DNA of 63,934 nt, counting the filler, from Atractiella rhizophila (Eukaryota): NCBI GenBank assembly GCA_021432655.1. It is 7 parts of 7 records of this genome, joined end to end, with 100 filler letters (N's around TTAATTAATTAA, not from the genome) between each part and the next. Parts side by side here need not be neighbours in the genome. Positions count along the whole stretch, not along the records: positions 58,079 to 62,252 come from MU272013.1; 6 more parts are not named here. The stretch is one strand, 5' to 3'. Positions within the stretch are counted from its first letter, which is position 1; the number at the start of each line of letters is the position of its first letter. This document shows, in pieces, positions 1 to 63,934 of the stretch. Both the position numbers and the translations under genes were made by a program. Under the pieces are notes generated by a model that ran no database searches, was not told the DNA's origin, and saw nothing but the letters and a program-made list of their open reading frames with translations.

Positions 1-1204
1 TCAAATATCTCTTTGAAGCTTACAGAATATTTAGTTCCTTATATACCTTCTCGTCGATGGCTTTCCGATGCTTTTCGCAATGGATTCTCGATAAGGAAGC
101 TAATTGGCGTGTTGCAATTGCATACCGTCACGCGCTACAATACGTGGAAACAGTACGTGTGGTGTGCTTTGTGGAAGTATGATAATGTCGTATCAGCTCA
201 TATACTTATATACGTCCAAACTTCACGTCGACGTGGAGAAAAGACCTGCTGGTAGTGGCGCAAGAAGTGTATGACGAGATGTATGAGCACTTCAAAACGT
301 GCGCCCCTTTCCTGCTCACTCCTTCCCCGCTAGTATTTATATTTAAGGGAATGTAGAGGGAAGGAAATCCGTCATCCTTGCACTTCGAACGCTTTCCGAC
401 GGCGTCCAGCAGGCGAGGAATTTGAAGATCTTGGGAAAAGGAAGAAAAGAGGAGAAGCTGCCAAAAGGGAAGTCATGGAGCAAACGCTCATCAAGCAACT
501 CCGCCGTCCTGTGATCATCGCTATGGGAGAAACAGTGTCCTCAAAGGCTATGAAATCAGATGAAAACAAGGATTTAAATCAATTACAGGTACGACATTTC
601 TAAAAGATGATGCAGCACAGGCTAAGTTTAACAGGTCGTTATCCGATTCGAGTCCAAAGTTGTTCGTTGTTCCTATCAAGTTCTTGTCGTAAATATTTAT
701 GGAGGTCTTAGGAACGCAAGACGCCCAACCGTGAACCGGAAATCCTGAACTTGGAAGAGGCAAGCATCTGTCATTGATCAACTGGCTTCTGATCGCCTCT
801 CACAGTGCCTCCTCTTCCGAGTTGATGTTTCGCCAATGTCAATGATGGATGCCTTCCGAGCCGGGCGATCCGAAGAAAGTTTACTGAGTCGAATTCGCAA
901 CTCCTTCCTTCGTACCTTTGGTCTTCTCAAAGAGCCACCAACTCTGGCATCGCCGACGACAGCTGCAGGGCTGCGTCTGAAGACTGTCGAAGACTTCAAG
1001 GATTTCAAGGCTATACGGAGGTTCGACCTCGACAAAGCTCCAACGACTGAAGCGGAGGTTATGGAGCAGCAGATCCAGGCTGTCGAGGACATGCAGAAGA
1101 AGTATGGGTCGGTCAGCAAGCACTTTCAGTCACAAAATGTTAATAGCGCTTCGACAACTGAGATGGCGGGTTTGCATAGGGCGCTCTCTAATCGTCTAAG
1201 ATAA
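1..1204 (+). CDS. 3' part of a multi-exon hypothetical protein (5' end outside window)
   Basis: Open frame from ~3 (KYLFEAYRIFSS...QYVET) ending at a GTACGT donor (~153); further donor-like sites; terminal 122-aa ORF 836-1204. No family recognised; exon model uncertain. Confidence 0.4.
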
Positions 1205-1444
1205 TTGCTTTTAATTTCATGTAATTCATCACACGTCTAGCATTAGCATATTTACGTGGCGTTACCTTCCACTGCTATCACTACTGTATCCGGTAGTCCG
1301 AAAGTGTGTGCAGACTAAGGTGGTCAACAATGGCGCGTCGAAATCTGTCAGCAACGACACAACAATCCTTAAGCTTCCATCTCCTGCTCGATTTTCACGA
1401 GAATTAAGACAAGAATTGTTTCTGCTGGACTGCATCACGTAGAC

Positions 1445-2362
1445 ATGCCTACCTGCGTGAGTGTTGGCAGGAATACGTAAGCCGTGTAAACTGATGGTCG
1501 AGGTGTAGGAAGACGACCTGACCACAGCCGACTTGGAGCTTGTGGCTCCAACTTCATCCTCAGCACACGTCCGAGTAGCCGGCGGGTCAGAGGCCAGCAC
1601 CTCCTTGTACCCATTTGTTTCCTTTTCGCACTCCTACGGCCTCAATCTCTCTCCAAACCACGATCAAATCGAAGACGTAGTTCGCCCACTAGATCAAAAA
1701 GATGTCGTGCTCGAAGCTGTAGAGGAGGATACAGGAGAAGAAGAAGGAGCGCAGCAGGAAGGAGGCACTTCTCGTAGCTCTCGGCGGGGTGGGATGCTGC
1801 AGACACAGGTGGATGGCGACATGATTGTCCATGTTCGGTTCTCGCAATCGGTGAGAGTCAAGACTTTATTGATTGGCACGGGAGGTGGGAGGAGAGACAC
1901 ATCTCCACGGAATTGCAAGGTTTGGGTGAATAGGCACGATGGTGTTGGGTTTGGAGAGGCTGAGAGCCTCAAGGCCGAGCAGGAGTGGGAGTTGCTGGAA
2001 GGCGTCGATGGTGACGTAGGAGCGATCGAGTATCCTACGAAGATGTCGAAGTTTGCCAATGTGGAGGAACTTACTTTCTTCTTTGTAAGCCTCAGCCTCA
2101 TATTCATATAACCTTCGAGACTGATTAGAATTGTTTAGAACAATCCACGCTCAGTAGATACCTCCCAGTTATTTTACCTTGGCTTCAAAGGTGTGTTCAT
2201 TTAGCTTCCCATCACAACGCTCTCAAACGTTGCGTAGGCGACCCACGCAACGCGAAAAAACCAGCCGGAGAGCAATTGAAGGTTGGGGCAGAAAACGCCA
2301 TGAGCAACTTTGTCGACCGTCTTCGAGAGTCGGCAGCTGGAGCGCAATCATCTGTTCGATGA
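1445..2362 (+). CDS. PITH-domain (proteasome-interacting thioredoxin/DUF1000) protein
   Basis: ATG 1445, intron 1457-1508 (GTGAGT..TAG), then LQTQVDGDMIVHVRFSQSVRVKTLLI, PRNCKVWVN, EYPTKMSKFANVEELTFFF; two more introns; last exons SQLFYLGFKG...SSVR*. Confidence 0.85.
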
Positions 2363-3047
2363 TATCAACCAAAGCAGGCGTCATATATCGTTCCGCTTGA
2401 TTAGTAGACAGTTATCATCGTTGTAATCTTACGATCAGAGAGATTTATGTATTGGTTGTGGCACTAGAGTGTAATCAAGAGTGTAATCAACAATCCATCT
2501 ATTCCTTGCAAACCGTTCGCTAATCGATCTTCGAACTCAACACACAGCATAGTCTCGAAAACTTGGAAGGAAATCATGGATCTTGGGGGAAGTGGGGATT
2601 TTGAACTTGAAAGCCATAGCTGCATATGTACGCATATCTTCTAACCACCCGCTGGGCATCAAACGACGAAGGTGAAGGTTCCGTTCCAAGAAAAAATGAA
2701 GAAGGATGGGAGAACTCCAACTATGCTACAAATACAGAAATCTTGAAGAGGGCAGAGTAATGCAATTGAAAGAAGCAAAGGTGGGAGAGAAGAAAGTGTC
2801 TCTTCAGTTTTTCATTAATCGAGTCGAATGGAAACGAATCGATGAGCAAAATCGTGAATGAAGAAATGAGCATGGGCTGGCTGGAGTACTACAGGGTGTC
2901 GTTCGAAGAGAAGAAGAAAACATGCGAGAGCAACGTCCGGATTGTGTCGTATCCATTTCGTTTGTTTCGAGTAAGGAGCATGCGAATGAGAAGTAGATGA
3001 ATTGAGAACCGTCGAGCAAGGATGGGAGGGGAGGGAGAGATGGAGGA

Positions 3048-5837
3048 TTAGGTGGGAAGGAAGGATTGGGATTGGCAGTACATTCCGTGCGCTATAAAAG
3101 AATACTCAGAAACAAGTTTGAATTGAGGAATGTCAAGACGTACGTGTTTGTCTCCATGTTACGAGAGCAATGAGGACCCATGAGACGAAAAAGATAATAG
3201 AGACGATGAGCCAGATCGCGCCCCAGACTACAAACAATCAAATTATCAGTTCCACATCCATGATAGGTATAAAGGGAAGATGACTGACTTCCAGGGTTAA
3301 GCCTTGGGATCCTCGTTGCGAATTGTACAACGCAACAAGGATTGACTTTCCGGAACACAAAGTCGTCCATAACGTCCCAGACGACATAGAAACTCGACAT
3401 GACACCAGTGAAGAGGACGAAATATCGCAGTGCAACGGCATGATCAATGAACCACAACCTGTTTCCCAGCCACATGAATGACGCTCGCAGGAAGAGGGAG
3501 AGGTGAACGAACCCAATAAGCAATCCAGCCGCTGCTGCAGTCAACACCTTTGTAATGGCTCCATTAGCCCACCAAAACACGACCAGAAAAGTGAGCAAGA
3601 TGATTCCGCTCGCAATCTTACTCGCGAGCGTATTGAACCCACAAAACGTGAGAGCTCCACCGATGAGGATACTGGAGGGGTATCCAGCTATGAGGGCGGC
3701 GATGGGCCATATCCCACCTTCCAACTGGGTGCTCCCTCCTTCGTTCGGATCGATGGACACGCTTTCCACTCGAGCTCCGGAGAGAGCGGCGAAGACAACG
3801 TGTCCGAATTCGTGGTAGGCGACGACGACGAGTTTGAGGGGGTAGAGGAGGTGACGGATCGCGAAGAGGTTCCAGCCGACGAGGATGGCAACTAGATAGA
3901 GCGCGATTGCATCTGGATCCAACAATCTTGTCAGCTTTCTACCAGTTTGCAGCAGAGGAAAACTAACATAGAGATGCCTGCTGCGTTTTTGTTGGCCGCA
4001 GCCCGCTTCCGTCCTTCTCCCCGGCGTCTCCAGGTTGGCATGAACGATGGACATGAGGTTGGTTGTCGGGTTGAGAGCCTCCTCCTCCTCCTGGAACATA
4101 GAGAGTAGTCGTTGATTGTGCCAGCCGCAGAGTAGTCGTTGTGTAGCATGTTCCTCCATTCTCTAGATAGTCCGAGCAAATGCCAGGGTAGTACACCGTC
4201 ACCGTTACCGTCGACGGGCCTGACCCTCCTCCCGGGTTTAATGTCCGTGTTACTGTTATCGTCCCCGTTCTAAACAAAACAAGTTTGAGCAGTTAAAATT
4301 GCAAGGGATTAGAAGGACTCAGAGACTCACCCAGGCGGTGCTGGCTCCCCGATTGTTGTTGTCACTGTTACAGTTCCGGTATTGTCGGGCCTAGCCAAGA
4401 GAAAGGTTTGTCAGTCAGTGGATCGAAATGTTGAATCATCCAAGTTCGCGTTAAAGACTCTCTGAGAATCACAGAAGAATCACAGTGCCACAGGCGAATG
4501 AGGGATGAAATTTACTCAGTCATGCTGCCCAGGCGGCGTCGCCCTTCTTCTCAAGCGATTACGTTTCCTCATACAACAAAGCAGGAAGCACTCTGCCAAG
4601 TATGCGAACATCTCTCGTTCTCGATGAAGCCGCAGAGTAGTCGTTGTGTAGCATGTTCCTCCATTCTCTAGATAGTCCGAGCAAATGCCAGGGTAGTACA
4701 CCGTCACCGTTACCGTCGACGGCCCGGACCCTCCTCCCGGGTTTAATGTCCGTGTTACTGTTATCGTCCCCGTTCTGAACAGAATAAGTTTGGGCAGTTA
4801 AAATTGCAAGGGATTGGAAGGACTCAGAGACTCACCCAGGCGGTGCTGGCTCCCCGATTGTTGTTGTCACTGTTACAGTTCCGGTATTGTCGGGCCTATA
4901 GCCAAGAGAAAGGTTTGTCAGTCAGTGAATCGAATTGTTGGATCATCCAAGTTCTCGTTACAGACTCTCTGAGAAATCACAGGAGAAACCAGAGTGCCAC
5001 AGGCGAATGAGGGACGAAATGTACTCAGTCGTACTGCCCAGGCGGCGTCGGCCTTCTTCTCAAGCGATTACGTTTCCTCAGACAACAAAGCAGGAAGCAC
5101 TCAGCCAAGTATGCGAACATCTCTCGTTCTCGATGACGAGCGGGAATAAAGAGAAGGAAGAGACGAGAGTGCGGCTTAAAAGCACCTCCGGAAAGGTGGA
5201 CAAGGCCTTTCACGCGCTGTGTGACGTGAATCGCCGGATCAGTTGGACACATCCATTGAACTTGAACTTGTGTCCCACCTTGTCCCACCCATTGGACCAG
5301 CTGGTGAATGTGACGCAGCAGCACTTGAATATTATAAGAGTCACCAAGAATTCGGACTCTTCATACCATCTCACATCTCATCTCTCCATACGCGATAACA
5401 AACGACAAGAAGACTCACTGCTCAGTGACCGTCACAAAAACGGTCGTCGTATCCCATCCGCTCCACCTCTTCACCAACTGTTCCGGCTCCACATCCTGCA
5501 CAAAATCGACGAGATAAGGATGTTTCTTCTCCAATCCGACGGCGGCCAGCCATCGCTTTTTCCGCTCTCTCCTCTCTCGCTCCTCCTCCGATATGCCAAG
5601 GTCATCGAGCTCCCAAAATTCCTGATCCAGGAGTTCGGGATACTGGATGTATGGGTCCACGGACTCGTCAAAGTCGCTGTAGAGGGCTATTGGTGTTGGA
5701 GTTGGGAGTATTGTGATGGGCACGGAGGGAGAGGTGATTGATGGGCCGGGGGAGTTCCATGACGACGACGGTGTTGGATGGGGAGGATAGTACGGTGTTG
5801 GGGAGGGCAAAGACAAGGAAGGGGAAGTTATGATCAT
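3048..5837 (-). CDS. Peptidase M50B-like intramembrane metalloprotease with long Pro/Thr/Gly-rich N-terminal extension
   Basis: HEFGH zinc motif in LLYPLKLVVVAYHEFGHVV, IDPNEGG, AGYPSSILIG; several TM helices; spliced end HGMYCQSQSFLPT*. Upstream exons join in frame (VTVTEQ|PDNTGT..PPG|TGTITVT..QQASL|YAIALY). Start codon tentative. Confidence 0.8.
4123..5136. repeat. Direct tandem duplication, two ~505-509 bp copies (4123-4627, 4628-5136), inside the M50B gene
   Basis: Both copies start AGCCGCAGAGTAGTCGTTGTGTAGC and end CTCTCGTTCTCGATGA; scattered substitutions and small indels. Confidence 0.95.
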
Positions 5838-7226
5838 GGGTGGTGCGTGGCGTAGGAGAGGGATTCGTGAAGTGACTGATGGGTCGTTGTTGTTTTGATG
5901 TAGAAGTTGAAGTGTTCGGATCTCCAAGGCCGAGTCCGCGCGTTTTCGTCACCTGACCTATCCTGCGCTGAAAACGACGTAATCAATCGATGATGATGTG
6001 AAGCAGTTAACTGATGCGATGTTGACTGGAACCAGTGGATGCTCAAGCGTCCAGCACGCACTTTTATATGCAGGCGGGGATTGGAGGGCAAAGATGTGGA
6101 TACCTTTGCTACTGTTTGCAGATGGATCGGATCCAACATCGCATAACACCCGTACTCCACAAAGATGGCCAGAAGGGTTTGCTTTCTCTTTCAAGCATAC
6201 TTTCGGCCTGATGCGAGGGATCAAACAGCCTGCCGGGCATGTCTCTATATCTCCAGCATGTCTTCCTTATCCCATGAAAGGGTCGCGCTGAGCTTTCCGA
6301 GCCTAATATGGCAATCTCGATTAAACTGACGACAGCGTTGTTTGCCTTTCATTCATTTCATTCTTCGACATTCAATATTCGTGCCTTGCATATAATTTGA
6401 TATCTCTTGCTCTCCACAAAGCAGATAACGATGACCAGCTCCCTTCAACAAAAATGATGAAGTGGACTTAGAGAGTAAAGTCTGCACAACTTCCTATTTC
6501 TTCATCAACCCCTGTCACTCTGGATTAGTGCCGCGTTGCTCTATCAAAGTATGCATTTGTATCACAGCGCAACGACGACATTCTGCCAGTGGTCTTTATG
6601 GGTTGAATCCATGATGCAGCGCGCTTGCAAGCCTGAATGCATCTAGATGAGAGCCGGAGGGCCACGCATCAGATTCCAGATGACATCAACACTTCCACCC
6701 TGGCGTTGCAGGCGTTGCAGCACCGAAGCGCGGTTGGTTGAACCGGAACTACGTCGGGTGCTCAATGTGGATAGCTTTAGGTATCAGTTCCACTTTCTTT
6801 GATGCCAAAGCGTTGCCTGTCTCACAGAAAATACAACCGCGCGTTGGTTTATCGTACTCAACAAAGTCCAGCTCATGCTTCGTTCCAGTCATCAAGGCCT
6901 CTCATATATCAGCCCATTCCAGCTCTCGACTTGCACTGCAGAGGGTTGACTGTAACCGAATAACCTCATTGTAATATGTAGTGGCGGCCGTTCATATCCG
7001 CGTCATCTGTACATGGAAGGAAGAACGCTCGAGGTGTCACTGTCGTCAGCCTGTCCCGACGAGTTCCGAGGTCGGCGCGCAACTTTTTCCCTCCCCATCC
7101 CGGTAAGGCATGCCTGGTACGGCGAATCGAGGCTGCAATGCCTGCTGGACGGAGGACGCAGAACGGGTGTGTATATAAGAGCCAGAGAGACTTTGTACAT
7201 GCCAGTCAATGATCAAGAAAGTTTCG

Positions 7227-9746
7227 ATGAACCACCTTTTACTGTTACCACTCTTTGTAACACTCCCACACTCATTTGCCCGTTTGATTGATGGGGATGC
7301 ATCCTCGCTCGCTTCTTCTTACGACTATGTCATCTGTGGAGGAGGTCTAGCGGGTCTCGTGCTCGGTTCGAGGCTGTCTGAAGACGCAGATAGGTCTGTT
7401 TTGGTGATTGAAGCTGGAGGAAATGGAGACGATGTCAGGGAGAGAATCGGTGAGGTGTTTTTGCTTTTCGTAGACAGACAGGACACCACTGAATGTTCGC
7501 AAGGATAGATCATCCAGGGATGGCCTACTATGACGGCGTGACTGGAACTCAGTACGATTGGGGATTCCAGACCGTTAACCAAACCAATTTGAACGGAAAT
7601 CAGCGTTATTGGCCGGTTGGAAAGATCCTTGGTGGAAGCAGCGCCATAAATGGTTGTCTTTCATGCCATTCTCGTGCTTTTGAGAGCGAAATTGATGTGT
7701 GGTGATCTAGGAGCGTATCTGGTTAAGCCAAGCAAGACTGAGATTGATGCATGGCACGACTTGCTTGACGGGACTGATGGACAGGATAATTGGAGCTGGG
7801 ACACGTTTTCAGACGCCATGAAGAAGGTATTTCTTTGAAATTTTCCCCAAAAAATGTACCATTGACGTGTTAAAAGGCAGAAACCTTCGTACCGCCATCA
7901 GCAGAAGCGAAATCGAATTACAACATCGAATACTCCGCCTCCAGTCGCGGTTCCTCAGGTCCAATCCACTATTCCTATCCCGCTTACTTCCCGGACGCGG
8001 TCTCAACCTGGATTCCCACCCTCCAAGCTCTCTCCCTCCCCATCGCCAGCGATTCATCCAGTGGAAACACCGCCGGAGGAGTAATCACAACATCAGCCGT
8101 CAACCCTACGAACTGGACACGCTCCTACTCCCGTTCAGGATACCTCGACCCTCTTCCTCCCAGGAGCAATTTGGATGTGTTGTACGGCATGCAAGTCACG
8201 CGCCTGATCCTTGACGAGAAGAATGGGAATGTCACCCAGGTTGAATTCGCGAAAGCGGCGGGAGAAGCAACGCATACTGTAAACGTTAACCTGGAAGCTG
8301 TCCTGTCAGCAGGAACTATGGGGTCACCTAGGATCTTGATGCACAGCGGTATTGGGCCAGCAGATGTGTTAAGTGCTGCCGGGATCGAGACGAGTAAGTT
8401 ATCCTTCTTCGATTGACAAGTACTAACGTGATGTTATGAAGAAATTGACTTGCCTGGAGTCGGAGAGCATTTGCAAGACCACCTCAGTTATTCTCTCTCC
8501 TTCTCAACTACTTCAGTTACCGCAGGCGACTTACGAGCCGAAAACAAATCAGATCCTGAATTCCTCTCCTACACGAACGACGCCATCAGTGGGTCCTCCC
8601 CCCAATGCTGAAATTAACTCATAAGGAGCCTAGTTTATGTTCCTGGGCGAACGCTCTTCGGAGATTCCTATAATTCATTCTCTAACGAGCTCAAAGCAAA
8701 CTTATCGTGGTCATCGCAAAATGTCGCACCTGAACATGTGTCCTCGAATGCCGACGTGATGGCTGGCTATGAAGCGATTTACAATACGAACGCCCAAGTT
8801 CTTCTTGTAAGCATTATCCCTCCAACTTTAACCTGAAAGGTCTGAAGAAGGTGGGGTTGTAGCCCGGCGATGTTGGACAGGTCGAGATTCTCCTCTCCCT
8901 TACGGGCGGAAACATTGCCGTTCAATTCGCCCTGCAGCATCCTCTAAGCCAAGGAAGGCTTTATGTCACCTCCAGCGATCCGTTCAAATATCCTACGATC
9001 GACCCAGCATATTGGAGCCATCCCGCAGGTGCGTCCTCTTTCACTCCCTTCCCTAATCAATCGCCTTGATGGGTCCAATTGGCAGACAAAGAAATTCTTC
9101 GCGCTGGAGCACGCCTCGCGAGGAAGATAGGCCAGACGGCTCCATTGGCTGGTCTGATAGAGGCTGAAACCAGCCCGGGAGCGAATGTAGATGAAGATAG
9201 TGAATGGGACGAGTATATTGGAGGTGGAGCTGGAACAGAGTAAATCATTCCACGTCAAGGTTTCTAGAAGTAGACGCTAACGGACATTTTTACTGTGAAG
9301 GTATCACCCCTCTTCCACCTGTGCGATGATGGCGAAGAACCTTGGTGGGGTAGTCGATGGCAATTTTAAAGTTTATGGTGTTGGTACGTCATATTTCCCC
9401 TTTGAAGTCTCGAGCTCAACGTGGTGCACAACAGCGAATCTCAGAGTTATCGATGCAAGCGTGTACCCTATCTCTTTCTCCTGTCATCTCTCTGCTCCGA
9501 CCTACGGTCTTGGTGGTACGTCCAGGTTTCCCCTTGTCGAAAGAAATGCTGAACATGAGCACAGAACTCGGAGCACAACTGATCAAACAAGAGCACACTT
9601 CTCAAAGCAACGGCCAGACGGGGAATGGCGGTAACAACTCAAGCAACAGCGACAATGCTGCAGGTGGCCATTCTGCCGCTTCGTCCAACACTGTCAGTAT
9701 GGCGACGGCTGTTATAATTTTGATCGTCTCGTTAGCGACTTATTAA
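7227..9746 (+). CDS. Secreted GMC oxidoreductase (AA3, glucose/aryl-alcohol oxidase-like), multi-exon
   Basis: Signal peptide [105 protein letters not shown]; hydrophobic C-terminus. Confidence 0.92.
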
Positions 9747-9923
9747 GGATTCCTAGTGTTCATGTGGACAATTGACACTCTTTTGCAATTTTGCATTTGG
9801 TTTGTTTTGTGCCCTGAAGAAAGCCGGGTCTGTGGACTGTGGATAGTATCGACTGTATCTTGATTATTTCCTAGTGTGAGTATGTCGGTTACAGTATAAT
9901 TGTAGACAGAATCTTTATTTCAA

Positions 9924-10633
9924 CTACCCTTCCCTGACGATAGAACCACAATAGAGACTGACGGATTCACAGCATATGACGACGGAGCAGTAGACATGTA
10001 TATTTCTTCCAAGAGTCCATAACACAATGGACTGATAAGTACTGTCCCGGTTATCAAGGACTGCACGACAACAAGCACCGAAAAACATGCGCGCCGCTCG
10101 TTCCCTGAGAGTCTCGCCTTCCTTCTTCGCGAGCTCCCAATCCATTGAATATTGAGTATCCCTGTGGTCCTCCTTCAGTTGTGCCAAGGATATTTCCATA
10201 AGAGACATCCCTATGCAACATTTTTAGTTTGTCCCAGGCAACGAAATGTGCTGCTCTGGCATAGCTTCTTGAACTCGCCGAACGACTCTGTTTTCTTCAT
10301 GACAGTGTTCTCCTTGGTAAAGATATCTGGTTTGGCTCCGTTGACTCCAAACACTTCGACGAAATCGCTGTCAATCTTGCCGCTCGTGTTGACGAGCTGC
10401 CATTCTGTATCGATAAAGGGGGTTATGTGTTTTCAGATAAATGACACATAAAAGTAAATGTGCTCAATTTAAGCAATTTAAAGCGATGGAGTGCTCACAA
10501 ACTGCTCGAAAGGAGTACCTTCAGCTCCACATGCATCTGACCGCTGGACTGAGATGTCAGGCATTGGCTCTCGAGATGGCAGCATCTTCAGAAAGGTTTT
10601 CACGTCCACCGTCACGTATTTGTTGTTTGTCAT
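9924..10633 (-). pseudogene. Probable deleted relic of a fungal-type (FunK1/Pkinase_fungal) kinase gene
   Basis: MTNNKYVTVDVKTFLKML.. exon, then KPDIF...FGEFKK and DWELAK motifs close together, with no HRD/catalytic loop between them. Confidence 0.35.
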
Positions 10634-10925
10634 GATGTTGTAGCTAGCGCGCAGCTGCGTTTCCGTTTCCCTTAAATGGGAAGCCTAGAAGTTCATCGCA
10701 GTTGTTGTCGTAGAACGAGGCGGAGACAGAGGATCAGAGTGCGCCGTAACAAGAAAATAAATATATAAAGTGATTATGATACAATGCACATTGCAACAAA
10801 AGCGATCTGTTATGCAAGGAAGCAAACACGACCAACCGCTCGTGTTCACGATCGACTAAGGAACGACCAAGACTCCAAACTCCAGACCCTCTTTTGTTAC
10901 TCTCCTCAGCACTTCTACGCTCACA

Positions 10926-12976
10926 ATGGGCATCACCGCGTCCAAGAACGAGTATTCGTTATACCAACCCCTGCCCCAACGCTTCAAGCTCAAGTCACTC
11001 GCCATTTCCTCTCCTTTCCAACAACTAGTCTGCACGCCATCAGTGAGCGGGGACGAGGTAGAGTTCCGGGGCGAAGGAGTGCAGTTTGTAGAGGATCCGG
11101 ACTTAAAAGAGGGCTGGAGCCGGAATAAGACATTGTTAAAGCTAGTGAGGGGGACAGGGGAAGGGGAGGAGCTGAAGATGACATTCGAATTCGAATGTCA
11201 TGCCGGAGAGAATGGAGAGAGCGAGAAGATGAATGGATTGAGCTTCGTTTGTGCGAGCAATCCACAGGCGTTGCATCGGCTTTTGGTTTCTGGTGCCAAT
11301 TTGACGCCGAATGTGAGTCCTCATCCACTGAATAGAAAGATGTAGTATGGACTGGGTTCTCACAGTTTCAAAATTCGCCTTCAGTACATCTGCTCCCTCC
11401 AAGTTCTACCTCGTTCCACTGGACGTTCTCTCCACCTCCGCTTTCGTCCCGTTCCAAAGGCTACCGAATCCATCTCGCCTTCGTCGAATACCTGCCTTCC
11501 AGCAGCGCTTTCTCTCCTCTCTCTTGCTTCTCCCTCCTCGTCGAGCGACAAATAACGACCCCTCGGCTCATAGCACAATTCATCCCCTCGCCACCACTCA
11601 CGAGCGTAGTACTCGAACGGAGCGGCACGTTCGATTCGCCCGACATCCCACCTTCGCCACTGACGACCAATTCAAATTCACCGCCTGCCCAACCTCTGAT
11701 CCCCCCGTACTCGCCTCCAGCAAACGCAACAACAACAGTGGTGCTCTCCCACTCCTCCTTCCTCAAGTCTCCTCCCTCTCTGCATTCTTCTGAACTGACA
11801 CCGTCACACGAAGAAAGAGAGCTCTTCGTTTCTCCCAAGCTCTCTCCGCACGAAGTAGAGGACGGACCACTGTTTCGTGCCACGCTTGCTTCCCTTGAAC
11901 GCCGCGTCACAGGTTTGCGAAAGAGTGTGAAATCTCTCATAAAGACTTGCGAGATTCTGCAGGAAAAGTGGAGTTTGGTTCAAGACGCGGAGGAGAAGCT
12001 CGATGATGCTTTTGGCGAGCTTGGAGAGTCCAACCCGTCTTGCATCAAGCCGCTACAGCAGACTGCGTTGGACGAGCAGAGAAGAGTGATGAGGGACTTG
12101 AGGAGAGATCTGCTGAGAGGTGTGGAGGTGAAGTTGCTTGAGCAGCTTAGAAAGTTGGGCAATTTGATGAAGGCGGTGGATGCGAAGAAGAAGAATTTTG
12201 AGAGCGAGAGCAAAGGATATTACGACCACGTTGCCAAGGTTTGCCCTACGCTTTACTCTTTGGAAATTGGTGTTGATTTGCCGCGCAGTATCTTTCCATT
12301 CGTAATGACGGCGACGACTCAGCGAAAAGCAAAGAATTTAAAGCGGACGCGAAGTATAAAGGTAAACGAGATCAGTTCCACGTCGCACGTATAGACTATC
12401 ACAATTTCCTCTACGACCTAGCAGTGTTCAAAGAAATAGAACTGCTTTCCCTCCTCACTCGGTGGTCTCAATATTCCCAAGATGCCCTTCATCGAGCGGC
12501 AGCAGAGCTACAAAGCGTATCCGACAAGCTGAATAGGCTAGATGGAGACGTGGAGGCTGCAAGGGAAGATGTGGAGATTCAGAGGAGAGGGATGGAGGAA
12601 GAGCGGAGAGAGGCAGAGATGAAGTTGGCCCTGAATCGACCGGAACAGATGGGAATGGGCATGGCGTTGTCAAGGCAAAGTTTGGACGTTGGGAGGGATG
12701 GGGAGGTGGAGAGGGAGAGAGGTGGGTTGGTTGGATTGAGGGAGAGGATGAAGAAACATTTGGACTTGAATGGGCTCAGTCCATTCCCTATGCCTAAATG
12801 TGGGTCCTTTTGTTCTCTTGCTGATGGTGTGATCTTAATCGCGGCGTCTTGTAGCAACGCCGCAATTTGCGCCATCGGCGGAAGGGAAGAGCGAAGCTAA
12901 GTTTAAAGGGATCCGCGACCTTGAGCCCGTGTCTTTTGACAGATCATTGAATCAAATAAGAAAGAAAGAAGGTTTC
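10926..12976 (+). CDS. BAR-PH-ArfGAP (centaurin-beta/Csx2-Cnt5-like) protein, 5' part, cut by linker
   Basis: MGITAS myristoylation-type start; EDGPLFRATLASLERRVTGLRKSVKSLIK BAR start; KFKGIRDLE...RKKEG just before the gap (PH start). ArfGAP domain not visible. Confidence 0.7.
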
Positions 12977-13076
12977 NNNNNNNNNNNNNNNNNNNNNNNN
13001 NNNNNNNNNNNNNNNNNNNNTTAATTAATTAANNNNNNNNNNNNNNNNNNNNNNNNNNNNNNNNNNNNNNNNNNNN
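12977..13076. other. Artificial 100-nt contig linker (N..TTAATTAATTAA..N)
   Basis: All-frame-stop linker; genes on either side appear unrelated. Confidence 0.97.
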
Positions 13077-13304
13077 GCAGCGCTGCCGACGCCTCCTCAG
13101 CCTCCACAACCTGCTGCACCGCCATCCCAACCGAACCCACCAGCTCCTCCCGCCAACCCTTCACCTCTTCCGCCTCGCGAATCTCCGAATTCCCTTCCAG
13201 GTGGACAAATCAAGATCCTCCAACGGCCTCCTCCTGCAAATGCTCAGAATCCGACTGGAGGGAGAGGGAGAGGTGGTGCGGAGAGAGGGTTATTCGTGCC
13301 TTGA
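13077..13304 (+). CDS. C-terminal fragment of a Pro-rich protein ending QIKILQRP..GGRGRGG..GLFVP*
   Basis: 76-codon open frame from the gap edge to TGA 13302-13304. Confidence 0.5.
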   Translation, partial: AALPTPPQPPQPAAPPSQPNPPAPPANPSPLPPRESPNSLPGGQIKILQRPPPANAQNPTGGRGRGGAERGLFVP

Positions 13305-13588
13305 ACACCGTCGATCTCTCTTTAGAGGACAATCGATTGTCTCTGATTATGTCTGGAATCGTTCCCAATACTTGCCTCTGTTGTTCACCAGTCTGAAAAA
13401 AGGACATTTGTGAATTGTATCATATCCTGCACTGTCTGAGCAGCTCGTGGGCGGCGTTTTGTATGTGAGAAAGAGACGCTTTTGTTCATTACACTCCTTC
13501 CTCCCACCTAAATACTTTGTCGCTCTCCGAGCATCTACAACGCGAAGCAAAGAGTACGAAGAGTATAACGTTAATTCGACGCCTTCGA

Positions 13589-14726
13589 TTACTGGATGTG
13601 TCCTTTTCCTGGCTTCTCCGACGTGATACCTATCCCATATACCGTCAGACCGTCACGACAACGGAACAGAACGAGGGAAAGTTATGAGGAAGGGAGCAAG
13701 GGAAAGACGAACCGGTGAACGGATCAGCCTTCTGTCTGATCGATTTCTCGTTAGCCGCCTCCTGCCATTCCTTGGTCATCGTCTTAGGGGTATTCCCGAC
13801 TACACATCGCATCAGCATCCCATTTCAAAGAGTGCCGGGGAAGAAAGAAAGGGCAAGGAGGAGGGGAGGCACGAACTGGCTCGAAGTCCGAAAAAGACGA
13901 CTCCGGCGATGACGAGCACGGCTGTGACACCGAGGGTGACCTTCATGCTGTCTCCAGGCTTGGTGAGCGGTTCACGGGGTCCATGAGGTCCGAAAGCGAT
14001 GTAGTAGGCTACATTTCCAACCGTCACTCGTCAACCAAGTCCAGTCCAGGCTCTCCGTTGGATGGAGGAGGGAGAAATAGGAGGGAGACGAACCGGCCTT
14101 CTTCTCGTCGAGAGAGAGAGTCTTCCAGTCTGATTTTTGGACTTCTTCCAGGTGCCGGAAGATCTTTTCTTGGTCTTGGGGTGCGAGGGTCTTCCATGCT
14201 GTCTCGATCTATGGGCGTTACCAAATAAGAAAACAAAGCAGTAAGTTTCACATTAAGCATTGAAACAAAGTAGCGTGTCCAGAAGAGATATTGAGACGAA
14301 GGTATTGGAGGAAATGCTGTCCACCCGTAGCTGGCTGGGGTAAGGTGATGCGCCAACTTAGCGTGACACATAGTCCCCTAGGAGTAACACATCCTTCTCG
14401 AGAGCAAAGAGCATATCAGCGGTCCAAGGAAGAGGTTGTGAACTCTTCATAACTAGAACCGCGCTCTCATTTCGTCGGTGACGGTGACAACATCCGACGT
14501 CTCCGTCTCTCCGTCTCTCCTCCTCCGACTCTCCCTCCTCGCCAGTCGGCATCCCCGCCAACAGAACAACGGCCACAAAGTGATAAGAACATACATTGCT
14601 CAGCTTGATATCGCCCAAGGCCGACGGAGAGCCAGCAGCTGCTGGGGCAGCGGTAGCATACGACCTGAGTCCGTTGGCAGCCGGGCGCAGGAGTGGCAGG
14701 GGGCGGGTGAGTGCGCGGGACAGCAT
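13589..14726 (-). CDS. COX5: Cytochrome c oxidase subunit V (COX4 family; yeast Cox5)
   Basis: Mitochondrial presequence MLSRALTRPLPLLRP; spliced LSN|IETAWKTL..QKSDWKTLSLDEKKA|YYIAFGPHGPRE, TM helix, PKTMTKEWQEA, DPFTGITSE..HIQ*. Confidence 0.92.
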
Positions 14727-16460
14727 ACTGTGGGGAGAGTGCTGAGGAGGTGACCAGTGGGAGAGTGTGGATTTGTTGAGAAGAAGAAATCGAGCGAGCG
14801 GAAGGTAGTCGGATGAAGTCGGCAAGCATACTAGTTGTACGTACTGCTCATGGCTTCAGCCAACCACAGACGGCAGTGGAAGACATGAACCACGAGTCGA
14901 CGAGGCCTGAGAACTTATTAGAATGCAAGATTGCCAATGGGATGCATGGGAGGCTAGCGACAAGGTACGCTGCTTTGAAGTTTTGAGGTGTGGTTTTCTC
15001 CCATGGCTCGTACCCAATGTAATTCATCTGTTTTCTCTGTTACAAACGCCAAAGCGAGATTTATTTAACCGTTTGTGAGTTTTCTGCCATCCTTGTTCAG
15101 CTATGAGCAGCTGCCAGGGACTCATGCACTTCAAATATATGACTTAGTCCAATTTCGGAACACTTTTCTGACAACTCTTTGTGCAGACCTTTTAGGGGTC
15201 ATTCCTCACTGGTCACTACTGAGACCACATACATGACCATATAAGATTGTAGGTGCTCAAGACTCGATCAGTTACAAACCCCTTGATGTGAAATGCGTGA
15301 GAAATGTTCGTCACAGCAAGGACGTAATACTATATTTACTCAAGGTTTCTGGTATGACCCTCGAGCCTCGTTTTACATGCGCACCTATGTTCCGGCGGCC
15401 TGCTCCTCAGTGGCTTTGTTATCAAAGCTCCTTCTTTCTTTCTTGGTCCGCGATGACCTTCTCAGTGGAAGCACTTGAATATGTTTCATATTGACTATGG
15501 CCAAGATTTCAGGGACGAAAAGTAGACACTCATGCAAACAGTGCTGTATCTGAGCACAATTTGTTCACCTGACGACAATCAAAGATTGAGGGTTCGTCCG
15601 CAGTAAGTAGTCTATCGTCACTGAGAGCAACGTGCATTATTAGCTTTTTCTGCGCTTTCTCAACGAGCAGCGTCAGATTCCCCTCTAATTGTGCTACTGC
15701 TGCCCCGACTGCCTGTGGGCTCGAGATATACCATTTCCTCCAAACCAATATCTCTAGCGGTACACAAATTTAACTCGCCCATCACGAAGAAATGTACTGC
15801 AATGGGAAGCTTGAGAAAGGAGAGCACCAGAGTGCGGTATGGTCTACGGTGGAAGACTTTGCCGCGCAACTGACTCCCTCGGAATCGACAAATCTGATTC
15901 TCGCCGCGCGCTTGTCTGCACCACCCTCTTTCCGATTATTTCTCACAGCTGAGATCCAAATCTAGTCAGCAACAGTGCAAGTATCTTTTGTGAGAATCGA
16001 CGCACGGGGCACAATGACAATGGAGATAGAGTGGAACGTTTCCAGAATCACACTCACACGGCGGCGTTGAACACTGCGACGGCGCGGAGGATGTGGAGTG
16101 AGCGGGAACAATCCGTTGACAACACTCTACCCGTCCTTCCCGAGGAGTTCGCAGCAGAACCGCGCTTGGCGCTTGGGTTATCAGCCCTCATTCCGACGTC
16201 GAGCGTAGGAGTTACGAACCGCGCGTCACACGCACGCTTTGTCGTCCTCCCTTTGGGAACCATTCTTTGACATCCGACAACTGTACCATCCTTGGTGGTG
16301 CAACGATGAGTTCTTTCAGCCAGGAAGTGATTGTGCGTTGTGGCATCGGATCGGTTGCCCCAGCCCGAAGGATATAAAGCTGGCTCTCTCCCTTGCTTGT
16401 AGTCAGTACAATCATCTTTCGTCAACGACTTCATATCCCTCTTGGAAGAGATCCACCAAA

Positions 16461-17962
16461 ATGTCCACTCATAAGGCAGCTATCATTGAAGGTCCCGGCC
16501 AACAATACAAGATCTCTCAAGTTCCCACGAGAGAGCCCAAAGCTGACGAAATCAGAATCAAAGTCAGCTCCTGCGGGTATGATTTCTTTATTTCATCGTG
16601 GTATAGACGACAACGATCCTAACATCCCCTTTAGAGTCTGTTATTCCGATGGTGCCACCGTGTACGGGAAGTGGCCAGGCGTTTCTTATCCCCGAATCCC
16701 TGGTGCGTCTCTTTCCGTCAGAGCAAGACGAGATTGTTCACAAGCCGTTACAGGCCATGAGATTGTTGGTCGCGTAGATAAGTTGGGGGCGAATGTTGAT
16801 GCGACGCGCTTTCCCGTTGGATCACGGGTTGGGGCAGGATTTTTTGGTCTGGTTCTCCCTACATTAGCTTGTGAGCACAGCATTGAAGGGGTGACACAGG
16901 CGGAAACTGTTTCAAATGCGACGAATGTTTGAAAGGCGACCTGGCTGGTTGTAGTAAGATGGGTCTTGGAAATGCTGTGGGCGCCGTCATCGATGGAGGC
17001 TTCCAGGAATATGTCTCCTTGCCTTCGTCAGGTACGCAGTAACATGTTTTCTCGCTCTGAGTGTTCTGACCTGTGTGCCAGCTGTCGTCAGGATCCCAGA
17101 AGGAGGAGAAAGTGATGCTGAGATTTCACCGCTCCTCTGTGCGGGTATGCACCTCATCCTTTTAGCAAGAGCGTTCCCTGGCTGATTCTGCAACCGTCAA
17201 TAGGAGTGACTGTGTACGACGCTATCAAAAATGCAGATTACAAGTCCGGAGATCTCGCTCTTGTCCAAGGCATTGGTGGTCTAGGCCATCTCGCCATCCA
17301 GTTCGCAGCAAAACTTGGGATGCGAGTTGTCGCCGTTTCAGGAACATCTGATAAGAAGGATTTGGCGTTACAACTTGGTGCTCATGACCTTTGGACCAGT
17401 GCAGAAGCGGTTGAGAAGGCGCAACAGTTCGGTGGAGCTAAGCTGATCATCACCACTGTCACGGCGTCGAAAGCCATGTCCGAGGTCAGCCGTTTTTATC
17501 GTCTTCGTTCCACCTTTTAACAAGTAGTGTAGATTATCCCTGCTGTCGCGAGATATGGCACGGTTCTTCTAGTCGGCGTGCCAACCGATGGTGGACTCGA
17601 AGCTTCACCAGTGGTTCTTACGACGCGCCGAGCTCAAATCAAGGGGTGGTTCTGTGGCGAGCCCAACAGGTATATACTTTCTTGAACTGTCTTTGTTATT
17701 CCTGTTGACCCGTGACGATTTACAGCATCGAAGAAACAGTTAAATTCGCACTTCTCAAGGATGTGAAAGCCCTCATCAAGGTATGTTAAATAGCTTATGA
17801 CCTAGCATAACGCTTTGACTCTATTACTAGACGTTTCCTCTCGATAATATTCAGGAAGCTTGGGATGACGTTTTAACTGGCAAACCGAAGTTTAGGTTCG
17901 TCTTATTTGATCTCGTGAAGGGCTGTTACTGAAGTTATCCCAGGAACGTGATCGTCTTTTGA
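16461..17962 (+). CDS. Zinc-dependent alcohol dehydrogenase (MDR family), many short introns
   Basis: CG|VCYSD, GHEIVG, structural-Zn cysteines CFKCDEC..C, PLLCAG, QGIGGLGHLAIQFA; TATAAA at ~16373. Confidence 0.9.
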
Positions 17963-18078
17963 CAGCAAAGGGTTGGAGCTATTGGTCACAATGACGAGGA
18001 TATGTAAATCCTGCAAAAATTTCGCTTTCAAATGCAGATTATAGTTACGTGTCAACCTGTTAACAATCGCAAAATTGA

Positions 18079-19812
18079 TCAGAGAGGCTGGATATACAGG
18101 CCATTCTTGTTGAACTTTCCCTGAGGATCGTATTTCGTCTTCAGCTGTCGGAGCTTTGCATAATTTCCTCTAAATATCTGCTCAATATACAGGTCAAGGT
18201 CCTGAAGTATGGCATAACCGAAACGCACGGTTTCAGGCTGCAAAAAGTCAGCCGGAGCACTGGGGAAGCAATCACTCTCTGCCTTGTTCGCTCCTACGAT
18301 TTCTCTTCCGCTTTGGATCAGTCTCGTTGCCTCCTCCTTTATTCTGTTGAACGTTTCTGCGTCGTCCTGTGCAGCGAAACCTACAGCCAACTGGACGACA
18401 GTGATACGCTCAGAACGCGGCCATGCCGTTAAGTCGCTCGATGCAGTGGCCTCGGAGGCATAGTTAAATACCAGTAAGGAGCAAAGAGTTCACCCACAGC
18501 GTGATCAATTTCAAGGACGAACAACGTGCAAGGCACTTGAAAATCAGGCTGTTTCGTGGCTCTCAGATACCAGTCCCAGCCTCTGAGAATAGTCTGTTCG
18601 TCCACCTTAGTCGTGAGAGGAGCGTACAGAACTGTGTTCATTGTTCCGTACAGCTGCGACAGACTCTCTTCCCAAAAGATCGATAATGTTACAAGTAAGT
18701 GCAAGGTTAGAATGTAATTGAATATCGGCGCACCATATCCTGCAATGATTTCACAGAACGTCTTCATACCAGTGCCATCACTGAGCCTCCCTTCCAGCTC
18801 CCAGATCCATCCAAGACCCGTAATATTATCGCTTTTCGCATTGTGCTCTCCCACAGGATCAAAAATTTGTACAGCGAATGAAGGTCTTGAAGCGTCGATA
18901 CAAACGGCCAGAACGTAGAAGGTCGTGCCTCTAGATAAACTTGAGTTTTCCTTTAGCCATTTATCGGCCCTTTTCGCAAAGGCAGGAAGAGCAGAACCAT
19001 CGAAGAAAATGCTACCACCATATATTTTTCGAGGGTATGGATGTGCACGCAGGAGATAAGACTTGACAACTATTTCGCCAGTATCAATTAAAGGTGCAAA
19101 GTGCAGTGGGAAATGAACTAACCACCAAAATTTCCGTGACCCCCTCTTAAGGCCCAGAGCAGGTTGCCATTTTCCTCTTCGCTGGCCCAAACCTCTCGAC
19201 CGTCTTGGAGTATCACACGAGCATCCAAAAAGTTCCCAGGATCACTTCCCCATCCATACTGAGGGCTAAGCCAACTCGATCCACCTTGTTGACACTTATT
19301 CTTAGTTGATCATTGTATCATGAAAGCGCACCAGCAATTATGCTGCCTCCTACTCCAACAATTGGTACGCGAGGCCCGACAACCACATAATCAGGGGCAA
19401 ACTTCTCCATTTTCTGGTACACACTGTTGCCAACTTATTGTAAATATGACGGCTAGCCGATAGAGCAAAATTCGACACACGTTCTCCAATTCTGGCCCGC
19501 CTCCACCAGAACCGTCTTTTCTTTTTCATCCCACTCAAACCCGTCAAAAGCCTTCATGCTTAAGACTATGTCCGCATTCTGCGATCCTGCGATTCCGCCT
19601 GAACGCACGCTGAAGGAGAAAGGTGAGTCGTAAAGCAATTTTATTGCTGTCGACAATTCAACTTCGTCTTTGGGCACTAGGACAAGTTTGGATTGAACTG
19701 TACTCTGATCCAAGGACCACTGGGTGGTATAAGAAGCGAATTCCGGAGAGTTGGGAAGCAAAATAGAGGCTGGCTGCAGATGTTGCTTGATCAAGCTGAT
19801 GAAGTGGTCCAT
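18079..19812 (-). CDS. FAD-linked oxidoreductase (FAD_binding_4 + berberine-bridge-like C-terminus)
   Basis: LVLVPKDEVELS, FSVRSGG, VLVEAGQNW, WALRG(GHG)NF, C-terminal NYAKLRQLKTKYDPQGKF. Confidence 0.85.
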
Positions 19813-21717
19813 GGTGGGGTGATGTTACCTTAATCAATCACTGTGAAGTTCATGCTCTTATATCTGCTGTATAACCACGGCCATCTCGCTGTATTCAGAG
19901 GTATCTGTGGATAGGATTACGTGGAGCTGCCGATACGCTCGGGGAGGACGGTGTCGACGGACAGTGATTAATATCATTATGCCCATGTCAGGTTTCAAGT
20001 TGAGGTCGCCGGCCTCAGGATATCTCACATGCGGACTAAATGCATATGCAAAGAAGAGACTTAGGGACGTTCAACGTTCAACGTTCAACTTCAAGCTGTA
20101 GAGTACAATGCGAGCAAGCGATCCAAAGCGATCAAGCATTCCTGCAGCGCCACTCTATTGTGCCTGAACAACTGCAGGTTTCCTCCGTCCTCTCCAGGTA
20201 ATGATGCCAGCCGTGACCCGGTCTCTTGCAACGCCGAATCTATACACGTTTATTGTTGTGGCAGTCCTACTGTGTTCAATCTGGTGTTGGAAGTACTTTC
20301 ATGCGTTAGCTTTAGTACAGTCGTCAGTAATCATTACGATACGAACTTGAATAGACTCATATGATGATGATATGACTCAGTACCTCAAGTTCTGTGGATG
20401 CTATCGACTATTATGGAATGCCAATACGAGCAGCTTCGAGCTTCAAGTTGCAGCCAAGTGAAGCTTTCACCTCATCTTTTTATATTTCGTGACTATTTGG
20501 TGAAGGCCTTCCACGGACGTGATCACCTTTTGAGGGACACAAAGATATCGTCATTGTCTTGCTCGAAATGTTACACTGAAGTGGAGCAGACTGGTTGCTC
20601 TCGCAATGGTGTAGCAGGCCGTCAGCTTCTGATTCAAAACTTGAGCGCACTGTTACTCACAACTTTGGCATTTGCTCTCCAGGCTCTCCTGCCATGCAAC
20701 CAGTGACTCCTCATCGGCTCGTAGCTTGCGCTCCACTTACCCTTTCTGCGTTTCAAAGAAGACTCGTTGTGATGATCTCAGAGGGACTACCAGAAGTGAT
20801 GAGTGAAGGTTTTGAAAGAAATGACCAGGTACCACAATGGATTCGATCAAATGTAGCCAGTCTTCACGCTACACTGCAAGCGTAGCAACAAACGCAGGGA
20901 GAGGAGGCAGATTCTGAGATCGATAACCGTACCTGTGTTAATGGGAGAGACTTGAATGGACAACGCATTAGAGTGCGATGGGAGCAGGCTATGAACGTGT
21001 TAATTTTGCACCACTGTAGCTAGCTTCGGACTAGAGATTCTTAGCCAAACGGGGAGGGCAATGTTATCGCAGGAAATAGGCCTTCGCATTGTTCAGCCAC
21101 AGGTTATCATGCAACAATCACTAAATTATCGAGTCATTAGCAGACCTTGACAAAGGTTAAAATTACTTGATCTCACGGACTCAAATAATTTGAAATAGGT
21201 TAGAGCTCGCAAACGGAATTTACGGCTAATAAAAGGATGGCATTATTGGTTTGAAGTTTTGAAATGAGAAAAATATTTTTATTCCATATAATATCTGCAC
21301 CACAATGCACTCTTTTTGGCCATGGAAGCACGGATTGGAAATAATCACATTCTATCAACATTTCCTTATTCGGATTGAATGTGCTATGCGAAAGGTAATT
21401 TCCATCCATTTCTTGTGAGCCTTTTACACGCATAAAGGTTAGATGACGAACCTGAAACAGACCTAAACAAGCCCAAACCAGCAGATCGTTTGTGCTGTTC
21501 GTTTCTAATTATTATTCATCACATTTATTCATGCTTGCGACCCTTTCATTGGGCGAGAAAAAGCAGGCAGATTCGATCAATCGTACAGCCTGCGTTAAGC
21601 TTTATAAGTGGCGGTCGTCGATGCAGACGGACAGTAGAACCCATTTTTGGGACTGAACCTGAATCTTCGGACTTCTTCCCCCGTTCCTCTTCCTCTAATC
21701 TCGAGGATCTATTGAAC

Positions 21718-23010
21718 ATGTCTGATCTCGACCCGTTCTTTAACCCTTACAGAATCCTTGGAATCGACTCCAACGCAACCGCAAAGGATATCAAATGCGC
21801 ACGCGTCTGTCTCTCATCTTCTCTTTTGACTTTGCTTTTACCATTCCCGGATGGCAGGCAAGGGAGACACACATCAAGAAGAATCCAGAGAGGCCGACCT
21901 GGGCCGCGGAGGAGTTCACGAAGGTGGCGCAGGCGTACGCCATCCTCACCGATGGTGAGCCGTCTGTTGCTTTCTCCTCTTTATGGGCCGAGAATGAATT
22001 TTGGCTGGACAGCGAAGAAGAAGCGGGAGTGGGAGTGCGCGTATAACTCGTATGAGGCCCAAAAGGAGTCGGAAAATGGTGGACACAGGACCTCGAGGAG
22101 AAACGATGATGACGCATACCGTCCTACTGAGCGATCACCTCCTCACCCCTCTTCCTCATTTCGTCATGTTCCCCAACCCTCCCACTCTCAATCCCAAAAT
22201 CAACATCCGAAGCCAACCGCCAATTGTCGTCCGCATCCATTTCCTTCCCACGACTCCACACAGAAGCCCGCACCTAAACTTCACCATGAATACGCGAGCC
22301 CAGCGCACCTTGGAAGGCGGAATGACGATCCGGCTAGCATGGGTTCGCGCTCGCATTCCTATGATAACTATGCGCCACCGTCAGTAGATGCTTTCGATAT
22401 GTACGACCGGATCGTGCTGGAAGGAATCGGCGTATGCGATTCCCATGGGAATGTATTGGATCCTCTGAAGATCATCCTGGACCATCTAATACTGCGCCAG
22501 GGAGTCGGGATGGACAGAGATCGAGGCGGTGGACAAAGTGCTCCAGCAGGGACCTTCATGGACGCTAGCTCTTCTGCTAGGGACACGGAGACAGATAACA
22601 CCATGCAAGAATGGGTAGTTAGAAGGAAGACTCGGTATGTTCGCCACGAACAACGGGCTGACGGCTCAAAGCTGCATGAGGAGGTCGTCTTCGAAGACGA
22701 GCCTGTACGAGCAACGTTTGGCGGGGAAGCGAAACAAGAAGTCGATACAGAAAGGGTTGTAGGAGGTGCTGGTAGGTGGGGGCCGGACGATAGGGAGAAT
22801 GGAAACGATGCGGCCTGGGAGAAGGGGAAGGGGAGAGGTGGGATGAGCACGATGGAGGAGGCGATGGGTAATCTCTCCGCCAATTCCCCTTCCGGCTTGA
22901 GGGGTCAGCCTGCAATGAAGAGCCCAAGAAACGAGGGAGCTAGAGGGGTTGGGACCGCGGGTAAGGATAGCACGAGAAGGAACCATGTTGACGAACCCGA
23001 TGAGCAGGGT
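21718..23010 (+). CDS. DnaJ-like (degenerate J-domain) protein interrupted by a copia LTR
   Basis: FNPYRILGIDSNATAKDIK|ARETHIKKNPERPTWAAEEFTKVAQAYAILTD|KKKREWE; the frame has no stop before the LTR at 23011. Confidence 0.65.
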
Positions 23011-23156
23011 TGTTGGAAATGGGTTATGAAAACAACGGGACATGATCGGTGTTTGCCATGTTTGCCGCGCGTTCCGAAGCAGAGGCAAACATGTGGCACT
23101 TCACCGCAAGACCGGTACTATAAAGGAACACCTGCGAAGTCTCTTCCGTTTTCCCC

Positions 23157-23373
23157 AATCACTTTATCATCTATTTCATCGTGCTCACGTTTGTGTGATT
23201 GGGGACATTTTAGGTATGTTTGTATGCATTGCAATCAATCACTTTATCATCTATTTCATCGTGCTCACGTTTGTGTGATTGGGGACATTTTAGGTATGTT
23301 TGTATGCATTGCAATAAATCACTTTATCATCTATTTCATCGTGCTCACGTTTGTGTGATTGGGGACATTTTAG
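23157..23373 (+). repeat. 80-bp tandem repeat x2.7 within the LTR
   Basis: ACTTTATCATCTATTTCATCGTGCTCACG recurs at 23161, 23241 and 23321; units differ only by AATCAA vs AATAAA. Confidence 0.97.
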
Positions 23374-23441
23374 CCCAAGCCAAAATTTCATTTGGTAGCG
23401 AGAGAGCTCGATTACGGTCCGCGAGTAACATCACATCAAAG

Positions 23442-26023
23442 ATGGCTACGGAAGGAAGTACCACGCCAACAGGAGTTACCTCAGGGAGGAGAGATCCATT
23501 CGGGACAGGAGCCTCGACCCCAGGAACAGAGGAGGCACCATTATTCACGACCTCGACTGTCCCATACTCCGTTTCATCTTCCGCGAAAATTGCGTCCGAA
23601 ATAAACCTCCCAACGGGATCAGTGCAGACCATTGTTGCAAATGAGAAGATCCCTCCTCTCACTCTCCAAAATTCGACCAGATTCTTCCGCTCTCTGAAGT
23701 CCATCCTCGACGCGAACAACGTGGGGATTCTGCTGGATGGCATCGTGACGGAACCAGTCAGCCCTATGTCTGAGGAAGGGCTGACGGTGACGCAGATGCA
23801 AGAGATGATGTCCAAGGGTCAAACTCCGAAGATAAAGAGTCCAACAGATGAGGAGAATACGGCGTTCATCAAGGCTTTGTCGAACTGGAGACGCATGGCG
23901 GCAGTTGCGATGATGGTCTTGAAACAATCTGTGGGAGACACGGCGAGGGTGTTCATCGAAGACCAGGTGGATCCGGTGAAGGCCATAAAGATTCTGAAGG
24001 ACAAATACGAGACCAAGGAATTCGCTAACACGGCACACCTGTTGCGACAATTCACGAACTTCACCCACGAGTCGAGTAATCTTAGCCTTATCGAATGGAT
24101 CGCAAAATTGCACGAGCGAAGAAGAATATTCAACGAGTCCCAGGACGAACTGACGATCAGCGATACCCTCCTTTCGTATACCCTCGTCAATGGATTGCGA
24201 GAAGAAACCAGAAGGTGGTTGTCCTCAACAGGAGTCAACCAAGCGGATCTCGCATCTGTTGTGAACCGGCTGACGGCAGAAGAAATGGCTTTGAGGAATA
24301 GGGAGGAGGATAGATCAGGAGGCAAAGACGTCGCACTCGTCGCCAGGATTTCACCCCAGCAGACCGCGTCCTCGAACAACGCGGGAAAGAAGAGGGACGG
24401 CAATGATGGCCGTTCACAACGTCCATTGATCAACAGGATTGCGCCCAATGCCAGGACGATCAAAAATTGGGGAAATTGGCCTCATGGGACGACTGAAAGG
24501 GGACAATTTCGATTGGGAGCGCGGCAATGTTACCACTGCGGGAAGGACGGCCATTTTGGACGGAACTGCAACCTCAATAGGAAGCAACAGGCTGCCTCCC
24601 TCCTTGCTGTTTTTAAACAGTACGACATCGAGATTCCACGAAACGAACTCCATGTCCTCATCGCTACAGTTGCAGATGATCAACATGCAAACCCGATACG
24701 CGCAACGGACAACAATCCTGCGACGGGGAAACCGTATAACGAGCAGTTGGATGTGGTCTCAGACTATGACCAATCAGTGGGAGTTTATATGGCGGAAGTC
24801 GAGGATGATGATGGGCTGGAAGTGGTCGACTTCGGAGCCTACTTTACATCCTTCGACCTTGACACTTTGAGTCCCTCAGAGATCGAGAATTTCGACCCCG
24901 AATGCGAAGGATTCGCGTTGATGGCCGGAATAAGTGACGGAGAACAGGTCGAAGGTACGATGCGACCCTTCCACCTGGACAGCGCCGCCTCAATTCACCT
25001 CACTGTATGCCCATGGCTATTGCACGATTTCAAGGAGCTCGATAAACCAATTGGCATCAAGGGTGCTTGGGGTTCCAAGGGTTTCGCCACAGCGATCGGT
25101 AACCTCAAAGCTGCGTTCACACTCGACGACGGGACAACGAGCGTTGGGGTGATAAGAAACGTCTACTACGCACCGGGGTTAGGCGTGAATCTCATTTCAT
25201 CAAAGATCTTGATGGAAGCTGGAGTGCAGTTCAAGAATGACACAAAAAGGGTCTACTTGCATGGAAAGGATGGGAAGATGTTCGGAACGGCTTCTATCGG
25301 TCGAACGCTCATCACATTGCAGGCGAGTTACCTTCCTGCTCCAATGCCCCCAGACCAAAATCCTCACGCCGCATTCGTCGCAGTGCCTATTCGTGTCTGG
25401 CACCAGCGGTTAGGTCATCCAAGCAACGAACGGCTCCGCTTGGCCATCAAGCATGAAATCTTGTCAAAGTCTCAAATAAAGGGTACCTGCAATGCAACGC
25501 ACTTAAATCAGTGTATGACTTGTGCGAGAGGGAAGGCAACGTACACGAAAAGTAAAGGTCCTGCAAACCTAAGGGAGCAAACTCCGGGAAAAACGCTAGG
25601 ATTCGATACGTGGGGGCCGGCTACATTGTCAAGCATTCAGGGGTTTCGATACGTCTTTGGTGCAGTCGACGAAGCATCAAGGTATATGATAGTTGGAGGA
25701 ATGAAGCTGAAGTCTGAGGCACCACGATTGCTGGAAGGAATACGAGCAGCCATAAAACGAGACCTGGATGTGAGCTTAAGGAAGATACGGCACGATCAGG
25801 CGACAGAGTTCATGTCATACGCGATGAAAGATTGGTGCGATAAGCATAACATTGCATCTATGAAGACCATGGCTTACGCACACGACCAAGGAGGACTGTG
25901 GGAACGTCAGTGGTATACCCTCTTCAATATCGTTCGATGTCTTCTCCTCGAATCGGGACTACCATTATATCTATGGTATGAAGCATTGAGAGTCGCCGTG
26001 TACATGAAAAACATCATGCCTAC
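23442..26023 (+). CDS. Copia Gag-Pol polyprotein (uninterrupted up to the gap)
   Basis: UBN2-type gag, zinc knuckle CYHCGKDGHFGRNC, protease LDSAASIH, WHQRLGHP, integrase DTWGP/RHDQATEF/GLWER. Confidence 0.93.
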
Positions 26024-26123
26024 NNNNNNNNNNNNNNNNNNNNNNNNNNNNNNNNNNNNNNNNNNNNTTAATTAATTAANNNNNNNNNNNNNNNNNNNNN
26101 NNNNNNNNNNNNNNNNNNNNNNN
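26024..26123. other. Artificial contig linker
   Basis: N..TTAATTAATTAA..N, 100 nt. Confidence 0.97.
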
Positions 26124-27251
26124 ACGAACGAAGTAGCAGAAGATGTGCTCGTCACCCGTCCTTCAGAACCTCGTCGAAACCAGCGATCTAGCTCGTTCAA
26201 TGCCTTCTCCCACGCGGCACCAAAACGTCCTCCCCGTCCAGAACGCGGACTGTCCATCCTCTACTCCGACGACCAGACGATTATTCCTCCTACCACTGAG
26301 CAGGTGGACTTGAAGGAGAACTCGGAAGCTCCAGTTTCAACCGATCTCCCTCCATCGTCTCCCGTTGAACCATTCAATGCTTTTGCTCATACCTCGAAAC
26401 GACGCTCGCGTCCTAATTCAGCCGAACACAACGTCACTGTCGTCCCTCCAACGCCGGGTGCAGAAACCAACGTTGTAGAAGAACCGGAACCAACAGCAGA
26501 GCCAGTCAAGGCTCCGACCCCACCTCCTGCTGGACCGTTTAACCCTTTTGCGCACGCGCCTAGACGTCCTTGTCCCAAGCGACCTTCGGAGGCGTCTCTT
26601 GCTTCTTCCTCTCCCCCTGCTCCGCAAGCAGAGCTTCAGTCGGAAAAATCCGATGTTGCAGCGCCAGTACCCATTCCTCCTCCAGTGACTGAGCCGTTCA
26701 ACGCTTTCTCTCACCTGAGACGCTCTTCACGTCCAGAGAAAACCCCATCACCGCCTCCGCCCGCAGCTCCTGCTGAAAAAATTGCGAAGGAGGAGGGACA
26801 GAGGATGGAGATTTTCAATGTCTCTTGGATTAATACTCCTGCGGCTGCGCCTGCACCCGCAAAGGTGAAGCCGCCTGTCGACCGCTCGTGTAAGCCAACG
26901 GTTGCACTGCAAGCTGAGGCAGAAGTTGTCGCTGCGGATCAAGTGGAGGAGCCTGTTGTTGCTGTATTCAAGGTTGAAAAGGAAGAGAAGGTTGAAGAGG
27001 CGGTACCAGTACCGCATGTGAGGGAGCAAGGAATATTCAATATGACGTGGAAGACGAAATTGGAAGAGATGAAGAATGGCACGCTGAGTGATGCCCCGCC
27101 GTTCATCACTTCCACCGACGGCACTCCCACTCCAGAGACTTCTGCAACTCTGGTTGGAATAGGAACGGATATTACGCCGCCATTCGATCTAGAGCTTGAG
27201 GAGGAGGAGACACTCGTGTTCGATGGTAGAGCGTTTGTGAAACAGAATTGA
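26124..27251 (+). CDS. C-terminal part of a low-complexity Pro/Glu-rich protein with repeated FN(A/P)F(S/A)H motifs
   Basis: Long open frame from the gap edge to TGA at 27251. Confidence 0.7.
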   Translation, partial: TNEVAEDVLVTRPSEPRRNQRSSSFNAFSHAAPKRPPRPERGLSILYSDDQTIIPPTTEQVDLKENSEAPVSTDLPPSSPVEPFNAFAHTSKRRSRPNSAEHNVTVVPPTPGAETNVVEEPEPTAEPVKAPTPPPAGPFNPFAHAPRRPCPKRPSEASLASSSPPAPQAELQSEKSDVAAPVPIPPPVTEPFNAFSHLRRSSRPEKTPSPPPPAAPAEKIAKEEGQRMEIFNVSWINTPAAAPAPAKVKPPVDRSCKPTVALQAEAEVVAADQVEEPVVAVFKVEKEEKVEEAVPVPHVREQGIFNMTWKTKLEEMKNGTLSDAPPFITSTDGTPTPETSATLVGIGTDITPPFDLELEEEETLVFDGRAFVKQN

Positions 27252-27527
27252 TAACCAAAAGTATGGACACTTCAGACATTTCCACCGTGAATCCTTTTTC
27301 AGCATCGATTACTTACACCAATCTAGTTGCATGTCGTCTTGTATCACTGTCATATTAGTTCAGCATTGTAACTTGTTCCTTTCTCACTTTTCGCGTCGGC
27401 GACCGTACGTACTATTGTTGATTACTCTTGCTGCCTGCAAAATTATTGCGAGGGGGGAGATTAAACTAAGACGCAATAGAAAATCGGGAAGCACGTGATC
27501 CTCGCTGAGAAATCGTAAACGACGAAA

Positions 27528-28479
27528 ATGTCAACTCCAGCCATCGTATCGCGACTTTCTCGAATAAAGCACATCCTACTCGTCCTATCTGGCAAAGGAG
27601 GTGTGGGGAAATCAAGTATAAGCGTCCAAATCTGTCTTTCCCTGTTGCACCTCCATCCTTCCTCCCATGTTGCATTGCTCGATGTGGATCTTACTGGGCC
27701 TTCCATCCCACGCATGCTGTCGCTCACTGGAGAACCCGTCTATCAATCTACGGAAGGTTGGGTACCTGTAAAGTGCGAGGTGCCACAGGACGTGAAAGAG
27801 AAGGGAGGGAAGTTGGAAGTGATGAGCTTAGGATTCTTGATCAAGGATGGAAGGGAGGGTGGAAGCGTGGTGTGGAGAGGTCCGAAGAAGGGTGGAATGA
27901 TTGAGAAATTTTTAGGAGAAGTACGATGGGGAGAGGCAGATTGGTTAGTTATAGATACGCCACCAGGTGAGGTCAATCTTTTCCTACTTTCAAGAGCTGA
28001 CTAGGTTCTAAGGCACTTCGGACGAACATATCTCTCTTTTAGAATATATCACTCCTCTACTTAACCCGTCTCTTCCTTCCGCACCAACTCTTCATTCCGT
28101 CCTCGTCACGACTCCTCAGTCGATATCTCTCTTGGATGTGTCCAAAGAATTGAATTTTTGTCGTCGAGTCCAGCTCCCGGTTCTAGGTCTCGTCGAGAAT
28201 ATGTCAGGATACGTCTGCCCTCATTGTGGAGAGATTGTCGGGATCTTTGGAACAGGTGGAGGAGAAGACTTCTGCAAGAAGGATGAAGAGGGTTTGCGAT
28301 ACTTAGGCAGGGTCCCCATCGAGCGAGAGCTGGGCGCTATTCTGGACGGCAGCGACTTGAGGGACAAAGAGAAACCGTTATTGGAGAGGTATCGAGGCAC
28401 AAATACTTTCCCGATATTTATTCGGATAGCGGAGACCATTTCTGGCTTGATACGGAATGTAGAAATTGAAAATGCATAG
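27528..28479 (+). CDS. CFD1: Cytosolic Fe-S cluster assembly P-loop NTPase Cfd1/NUBP2
   Basis: [48 protein letters not shown]; lacks the N-terminal Cys cluster of Nbp35; one intron. Confidence 0.92.
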
Positions 28480-28566
28480 AACACCTTGTACTTCTACTTG
28501 TTGTAAAATGACATGGATATGCTAAATGCTAACTCTAACTGCACACCTTACGAGCAAATAAACACA

Positions 28567-29577
28567 CTATCCAAACCTCCTCTCCAGTCTTTCATACACC
28601 CACCAAATGATTGCACTACTCGGAGCGCTCCTTGCGATGGTAACTCCCATGCCAGCGTAGAAGCCGCGCACACCTCGCACTTTCCAAATTTCTCTCGCTT
28701 TTCCCCAGAAAGTACTTTTCTTCAACCCATTCTCTTCCTCTGTTTGGATAGCGCTCTTGATACAATCGGCAGGGAAGAATGAGACGTTGTAAGCTACACC
28801 AGCGAGAGCGCCAGATGTGAGGAGCTCAGGTGTCGAGAGAGGGGTTTGAGGCGAGGAATGTCGTGATTGAAAGAACGCTTTCGAATAGCTGAAAACGGTA
28901 AACCACGCCATTCCTCCTCCCGTCTCCCGTATTAGGGTCCCCGTCTGACCCAGCCAGAGTCCTCGAACTCCATGGTCCCGCAAGACTCCTTGGAACATCT
29001 CGACGGGTCCAGGGGCACTGGCGAGTGAGAGAGCCGGTTGGAGCATCTGCACTTGTAGACGACACTTTATGAGTTCGACGGGCGTGAGGACAAAAGAGGC
29101 TGAGCAACCGGCGAGGGCGGAAGAGATGAGAAGAGGTCCGATTGGTGGGTTTGTGGATGATGAAGCTTGAGGTGCGAGGAGTGCTAGTGAGGACCGGTAG
29201 ACGAAGAAGAGAGTTGCGTTTTCAAGCATAGCGCCGAGAACTGGCATGGAGAGTCCCTACAATATTGATAAATGACTAAACAATCCAAACTTAAAGTCCT
29301 TTAATCGCTCACGCGGTAGAGCCCACGGAAGCCTTCATGCTTCACGGTTCTTATGGCACAGTCTACAGGACCTCGAAAGGTTTCTTTTCCCGTTGCATCG
29401 AGAGGTTGGGACTGTAATCGCACTTTGACGAGGTCGAAGGGATGCTCAAAGACTTTTGAAATCATCCCTGCTGCCTGATATCCCGTCAATACCCCTGGAA
29501 AGTCCAAAGGGGAGCGGAAGGCATACCGAACCATAGGAGATGTCTTTCAAGGCAGCATTAGTTCGTTGCTCCGACAT
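28567..29577 (-). CDS. Mitochondrial carrier, ornithine/basic amino acid type (Ort1-like)
   Basis: MSEQ..KDISYGS|AAGMISKVFEHPFDLVKVRLQ, ENATLF, TPVELIKCRLQ, GTLIRETGG, FPADCIKSAIQ: three Px(D/E)xx(K/R) repeats. Confidence 0.88.
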
Positions 29578-30326
29578 GGCGACACTTCAATGGAACAGAG
29601 TCTGTAAAATTCTGCTGTATATTTTCGATAGACAGCGAACGGAACAGGGCAAAGACGATTGCAGCTGATCCCAAAGGGTGAACTTGAAGTTGCGGTCAGC
29701 AAATGCCAGACAAGTTGAGATAGAAATACAGAGTTTGCGTTCTCCTTCAACTTGATTTTCACCGTTGTCGGCGCAGAGTCGAATGGCAGGATCAGACGGC
29801 GCAGCAGACGGCGCAAGGAAAGAAATGTTGTCTGATGTTGGATGTGAGAGATATTGGTTCGGCGTTGGGAGATTAAGGTTACACCAAACTCCTTCCCGAG
29901 AAACAGCAACCTTATTCTGAAGACCAAGAGCAACTCTTTCTCCATCAGGCATCGTCGCATCGTCGTTTCTTTCAACCCTTTGTCATTTGTGATGTGACTA
30001 GCTAGAGATGCATCGACGTATTAAGCTAATTTTGCCGAGCAGCTAGCGAAACAGAGGCACGGACGAAAGCTGAAGCAAGAGCATTTGCATCCGTGAAGGA
30101 GAGAACTTGAGACAGACGCGCAAAATGAACAACCATGAAGAAAACGTCATACATAGGGGTCTCGAGCCTTTTGCTGTAATGTTTTGTGATCGCGTCCGAC
30201 TTCTCTCTTCTCCAACCTCGAAGTTTTCGGCCAGCTGCTTCTGGCGACAAGGGAAAGGGAATAAGGAATGAACCAAGGAATTGATTGCGAATCCAGGTAA
30301 GGACCCTTTCAGAAAAATGCCTCATT

Positions 30327-31763
30327 ATGAATAACGAAATCTCAAGGAGAAACGAGGCAACTATACGGCCCATGGAACCGCATATGGAGCCTCGAACATC
30401 GCTCTCGTCCAACAGCTCATGGTATCAGAGTCACCAGTCCAGTCTTGGGAGGGAATGGGGTGCGAAGATTGACGAACAAATTTCAACGGAACACGAGGAA
30501 AGCGTCGAGGACGCTCCAAGGGAGATTTCAAACCCAGAACAGGCGACCCCTTCGCAGGCTTGTCTCCTGTTGGCCCAGTCAAGGACTGAAGCCGCTCCAT
30601 CCCAAAAGCCAATTTCTCTTCCAATCCCAATTCGACCTTCCCTCATATCCAACCCTTCTTACCCGTCGACAAATTCGCCACTCTCCTTCCCACCGGAACT
30701 GACGATTATATCAAGGCCCCGCCATTCCTCTCCTACCTCTACTCCTCCACTTTGGGCACCACAATCTTCTAGCCCTTTCCCCTTCGTCGCTCCGTCCATC
30801 TCCTTAGCATCAGTATATACCGATGCTACAGGAAACAACCGTTCGCCCACTCCCCAACCTTCAACCGTCATTTTGAAGCGTTCCGATTCGGGAATAGGAC
30901 CGCCCGATCTCCTGCAAACTCACCATCAACACGATCCCAGCCTAGAACTGGGGTCATCTTATAGTCCAACGGATGATGATGATAACCAGAAGGTTTTATA
31001 CAGACTTCGAGAGCAAGGGAGAGTGAAGGATCAGAGCATGAGCGAAATCGACATTTGGAGGAGGAGTGTGACGAGGACACGAAATTCGAACCTGGAGACA
31101 AGGAGTTTGGAACGGTTCAAGGATCAAAACTCTGATCTTGAAAGTGGAGACGATGCAGCTGATGAAGCCGAAGAGGTAAATGCAAGATTGGGAACGGTCT
31201 CTGATCCCACTCCGCTCCGTGGACAGGCAGAGACAGATCACAAGCTACCCACGACGCTCAGGAACCTCAAACTCTTTCTTTCAATATCAGTCTGCTTCAA
31301 TACCATCATTCTTTACGCCTCTGTCCCCACTACTTTTTCCTTTAAGTCACTTCCCGGATGGATCGTAGCCTTGCTGGAGTGCTACGTCATTGGCAATATT
31401 TCATTGGTTGGCTTTCTCCATTCTTCTCACAAGGTGGCAATAACCTTTACACGTTCACGGCTGCCACAGGGTACTGTCTCCCCGCATCGAGGTATCTACT
31501 ACGCAGTTTTTGCAGCCGCCTTCATTGGCCAAGTTGCATCTACTTGCGAAGACATCATCGTCTGTCGCTGCCTCGAGAACGGTCCTGTTCAGTTCAAATT
31601 GATAGGATTTATACTTATAACGATGCTCGCCTTGTGGAGTTTGAGAGGGTACCATGCAAGCTTGGACAAGGTTATGATGGACAAAAGGTTCAAGATCTCA
31701 GAAAGAAACAAGACAGGGCAGAGGGACGGTGCGTCATTCGCAACAGCGTTGGGTCAAAATTGA
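30327..31763 (+). CDS. Hypothetical protein, disordered N-terminus plus ~4 TM segments
   Basis: Long ORF with hydrophobic stretches near the C-terminus; may splice to the next ORF. Confidence 0.55.
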   Translation: MNNEISRRNEATIRPMEPHMEPRTSLSSNSSWYQSHQSSLGREWGAKIDEQISTEHEESVEDAPREISNPEQATPSQACLLLAQSRTEAAPSQKPISLPIPIRPSLISNPSYPSTNSPLSFPPELTIISRPRHSSPTSTPPLWAPQSSSPFPFVAPSISLASVYTDATGNNRSPTPQPSTVILKRSDSGIGPPDLLQTHHQHDPSLELGSSYSPTDDDDNQKVLYRLREQGRVKDQSMSEIDIWRRSVTRTRNSNLETRSLERFKDQNSDLESGDDAADEAEEVNARLGTVSDPTPLRGQAETDHKLPTTLRNLKLFLSISVCFNTIILYASVPTTFSFKSLPGWIVALLECYVIGNISLVGFLHSSHKVAITFTRSRLPQGTVSPHRGIYYAVFAAAFIGQVASTCEDIIVCRCLENGPVQFKLIGFILITMLALWSLRGYHASLDKVMMDKRFKISERNKTGQRDGASFATALGQN

Positions 31764-31814
31764 CAGAGGCAGCAAGCTGTATCCACGTCACTTGTTGGGA
31801 CCATCAACAGATTC

Positions 31815-32639
31815 ATGTCCCAAGTAATCGATAACCTTCGCCCACGAACACGGTCGTCTCAGCTTCTCACCTCCGGTGGAGACAGCAAGCTATCTGTCAA
31901 CTATGGGGCTTTGTCTCATCTCCATCACCAAAGAGCCGAAAGTTGGTTTTCGGAGCATCCTCAAGCTTCAGGTGATGACGTTTCTCCGCCTCTTATCACT
32001 TGGGACGACATGCAACAGACAACTGTCAAAACCGTGCACATAAACTCCGAAAGCCTCCCTCCCTCGCCCCCAACGGAGACTCTGGTTCAGAATCTCGATG
32101 TTGAACGGTCAGGAACCAACAGCAGTGGCTTTCGGACTCTAAAGAAACGTGACCAAGGAAAAAATCTCAGAGAAGAATATTTCAGCAGTGTCTCTTCACG
32201 GGGAAGCGCACCGGTGGCTGCCACGATGGGAACCCTTACAGATCCAACTCAAAACGAGGGTGACCACTCTCATCAGCAAAATATCCCTCAAGAATCCCCG
32301 ACGATTACGATTTCTTCATCCTCTCCGAGGTACGAACGGCACCGCTGCCTGTCCCCAACACCGTGCGAAGAAGGAGCAAAGGTATTGCCTGTACCATCGG
32401 ACGAAGAGGAGGAAGACTTTGTGTCGACTGAAGAGGAAGCGAGCTTCACAGCCTTTCTGCAGCCAACATCAACCTTTTCTACTGCGTCAACGTCACCAGT
32501 AACATTGCAGCCGTCGAGAAAAAGAGTGACATATGTGCGGATGATGGATGGACGGCTCGTAAGGAAGCTTTCCACCATCGAAAGTCTAGGTGATCTGGAA
32601 AGAAGCGAGGAGGAAGAAAGTCTGCCGTTTGATGAATGA
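31815..32639 (+). CDS. Hypothetical Ser/Pro-rich ORF, possibly the last exon of the preceding gene
   Basis: 274-aa ORF ending YVRMMDGRLVRKLSTIES..; starts 51 nt after the previous stop. Confidence 0.5.
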   Translation: MSQVIDNLRPRTRSSQLLTSGGDSKLSVNYGALSHLHHQRAESWFSEHPQASGDDVSPPLITWDDMQQTTVKTVHINSESLPPSPPTETLVQNLDVERSGTNSSGFRTLKKRDQGKNLREEYFSSVSSRGSAPVAATMGTLTDPTQNEGDHSHQQNIPQESPTITISSSSPRYERHRCLSPTPCEEGAKVLPVPSDEEEEDFVSTEEEASFTAFLQPTSTFSTASTSPVTLQPSRKRVTYVRMMDGRLVRKLSTIESLGDLERSEEEESLPFDE

Positions 32640-33109
32640 ACACTTTGCAGGTCCGGATCCTCTCTAATCATTTCGCATTCATTCTCAGAGTCCATTGCCC
32701 TTACAAACGCCATTACTTTCTAAACATCTGAATCATTCGAGGCCTGTTGCAACTACGCATATCACTTACTGCTACATGCTACATAGAAGTTGTCCTCGAG
32801 TCGTGTAATCCCCATGGCACAAATACTTGCATGGTACATATTTTATACTGTGTTAAATCTAGTTAAGTCGTTGTGGCTCGACTGGGCCCAACTTGAATGC
32901 TGGCATCGCGACAGGCATTCCGCCAGCACTGGTCCTGCAGGCCATCCCAGTTGAAGGCAAAATATGTAATCTTCCTTCAACGGCGGAAGAAAGCGATTAT
33001 TGCAAAGATGGTTCCTTGTTCAGTTGTACTAGCTACTTCCCTGTGATACCTTTGCAATCTGTTACCAGTGCTGATATATTCCTATTCTCTTAACTAACAC
33101 TTTGTAAGT

Positions 33110-36100
33110 TCACGCTCGCTCGGATGAGAGCTTCAGCTGGAAATTTGTCTGATTCGGCATCGATATCGCAAGCTGCAATGTTGATGTGAACTTAGAAGTT
33201 AGCCGCGATGGACGGATAAACTTGGAGCATCCTCCCATGATCTTCCCGTGTCCCGAGTATTTCGCCTGTAGGGCCTCAAACTTCAAACATATATTAGTAT
33301 CCATCAACGTCCCCAAAACACCCCTGTTGCTCAAGGAACCATGAACATTTTCCACTGCGTCTCCAACGGAGGTTCTTCCAACTGAGGGATCAAGCTCTTC
33401 TTGAGAAGAATGACTTGCTCCCTCCTCGTCCTCACGTCTTCTAATGCTTCGTTTACCATCTTCAGCCTCTCAAGATTCACCCCTCCTTCCCACGAGAATC
33501 TCCTGGCAAGGAGTTTCAGCCTGTTGAGGTGTTGGTGAGTTTATTTCCCACAAGCGGAGGAGTGCGAACGAACGTGTTTCCTTGTTCCATCCTCTTCTCA
33601 AAGACTGAGTCATGTGCGTCAATCAGATAATCTCTGATGTAGACAAATCCTCTTGGGAGGAACTCGAAACTCTTCCACCACACCTGTCTTAGATGAAACA
33701 TGGGGAGGTGGTCTCGCATCTGTTCATTACCTCATTGGGTTAAGATGGGATGGTCGAATTTCGCTTGCACCCACCTTGGTACCCCAAGTCAGGTAGGCTG
33801 CAACTGCATGTACCATCCCATCAACCTTGATTTTCATCTTGTCATGCAGACCTCTCATTCTCTCCAAGACTGGCGATGCCTCAGATCCTTGGGATGCCAA
33901 AAGCAAGACATCCGTCAAACAAGAGAACATGTAGAAGATCGAGACTGCCGTCCTCGCAAGGTCATCCACAGTGACCGAGAGCGATTCGTCTCCCCACTCC
34001 TGCGTTCTTCGCAATGTAGGGCTCTGGTGGAACTCGGGAGGTCGGTGAGAATCATATTCCTTCTTTGACGATTCTTCCACTACCTGCTCCTTGTCGTCTG
34101 GGTCAATTTGTACGACCTCTATCGTTGTTGCCGATTTTGGCGGTGCAAAGGTATCACAAGCTGAGAGGGAGGAGTCGTGGTAGAAGGATGTGGATGAACG
34201 CCAGTCCTGTCGATCACACCACTTGTTGAACATGGACGATAGCAGGTGGAAAGCTGTCAGAGGAGGAAGTTGACGGGCAGTGTACACTGCGGTAGTCACG
34301 GATCAAATATTATAAGCGTCACAAAGAGCACCCTCACCGCAAACACAAGTCATTCGCTCAATGACCAAACTGGTAGCCCATACTGCGTAGTTATTGGCGA
34401 CAGTGTATCGGTAGAGCGGAGGAGGAATGCGTACCTAGTCGATGATGCTCCTTTAAGCTTTGTGGACGAGGCACTGCGTCCTTTCCTGGCCAAGTCGCGA
34501 ACATAGACGCGGGGATAGAGGGGTCCGCTTTCAGGACCTCAAGAATGATATTGTCCGATCTGTGACCACAGGTAAGATCGTGGATGTGGCCAATAGGATA
34601 GACACACATATAAGGCAACCTCTCACCCCGTATAGCCAAATCCGCATCTCTTGACAGAAGACGTTCGAAAAGTTTCGCACGCTCCATCTCATCCTTGAAA
34701 TATCGTTCCTCCGAGTTCGCATTCGAATCTTCGTCTGCCTGTCCTTGGAATATGATTTCTTGCTCAAGGAATGTTTGACGTTCTTCTGACGAGGCAGAAG
34801 ATGGAGGGCTCCTGGGAGAGGTGGAGCGGCTGCTTCGGGAAGTAGAAGACGTGCCCGCTGTGATCGAAGTTGAAATGGTTGGAGGACCAGTGGGAGATCC
34901 CACTGGTATTCGAAGGAAATGTTCGAATCCCCAACGTGCATAGTCATCGCAAGCACCTTGTGCTCCACTGTCAAACGCCGAAAATGAGAGGGGTCAGCAG
35001 CATACCTTTGACATAACAGGAATTGATGACCCCCAGATAAAAATCCACAGTTTCCTTACTCGGTTGGATCATTCCACCTTGTTCGTTCGCGTAGATGAAC
35101 TTCTCCCTCAACCGCACTATTTCGTCCGCCGCTCGCTCTCGTGCCTCTCCAAACTTCCAGATATCCTCTTCTGTTGTCCAGAGAGAGCTAGGGATTGAAT
35201 TTGCCAGAGCGGGACCGATGATTGTCTGTTGCGTATTGTGTCAAAACCCGAACGCCTCACGCAGAGAATCAAAGAACGCACAGAGTGGGAAGTGCATTTC
35301 GTACCTCGAGCACAGTAGACGAGAATGCGTAGCTACGATGGAGAAACCGTAAATAATGTAGGTAACGTAAAAATGAAGGACAAACTTTCTCTAAGGTCGA
35401 AAGATCCGGCGAGTGTATGTTCCGTCCACATCTTTCGAAGGCAAGGAAGAGGTTTGGATATTGCAGTGCATGGTAGTTACCAATACTAGGTTTCTGAATA
35501 TCTAGTCCCACTATCAACCCGATCCACAACGTCAATATTAATCTCCACAGGATCTTCGAAGGGAGCGGGAGAACAGAAGAGGAAAGACGGACTTTGTAAC
35601 AGATCAGAGAGTAGGTACGAGTTCATCTCAACCTTGATCAGCTGATTTTCAGACGTGCTGGGAACTCCAGTCATCATGTTCTCAAGCAGCTTCTCAAACT
35701 TTGCTTGGTGCCTGCGATATTTTTCGTCCTCTGGTCGGACAAGGGTTCTGCGTGCATTCCCATTACTTGAACCCACATCACTGATCGTACCGCTGGTCCC
35801 GTAAACGCTCTTTGCTTGCTCAATCCTATGAGCAGAATTCAGTATGATTCGATTTCGATGCATTACGCAAGCGGACGGCACACCTTTTCCCAGTCTTTGG
35901 GCCAGTTTTCTTCCGTTCATATTCGTAAGTGCATCTGTCCCGAGAATTATTTCAACTTATCCCTGTTACTGTAGGTCCGGGCGACAAACTCTTTACCGCG
36001 GTCTCGACACCATTGACACGTCGTCTCTCCTATTCGGCATTCTTCTCATCAGGACTATATGTGTTTTGGGGAAAGACGAGAATGCACGCACCCTCCCCTT

Positions 36101-36268
36101 TCTTGCAGCCTCGCCGTCCTCGTCTGCAGGCATCGCACGACTGTTTAGCCATCGTTGTTCGTGCTTTGAGCTAAGAAGTCGGACAGTTCGTTGAGGCTGA
36201 TATTCAGGCCACCAAGGGAGGCGCAAGACTGATGACTCGCTCTGGGAGATTAGGAACGAAGAATGCAA
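33110..36268 (-). CDS. Large multi-exon hypothetical protein
   Basis: Series of minus-strand exon-sized ORFs separated by GT-AG intron-like gaps; no family recognised; boundaries approximate. Confidence 0.5.
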
Positions 36269-36577
36269 TACGCATGCAGAAGTGTTCAGAATGATGTTCC
36301 AGGATCAGGGAACGGCTACAGCTTGGGAGCAAGGGCTTACAAAGCGTCGCAGGTGTTAAGAACAATCTTTAGGAGGAGAGTCAAAGACTGATGGAATCGT
36401 AATGAGCAGTCAAGTATTATTGATGGTTGTCAAGAAACGTACATCCAAGTCTTCAGTTCCAGCATGTGCGGAAATTTGACAACCGCCAAAGGACCATCAC
36501 GTGATTCAACCTTGTTGATTCTTTTGCTTTGCAGATTCCTTTAGTTGCCAGTGAGACCCATCAAAGGGTACAGGCTC

Positions 36578-38287
36578 ATGCGCTTCAGTTTTGCGGCGTT
36601 TCCAAGGGTACTGAAGCGTATTACGCGAAATATGGAATCAGATCCATCCCTCGACAATCTCTCTCGCGACGAGTTGATCTCTACAGTACGGTCACTGCAG
36701 AGTCAGCTCACACAGCTCCAAAATCAAGCCGCATTGCCTTCTGCGTCAGAGAATGCATTGCAAAACAGTCAGGTGGAGAAGGAGAAGCCTTATTACCCTT
36801 CCCACCATCCCCAGTACATTCGCACGAAAATTGCCCTCCTCTTCTCTTATCAAGGGTCACACCACACAGGTCTCGCGTATACTCCGATGCAAAACAAAAA
36901 ACCGACCGTGGAAGAAATGTTGCTTCGGTCGCTCCTCAAATCCAAGCTCGTCGACCCGGTTTACGCGGACAATGGGACAATGGATCTTCAGCGAGTGTTG
37001 GAGGGATGTGAGTGGGAAAGGTGCGGAAGGACGGACGCAGGTGTGAGCGCGGCGGGTCAGGTGGTGGATCTTATGATTTATACGAGGAGACGGAAGCTCG
37101 CTGGCTTGGATTCGAGCCAAATGGCAGAACCGGAGCACGTCCCGTATCCTCTCATCCTCAACAAGCTTCTCCCACCTTCGATAAGGGTTCATGCCTGGTC
37201 TGAGGTTTCAGATAACTTCTCCTCTCGCCATTCGTGCACGTTTCGGCACTATAAATATTTCTTCACCACCTCTCTACAACCGCCACTCTTCTCCTCCTCG
37301 TCATCATCAATGACTGACCAAGTCTACTCATCGATGTTCTCTTGTCTACCTCCCTCGACAGAGCGCACGATGTCCCTATCCATACCTCTCATGCGTGAAG
37401 CTGCCTCTTGTTTTGTTGGCACACACGACTTCCGGAACTTCTGTCGAGTGGATGCCTCAAAGCAACTCACTCATCACATCCGCAACATCTACCGTGCCAG
37501 CATTGACCCAATCGACGAAAGCGCCGGCTTATATTGCTTCAACCTCGTTGGCTCTGGATTCCTCTACAACCAAGTTCGGCACATGATCGCGCTGCTCTTC
37601 CTCGTCGGCCAGGGCCTCGAACAACCAGATATCGTGAAGCGCCTGCTGTATACTTCCCACGCTCCGCCTCTTCCACCCGAATTTTTCACCGTCGTTCCAG
37701 GCATGCGACAATTCACAGAAGCATCTGATTCTAGCCTCATACCCGCTGAGAGAACGGAAGGGGATAAGGAGGGATGGGAGAAGATAGATAGGAAGCCAAA
37801 CTACGAGATAGCGGATGGAGAACCGCTCATGCTCTGGGCTTGCGGGTTCGACGAGAAGGATGTGCGTTGGCGATTCGATGCAAGTGAACCCGATCTAGAA
37901 ATAGCCAAAGGAGAAGTTGTGGGAGTGCCATGGAGGACAAGACCGCTCTATGCCCAGATGCATAATCGTGCAACTGCTTTAAAGATCGAGGGTTTGTTAG
38001 CGGATCATGCTTTACTGGCGTTCCTGGATTCCATTCATGCCTCCACCAATGCTTCTGCAACGACGGTTCAAGAGGCAGCGAACCTGAAAGGACAGTATCT
38101 CCAGAAATCATTAGCTAAATCGTCGTTCCAAAAATATGTCCCGATACTAGAAAGGAACAGGGGAGAAGATTTCAGTGTTGTCAACCTGCGCTGGATGGAG
38201 GGAAAAGGGAAGAAGAGGTTGGAAAAGGTTAATGCTAAGAAGGCCCAAAAGTCGTCTGATGCGGAGACGCCGAAGTGTGATGCATGA
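36578..38287 (+). CDS. DEG1: tRNA pseudouridine(38/39) synthase, TruA family
   Basis: KIALLFSYQG, CGRTDAGVSAAGQV, FSSRHSCTFRHYKYFF, GTHDFRNFC, GSGFLYNQVRHM; intronless. Confidence 0.88.
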   Translation: MRFSFAAFPRVLKRITRNMESDPSLDNLSRDELISTVRSLQSQLTQLQNQAALPSASENALQNSQVEKEKPYYPSHHPQYIRTKIALLFSYQGSHHTGLAYTPMQNKKPTVEEMLLRSLLKSKLVDPVYADNGTMDLQRVLEGCEWERCGRTDAGVSAAGQVVDLMIYTRRRKLAGLDSSQMAEPEHVPYPLILNKLLPPSIRVHAWSEVSDNFSSRHSCTFRHYKYFFTTSLQPPLFSSSSSSMTDQVYSSMFSCLPPSTERTMSLSIPLMREAASCFVGTHDFRNFCRVDASKQLTHHIRNIYRASIDPIDESAGLYCFNLVGSGFLYNQVRHMIALLFLVGQGLEQPDIVKRLLYTSHAPPLPPEFFTVVPGMRQFTEASDSSLIPAERTEGDKEGWEKIDRKPNYEIADGEPLMLWACGFDEKDVRWRFDASEPDLEIAKGEVVGVPWRTRPLYAQMHNRATALKIEGLLADHALLAFLDSIHASTNASATTVQEAANLKGQYLQKSLAKSSFQKYVPILERNRGEDFSVVNLRWMEGKGKKRLEKVNAKKAQKSSDAETPKCDA

Positions 38288-38701
38288 CCTTTGGAAAGCT
38301 TCAATATTTAATGGATGCTTGTCCGCTTCTCCGTAACATTTCTTGCCATCTTGCTGATGAAGATAATTGAATAGGCCCTTTGCATTCTTGAGGTGACTAT
38401 GGAAGAATAGAGGTTAATTGTTATTCTGTTTCATTTTGAGATCACTCCATATTTACATTGAGGGTATGCAGGGCTTGTTACAAGGAACAAATGTGGTAGC
38501 AACACGTTGAACACAGTTCTAAATAGTCCAATCCAAACAGGACATGAGACTAGAGGTGCACGCAGCAAGCAAAATGAAATGACGAAAACACTTCCAAAAA
38601 AACGATTCAAAAGTAAAGAATCTAATAGCAGACTCAAAGCGAAAACAAAAATGTCTAATGCTAGCGAAGTGGCTTCAATCAAGCCTCCTTTTCTTTGATT
38701 G

Positions 38702-39064
38702 TCATCGTCCCTCCTGTTCTCTGAGACCTGAATCGGCGCGCCGCTTCTTGTTCCCCTCCAATCCGGCAATACCAGGCTCAAGGGGCGGAGTGGCATCGAG
38801 AATGCTCCTCAAACTGGCTTCTGCACCTCTAGGGCTCGTCGGCGTGTTCCTCCCACTTCCGAACCCGTTCGAATTTCTTGAACCAGGTCTCGAAGCTCCG
38901 GTGTCGAACGTTGGACTGGCAACGCGGAAGAGCGCTTGAGCAGGAGAGAGCGTAGGAGGGGGAGAGGAAGCGCGGTGAGAAATCGAGCTGTGTTGTGGAG
39001 GGGGAGAGCTGGCTCGTCGAGCGAGTATTTGAGAGGCGGTAAGAGTCGGATCGAGCGTTGAAAC
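38702..39064 (-). CDS. C-terminal fragment of a Ser/Pro-rich protein
   Basis: Open frame from the gap edge: ..ILARRASSPPP..GNKKRRADSGLREQEGR*. Confidence 0.45.
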   Translation of the reverse strand, partial: VSTLDPTLTASQILARRASSPPPQHSSISHRASSPPPTLSPAQALFRVASPTFDTGASRPGSRNSNGFGSGRNTPTSPRGAEASLRSILDATPPLEPGIAGLEGNKKRRADSGLREQEGR

Positions 39065-39164
39065 NNNNNNNNNNNNNNNNNNNNNNNNNNNNNNNNNNNN
39101 NNNNNNNNTTAATTAATTAANNNNNNNNNNNNNNNNNNNNNNNNNNNNNNNNNNNNNNNNNNNN
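39065..39164. other. Artificial contig linker
   Basis: N..TTAATTAATTAA..N, 100 nt. Confidence 0.97.
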
Positions 39165-40227
39165 TTCACCAGCTCCATACCACTGCTGGATTTCTCGTTC
39201 TGCCTCTCCGGTGCCCGTCTTTAACATCCGTCGTCAAGCATCTACCATCCCATCATACATACCACGATTTATCTGCACGGAAAAAAGGTCTGTCGAGAGA
39301 TCGTCGAATCGAATAGAAGATTGAACAAAAGGGAAATTCGGTTGTTGTTTCCGACATAGAATCACCATCTTGAGGTTGCGACGTTTCCTCCGTCTCAGCC
39401 TCGGAATATTTTCAAGAACGAACAATTTTGTGTTGTGATGGAATATGGGTCGAAAGGTTTCCAAAGAAGAAAGATGAAGATTTTCTTCAAGAAAGTGAAA
39501 TGTGTCATATTGGTCTTCTTGCTGTGTTTCTGTCTCATATTTCCCCTCCCTTTCTCAAGCGTTTGCAAGGTTCATTGTAAATTTGGACATTCTTCCACTC
39601 CACCCACCCACACACTCCAAGGAATCGTTCTCCTTCCCCAGTCACACCATTCCGTCTAGACTGCTCTTTTTCTCATCATCCACCAATTTCGCTGTCATCT
39701 TTTGGTATTCATCCAGTCTATCAATTCGATGACGGGTGCGGTTGCTACTCGTGACTTACTTCTCTTCTCTCCAACGGTTAGGTTACTTTTGTAGGGTTTG
39801 ATTTGTGTTTTGGTACATAAATTTTCAACTTGCGATGTCACATATGAGGCTACGAGGAAGAATTTTTGACGTGCACGTGTTCATGTTTCGTTACGTTCTT
39901 TACTCGCTCCGTTTAATCGTTGTCATTTACATTCCTCTTTCTGATCCCTTCATTTTCTGATTTTGAACCATTCTTCCTTCATCGTATCATATGATGGATC
40001 AGAGAGATGAAATGCATCGCAGTTATATTATACTTGACTGCTCCCTGCTCAATTTCCCAAGATGTGCCTAGCTTGAACCCTCTCCGCCTCTTCGTCAGTG
40101 GACTTCGCGTAGTTTGTGATGATACCTTCAAGCAGCATAGATGCACGGGATAGGCTCGTAGAAAGGAGACAACGACCTTGCAATTTCATCAATCCGTCTA
40201 CATTCTCCGTCGAGACATTGACACTCA

Positions 40228-42884
40228 CTATTCGCTCTCACTAGCACTCGCCCAAGCTGCCTCCTCCAGCTCCCTCACTCTCGCTCTCAGCTTCTCCATC
40301 TCTTCGCGCATCCTCTTCATTCCAGGACCTTCAGGGCCCATCGGGATAGCTTGTGTTACTGCATTCGCACTTACTCCGGTTGGTGGAGTTGGGCGCTTTA
40401 TTGCGTTCGATGCCTTTATTGCGTTCGATGCCTTGAGTCGGGCGATCTCCTGGTCTTTCAAACTGGATCCAGAAACAGCTTCAAGGGTTAGCTGTGATTC
40501 AAGAACAGGAAGAAAGACTAGCCTGACAAGCTCTTGCAGTCGCGACACTTCCGCACTCTCTGCTACCTTTGCGAGCTCCAGGTCTTCCACCCTCTTCGCC
40601 AGCACTTTCACTTCCAATTCTCTTTTCTTGTCGTCCGTCCTGTCCAAGTGGAATGTAACTGTTAGATCAATGGTGAAATCAAACGGAAGGATTATTTACG
40701 CGACGACCAAAGCTGTCCTCATGAGGTTCAGACGTTCCTCATATTTTTCTGTCTTCTGAATCAACGTCGCATTCGTTTCCCTGAGCGCTTTCAGCTCGAA
40801 CAATTCCTTCCTAGCTTCCTCCAATTCCACATCACGTTCACTCTTCAACTTCGCCTTCATCTGTTCCTCCTCCCTCTTCCTCCTTCCCTCTTCATCCTCC
40901 GCCTTCCCAGTGAAAGAAGCTCTTGATCTCAAGGCCTCCAGCCACTCACCCATCCTCCTTCTCCTCCTCGCTCCTTCTTCCCTCTCTTTCTCAAGCTCCC
41001 GTCTCGCTCCCTCCTCCCTCTCCTTCAAAATCCGAATCCTCTGACTCAAAGATTGGAACTCGCTCTCGACTCCTCCCCTCTGCACAGCGCGGGAAGAGAC
41101 CTTAGATGAGTACCGTTGAGATTGCTGTTTGAGATAAAGCTCCAAGGTGAGAGTGGTCAGGAGAGACAGGTGAGCGTGCAAAAGTCGAGGGAGCGTGAGT
41201 GAGTGGATGGTCGGACGGGCTGGAGATGGAGATGGGGAAGGGGAAGGAGAAAAGGGAGATGGTGGACGGAGGGTGGACGGTGTCGTGGGCTCGTCGGTTG
41301 CGATCTCGATCGCGATGTGGTGTTGCTGTGAATCGTCGTCCTCGCTGCTCGAAGAGGGTTTTCGACGTGTAGACGGAGCAGAGAGCGTGGGAGAAAACGG
41401 CTGAAGGAGGGAAAGTGGCAAGTTGGTCAACTCCCCATATGCTTTCACCAAGTTGGCAATCAAAGCATCATACTTTTTCTCCCTCTTCTCATCTTCATCT
41501 CCCTCCGCAGGCTCACGGACAACCGCCTTTCCAGGATCTTCTTCCTCCTCTTCCTCTTCAGCAGATGACCACCTAACCTTCGCCCCCATCTCTCTCAACT
41601 GTTCCCCAATCCTGGGATCCCAATATCCCTCACACCTCGCCCTGATGTCTTCCACCTCCAAGCCCTTCCACCAGTCCTCAACCGCTTCGTCTTCTTCGTC
41701 TTCTTCATCCTCCTCCTCATCAGGATCTCTCGCCATGAGCGCCAAGTGGAACCTGTGCCTTTCGAGCAGGCGGAAGGAGCGAATACGAAAGGTGGCGGGA
41801 CGGTATGTTGATGGGATGGAGAGAGGTTTCTGGAGGTGGGAGGTGGGAGAGCGTAGGAATAGGATGAATGAGTTTGGGAAGAGGGAGTATAACAGGTTAA
41901 ACAGTCGTGTTGTTGGCGTCCAGAGCTCGGCTAGTTCAACAAAAGTTCAATAGAGCCCCCTAATCCATGAGTTCAACAGACCTGGGATCGTTGTTATCGA
42001 GGAGGAAGAAGATGAAGATTCGGACTCCGACCAGCTCATGGATAAGGTGAAGATGAAGAAGATGCGATTTAATTGAGAAGATGATTGGACGATTTCGACG
42101 GAATAAGGGATGAGGATGTTGAGAATAGATAGAATGATTCTAGCAGCACAGAGTCAATGACCACTTCAACCCTGTGAGAAGGAAATGAGATGTACGAGAT
42201 TTCTTGTATCCCCATCCCCTCCCGCTCACTGACATCTTTAAGTAAATCAATCAAACCCTCCACAGCCAACTGTTCTGCAACTTCATTTGGTCTCCGTACC
42301 AGGAAATCGAAGATGCTTTTCAAGATCTCGAGAACCGGAACTCCGTCTTCTTGTTCCCTCCCAAAAGCAGCCTTCACGTTCCTCAGAAAGCCAACTGGCT
42401 GTTCTCGTGCGACCAAATACGCCAGATTGTCGAGCCCGGCTTTGATCGTGGTAAAATAGACTGCCTCCGCTTCCTCCGCATAAGTGGCTAAGGAGAGTCT
42501 GAGCCAGTCCTGCCATATCTTCTCGTATACCTTCTCTTGGTTAGAAAGCGATAGAAACTCTTTCGCTTTTTCAACTTCTTCCTGTTGGAAAGCCTGAGAA
42601 AGTGTGAGAACATCCCTCAATAATGCCTCATAGAACTCTTGGGCCCGCTCATACAGTTTAAAGTGACAAATTCCATGCAACACCAACGTTTGGACTTGCT
42701 CGGTCGTTATCGTTTCGTCTGGAGTGAACTCGAGGAGAGAGAGGAAGACCTCGCCAAGCTGTTGCGTGCGTTGCTCATCCGTGAGAGAGGATAAGACGGG
42801 GTTGATGAGGCTGAAATCGTACTTCGTTGTGCCGTTTGATGAGCGGACAAGATCCACCAGTGCGTCCAGCAGCTTCACAGGCAT
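40228..42884 (-). CDS. TSC1: Hamartin (tuberous sclerosis 1) homologue
   Basis: Helical N-terminus; spliced exon RLFNLLYSLFPNSFILFLRSP resembles the hamartin LFxxLYGxYPxNFxxFLR motif; LLERHRFH; LELYLKQQ; long C-terminal coiled coil. Confidence 0.75.
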
Positions 42885-42988
42885 TTTCGTCTTTGGTCGC
42901 GCAAATGCGAACTTTATTGACTACCAGATTGAGTTTGCTGCGTTGTTTCTTGTCATCTTTTCCTCTTCCTGCTGCAGAAATCGCAATC

Positions 42989-43488
42989 NNNNNNNNNNNN
43001 NNNNNNNNNNNNNNNNNNNNNNNNNNNNNNNNNNNNNNNNNNNNNNNNNNNNNNNNNNNNNNNNNNNNNNNNNNNNNNNNNNNNNNNNNNNNNNNNNNNN
43101 NNNNNNNNNNNNNNNNNNNNNNNNNNNNNNNNNNNNNNNNNNNNNNNNNNNNNNNNNNNNNNNNNNNNNNNNNNNNNNNNNNNNNNNNNNNNNNNNNNNN
43201 NNNNNNNNNNNNNNNNNNNNNNNNNNNNNNNNNNNNNNNNNNNNNNNNNNNNNNNNNNNNNNNNNNNNNNNNNNNNNNNNNNNNNNNNNNNNNNNNNNNN
43301 NNNNNNNNNNNNNNNNNNNNNNNNNNNNNNNNNNNNNNNNNNNNNNNNNNNNNNNNNNNNNNNNNNNNNNNNNNNNNNNNNNNNNNNNNNNNNNNNNNNN
43401 NNNNNNNNNNNNNNNNNNNNNNNNNNNNNNNNNNNNNNNNNNNNNNNNNNNNNNNNNNNNNNNNNNNNNNNNNNNNNNNNNNNNNNNN
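42989..43488. other. 500-N scaffold gap
   Basis: Run of N without linker. Confidence 0.99.
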
Positions 43489-44189
43489 TCCTTCTTCTAT
43501 CCATTTCATCGGGTACGGCCAAGGAGGTACATTCGCCTCTCAGCTCCTGCAGACGTCCAAACAGCGCATTGCCTCATTCGTCTCCATCGAGTCTCCTCTG
43601 CTCTCCCTCCCATCCTCCTCCTCATCGAAAAACGAGACTCCTGTGTTGTTGGTTGGAAAGAAAAGTCGAGAGAAGGGATGGGAAAGATGGTGGCATCGCG
43701 CTTTCGAAAAGATTGGAAAGGAGTATTTGGAGGAGGACGGGAGTGACCTTGGGGAGAAGATGCCCAGAGGCAGGAAGGAGTGGGAGCCGATAATGCGGTT
43801 CGTTTCTTCTTACATTTCATCCTATCCGCCTCTGTTTGAAATTCATAATCTAAATCCGGTAAAGGTTCTGGGCAAAACACCTGCGTCGTGCAGAGGAAGA
43901 GAGGTGGAAGGACGATGCCTCAGTGATTGAAATCAAACCAGGAGAAACAAGTGTTGAAAGCATTCATGGAGCTGAACCGGGTTTGAACGCGCAGAGAGCG
44001 ATTTGGGATCTACCCATCACTGCCACGTCAACCTTCTCCACGCCAACAGTCACACCGATCAAAACAGCTTCTACTTCCACAGACCGGCCGACATCATCAT
44101 CCACAGCGACACCAGTCATCAAAGCGAAAGAGAAGAATCCTCCGCAAAAAGTTGAAGGGAAAGGCTTGAAGAGGGGTTTTCTGCTATGA
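43489..44189 (+). CDS. 3' part of a phospholipase/carboxylesterase-like alpha/beta hydrolase
   Basis: IHFIGYGQGG (nucleophile-elbow position has Gly, not Ser), TPVLLV, MPRGRKEWEPIMR|FWAKHL. Confidence 0.65.
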
Positions 44190-46203
44190 GATTATTCTCT
44201 GGTGGAATGGACGGCCGGGATCGGATGGGCACATGAGGTAATAATGAGTCCGCTTCGTTTCAAACGTGACAACTCTTCTTTCAAAGATGGAAGAGCACTC
44301 AAATGAAGGGAATAAGCGGCCAAAGCCTTTCAGGACTGAGTCCCGTCAGTATATGTCAATGTCAACGAGTGTGACTTTTGTTACTTGGAAGATTTGTGCA
44401 CGTTTGCTGCTACTATGTGATGGGCTAGCAGTCCTCCTTATACCAGTGCAGGAACAAGTCGTAGGTTGGAAACTGTTCATTTGGTTTGAAAATAGCCTCT
44501 TTTAAGAGATGACAGTCTAAATTGTAATACCCCAAAAATGCGTCAGAGTAGTTGCGTGATCGGTTTGAGACCAGTTCTCACCCCACATTGCTCTTGTCAT
44601 AGATGGAGAGTATCACGGCCCTTTCAAAATAAGCCTCAATGTTAAATCTAGGTGCTCAGCCTCTTTCCATCTGAAAGATGCAATTAATGAAAGAGTTCAA
44701 GATTCCGTGAGAACAAAGAGAAATCTTCACAGTGCAACCAATTCATTGGTTGTCACTCACTGACCGTCATCAGCGGAGCAGCTTACTTGCAACCCAGGGC
44801 TAATTGAAGTGGAGTGCGTGCTAGTGCAGGTACATTTGGTTCTCCTGAACGCGCACGTTACATAGTGTGCAGGATTGTATCAACGCGCTTTTAGCAACCA
44901 AATCAAGCAAACTTTGGGATTTCGTGATTGCCGTAATCACGCGATTGCTGATTTCGATTTCGACTCGTCTATTTGAGATTGTGAAGAGTGTCTGTGCGCA
45001 GATTTTGGTTTATTCGTGAGGTGGTCGTTCAGTCCAGCTAGGGCTGGCTCAGAATTGCTCTGGGAATGGAACACCTTGATGGTGGAGTGACCCGACCCAT
45101 TGCCATTTTTCCTTGGTGAACGCAAATAGCGGACAACAACGCCACCTCCCGCAGACTTTCTTTCATCCATGACCATTTTTTACCCTTAATAGATCTTAAT
45201 CTCCCGTGGCTCGCACACCGGCTGCGACAAGTCGCCTATCGTGTCTGAGAACCGACTGATGGAATGGCATTCTAGAGAGGTGGAAGGCGGAACGGTGCAG
45301 GAACAGGAACAGGAAGGAGAACGATCTCTAGGAGTATTTCTATTGTCTTTAGGCGTACTCTTCGCCTCGGCTCGCTAAAGCCGAACTCCTCCCAGCATCT
45401 TGAATCGAAACGATTTGAGAACTGTTCAACTGCAAAAACCCACTCGTCCATCGGCCTAGACCGGCTGACTCCGAGAATGTTCTCTGTCTTCCAGAAGGTT
45501 CAATTGTGTGCGCCAACTTGAATCTCCTCCTGAGTTTGCTGCGTGCCAGGACTCTATTACTCACTGTTGCCAATGCGGCAGTTAGGTGCTTGCGTCACAG
45601 GGCTCGGAAGCGACCGTGATCTCACCCGCGTTGCCACTGAAGCAGAATTGGAGATGAGCGCCACCCAAAAGAGGAGGTTGTGATTCAAAAGAGCTTCACT
45701 GAAACCTGAACTCGACCTGGAGGTTCAATCCAACTCTTCAAGACAGTTTCGGATCTGAGATATTGGTGCAATTGCACTTGGCAGAATGGGATCCTTGATG
45801 CCTGCTTGATGGCGCTTGAATTAGATGTGGAATATTTGAATTGCGAAAGCCGCTCCAACCGTTTGAGCTTCCACAATTTCTGAATTGAGGTGCCACGACA
45901 TCGCGTCAATTCTGAGATTGCGGAGATGGTTTTCAGCTCCTGCCTCATTTGAATCAAATAACCGGCTGTGGGTGCAAACCATAAGCGGTATCCCCTGGAG
46001 ATGGCATTGATACGCGTTCATTCTGCTGACGAAAGTTGAGATGTTCTCAATAAGGCTCCACGATGCGAACGACTGCCGACATGTGGTTGGAGAACACCTT
46101 GTTTCCCTGCTTTTCCCTGGTTTGCCTGCAAATGCTACTTAAGTGACCCGTTCCCGCGTCGAAAATCTGTCCACTCTTTTTTTTCCTCGTCGCCATCGCA
46201 AAC

Positions 46204-47883
46204 ATGAGCAGTGAGGCGCCCACTCAGACCTTCGTGGAGTGGAGGAGGGAGGACTACCGACTTCACATTTTGCCCGTTGTGCTTGGTGCCTCCTTGGGCT
46301 TCATCCTGTTTGGGATAACTCTGCATCAGTTCTTGCATGTCTTTAAAATCATGCACGAACGCGCGACTTGGTATTCGAGGTCGTGGTGGGTCCTGATGGT
46401 CCTGTTCTGGATCAATTTGGGAGACAGGTGTGTGTTCCCCTTCTGGTTTCCCCCACTGTTGACGTCGAGAGCAGTGTGAACAAACTCGTTCTTTTCGTCC
46501 GCTACATGCAGAGTGCTGCTCTCGATGGGCCACTCCTGTTTTACAAACCAGCTGATCGAACGATCAGTAAGTTTCTTGCTGGTCCACATTATCGTATGAC
46601 ACTCACATACACCTTCGACAGTTCCAGTTTCAATCTTTCAAGGTACTCTCACGGTGTACGTCCAACTGCTCTACACCTATCGCATCCTACGAATCGTTCG
46701 GTTTGTCACTTCTCTATCTCGAACATGGTATCCCTGGACGCTAATCATTGCTATCAAGGGGCATGGCCAAATTCAACCCGTCCCATCGCCGAACCAAGCT
46801 CGTTACATACGGGTACGACACTTCTCATTCTGGTTGAATCCGGACTAACAAGAGGCAAGGTGTCTATGTGTGAGCGGAGTCTTGATAATCGCTTCAGTAA
46901 GTATCCCTATACAGATAGATTTAAAGAAGAGGTGCTCACTGCAACAGGGCATCGGCTTCATCTTCTATGCTATTGGCGTGGCAAAACCAATTATCGACTA
47001 CTTCCCAGGTCTGTTTGCTCCAGGGATCGTAGGTCTGGGCTGTGAGTTCCGATCTCCATTCCTTGGGAATCATTTGACGCAGAGTTGGTAGGTGCGTCAT
47101 TGGTGGATGTGATTCTCTGCCTTTGCATGGTTTACCATCTCCAACAACACAAAACGAAATCCGATTTCGACAAGACCAACTTCATGGCTACAAAGGTCCG
47201 ATCCTTCTTAGTATTTGAGCTATCAGCTGACGAACTTCGCATGAATAGTTCATGTGAGGCTCTTGAGCTCCCAGAATGCGTCGTCACTCATCGAACATTA
47301 GCAAGCTAACTCTTGAAACTGGACTTGCACCCACACTAATCCAAGTAAGTCCACCGTCAGCGGACTGTCATAGAAGCTCATAGATATTAGGTCCTGGAAC
47401 TACTCTTCATTGTCCTCAAACCAGTTTGTCGTTCTCTCTTCATGTATGAAATGGCTGATGACAGCTTGAAGCGCTCGGGTTTGTGGGCAGGAGTTGGATA
47501 TTTCATTGGAAAGGTCCAGTCATTACCTCTGTGACAAGCTGTGGCTGATAGACAAATTCTTAGTTGTATGTGATCGCCGCACTCGTTCTCTACGAAGCCT
47601 CCTTCGCCACGAACATGTCGTCGATAAGTCACGAACGAGAGAAGAACATGCACTCTTCACGAGAACTCTCACGAGGTCAATTCCGCAACCAAATCCTTGT
47701 GTGTCTTTTACTCGTCCCCCACATTGACGCATGCTGAAAAAGCGAAAGGTTACCCAAATTTCTGTGCAGCAAGCCGATGCCATAGAACAGTCAGTACAGC
47801 TCGAAAATGTACATTCTCCCCGTTCATATCGTGAGAAAAAAGGAGAGGAGGCTCTTTCGAGTGTACAAAGCTATGGGGTCTGA
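46204..47883 (+). CDS. Multi-pass membrane protein, DUF6534-like basidiomycete family
   Basis: PVVLGASLGFILFGITLHQF, VQLLYTYRI, SLVDVILCLCMVYHL..KSDFDKTN, LTLETGLAPT; many introns. Confidence 0.65.
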
Positions 47884-48916
47884 GCTCTTAGATCTGACTT
47901 TTGGGATATTGTGGTTTGGTTTCTTCGATCTGCTTAATCTTAGTATTGTTACCGTCGTTTGTGTGCTGGCTGAGTTTGCCTGCTTTGGATCTCTGTGTGG
48001 AGCATGGTATTGTAGACTTTGGTAGACATTGCAACCGTGAACATCGTTCATCTTAGAACCTAAAGAAATTTGCCACTTCAGGTAGTTTCAGAGGTTTCTT
48101 TCGTACACTGCTCTGCTCGGTCCAATTCGACCAACTTGATATCATCCAGTTGTCGCCTGAAGAGATTCTGATGAAATAACGGAGCAGGTACTGACTGAAG
48201 AGTAGTCTACGAACGACTCAACGCATTTGTCGACTCGTCACTGGCAGAGGAAGGCAAACTGGTGATTGATGACCAGTTTTGCTCTCATTATGCTCTCTTT
48301 TCCCTGTCTTTGCAGGGTTTGTTTGCTACGCAATCTCTTTCGATCATTGCACCTCAGCTAATTCAGTAATCCATCAGAACAGTTGGTGCTCCCGAGGTTC
48401 CTGTTCACGGTGAATTCCAAAGGCGTCCAAACTCACCTTCCTTTTGTTGACTCAAGGCGACGGAATACAGCATCAACTTTCTCGTCCCGTTACAATCAAG
48501 GATGCACATGAAGGTACAACATTCAAGCTAACGGCTGGTTATCGTTGGTTACAAATCTATTCAAGTTGATTTGACATCTGAGCCATCCACCCATCTACCG
48601 ATGTTCCCGTGGTTACCTTTTTACCCTCTTTAACACATCACTGAAGATGGATGTACAAACGGGCCCGATAATTACTCCGTTTCAATGCGTTTTCGTTTCT
48701 CTACAAACGACAATCCACTCAAATCCTTCTCAACCTACTCAGCAACGTCTGCTTTCGTCTTCAGTTACGGTTCTGCAGCAGACAGCGTGGAACAAAGATT
48801 ATGAGGCTTTGTCCTAACACAGCGAATTCCGATTTGATGCCCATTAGTTCAAAAGAGGTCGTTGGGAAGGAGCGAAGATAGAACCGTCTGGACTAGGAGC
48901 TTGTTAGCTGTGGGCA

Positions 48917-51053
48917 ATGTCTCAGCTTACCAACGGGAGCATTCAATGCACTCGATGTGAAGTTCTTCTCTCAAAGACTGATGAAGACAACTCGGATGCC
49001 GCGCTAGTGTGCTCTATGTGTTCAACGGCAAGGTATGTCTTTCCCTCAAAGCTTGGAGCACCTTCCGCTGATATCATTCGACAGCTCGAATGTATCACCG
49101 CCGTATTCGGAAACGAAGAGTCTCAGCGATTTCACCGCACAGTCACGGCTTGCTGAAGATGAGGCAGTCAAAAGACTAAGATTTGAATTGGTCAACGGTC
49201 CGCTACCTTGCGTTAGATGGTGTTCGAGATATTTACTTCGCTTAGAATCACTATCCCGGACACCAGATCACCTTTTCAAGCACTTCTTCCCCAACTTGGC
49301 AACCCAATTTTGGAGTTGTGGACTCGATGCGAGCAAGCTGGGATCAAAGTATGGGGAGGTACATTGAATTTCATTATTCCCTCCTTTCACCTTAAGTGAT
49401 ACAACAGATCATTATCGCGACTCATTGTGCCAGAGGAGCAATGTCATCGCAACATCCTGTGATTCCTTCAATTTCTACAGAGGTTAAGATCTCAATCGGC
49501 TAGCATTAGGCAATCCTAGGCCTATCCAGCACGTCGCTGCCGAAAGTGCGGTCTTTGAGTGGCGATTTACGAGCATACGGACGAGCAAGAGACTCCCGCG
49601 TCAAATCGTTGCTGTATTTCGCTGTCGACCTTGTAAAACGGAGCGATATCTTGCATGTTCCAAGCGTCGATGGGTTGGTTGTTCTGGATGACTTGACACA
49701 ATACTTGCTCTGTAAGTTTCTTCGTCTTTCTTCAGTCTATCAAATCCCATTACTGATGATCGGTGAACAGGTGATTTTGATACTGCACAAGCGCAGTTGG
49801 CGAAACGGTTGTTGAAAATTCGACTGAAACATTTCCAGGAGCTCTCCAACGCTGGCGGATTGAAATCAAGTGATAAAAGTGTGCTAGCCCACGGCCTTTT
49901 CGTATGTACCCCTTCATCCTAATCTGTAGGCTAAAGTGTTTCAATCAGACAAGTGACGTGCAGATCAGCCACACACTGGATGAGCCACTGATTTTGTTTG
50001 TCAGATCCCTTTATTTCGAATGAAAGACTGAAAACTGGAAAGAGAAATTCGAGACATGATCTGGATGTTCGCGGGCACTGGAATCCCATTGAGCTACTAT
50101 CTCAATTCCGAGTCTTTGATCCGTCTCGACCCTTCCCAGCCGCATCATCACCTTGTGACAGAAGCATGCCACTTCGCACTGCAACGGGAGATTCTACTAC
50201 TTAGTGAGATCCGTACAAACCTTTACAAACAGGTACTGAGGTCGTTCTAGGGGAGATACTGAGAATGGTCAAAAGATCCGGGGAAGCAGAGGAAGTTCTT
50301 GCTAAAATGGAAGGGAAACGTGACAAAGCAGTGGAATGGTTTAACGTCCATTCCACTCGCATGTCAGCTCGCGTATCCCAGCCAATGCCAGAAGGTGAAT
50401 GGCATGGGTACGTCATAAGCTCTCTTGCTTGGGCTCCTTTTAAGCAGGCTTCAGCTCCCGATCTGTGTATCATGGCATTCTTCTAATCCAAGACTTTTTT
50501 GACATCGCTTCCGATACTCTCAAAATGAAGAATTCCTTTCCAACACCAGCGATACTTAAACGATGGCACAACACCGAAATGCAAGTTGCCAGAGAGTTCC
50601 ACGTCCTGGCTGGCTATATCAGGTCACACATCCAGGTCCGTCGCTCTCCTCATTCTGAACACATTCACCAATATCAAGCCTATCTCTACAGAACTCGCCG
50701 TGGCCAAACTCACCTACTCACATGATTCTCCTTGATGCCTGTAAGGCCCTTACGAACGTCCCTGGCGGGCGGCAGGCATTCTTTACAAAAATGATGGGAG
50801 CGGAGCGGGGGGCATTACCGCTGGAAGAAAGAATGGCAGATGTAGAAGTCTGCCTGGGAGGTGAGTGGACAGACACTGCTGCTGCCAGTCACTGAACTGT
50901 GGTACGATAGCAATGAAGACGCTTGGATTCTATAGCCAAACATATGGGCAATGGGCGACCGATGTTGAGAATGAGCTGAAGCAGGTTGCGCAGCGGCGGC
51001 AGACCGTATCAAACAATGGAAGGAGATCGCGCAAGCAAAGCGATCACGAGTAA
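48917..51053 (+). CDS. Putative fungal transcription factor-like protein (CxxC..CxxC N-terminus plus middle-homology-like region)
   Basis: CTRC..CSMC; RLAEDEAVKRLRFELV; AYGRARDSRVKSLL; multi-exon. Confidence 0.45.
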
Positions 51054-51223
51054 ACCAACAAGGAACGGGTCTTTGCGTAACTGTAGCTTTTAACTGCTAA
51101 CCTGTTCACCCCACTATCACTGGGAAAATCTGTACCGTTGCATTGAAGTTTATATCTTGGTTGCCCTTGCAATCCATCACCTCATTTTGATAAGCTAATC
51201 CTGCCTCACATATCAAGGTAATC

Positions 51224-52093
51224 TCATTCATCTTCCACACTCCTCATCTCTGCACCTCCTGCCTCTCCGAATTCATCCTCACTTTCATCTCCAGCTGGCG
51301 CCATTACGCCTTGCTGCTGAGATAACCTTCTCACGCTTCTAGGACTCTCTGGCGGACGTTCCGGCTCTTCCTCCAAAGTCATATTCTGTCCACTGTGTGG
51401 TGCAGGCGGTGGAGACGCTGGTGTAACTGGAGAGGGAGGGGCGGCGGGTAAAGATTCTTTTGTTGACTGAGATTGGACAGACGCCTGTGTAGTGCCTTGA
51501 GACTGAGTCGTGCCCTGAGATTGAGAACGAGGCAGCGTGACCGTGCTCTCGCTCGATCTATGTTGGGTCGCGTTGGCGTTTGCGACACTCTGTCTGGGTC
51601 CATGTTGCACTTGAGTTGGAGGGACAGATGCGTCGATATAATACGGAGCAATAGGTACCATCCTCCCTTCTCGCTCACATGCCAAAACCCAATCTGGTCT
51701 AACGACGGGAATTGACATCCGAACAGCCTTTTCGTATTCGACGACAGGTGTAGGTGGGGGGCCATTTGAATTCGGAAGCTCTGGAGGTGGACCTTGAGGC
51801 GAGGAGCAAACGAAATGGGTCGTGTCGATCTGGATACGGTCCGTGTAGCGCGCCTTGATGACTCCAAGCGAGTTGATGGTTTGCGTCAACAGTGGTGCTG
51901 GAGATATCGAGCCGAGAGTCGCCACAATGCCTGAGGTGTCTGTTATCGTGTGTGTCTTCACTTTGAGAGTTTGGGAGCTGTATGTCCCGCCCGTCGTCTT
52001 CAACACGAGGTGGAATGTGTATTCAGTATCGAGTGCCAGAGCCGAGAGTTTTGTGCTCGTGAGGACGAGGGGATTAGGAATAGTTGTAAGTCT
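51224..52093 (-). CDS. CHS5: Exomer subunit Chs5 (FN3 + BRCT), 3' part
   Basis: IPNPL..TSTKLSALALDTEYTFHLVLKTTGGTYSS, THTITDTSGI, IDTTHFVC, SIPVVRPDWVLACEREGRMV. Confidence 0.9.
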   Translation of the reverse strand, partial: RLTTIPNPLVLTSTKLSALALDTEYTFHLVLKTTGGTYSSQTLKVKTHTITDTSGIVATLGSISPAPLLTQTINSLGVIKARYTDRIQIDTTHFVCSSPQGPPPELPNSNGPPPTPVVEYEKAVRMSIPVVRPDWVLACEREGRMVPIAPYYIDASVPPTQVQHGPRQSVANANATQHRSSESTVTLPRSQSQGTTQSQGTTQASVQSQSTKESLPAAPPSPVTPASPPPAPHSGQNMTLEEEPERPPESPRSVRRLSQQQGVMAPAGDESEDEFGEAGGAEMRSVEDE

Positions 52094-52193
52094 NNNNNNN
52101 NNNNNNNNNNNNNNNNNNNNNNNNNNNNNNNNNNNNNTTAATTAATTAANNNNNNNNNNNNNNNNNNNNNNNNNNNNNNNNNNNNNNNNNNNN
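52094..52193. other. Artificial contig linker
   Basis: N..TTAATTAATTAA..N, 100 nt. Confidence 0.97.
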
Positions 52194-54466
52194 AGGAAAG
52201 TGGGTGCTAACCGTCTCCTGGGTTCAGAGTCCACTTTCCTGGGACCTCTTTTTCGAGCACGCGTTTCAAAGTCTAGCATTCATGAGCTCTTTCGCGAAAT
52301 TAAAGAGTGGTGGGGTACTATACGCTCTCGGCATATTCCCAGGTCTCTAGTTTTCCGAGATACTTCTCCGGTCTCGTGCTCAACTCAAGGAAGAAATCAT
52401 ATCCAAACAGGCCGTAGACGGCTCGCAGCAGGTCAAAGACGCCGGACATCTCAGACTCGATCTAAAGACTTGTTAAGACAAGCCAGGTGTCAAGGAAACG
52501 GCTAGCAACCTGTTCTGGCATGCAAAAGATGTGCGCATCATCCTGTTGAAACCTTCGCACTCTAGTAAGACCACTCAAAGCACCAGACGCCTCGTTTCTA
52601 TGTATCACGCCAAAGTCCGCCATGCGTAATGGCAGTTCCTTGTAACTTCTCTCTCTTGAGTTGAATATGAGGCAATGTCCGGGGCAGTTCATAGGCTTCA
52701 GAGCAAAGGTTTGATTCTCGACGCCGAATTGAAACATGTTCTCCCGATAGTGATCCCAATGTCCAGATTGCTTCCAAAGGTCCACGTTGAACGAGTTCGG
52801 GGTGATGACCTCTTGGTATCCTCTCTTTCGGTACTCTTCCTACCGGTGACTTCGTTATTAATTCCGTCTAATCATGCTCGTAGCTCACCTTGATCAATGA
52901 CACGATATTATTGTATATCTTCGTTCCATTTGGCAGCCAGAAGCAACTTCCTGGCGACAGTTCGTGGAAGAAGAAAAGCTCTTGATCCTGGACAAAACAT
53001 CAGCTCAAACGCCTATCTATATCACGAAGTATGTACTTTGCCAATTTTTCGATGATCTCTCTTCGCAGCTTCCTCTTTGAACTTCTTGTATTCATCCATC
53101 TGCTTCTTATCCGGAAAGGAAATACCGTAGATCCGCTGAAGGCTTTCGTTGTCTGCATTGCCTAAGAAATAGGACGAAGAACTCTAGATACCATCCATAT
53201 CGTTAACGATAATAAGGTACAAGAGTGCGAGAAGGAACCTACTTTCACGACAGCGAAGGAATTGATGCGGCCGGTGTGCGGTATGTGCGGGCCACGGCAG
53301 AGATCGATCATAGGCCCGCAGCGGTAGACAGTCGTCGAAGAGCCATCTGGGATCTTGTCCTTGATGAGATGTACCTTAAATTTGTTGTACTACGTAGGGA
53401 AGGTCAGTCCATAAATATAAGTAATCGTGGCAAGGTACCCCAAAGAGGTCCAATAGATCTTCCTTCTTCACAACTAAACGTTCGAACGGTTGTTTTTCTT
53501 TAATAACCTTCTTCGACACCTGCTCAAGGAGTGGCCATTCTTCCGTTTTAACGACCCTGTTAGGTTGGCTTAGGAAAGACGACGAGGCAATAAGAATGAT
53601 TACTGACCCGGTGCCATCTTCTCCCAAAGCCATTTCGTAGAAAAAGCCCTCATCAGTAGGAGGTCCCAGGCACAGATGGCAATTGTCATAGTGTCGTTCA
53701 GCAGCCTCTCCCAGAACATGAGCTGACGAATGCCAGAATACTTGTTTTCCTTCGAGATTTGAATCATTCAGTCTGCATCTAAGTATTGTCGTAAATTTAC
53801 CTTCTGGATGTTCAAAGTCCAAAAATTCTATTGTAGAACGATCCGCTTCTAACGGTCGTTGTAAATCCCATAACTCGCCGTTCACCTAGCACTGTCATTA
53901 GTACATGTAGGAATGCGCTGAATCCAGCAAACGACACGAAACATAGTCCCCAGAACTATCTAAGTGCAAATACTCGGCTAATTGCATTATATGCAGACTC
54001 CTGAGATCTCTGCTGTCTGACGATCTGTTGCGGAAGCAGCATTTACGTTCTCACCCGATCAAAGATACCCTACTGCTCATACATGAAACCATACCTTTGC
54101 AATTACAATTCTATCTTTGGCGCTCTTATCAACCAGGTCCCAAGGTTTCGTTTCCCACCTACGTCCATCACCCTCCGTTCCATTGATAATGTATTTTACT
54201 GCATCTCTCTCCTTCGTCGCAAGTTCTGCTTCCAATGCTGCCTTCAGCCTATTCCATTTCTCAATTCTCTCGGCAATAAAAGCAGAGGGTGGGTTGCGCT
54301 CTAAAGGAAGGGCTGGGGCTGCTGTTTTCTTTTCTTTCGACATCGTGTAACGAGATTGCGTGCTCAGTGAGCGCGGAAGGTCGCGTAGAACGGAGTTGGA
54401 TGCACTAATCAACGACAGGGGGGAAGCCAGACGTCGAAGCCAAAGATTTGAGAGATGAAAACACAT
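52194..54466 (-). CDS. THS1: Threonyl-tRNA synthetase, 5' part
   Basis: [79 protein letters not shown]. Confidence 0.96.
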
Positions 54467-55848
54467 GAGAAATGAAAGAATCCTGAGTCAGATTAAGTAG
54501 GGTTGTAACGAGCCGCCTTACGTTGTGTGTATATATTTTTGTCAAAGGGAAGAACGCACAGTGTAGTTGGTATGATGTAATGGCTGCATGTCAGATTGTG
54601 GGCTCACGGTTCTCTGCCTGTCCGTGTTCGATTCACGGTACCAACAAGTCTTTTTTATGACCAAAATGTGTACTACACTAGTTCCAGTGCTCAAGACTTT
54701 CAGTGAAGTGTTCACACTTACTGCCTTATGTTACCCTTTAATCTTAAAGCACCAAGACGTCCAGCTTTAGGTAAAGAGAATAACGTTTAAGGTTTCTGGC
54801 CACCCCAAACTGCAAAATTTTCCCCCACATCCATTTGAATCCCCATGTGGTCTTCCAGCCTGAAAATACCGCGAGCCTCCAACAAGCATCCAATGCATGA
54901 TTGTTTTTGCAGATTTCCAGGACAGGTGAAGATGTTAGGGCTAACACTCTTCTTATTGTGAGTAATAGGGGAAGCTGCCAAGTAGAGTGGATATCCTAAG
55001 AGAACCAATCTGGATATCTCACTCTATTGGCAGGGGTATTTATATATAGACAGACACAAGTTCCAGAATGTTCCAGTATATTCCATCATTAACTCTATTT
55101 GACACATGTCTAATAGAATCTTCTAGACCATTTGCCACGTATTCCAGAATATGAATCATGCTCCATAAGCAAACCCTGACAGAAGAACATGAACAACTAC
55201 ATTGTTTTGTGAAGTTTATCCATGAAGATGATACAGGTTGGGGAGCATCTCTCTGCTCCTGGATTGGAAGAGAAGCTAAGAAAGTATTGCAACAAAACTG
55301 TGGCAGAGTAAAACTTATATCTCTTTAACTACAACAAATCCTCTTCACGCTTCAAATGACTTATTTAAACAGAGAGTATAAATAATAATTCGATTTCAGT
55401 ACTTTTTCTACAAATTGGAGAAGCTACCCCTTATCAAGTACTACACCAAGTAAACTGGACATTTACCTTTACTTTACCAGGATTACTTTGTCCATACTTA
55501 TAAAGTAAAAGGAGAAACGGTCACTTCACCACTAAATTACAAACCCTGTTTGAGTATACATATGTCCAATGCCAGCCCTGATGCCTCTTTCTGTTTGGGT
55601 GGCAAACTGAATGGAGACAACTTATTAAATCAGTGTACTTTTGTAACGTTTGCTTTGCTTTGCTGGTGATAGAAATGGGTCTAAAGCCAGGTATTTATAT
55701 AAGGCAGATGTTATGTACAGTCGTCAATTGGTGATTTGGCTGTAGTATAGGTAAACTTAAGTACATAATATGATATGGGAAGACTAACCTATAGCAGAGA
55801 AAAACCCAAGAGACTACTATAATGCCACCTCCACTGCTCTCCAATCTA

Positions 55849-56520
55849 TTTGTGCTCAACAATTGTGTCAGTTCGGCGACGGGCGTAACTCCATTTTCAC
55901 TTGATTGTGATCAACATCCCCACATGGCTTTTGAAACCATCTCCGACGAGGACATCCCCACAGCGGCGCAATTCGTCGAAAAGATGCAAATTGCCGACTG
56001 GGAAGCACAAGCAGCACTCAAGCAAGCAGCTCATGGCAAAGCATTATGATAGAAAACGTGCATCGGCGCCCGAATATCATGTCGGCGATTCCGTCTGGTT
56101 GAGCACGAAAAACATCAAGTCGACGAGACCTGTCAAAAAGCTAGATGACAAATGGCATGGCCCTTTTCGCATTTTGCAAGTTTTGGGTCCCCTCAACCTT
56201 AAACTTGAGTTGCCATCCTCATGGAAGATACATCCAGTGTTCCATGTGGGCCTAATATGAAAGTCAACGAAGACGACATCCCTGGCAGAGTCCAGTTGCC
56301 CAAACTACCTCCGGAATTGGTGAATGGAATTGAAGAATGGGAGGAGGAAAAAATCATTGATGGAAAATGGTTCGGTACCCAAAATAGAGTTTTCAAATAT
56401 CGCGTTCAATACAAAGGGTATTCACCATCTGAGGACAAGTGGATCAGCATCGCAGACCTAGAAAATTTGTGAGATGCTGTAAATGACTATCACAATGCAC
56501 ACCGTCTTGCAGTTCGTCCC
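55849..56520 (+). mobile_element. Degenerate Ty3/gypsy chromovirus fragment (integrase C-terminus + chromodomain)
   Basis: NNCVSSATGVTPF; YHVGDSVWLSTKNI..KLDDKWHGPF..IHPVFHV; EEWEEEKIID..YRVQYKGY..DKWI; frameshifts and stops. Confidence 0.88.
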
Positions 56521-57822
56521 CATTCCATACCAAACTCTGTAAAAAATTGCCCCAATGCGCGTTCTCGTAACCTTCGACGAAAACGTGCTGGACGGTCTTC
56601 CTCACTTTAAGGGGTCCAACACCCCTATATGCCTTGCTAGGTCACATCCTAGTCTTTGGTACTTCGGGCAGGTTGGCGACTTGGTTGTTGGTGAGTCCAT
56701 TCGTCGCCTGTTAAAGACGAATGCTCATTGCATTCTCACACCATCACCAATGTCACATTTATGAAATTGCCCTCAATTGTGAGGTCCCCTCCCCATCACT
56801 TTAAGAGGTCCTACTCCTCTACACACCTCGCTGGGTGAATCCCTAGTCACATTGTTGAACATAGGTCTAGGCGAGGTGCCGGTCTGTTCCTCAACAGACA
56901 GATCGGCGACCAGTTTGTTGGTGAGTTACCCACCCCATTTTCGAAAGACAGTTGCTTATTGCACCAAAACAACACTGGTCAAATTTCAAAAAATCCCACA
57001 ATTGCGAGGTACACAACGACTCCCCCCTCACCTTACACTCTGTTTTGATGTTTATTCTATGCTATTTTGCTTTTGTTTTTTCGGCTCACATGTCCTTATT
57101 TGCTCGACGACACATTACCCCACAAAGACGATAGACCGGCAACGAGCATGTAAACCGCTGACCCGTTGTACTGCATGTTGTGTCCACGAGTATGGGCCTA
57201 TTTGGTTGCGAGCTTGGGTAGCTAGTGGGAGGAACACCTGAGGATCCTCCCCTAGACAGGGGAGTGTGAGTCTTACTTCACCCACTTTGCCAAAGTTCCC
57301 CACTTACCACAATCCCTGATGCCACCATGACACAATGTACACTTGTCGCCGCCCGGCAATTTGTAAGGATCTAAGGCTAGGAGTGGTTAGCAGTCAATAA
57401 TGAGCACATTAGAGAAGTATAGAGAGACATATCTATGAGTGGTTGGTGGTCAATAATAAGCATCAACACTCCTAGGCAGAACTAAACTACATAGTGATGA
57501 CTCATACAAGTCATAAGAGTCATAAGAGGCAGATGACCAAAACAACACACTACAACTAACACTCCCACCTGGGCAGCTGTCTCTTGATGCTCCCACCAAA
57601 TCCAGAGACTCTCCCACCGAATTCACACAATGTATACTCGATATAAAGCAGAAAGCATATTAGTTTTGCAATGAAAAGAAGAGGAAAAGCCTCGTACCGC
57701 TTAAAGCGGCGTCTTATAACCCCACAGAGGAGGAAAGGAATTTTATTGCGCCCCATAACTGCCTCAGACACTTGGGTAGGGGCGGCGCAAACCCATCATA
57801 ACTCGAAACTTGTCCACGCTGG

Positions 57823-57978
57823 CGCCATAGGTTCTTGGGACTCGTGGTACCAGCTTACTTTGTGGACCTGGAAAGCGAAAATAACCGAGTCCCTACAACA
57901 ACTCTACCCGTTCTAGTCAGGTCAGAAGACAGGTCCACAGTTATACGGTCGTTTGGAGGAGTGGTTCCGTGAAGGTCA
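57823..57978. mobile_element. Ty1/copia RNase H C-terminal fragment readable only in the unreversed complement
   Basis: Complement read left to right gives AVSKNPEHHGRMKHLDL(+1 nt)RFYWLRDVVEMGKISPVFCPGVNMPANLLTKALP. Confidence 0.85.
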
Positions 57979-58078
57979 NNNNNNNNNNNNNNNNNNNNNN
58001 NNNNNNNNNNNNNNNNNNNNNNTTAATTAATTAANNNNNNNNNNNNNNNNNNNNNNNNNNNNNNNNNNNNNNNNNNNN
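57979..58078. other. Artificial contig linker
   Basis: N..TTAATTAATTAA..N, 100 nt. Confidence 0.97.
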
Positions 58079-58339
58079 CAGTTGAGGTCACTGCTTTAAC
58101 TTGCTTTAGGACTTGCTTTTGAGGACGAAGACGAAGAAGGAGTCTTGTGGATGCTGCCGGAGTTTGAATGCGAGACTTTCGACTTTCTCACCTGCCAGAC
58201 GACATTGTGCTGTAGACAGACATTCAAACTCTACGGCTTTTTAACGGTTCAAGGTCACAAAGACTAGTACTCGAACGTCCTAAGAGGCTGTATTTTGACC
58301 TATGCTTGCAGGTTCTGTTGGATGTTTTATAGAAGGTTT

Positions 58340-59500
58340 TACGGAGAGCTTTACGGACTTTCTTACGTGTCTCTTCTCGACCTCTTTTACGAGTTCTTTC
58401 GTCCGCTCTTTCGCGCAATGTTACGCTTGCTAAGACGAACCTACATAGGAGAGGTTCAGACAGAAAGGACGACTGCACAAGGAAGAGGTACGACTATGAC
58501 TCGCTGATAGTCCCTTAGCAAATGAAACGCGAGGTAGGACAGGACATGGCGCGGCGCTTCTGTGGTTAGGATTCCGTTGAGCGCGAGTTGAGCCACCAGT
58601 AACCGTGGTACAAACAGAAGAAGATGGACGGAGTTCACCGGTAGTACCGTGAGAAATCACCTGGCGAACCACTCACGTTCCACGACTTTCTACCGAACAT
58701 AAGACTGCTTCGTTTTTCGTAAACAAAGACGACAAGGACAGCAGGACCGCCTCAGGAGGCAGTAGCACTTCGATTAGGTTGCGAAGAAGAAGCTGGAGGT
58801 AGTTGTCCTTTGGAACCTGATATAGAAGCTACTCCATGTAGAAGAAGGAGAAGCGCTTAAAAATATCTGACACTCCATCTGTGACCGCGTTCTTCCGAAA
58901 TAGTGCGAGCGTAGGGTTCCGGTGCTGGGTGACGGTCGCGGACCTGGTCTTCCCGTCGAGGAACCGTTCGCGTTGCATGGGAGGGAGGAGGAGCGTTCCA
59001 AAGGCCAGAGAACGCCATGGAGCAGAGGAACGGCAACTTACGCTAGGGTCAACAGCCTTGGTAGGATAAACGCTATACCTTGCCTTCCTACTCGCCGCGA
59101 CTGACAGTGTCCTCCATAAAGGTCGACAACTCTAAAAGCCTACTCTTCTTCTTTCTCCGCTTCCTTTTCTCCTACTCCCGAATATGACGCAAGCGGAGTA
59201 AATAAATAACCATGGTCCTACAAGACTTAACGCCTTAGTCCAAGCCTTGGTGCCAATTGAAGACTTATAGCAATAGGGAAAGCCAAGACAGTAGTGGTCC
59301 ATTCGAGGAGGGATCCAAAGAAGGTTTCATTCATTGCCAAGGCCAAGGTGTCGAAATGAAGATGCCAACCGCGACCAAGCACAGGAGTGTTTATAGATGT
59401 AGTCTCAAGGTCGCGACTGTTAACTTGTCGTGAAACCCGATAACTGGAGCTCTTTCTCTTTCCTGAACCCCAACGAGGAGGAGGGTGGTTTTGTCTGACT
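58340..59500. CDS. EI24-domain Rrt8/Lds-like membrane protein gene in mirror orientation (complement, not reverse-complement)
   Basis: Unreversed complement: ATG 58340; introns 58457-58512, 58670-58718, 58835-58879, 59190-59240, 59300-59352, 59376-59429, all GT..AG. Protein AWMYPLQ|GIVYFALHP..FYLPQV..GPL|AF..VLAES..IFDE|..LRYLVSLPLNAIPVVGT..HRRYFQL..AYTA|FG..|FTSTVGA|ALWAIDLE..TKTD*. Two 1-nt indels are needed. Confidence 0.88.
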
Positions 59501-59776
59501 TGAAACACGTTTAAGGGTACGGTCGACAGCCGACCAAGTGGACATGTATAACACCGACGAACATCCCGATCCCGCTTTTACTCACTAGAAAGTAACTGAC
59601 GCCATACATTTCTCGGTTTGTCGTCAGACAGCGATTGCTCGTCTTTGTGCAAAGTTATAACTTTGCTCCGTTCGGACAAACTAAACACGTTCCTCCCTTT
59701 TGGATCTAGCTGCAAGCGCGAGGAGCGAAGAACACGATCGAGACAGGTGCAAACTCAAGCTTGAAGCTGTCGTGCC

Positions 59777-62252
59777 ATGAAAGTGAGTATTTTCTCGTCT
59801 GACAGCAGCTAAGATATGGACTCTGATGAAAAAATCGAAAGAATGAAGTTTAGAAAACAGCTACAGTCTCAGCGGATACCTGGATGGGCGAACCATTATG
59901 TCGATTATAAAGGGCTTAAAAAGGTTATCAATAACCTATCTACCGCTTCCAGCAATTCTCCCACCATCAACGATGCAGCATCTGAAGTCCTCACCCAGTC
60001 TCCCCTTTCCCAACCTCCAGTTTCCGCGACGTCTGCTATTCCAGCTGCACCATTCTTCTTCAAAGTCGAACGAGAGCTAGATAGAATCAATCACTTTTAC
60101 GCTTTGAAGCAGTCTGAGCTACAGATGCGGCTGAGGACACTGGTGGAAAAGCGGAAGGTCTTAGCCAGGGGGAGGAGAGGAGTTAGGATTAGCAAGGAGA
60201 ACTCAGGCTGGTTAGCTCTCTACGAAGGATTCAAGAACTTTGAAAGAGATCTGGCCAGATTTCAGGTGAGAGCTCTCCCAAAGTCTGAACTTAGTGCTTT
60301 TGCAAGGTAATGGGTTTGCTTTCGAGTTCTCGATATTTGTTCGTGTGGCCGCTTGGGCTGCCTTTGCTGGTTCGCTTGCGGAAGCAGTCGCTAATCAATT
60401 CGCATTCGTAGCAATATATCGACCTCAACGCCACTGCATTTCGAAAAATACTCAAGAAGTTCGATAAGCGTTCCAAATCGACGACGAAGGAGCTGTACAT
60501 CTCTCGTCAAGTCGAAGTTCAGCCTGCGTTTAATCGCGATGAGTTGACCAAGCTCAATGATATCGCTGCTGCTAATATATCAGACCTTGAGAGGCTGATA
60601 GAGAAGAGTGATACGGAAGACGGTCAGGCTTTACCTGGAGAAGATGCTCTGATGGACGAGGATCCGGCCCTGAGCCGTTCGGCCGTTGCACATGATCATC
60701 AGCACAGTCTCTTTGATGATCAAGGTCGTGAAGGCGGCAACGAGCTTGAGGATATTGAGACGACTCTGGTAGAAGCTGTCCGAGGAGACGATCACAGTCT
60801 CATCAAGGAAGTTTTGAGTCAGCTTTCAGAAGTTGCGGAGAAGCTTCCAGAATCGAAGAATCAGGTTCAAAGGATCCTTTGGAAAGCTGCGTTGGAAGAA
60901 CCAACCGAATTTCGCCCTAATGTCCATCTCATCCCTATCGAACTCCTCGATTTTGCTTTTGTCGACGATATTAACAATCGCACAACTCTGCACTTATCTG
61001 CCAATACCGGCAGGCTAGCTCTCGCAGAACTTTGCCTGTCCGATACTAAGCGCGTGCCTATTGCTGCTCCCGATGCGTATGGACGCACGGCGGTCCACTA
61101 TGCTGCGATGAAGGGATTCGACAGCGTTCTCGATCTTTTGCTTGAACGAGGAGCGGACCCTCACCTCATGGATTTCGATGGCTACAGCGCGATGATCTAT
61201 GCTATCACGAACGGGAGGACCTCTTGCATCCGCAAACTTCTGGAAAAAGGTGTATCCTTCGTTCCGCGTGATCCCACAGACCTCAATCCCCTCTCCCTTG
61301 CGTGTCAGCACGGTCACGAAGATATTGTCGAGCTGCTTCTCGACAATGACGTTCCCCTCTCTCTTAACCCAGAAGGTTTGTATCCTCAACATCTCGCCGC
61401 TCGTCAAGGTCATGTCAAAGTATTGGAACTTCTCATTCTGAAGCGAGGGGCGTCCAAAATTGTCGATGTTCCCGACAAGTATCAGAACTGGACTCCTATC
61501 TTTCACGCCGCTAGCGAAGGTAGACCAGATTGCGTTAGGACCCTAATACAAGCCGGAGCGAACCTCAATCTTCTGGACGAAATGCGCAAGACTGCAATTC
61601 ACTATGCAGCTTGGCAGTCTAACATCGATTCTCTCAACCTCCTGCTCCTCGCCCAACCGGTAGTAGCGTCAGAGAAGAGAAGCTCGGTAGACTTCTTCAA
61701 TGAAGTTTCTCCTCCCGACGCTCATCAAGTTAGCGATGCCACGGCTTCGACGGGCTCTCAAGGGTTTGAGCAGATGGACTTGGAACCGGACAACATCCCA
61801 TCTCTCCTCCTTCCCCCGCCGATCATCCCCTTTCGTATCTACGGTCATAACTACCTTGAGCGCAAATCTTTATTACAGCTCACCCTTGGGCATCCAAATA
61901 CAACTCGGCTTCCACATGCTCCTCCGGTCCGCTTCTACTCTCGCAGCAGCGAGATTTTCTCCCTCAAGCTCGTCATCACTCCTCGACCTGATCCGCTTGC
62001 GATACCGCATTCCGTGATTATTCCTCTCGCAGATGAGAGAGAGGTTTTCGACTTCCAAGTCAACTCCTTAGAAGAAGTTTACCTCGAGTTCGACGTCTAT
62101 CCCACCTTCGGTTCAAAGATCATAGGGAAAGGAGTCGCCCTGCCGAGCTTGTTCAAACAGGTGGTCAGCCAGCAAGGCTTCGTGATTCCCCTTGTGGACT
62201 CTCATCTCAAAGTTATCGGGGAGATTGCCTTCGAGCTTTCAATAGTCCGGCC
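59777..62252 (+). CDS. PHO81: SPX-ankyrin-GDPD-like CDK inhibitor Pho81/Nuc-2, 5' part
   Basis: MK|FRKQLQ..YVDYKGLKK, FFFKVERELDRINHFY, LNATAFRKILKKFDKRSKSTTKELYISRQVEVQP, ankyrin repeats, LPPPIIPFRIYGHNYL. Confidence 0.9.
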
Positions 62253-62352
62253 NNNNNNNNNNNNNNNNNNNNNNNNNNNNNNNNNNNNNNNNNNNNTTAA
62301 TTAATTAANNNNNNNNNNNNNNNNNNNNNNNNNNNNNNNNNNNNNNNNNNNN
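62253..62352. other. Artificial contig linker
   Basis: N..TTAATTAATTAA..N, 100 nt. Confidence 0.97.
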
Positions 62353-62471
62353 CCTCTGATTTCATTTCTCGTAATATATCACCTAAATTAAGTGATTATT
62401 TAAACGTAGGTATAAGCTTAAGTCGTGAGTTTGTATTAATGTCAAGTGACTGATTCGAGTCCAGCTTTTTG

Positions 62472-63500
62472 ATGGATCCTCTTGATCCTGGCGTCGGCGT
62501 CCACTCCATACAGCAACCGAATCTCGCTGATTTAGCATTGGCTATGACTGGCTTTTTTCATTTGCGCCTGAGAAAAATGGAGACTTTGGATCAGTATTTT
62601 GAGCGTGCGTCTCAACTTCGAGATCACCTTGTGTCCTTCAAAGTCGACATTTCCGATTGCATGCTTACTCTTGCCATCATTAATGGTCTTCCCGCTTGGA
62701 TTTATTATCTCCTTCGCGGAATTTCCATTAGGGACCAACCGTTGGAGGAGATCTTGACTCCTGAAATGATTCAAAGAATGCTCAATCCGCATCACGAGAA
62801 CCTTTCCAACCTCGTGCTGTGTGGTAACGTGCAGGTGCTTGAGGCCGCAGCGAGTACTTCCCGGCCGTTCAAGTTTGAAACACTCGACTTGTCCCGGCTC
62901 TTTACACCTGCACAATCTGAATCTCGCTGGCAGAGCCTCTTTCCCATGATACTACTCACCGGAAGCTCTGTGAATACTTTAACATATCTGTCAATTCCCA
63001 GCTGGCTAATGATTGAAAATGATGTTGCAGCCACGCTTAAATTTGTGCATCAATTCACATCTCTCAAAGCTCTGGTGGTGTCGCCGGAGTTTAGCGCTTT
63101 CAGTGCCAGCTCTCTTCTACCAGAGAATACCCAGTCTGTGGACCAAATTTCCCCAGTAATTGTCCTGAGCGACGTCTTTCCATTCGTCGAAGGGTTCCTA
63201 TACTTTCAACACGTCGAATATCTCCGTCTTCCTTTCAGCTATCAACTACTCTCTGTTCTGACGGACATGGAATCCTGGAGGTACCTGCTGCCGAAGTTGC
63301 GAGGTCTTTGGATTAACTTCCCGCTCCACATCGACTGGCGCATGGAGCGTGCAATGCGCGACGAGTTGAATCGAGTCGCACTCCAACCTCTGACGGAGTT
63401 CGCTGAGAAATATGAAGTCGAACTCGTGATTGGTCTCGACAGGAACACGAAGAAGATGAACTGGCAGTATCGGTTTGAGGCACCAGGAAATCCTAAATGA
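62472..63500 (+). CDS. Intronless ORF with copia-Gag(UBN2)-like N-terminus and LRR-like C-terminus
   Basis: FFHLRLRKMETLDQYFERASQLRDHLVSFKVDISDCMLTLAIINGLP, then LxxLxL-type segments (LTYLSI, LKALVV, VEYLRL, LPKLRGLWI). Confidence 0.6.
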   Translation: MDPLDPGVGVHSIQQPNLADLALAMTGFFHLRLRKMETLDQYFERASQLRDHLVSFKVDISDCMLTLAIINGLPAWIYYLLRGISIRDQPLEEILTPEMIQRMLNPHHENLSNLVLCGNVQVLEAAASTSRPFKFETLDLSRLFTPAQSESRWQSLFPMILLTGSSVNTLTYLSIPSWLMIENDVAATLKFVHQFTSLKALVVSPEFSAFSASSLLPENTQSVDQISPVIVLSDVFPFVEGFLYFQHVEYLRLPFSYQLLSVLTDMESWRYLLPKLRGLWINFPLHIDWRMERAMRDELNRVALQPLTEFAEKYEVELVIGLDRNTKKMNWQYRFEAPGNPK

Positions 63501-63934
63501 GTTGGAAATTGTGTTTCTTGCTTCCATGATAATGGATCGATGATGTACGTTAACTTGAACTTGAAATTGACATGAAAAGTTCTTTCCCAACTATACAAAG
63601 ACCTTAGAACTCGCGGGTCTTTTGGCTATGTTGGCGTGGTGGTGAACAAGCGGAGAAGAACAGAACACTTAAATAAGACGAATACTCGAAAAGGCTGCAT
63701 GAATTCCTCATTGAAGCACACTCACAGCGAAATTCATCCCTCTCACCCCAGATCATCATATTTGACCAACATATTTCTGAACTCCGGACTCCCTTCTCCC
63801 TAGCACTGCCAGTGCATAAACGAAGTGCACCCCCGATTCCATCCAGCCATAAAAGAAAGAATAAGAGCAGTCACAACTCGCCCGTAGGACTAGGACGTGA
63901 ACACACAGAGGAAGACCCGACTACGAAGCGATAA

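Follow-up and report, generated by a model that had tools for sequence, protein, structure and literature searches.

Reversal without complementation of a copia RNase H end at the edge of one piece in a composite fungal window

The final 154 bases of piece 6 (57825-57978) in the window analysed here, a stretch of 63,934 nucleotides including filler, are reversed in place without being complemented. Read backwards, on the true minus strand, they give the C-terminal portion of a copia RNase H that is degenerate and carries one frameshift. We consider it highly probable that a string-handling error produced this tail, that the locus is otherwise an ordinary retrotransposon nest in which 56520-57824 is correct, and that the start of the next piece carries the same kind of fault. 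A preliminary description had assigned mirror polarity to the whole of 56520-57978. It had spotted mirrored coding sequence by eye, and its reading holds for the tail; over the other 1,305 of the 1,459 flagged bases, where contigs match the text as written, it was over-extended. The mirroring is not a real biological feature, and the underlying DNA holds a gypsy fragment and a copia 3' end of an ordinary kind. The nest would comprise, on the plus strand, a gypsy integrase/chromodomain fragment (55889-56472); non-coding repeat DNA from 56473 to about 57175, between the gypsy and copia remains; and, on the minus strand, a degenerate copia 3' end with its pol end pointing left. The reversed tail would supply the RNase H end of this copia element; after it would come the final 20 codons with their stop (57824-57764), untranslated sequence, a polypurine tract (57570-57562) and a 3' LTR running from 57561 to 57176 or 57255.

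The window is a composite of seven pieces, one of which also contains a 500-N gap, joined by six linkers that each consist of 44 N, TTAATTAATTAA and another 44 N; the site of interest is the end of piece 6 (52194-57978). The genes in the window are fungal. Several pieces end in the middle of a gene or inside an open frame (a synthetase at 52194, a copia frame at 26023, a BRCT gene at 52093 and GDE1 at 62252), so we read the window as a set of slices, and its pieces look like slices rather than natural contig ends. Beyond 52194, a read-derived DNA contig extends 2,241 bases past piece 6. Read evidence throughout is from Logan contigs rather than raw reads, principally those of two DNA runs (X1 and X2) from one sample of the same species, which is possibly the source sample of the assembly itself. 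Sampled words of piece 6 were present in these runs at fractions of 0.62 (X1) and 0.60 (X2), and their contigs cover 30 of 30 bins of 52194-57978. Two further runs (X3 and X4) cover the threonyl-tRNA synthetase gene and give one 129-base LTR match, and their gaps elsewhere are uninformative. That gene (52194-54500, minus strand) has nine or more short introns (48-59 bases, with one of 209), every one confirmed by spliced X3/X4 contigs, and over the approximately 2.3 kb of the synthetase region the window differs from X1/X2 at 9-11 letters.

The letter-by-letter complement of 57820-57978 contains, in two frames, KNPEHHGRMKHLD and ..WLRDVV..LLTKALP, bearing out the copia RNase H motif that had been noticed in the unreversed complement. 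In a TBLASTN search with four copia proteins, two distant ones matched the tail through their own C-termini at E 0.45 each; this being too weak on its own, we built a copia profile of 305 positions from the RNase H-end segments of 120 copia C-termini, those listed among the 402 polyproteins with E <= 1e-20. The profile was searched unfiltered against 546,154 residues in 42 translated frames, comprising 24 from the window as written, complemented and under two other letter swaps, and 18 from three edited versions of piece 6. Matches scoring above 0 bits are confined to the tail when it is complemented or reversed, and the best match on the window as written scores -4.4 bits. In the plain complement of the window, one match of 5.2 bits spans profile positions 255-289 (i-E 4.6e-04 at Z=1, about 0.02 over the 42 frames) and another of 4.4 bits spans positions 234-255 (i-E 7.8e-04 at Z=1, about 0.03 over the 42 frames); the two are adjacent and in the same order as in the profile. 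When the tail is instead reversed in place, a single minus-strand match of 17.0 bits runs across the junction over positions 255-302 (i-E 1.1e-07 at Z=1, about 5e-06 over the 42 frames). The tail is thus copia sequence, and its motifs begin with KNPEHH..KHLD, at the end of the contig, and finish with ..LLTKALP, next to the junction. Across versions, profile positions 234/240-255 score between 2.4 and 8.0 bits on the tail.

The nature of the fault and its position come from the reads. At 57820 and 57824, read-derived contigs depart from the written text, and the loose ends past these points open with ACTGGAAGTGCC.. or something very similar, as the tail does when read leftwards from 57978; by eye they agree with the tail read backwards at 25 of 26, 22 of 24 and 25 of 30 letters. 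These loose ends belong to other copies of a high-copy family and are not demonstrably from this locus, and the final depth bin (57791-57978) combines the normal 57791-57824 with the tail, such that the contigs cannot prove the absence of the written order. Because the loose ends are the tail read backwards, the mirrored part is 57825-57978, the switch lies at 57824|57825, and the fault is reversal in place. Mapping reads had been suggested as a check on polarity; the contigs back the mirrored order at the tail and the written order over 56520-57824.

The best surviving alternative is that the tail was complemented in place, leaving a plus-strand RNase H fragment that runs off the contig end, head to head with a minus-strand copia tail and LTR. 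Taken by itself the tail cannot tell reversal from complement, and complementing it in place yields the same two profile matches, of 7.3 bits (positions 255-288) and 3.5 bits (positions 234-255). The latter rises to 8.0 bits if 57808-57824 is complemented too, a small pull towards an earlier switch; left of 57808 the complement reading has no profile match of any kind. However, in contigs of other copies it is the far end of the tail that follows 57820/57824, not the near end, and reversal gives in-phase continuity, a codon split across the junction and 9.7 more bits. Complementation of this kind could arise in SOLiD colour-space decoding, where one miscall turns everything after it into its complement; such errors would give a mid-contig switch to unreversed complement of the kind originally proposed, whereas the reads and frame continuity here show reversal in place. 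The two other letter swaps that colour errors can produce (A<->C/G<->T and A<->G/C<->T; 12 of the 42 frames) gave no score above 0 bits and no consistent k-mer signal, protein or profile match, and we rejected a colour-space origin. Complementation of the tail in place is accordingly very unlikely.

Reversal in place restores the usual 3' end of a Ty1/copia LTR retrotransposon (represented by polyproteins of fungi and plants, e.g. P0003, P0004, and P0118 from Microbotryum). The as-written minus strand from 57823 to 57764 translates to ASVDKFRVMMGLRRPYPSV followed by a stop. With the tail reversed, this follows on in phase from ..LLTKALP, and 57824|57825 falls inside a codon. Joining this stretch to the reversed tail raises the match from 7.3 to 17.0 bits, adding a K-F...G-L tail as found in the copia consensus after the ..TKPL.. 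motif. By translation, profile and contigs, 57764-57824 (minus strand) is therefore the end of copia pol, comprising its last 20 codons, one of them the split codon, and a TGA stop at 57766-57764; contigs align over the interval as written, with substitutions and indels reported up to 57781. Only about 70 codons of copia pol, with one frameshift, lie on piece 6 before the element runs off it. The order of parts is that of Ty1/copia elements in general, namely RNase H C-terminal motifs, a short K-F...G-L tail, a stop, a purine tract and a TGTTAG LTR; unlike in a full element, the reverse transcriptase, integrase, gag, 5' LTR, primer binding site (PBS) and target duplication are off the piece.

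Downstream of the stop on the minus strand, 57571-57763 is a putative 3' untranslated stretch with high-copy cover as written, in which two copies of GGTGGGAG precede a third that sits inside a purine tract at 57562-57570. This tract, AGGTGGGAG, is followed directly by TGTTAG (57570-57556 for the two together), and its position downstream of pol and immediately before the LTR start suggests that it acts as the polypurine tract. The adjoining sequence, with TGTTAG at 57561 as its inner edge, would then be the copia 3' LTR (57176-57561, minus strand). Reads from other copies break at this edge, with loose ends at 57558 and 57561 and a joint that departs from 57561; the predicted start at 57561 coincides with these read break points, which confirms the inner edge. 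The outer edge is uncertain, with two candidates, ..ACAACA with its end at 57176 and ..CTCACA with its end at 57255, suggested by the sequence and by a drop in depth in bin 57019-57211. Summed depth in X1 reaches 114,746 over the repeat, against approximately 226 for the single-copy synthetase gene, and is 167 in that bin. An RNA-like contig from run X3 matches 57433-57561 on the plus strand. Within the LTR, the minus strand carries GGCGAC (57349-57344) and then GTAAGT (57306-57301).

A second copia element in the window, a normally oriented gag-protease-integrase at 23214-26021, has no DNA similarity to this 3' end. Its best matches are two Atractiella proteins at 44% and 42% identity, with four proteins at E <= 1e-10, and about 2.7 copies of an 80-base unit, 99-100% identical, lie at the start of its open frame (23156-23373).

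To the left of the copia remains the text is in normal polarity. The plus strand at 55889-56472 is a fragment of a Ty3/gypsy chromovirus integrase C-terminus, in which a Tf2-type SH3 domain precedes a chromodomain, as is usual in such proteins, and in which the frame is broken. Pfam identifies SH3_Tf2-1 at 1e-15 and Chromo at 3.2e-05 (24.2 bits, slightly below the 25.1-bit cut-off), and the chromodomain is normally oriented, as had been stated. The mirror switch had been placed just after it, at 56520; there, one contig bridges the text as written from 56469 to 56623 (6 differences, 1 gap), and the actual switch is the one at 57824|57825. The interval 56473-57175 (plus strand) is non-coding repeat DNA, identified by contigs and by repeat families D1 and D3. 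Contigs match it exactly as written at 56675-56810 and 56920-57071 (the latter 152 bases), bin 57019-57211 is also covered by read-derived contigs, and Pfam finds no match in the ORFs at 56543-56761 and 56783-57241. Two tandem modules on the plus strand (56602-56696 and 56796-56926) each contain a small hairpin, a GGCGAC word (at 56675 and 56905) and, after it, a donor-like GTGAGT site; the stems of the two hairpins differ by paired changes (GGGG..CCCC and AGAGG..CCTCT).

The composition of this part of the piece is ambiguous. We scored polarity with a strand-symmetric 4-mer measure that compares the written with the reversed order and was trained on the rest of the window. Of 126 blocks of 500 bases, 119 score positive; among the seven negative blocks, four are strongly so, namely 57694-57978 and the three blocks of 58079-59578. 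The tail scores -6.4 against a matched-length null of 4.1 +/- 2.9, and 56520-57824 scores -1.7 against 33.4 +/- 11.0, with the LTR stretch (57176-57561) at -7.6 against 9.7 +/- 5.2 (z -3.3). Composition alone would suggest that 56520-57824 is mirrored too. Since contigs match 56469-57824 as written, the ambiguity is settled: 56520-57824 is correctly written, and we attribute its low score to its TA- and CTAG-rich repeat make-up. On genic DNA the score distinguishes mirrored from normal polarity well (z -6.8 over 1.6 kb); on short TA-rich repeats it is unreliable.

These compositional values are also what favours the reading in which the whole of 56520-57978 is unreversed complement, with an LTR end, a tRNA PBS and a gag start at about 57165 leading left to right to RNase H. 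Consistent with it, the cumulative polarity score stops climbing near 56600-57130, and CTAG is conspicuously frequent, as had been pointed out: 56520-57824 has 8 CTAG to 3 GATC (6.1 and 2.3 per kb), whereas the rates in pieces 1-5 are 1.7 and 4.2 per kb. The counts are right, yet the CTAG-rich stretch is carried by reads as written, and the excess is a property of these repeats and not a sign of mirroring. Against the reading stand the as-written contigs (three of them described above, with 0 to 6 differences) and the RNA-like contig at 57433-57561. The copia profile has no match left of 57808, and its positions 1-233 (the reverse transcriptase end and RNase H front) find none in the complement of 56520-57824 with filters off. 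Furthermore, it is the as-written minus strand that has the in-phase pol tail, the purine tract and the TGTTAG LTR start. With gag starting some 660 bases ahead of the RNase H end, the rest of pol (protease, integrase and reverse transcriptase) would not fit in between. We give this reading scarcely any credence. An RNase H front half picked out by eye in the complement of 57540-57820 (D.D..G...DR..., S.E.E-like) was also rejected: it has no profile match, and reads support the written order there.

Two further elements of the whole-tract reading dissolve once the orientation is known. The purine tract described at about 57020-57029 is there (written ctcccccctc); its spelling is the same in the complement as on the true minus strand, so it carries no information on polarity. 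The LTR end, PBS and gag start described at 57146-57163 (to 57185) likewise have their letters in the complement, but the DNA there is correctly oriented and the resemblance is due to chance. The complement of 57154-57163 spells a word containing TGGCGAC, and in this it is like TGGCGACC, the Ty4 PBS with which it had been compared; unlike the Ty4 PBS, it lies in a stretch of normal polarity and is on neither real strand, since complementing correctly oriented DNA is what creates it. By chance, any particular 7-letter word should turn up about 0.17 times in 1.4 kb when two mirrored readings are counted. As the word is just outside the copia 3' LTR, no PBS is expected there, and the PBS test for copia came out negative. 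There is no credible tRNA in the window; the one call, at 54566-54646 (ARAGORN 'tRNA-???', with a four-base anticodon loop oddity), is doubtful and probably spurious. Just downstream of it, at 54975-55125, are high-copy repeat joints.

Least probable of all is that nothing is mirrored and that the copia-like peptides of the complement are chance resemblances in ordinary repeat DNA: the plain-complement matches are indeed weak (4.4 and 5.2 bits) and the two distant copia proteins reach only E 0.45, but the two matches are adjacent and in profile order, both proteins match one spot through their own C-termini, the family sequence in reads is the tail read backwards, and the reversed version scores 17.0 bits.

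Across the linker, the start of piece 7 shows the same signature. The interval 58079-59690 scores -31.5 against a null of 42.8 +/- 10.9 (z -6.8), in agreement with the earlier indication of another mirrored tract on the neighbouring piece. Polarity change points at 59687, 59694 and 59596 place its right edge within 59590-59700. From 58079 to about 59690, protein-like frames, including membrane-protein-like stretches, occur in the complement reading only, and composition supports the conclusion that the interval is mirrored, probably by the same kind of fault as the tail. It may contain an EI24-like gene, an identity that comes from the preliminary description and from reading the complement frames. 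The SPX-ankyrin-GDE1 gene of piece 7 follows the block (ATG at 59845) and has normal polarity. Among the 16 piece ends scored, the only clearly negative ones are the end of piece 6 (-9.9 over the last 300 bases, -6.4 over the last 154) and the start of piece 7 (-5.7 over the first 300); the last 154 bases of piece 8 score -2.2 (+6.0 over the last 300), and the start of piece 6 is at zero. A BLASTN search of the complemented window against the window gave 0 matches at E <= 1e-3, and there is no normal-polarity copy of the mirrored tracts in the window.

We know of no natural process or assembler that writes DNA reversed without complementing it. The locus resembles sequences reversed without complementation as controls or through scripting slips, in which composition is kept, the written strands have no frame or homology, and homology returns when the sequence is read backwards; unlike in deliberate reversed controls, the change here affects two piece ends within correct sequence, and nothing indicates intent. 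The two faulty ends face each other across the linker at 57979-58078. For two random faulty ends among 14 (seven pieces), the chance of facing one linker is 6 in 91. Given the facing ends and the slice-like pieces, we lean slightly towards a fault introduced in preparing the composite window, by a step working in joined coordinates; against such a step, nothing has disturbed the linker, and on either side of it the reversal stays inside a single piece. A fault in the public assembly is a serious possibility, if somewhat short of an even chance, and would mean that at least one gene is hidden in the public record. That the public assembly itself contains the reversal, and contains it again at further scaffold ends, is rather unlikely; were it so, real genes, the EI24-like one among them, would lie unannotated in mirrored text and a systematic polarity screen of the assembly would be needed. 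The importance of the observation is one of data hygiene only: gene finders and homology searches are blind to features in 57825-57978 or 58079 to about 59690, which must be read backwards. Elsewhere in the window, 4123-5136 is a tandem duplication of approximately 505 bases (4123-4627 and 4628-5136, 95% identity).

Follow-up and report, generated by a model that had tools for sequence, protein, structure and literature searches.

A contig end probably written in reverse without complementing hides an Rrt8/EI24-family gene in the Atractiella rhizophila assembly

Contig layout and the gene read by complementing in place

The window analysed here, a stretch of 63,934 bases from Atractiella rhizophila, is a chain of seven small contigs whose sizes fall along the order, with 100-base linkers between them (Table 1). 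The chain looks like a bin of unplaced contigs. The linker at 57979-58078 separates contig 52194-57978 from contig 58079-62252, on which the genes described below are located. The frames of the ORF finder cross the linkers, and the stop-to-stop "ORFs" 23214-26075 and 26076-27251 include N. Other contigs hold open frames of 348-640 aa at 21436-23358, 30285-31763, 40696-41946 and 62454-63500, none of which has a Pfam match (E<=0.001).

The right part of contig 58079-62252 is normally written and carries a GDE1-like gene. Its reading is open over 613 aa with no break and is cut off where the contig stops. On its left side the contig carries a block of a different kind. In the six frames of 57500-60500 as written, no ORF longer than 93 aa is found inside the block, which agrees with the short ORFs noted there in a preliminary description made from the sequence. 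When 58340-59500 is complemented in place and read from left to right, a seven-exon gene of the Rrt8/EI24 family is obtained. Its six introns measure 56, 49, 45, 51, 53 and 54 nt and begin with GT and end with AG in 6/6 cases. The spliced coding sequence is 853 nt long and contains two -1 frame breaks. The model was built by hand and then adjusted by alignment to homologues. A gene model from a dynamic programme based on the longest ORF and GT..AG introns was biologically senseless and was dropped.

All the details of the preliminary description were recovered in this reading, except for the right-hand limit of the block. The ATG, the stop, the seven exons and the six GT..AG introns of 45-56 nt are all present, 7/7 of the hallmark motifs that it quoted were found, and its two 1-nt indels are seen as the -1 frame breaks in the spliced coding sequence. 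Several introns had also been credited with CTGAC or CTGAT branch sites; CTGAC lies inside 3/6 introns.

Table 1. Positions of contigs, linkers, blocks and gene features along the window
Feature	Position	Strand	Remarks
Contig	1-12976		
Contig	13077-26023		
Contig	26124-39064		
Contig	39165-52093		500-N gap inside
Contig	52194-57978		
Contig	58079-62252		4174 bases; reversed block is its left end
Contig	62353-63934		
Linkers (n=6)	12977-13076, 26024-26123, 39065-39164, 52094-52193, 57979-58078, 62253-62352		N44+TTAATTAATTAA+N44
Reversed-not-complemented block	58079-59618		1540 nt, from the contig's first base; loose ends and k-mer polarity
Probable second reversed-not-complemented end	57133-57978		Right end of contig 52194-57978; junction about +/-100 nt
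Mirror-gene exon 1	58340-58456		Begins with ATG 58340
Mirror-gene exon 2	58513-58669		
Mirror-gene exon 3	58719-58834		
Mirror-gene exon 4	58880-59189		
Mirror-gene exon 5	59241-59299		
Mirror-gene exon 6	59353-59375		
Mirror-gene exon 7	59430-59500		Stop 59498-59500
Frame break 1 (-1)	about 59008-59011		Between "..ARFPV(S)" and "LLRYLVS.."; homologues keep frame here
LPLNAIPVVGT motif	59029-59061		Mirror reading; most conserved stretch of the family
Frame break 2 (-1)	about 59257-59258		2 nt between "..FGTTV" and "LLNIVIPF.."; one residue in homologues
Normally written part of contig	59619-62252	+	GDE1-like gene: SPX, ankyrin repeats, GDE1-type C2 (Pfam)

Family membership of the hidden protein

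Homologues were fetched by scanning metagenome contigs with a loosened, back-translated form of the motif LPLN-x-IP-[VIM][VIM]-G-[ST], which yielded 112 loci. In tblastn searches, the motif-exon piece of the mirror reading matched 110/112 loci (best E 4e-19), partly by construction because the fetch pattern came from this very motif. The alignments of this piece are 60-88 aa long and reach well past the pattern's 11 fixed residues. The exon-2 piece, which had no role in the fetch pattern, matched 65/112 loci (best E 9e-10) at a colinear position upstream, and the exon-3 piece matched 10/112.

We then compared the possible readings of the same 1221 bases against the 112 loci at E<=1e-3. The complement reading gave 189 tblastn hits at 110 loci, while the as-written plus frames and the as-written minus frames each gave 0. 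Reading the bases in reverse order, equivalent to the antisense of the true gene, produced 20 weak hits at 18 loci (best E 8e-6), of the kind that antisense frames of homologous genes give.

The family was identified through the fetched loci. Six ORF pieces taken from them were scanned against Pfam, and three passed the gathering score of 32 for PF07264 (38.6, 37.6 and 33.9 bits), the EI24 family (sulfate transporter CysZ / etoposide-induced protein 2.4). Of the remaining pieces, one scored 17.2 bits, below 32, and two were without a match, both of them lacking the C-terminal part. At E<=1e-5, the 194-aa ORF of locus L076 matched 1596 of 2348 candidate proteins. The best 120 of these 1596 are mostly fungal proteins of 276-280 aa, nearly all of them with PF07264. 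Among the L076 matches listed, several bear the UniRef name "Outer spore wall protein RRT8" and two the JGI name "Etoposide-induced protein 2.4 (EI24)".

By blastp, the protein spliced from the mirror reading (286 aa, both breaks given as X) matched 120/120 of the listed L076 relatives. Its best match, P0100 (276 aa), is 40% identical over 270 aa (E 4e-57), with residues 5-274 of the 286 aligned to P0100 residues 1-262 and 8 gap positions. The conserved blocks YLPQ, SGPLA, LPLN.IP..G, RYFQL and GAALWA are all aligned, and the family length is ~276-284 aa. Additionally, an HMM was made from 51 proteins of 270-300 aa among the 120 listed relatives. The mirror protein scored 198.5 bits against it (E 9e-63), the match spanning positions 18-262 of the 280 in the profile, and none of the as-written frames scored above -2.6 bits.

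On this evidence the mirror reading is, two single-base frame shifts aside, a complete and colinear member of the Rrt8/EI24 (PF07264) family, an assignment that rests on a home-made HMM of 51 PF07264-annotated proteins. The predicted product is a membrane protein of ~284 aa in the Rrt8/Lds branch of the EI24/CysZ family. The preliminary description had named the EI24/Rrt8-Lds family from the motifs, and its proposal is borne out by the 198.5-bit score, by the blastp E of 4e-57 and by homologues that carry PF07264. The complemented translation matches the EI24 family and the as-written frames do not, and homology agrees with its view that a real gene of this family lies hidden here. A mirror "gene" could also arise by chance from looking hard, for the sequence can be read in many ways. 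Nothing more speaks for this, and against it stand the HMM E of 9e-63, the blastp E of 4e-57, the 120/120 family proteins matched and the empty controls; the chance that it is correct is vanishingly small.

The reading frame is not intact, being interrupted by the two -1 breaks. Both breaks might be real, irrespective of any error of orientation, in which case the strain would carry a true pseudogene. Such a gene would account for two -1 breaks within 853 coding nt, and the protein is just ~40% identical to the relatives found. However, the reading is otherwise open and colinear with homologues over residues 5-274, GT..AG is kept in all six introns, and the reading of the GDE1-like neighbour is unbroken over 613 aa. 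A pseudogene is therefore possible but doubtful. The unbroken GDE1-like frame suggests that the reversed piece stems from poorer data, and the two 1-nt frame breaks are probably errors of a low-quality end piece.

Polarity and junction of the block

In genomes, the count of a k-mer is close to the count of its reverse complement, but not to that of its plain reverse. We made use of this in a polarity test, in which strand-symmetric Markov models trained on the other contigs score a stretch as written against its mirror (LLR). At k=5 the block 58079-59618 gave an LLR of -34.1, compared with +42.2 +/- 11.5 (sd) and a minimum of ~9.5 in 485-486 normal windows. At k=3, 4 and 6 the values were -28.9, -29.0 and -38.1, with z of -6.2 to -6.6, and for k=3-6 not one of the normal windows was as low as the block (0/485).

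The test picked out two blocks in the window without recourse to homology. The second lies at the right end of the adjacent contig, where 57133-57978 gave an LLR of -22.4 at k=5; 540 normal windows averaged +23.3 (sd 8.0), and 0/540 were as low. The values at k=3, 4 and 6 were -9.6, -14.4 and -18.8. The cumulative polarity score tops near 57132 and then drops to the contig end at 57978, and the remaining contig ends within the window showed no such negative polarity. When the piece was un-reversed and ORFs crossing its junction were sought (J 57000-57329), just unconvincing low-complexity readings were obtained. We consider it very likely that 57133-57978 is a second contig end that was reversed and not complemented.

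Independent sequence data were available for the junction of the first block. A run index returned nine runs, with a highest share of sampled words of 0.44, and four of them (X1-X4) were aligned to 58079-62252 as Logan contigs. Since X1-X4 differ from the window in ~0.5-4% of letters per piece, they derive from other strains or close relatives and are not the window's own reads. The match of X1 (a 716-nt contig) and of X2 (a 917-nt contig) to the window begins exactly at 59619 and extends to the right, and each contig overhangs this position leftward by 370 letters unlike the window. Thirty of the 370 overhanging letters were compared with the window, and 30/30 equal positions 58079-58108 read from right to left; they are not the complement of 59589-59618. 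X1 and X2 come from the same sample, and the junction evidence thus counts as one independent source. X1-X4 cover the block itself at depth 0 in 11/11 bins, a hole that carries no evidential weight.

In the close relative, therefore, 59619 is preceded by the letters of the block in reverse order. Because the loose ends are the reverse of 58079-58108, the true contig should read as the reverse of 58079..59618 followed by 59619 onward. The right limit of the block, which the preliminary description had set at 59700, must be moved to 59618|59619, where the X1/X2 match starts. Its proposal of an assembly bug that left bases reversed but not complemented agrees with the loose-end letters. Complementing in place, the operation by which it had read the gene, recovers the correct protein but puts the gene in the wrong position and on the wrong strand, since it is the 58079 end of the block that adjoins 59619.

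The same letters bear on the alternative that the deposited bases were complemented in place by error. The gene would then lie on the plus strand, in tandem with the GDE1-like gene and upstream of it, and complementing there does yield the gene from left to right. Such an error predicts the complement of 59589-59618 to the left of 59619, but what X1 and X2 have at this position is 58079-58108 reversed, which makes the alternative very unlikely.

With the block read as reversed only, a position p within 58079-59618 maps to 117697-p in the corrected contig. The hidden gene then runs along the minus strand from an ATG at 59357-59355 to a stop at 58199-58197, and the corrected junction is intergenic, 261 nt upstream of this ATG. 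The hidden gene and the GDE1-like gene are divergent, with start codons ~485 nt apart. A tblastn search with the GDE1-like protein gave no hit at the 112 metagenome loci, and the divergent pair is therefore without support from relatives.

The X1-X4 contigs cover the normally written part, and X3 and X4 served to place the start of the GDE1-like gene. These two behave as RNA assemblies, with spliced joints that mark two introns, one of 59 nt in the 5'UTR (59783-59841) and one of 146 nt (60266-60411). Because of the 5'UTR intron, the start is the ATG at 59843 (MKFRKQL..) and not that chosen by the ORF finder at 59816, which falls within this intron. A short upstream ATG at 59777 would run into a stop after splicing. 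The match of the X3 contig begins at 59714, with 25 further letters upstream. These 25 letters are absent from the window in all four readings with <=4 errors allowed, and could be adapter, a strain difference or a further 5' exon.

Origin of the reversed piece and comparison with known systems

The loose-end letters, the polarity test and homology agree with the preference of the preliminary description for an assembly bug over biology. We hold it almost certain that 58079-59618 arose as an artefact when the deposited assembly was processed, in which the first 1540 bases of the contig were reversed without complementing, and that it is not a feature of the organism. In the sequence of events that we propose, a 1540-base piece would have been written in reverse order, uncomplemented, at the start of the 4174-base unplaced contig. 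The same string would result if a minus-strand piece, for instance an oppositely aligned read or patch, had been complemented only. The organism's sequence would then be the block from right to left, with its 58079 end joined to 59619. The piece may have been an end extension or patch from poorer data that was mishandled during orientation, which would fit the position of the block at the very start of the contig, its two indel-type breaks in 853 coding bases and its unbroken neighbour. This is broadly the proposal of the preliminary description, which had also suggested lower-case patch bases; the sequence analysed here is entirely in upper case. Reversal without complementing destroys k-mers, ORFs and splice signals alike on either strand, so that gene callers and aligners see noise.

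Taken literally, the record would describe a biological mirror copy, either "swinger DNA" with A<->T + C<->G exchange or the product of a 3'-to-5' "invertase". The deposited record does read this way, and the independent runs are relatives' contigs. To our knowledge, no polymerase or recombination reaction gives DNA of mirror polarity. At the same junction a close relative is oriented normally, the block starts exactly at the first base of its contig, the adjacent contig likely has a reversed end too, and the two frame breaks in the block are typical of poor sequence. Furthermore, a simple in-place swinger exchange should leave the true sequence complemented, and this is not observed, and the flank at 59619 is continuous with the far (58079) end of the block and not with its near end. 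A real mirror copy is thus extremely improbable. We give as little credence to the fuller proposition that the strain truly carries the 1540-bp block and the ~850-bp block of the next contig reversed and uncomplemented, through an unknown 3'-to-5' or base-exchanging copying of the type put forward for swinger and invertase DNA.

Sequences of this appearance have been discussed before. In one article, complement-only "swinger" stretches in GenBank (A<->T + C<->G), for example in the 16S rDNA of a stonefly mitogenome, are read by a single author as an unusual polymerase mode (PMC4942731). To this author similar segments in GenBank are biological, which is a point in favour of a mirror copy, and the same text states that nobody else interprets them in that way (PMC4942731). 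Like swinger DNA, the present block is a sharply bounded stretch in a normal record that becomes sensible only once every base is swapped for its complement. In contrast to swinger DNA, the ordinary sequence is found here in independent contigs from a relative, and the flank is adjoined by the block's far end. The present case is one in which a swinger-like stretch, with independent data at hand, turns out to be an error of orientation. As a caution, stretches of public records that are complement-only or reverse-only should not be read as exotic replication.

An ordinary inversion misassembly is a reverse-complemented piece, which still aligns and is annotated normally. The block resembles an ordinary error of misorientation in that a piece of a contig was placed in the wrong direction. 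It differs in that 58079-59618 is reversed only and matches nothing on either strand. Among the papers listed by a phrase search of the literature, judged by their titles and abstract starts, none dealt with assembly errors of the reversed-not-complemented kind. The consequence is that no aligner or gene caller can see a real gene and its divergent promoter, and the contig probably remained unplaced on account of an end without matches. Because at least one neighbouring contig seems to share the fault, the pipeline error may recur across the assembly, and a strand-symmetric k-mer polarity score could screen assemblies for reversed blocks. The usefulness of the case lies in the curation of records and in caution; the hidden gene is an ordinary member of the Rrt8/EI24 family and of no consequence for the organism.

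The closest known counterparts of the hidden protein are in yeast. Lds1, Lds2 and Rrt8 of S. cerevisiae are paralogues found on a group of lipid droplets next to the developing spore (PMC3744438). These lipid-droplet proteins are required for the outer spore wall, and the lds1 lds2 rrt8 triple mutant is without the dityrosine layer (PMC3744438). Rrt8 is also named in a paper on Candida chlamydospores (PMC8092133). By analogy with yeast Rrt8/Lds1/Lds2, the hidden protein would have a lipid-droplet-associated function in the assembly of the spore wall. Its likeness to the yeast proteins runs through relatives named RRT8 that carry PF07264, to which it aligns over its whole length. It is only ~40% identical to the relatives found, from filamentous and lichen fungi, and its record has two frame breaks. 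With respect to PF07264 itself, the "IP..G" core motif is present in the mirror protein, and homologous loci pass the gathering score of the family.
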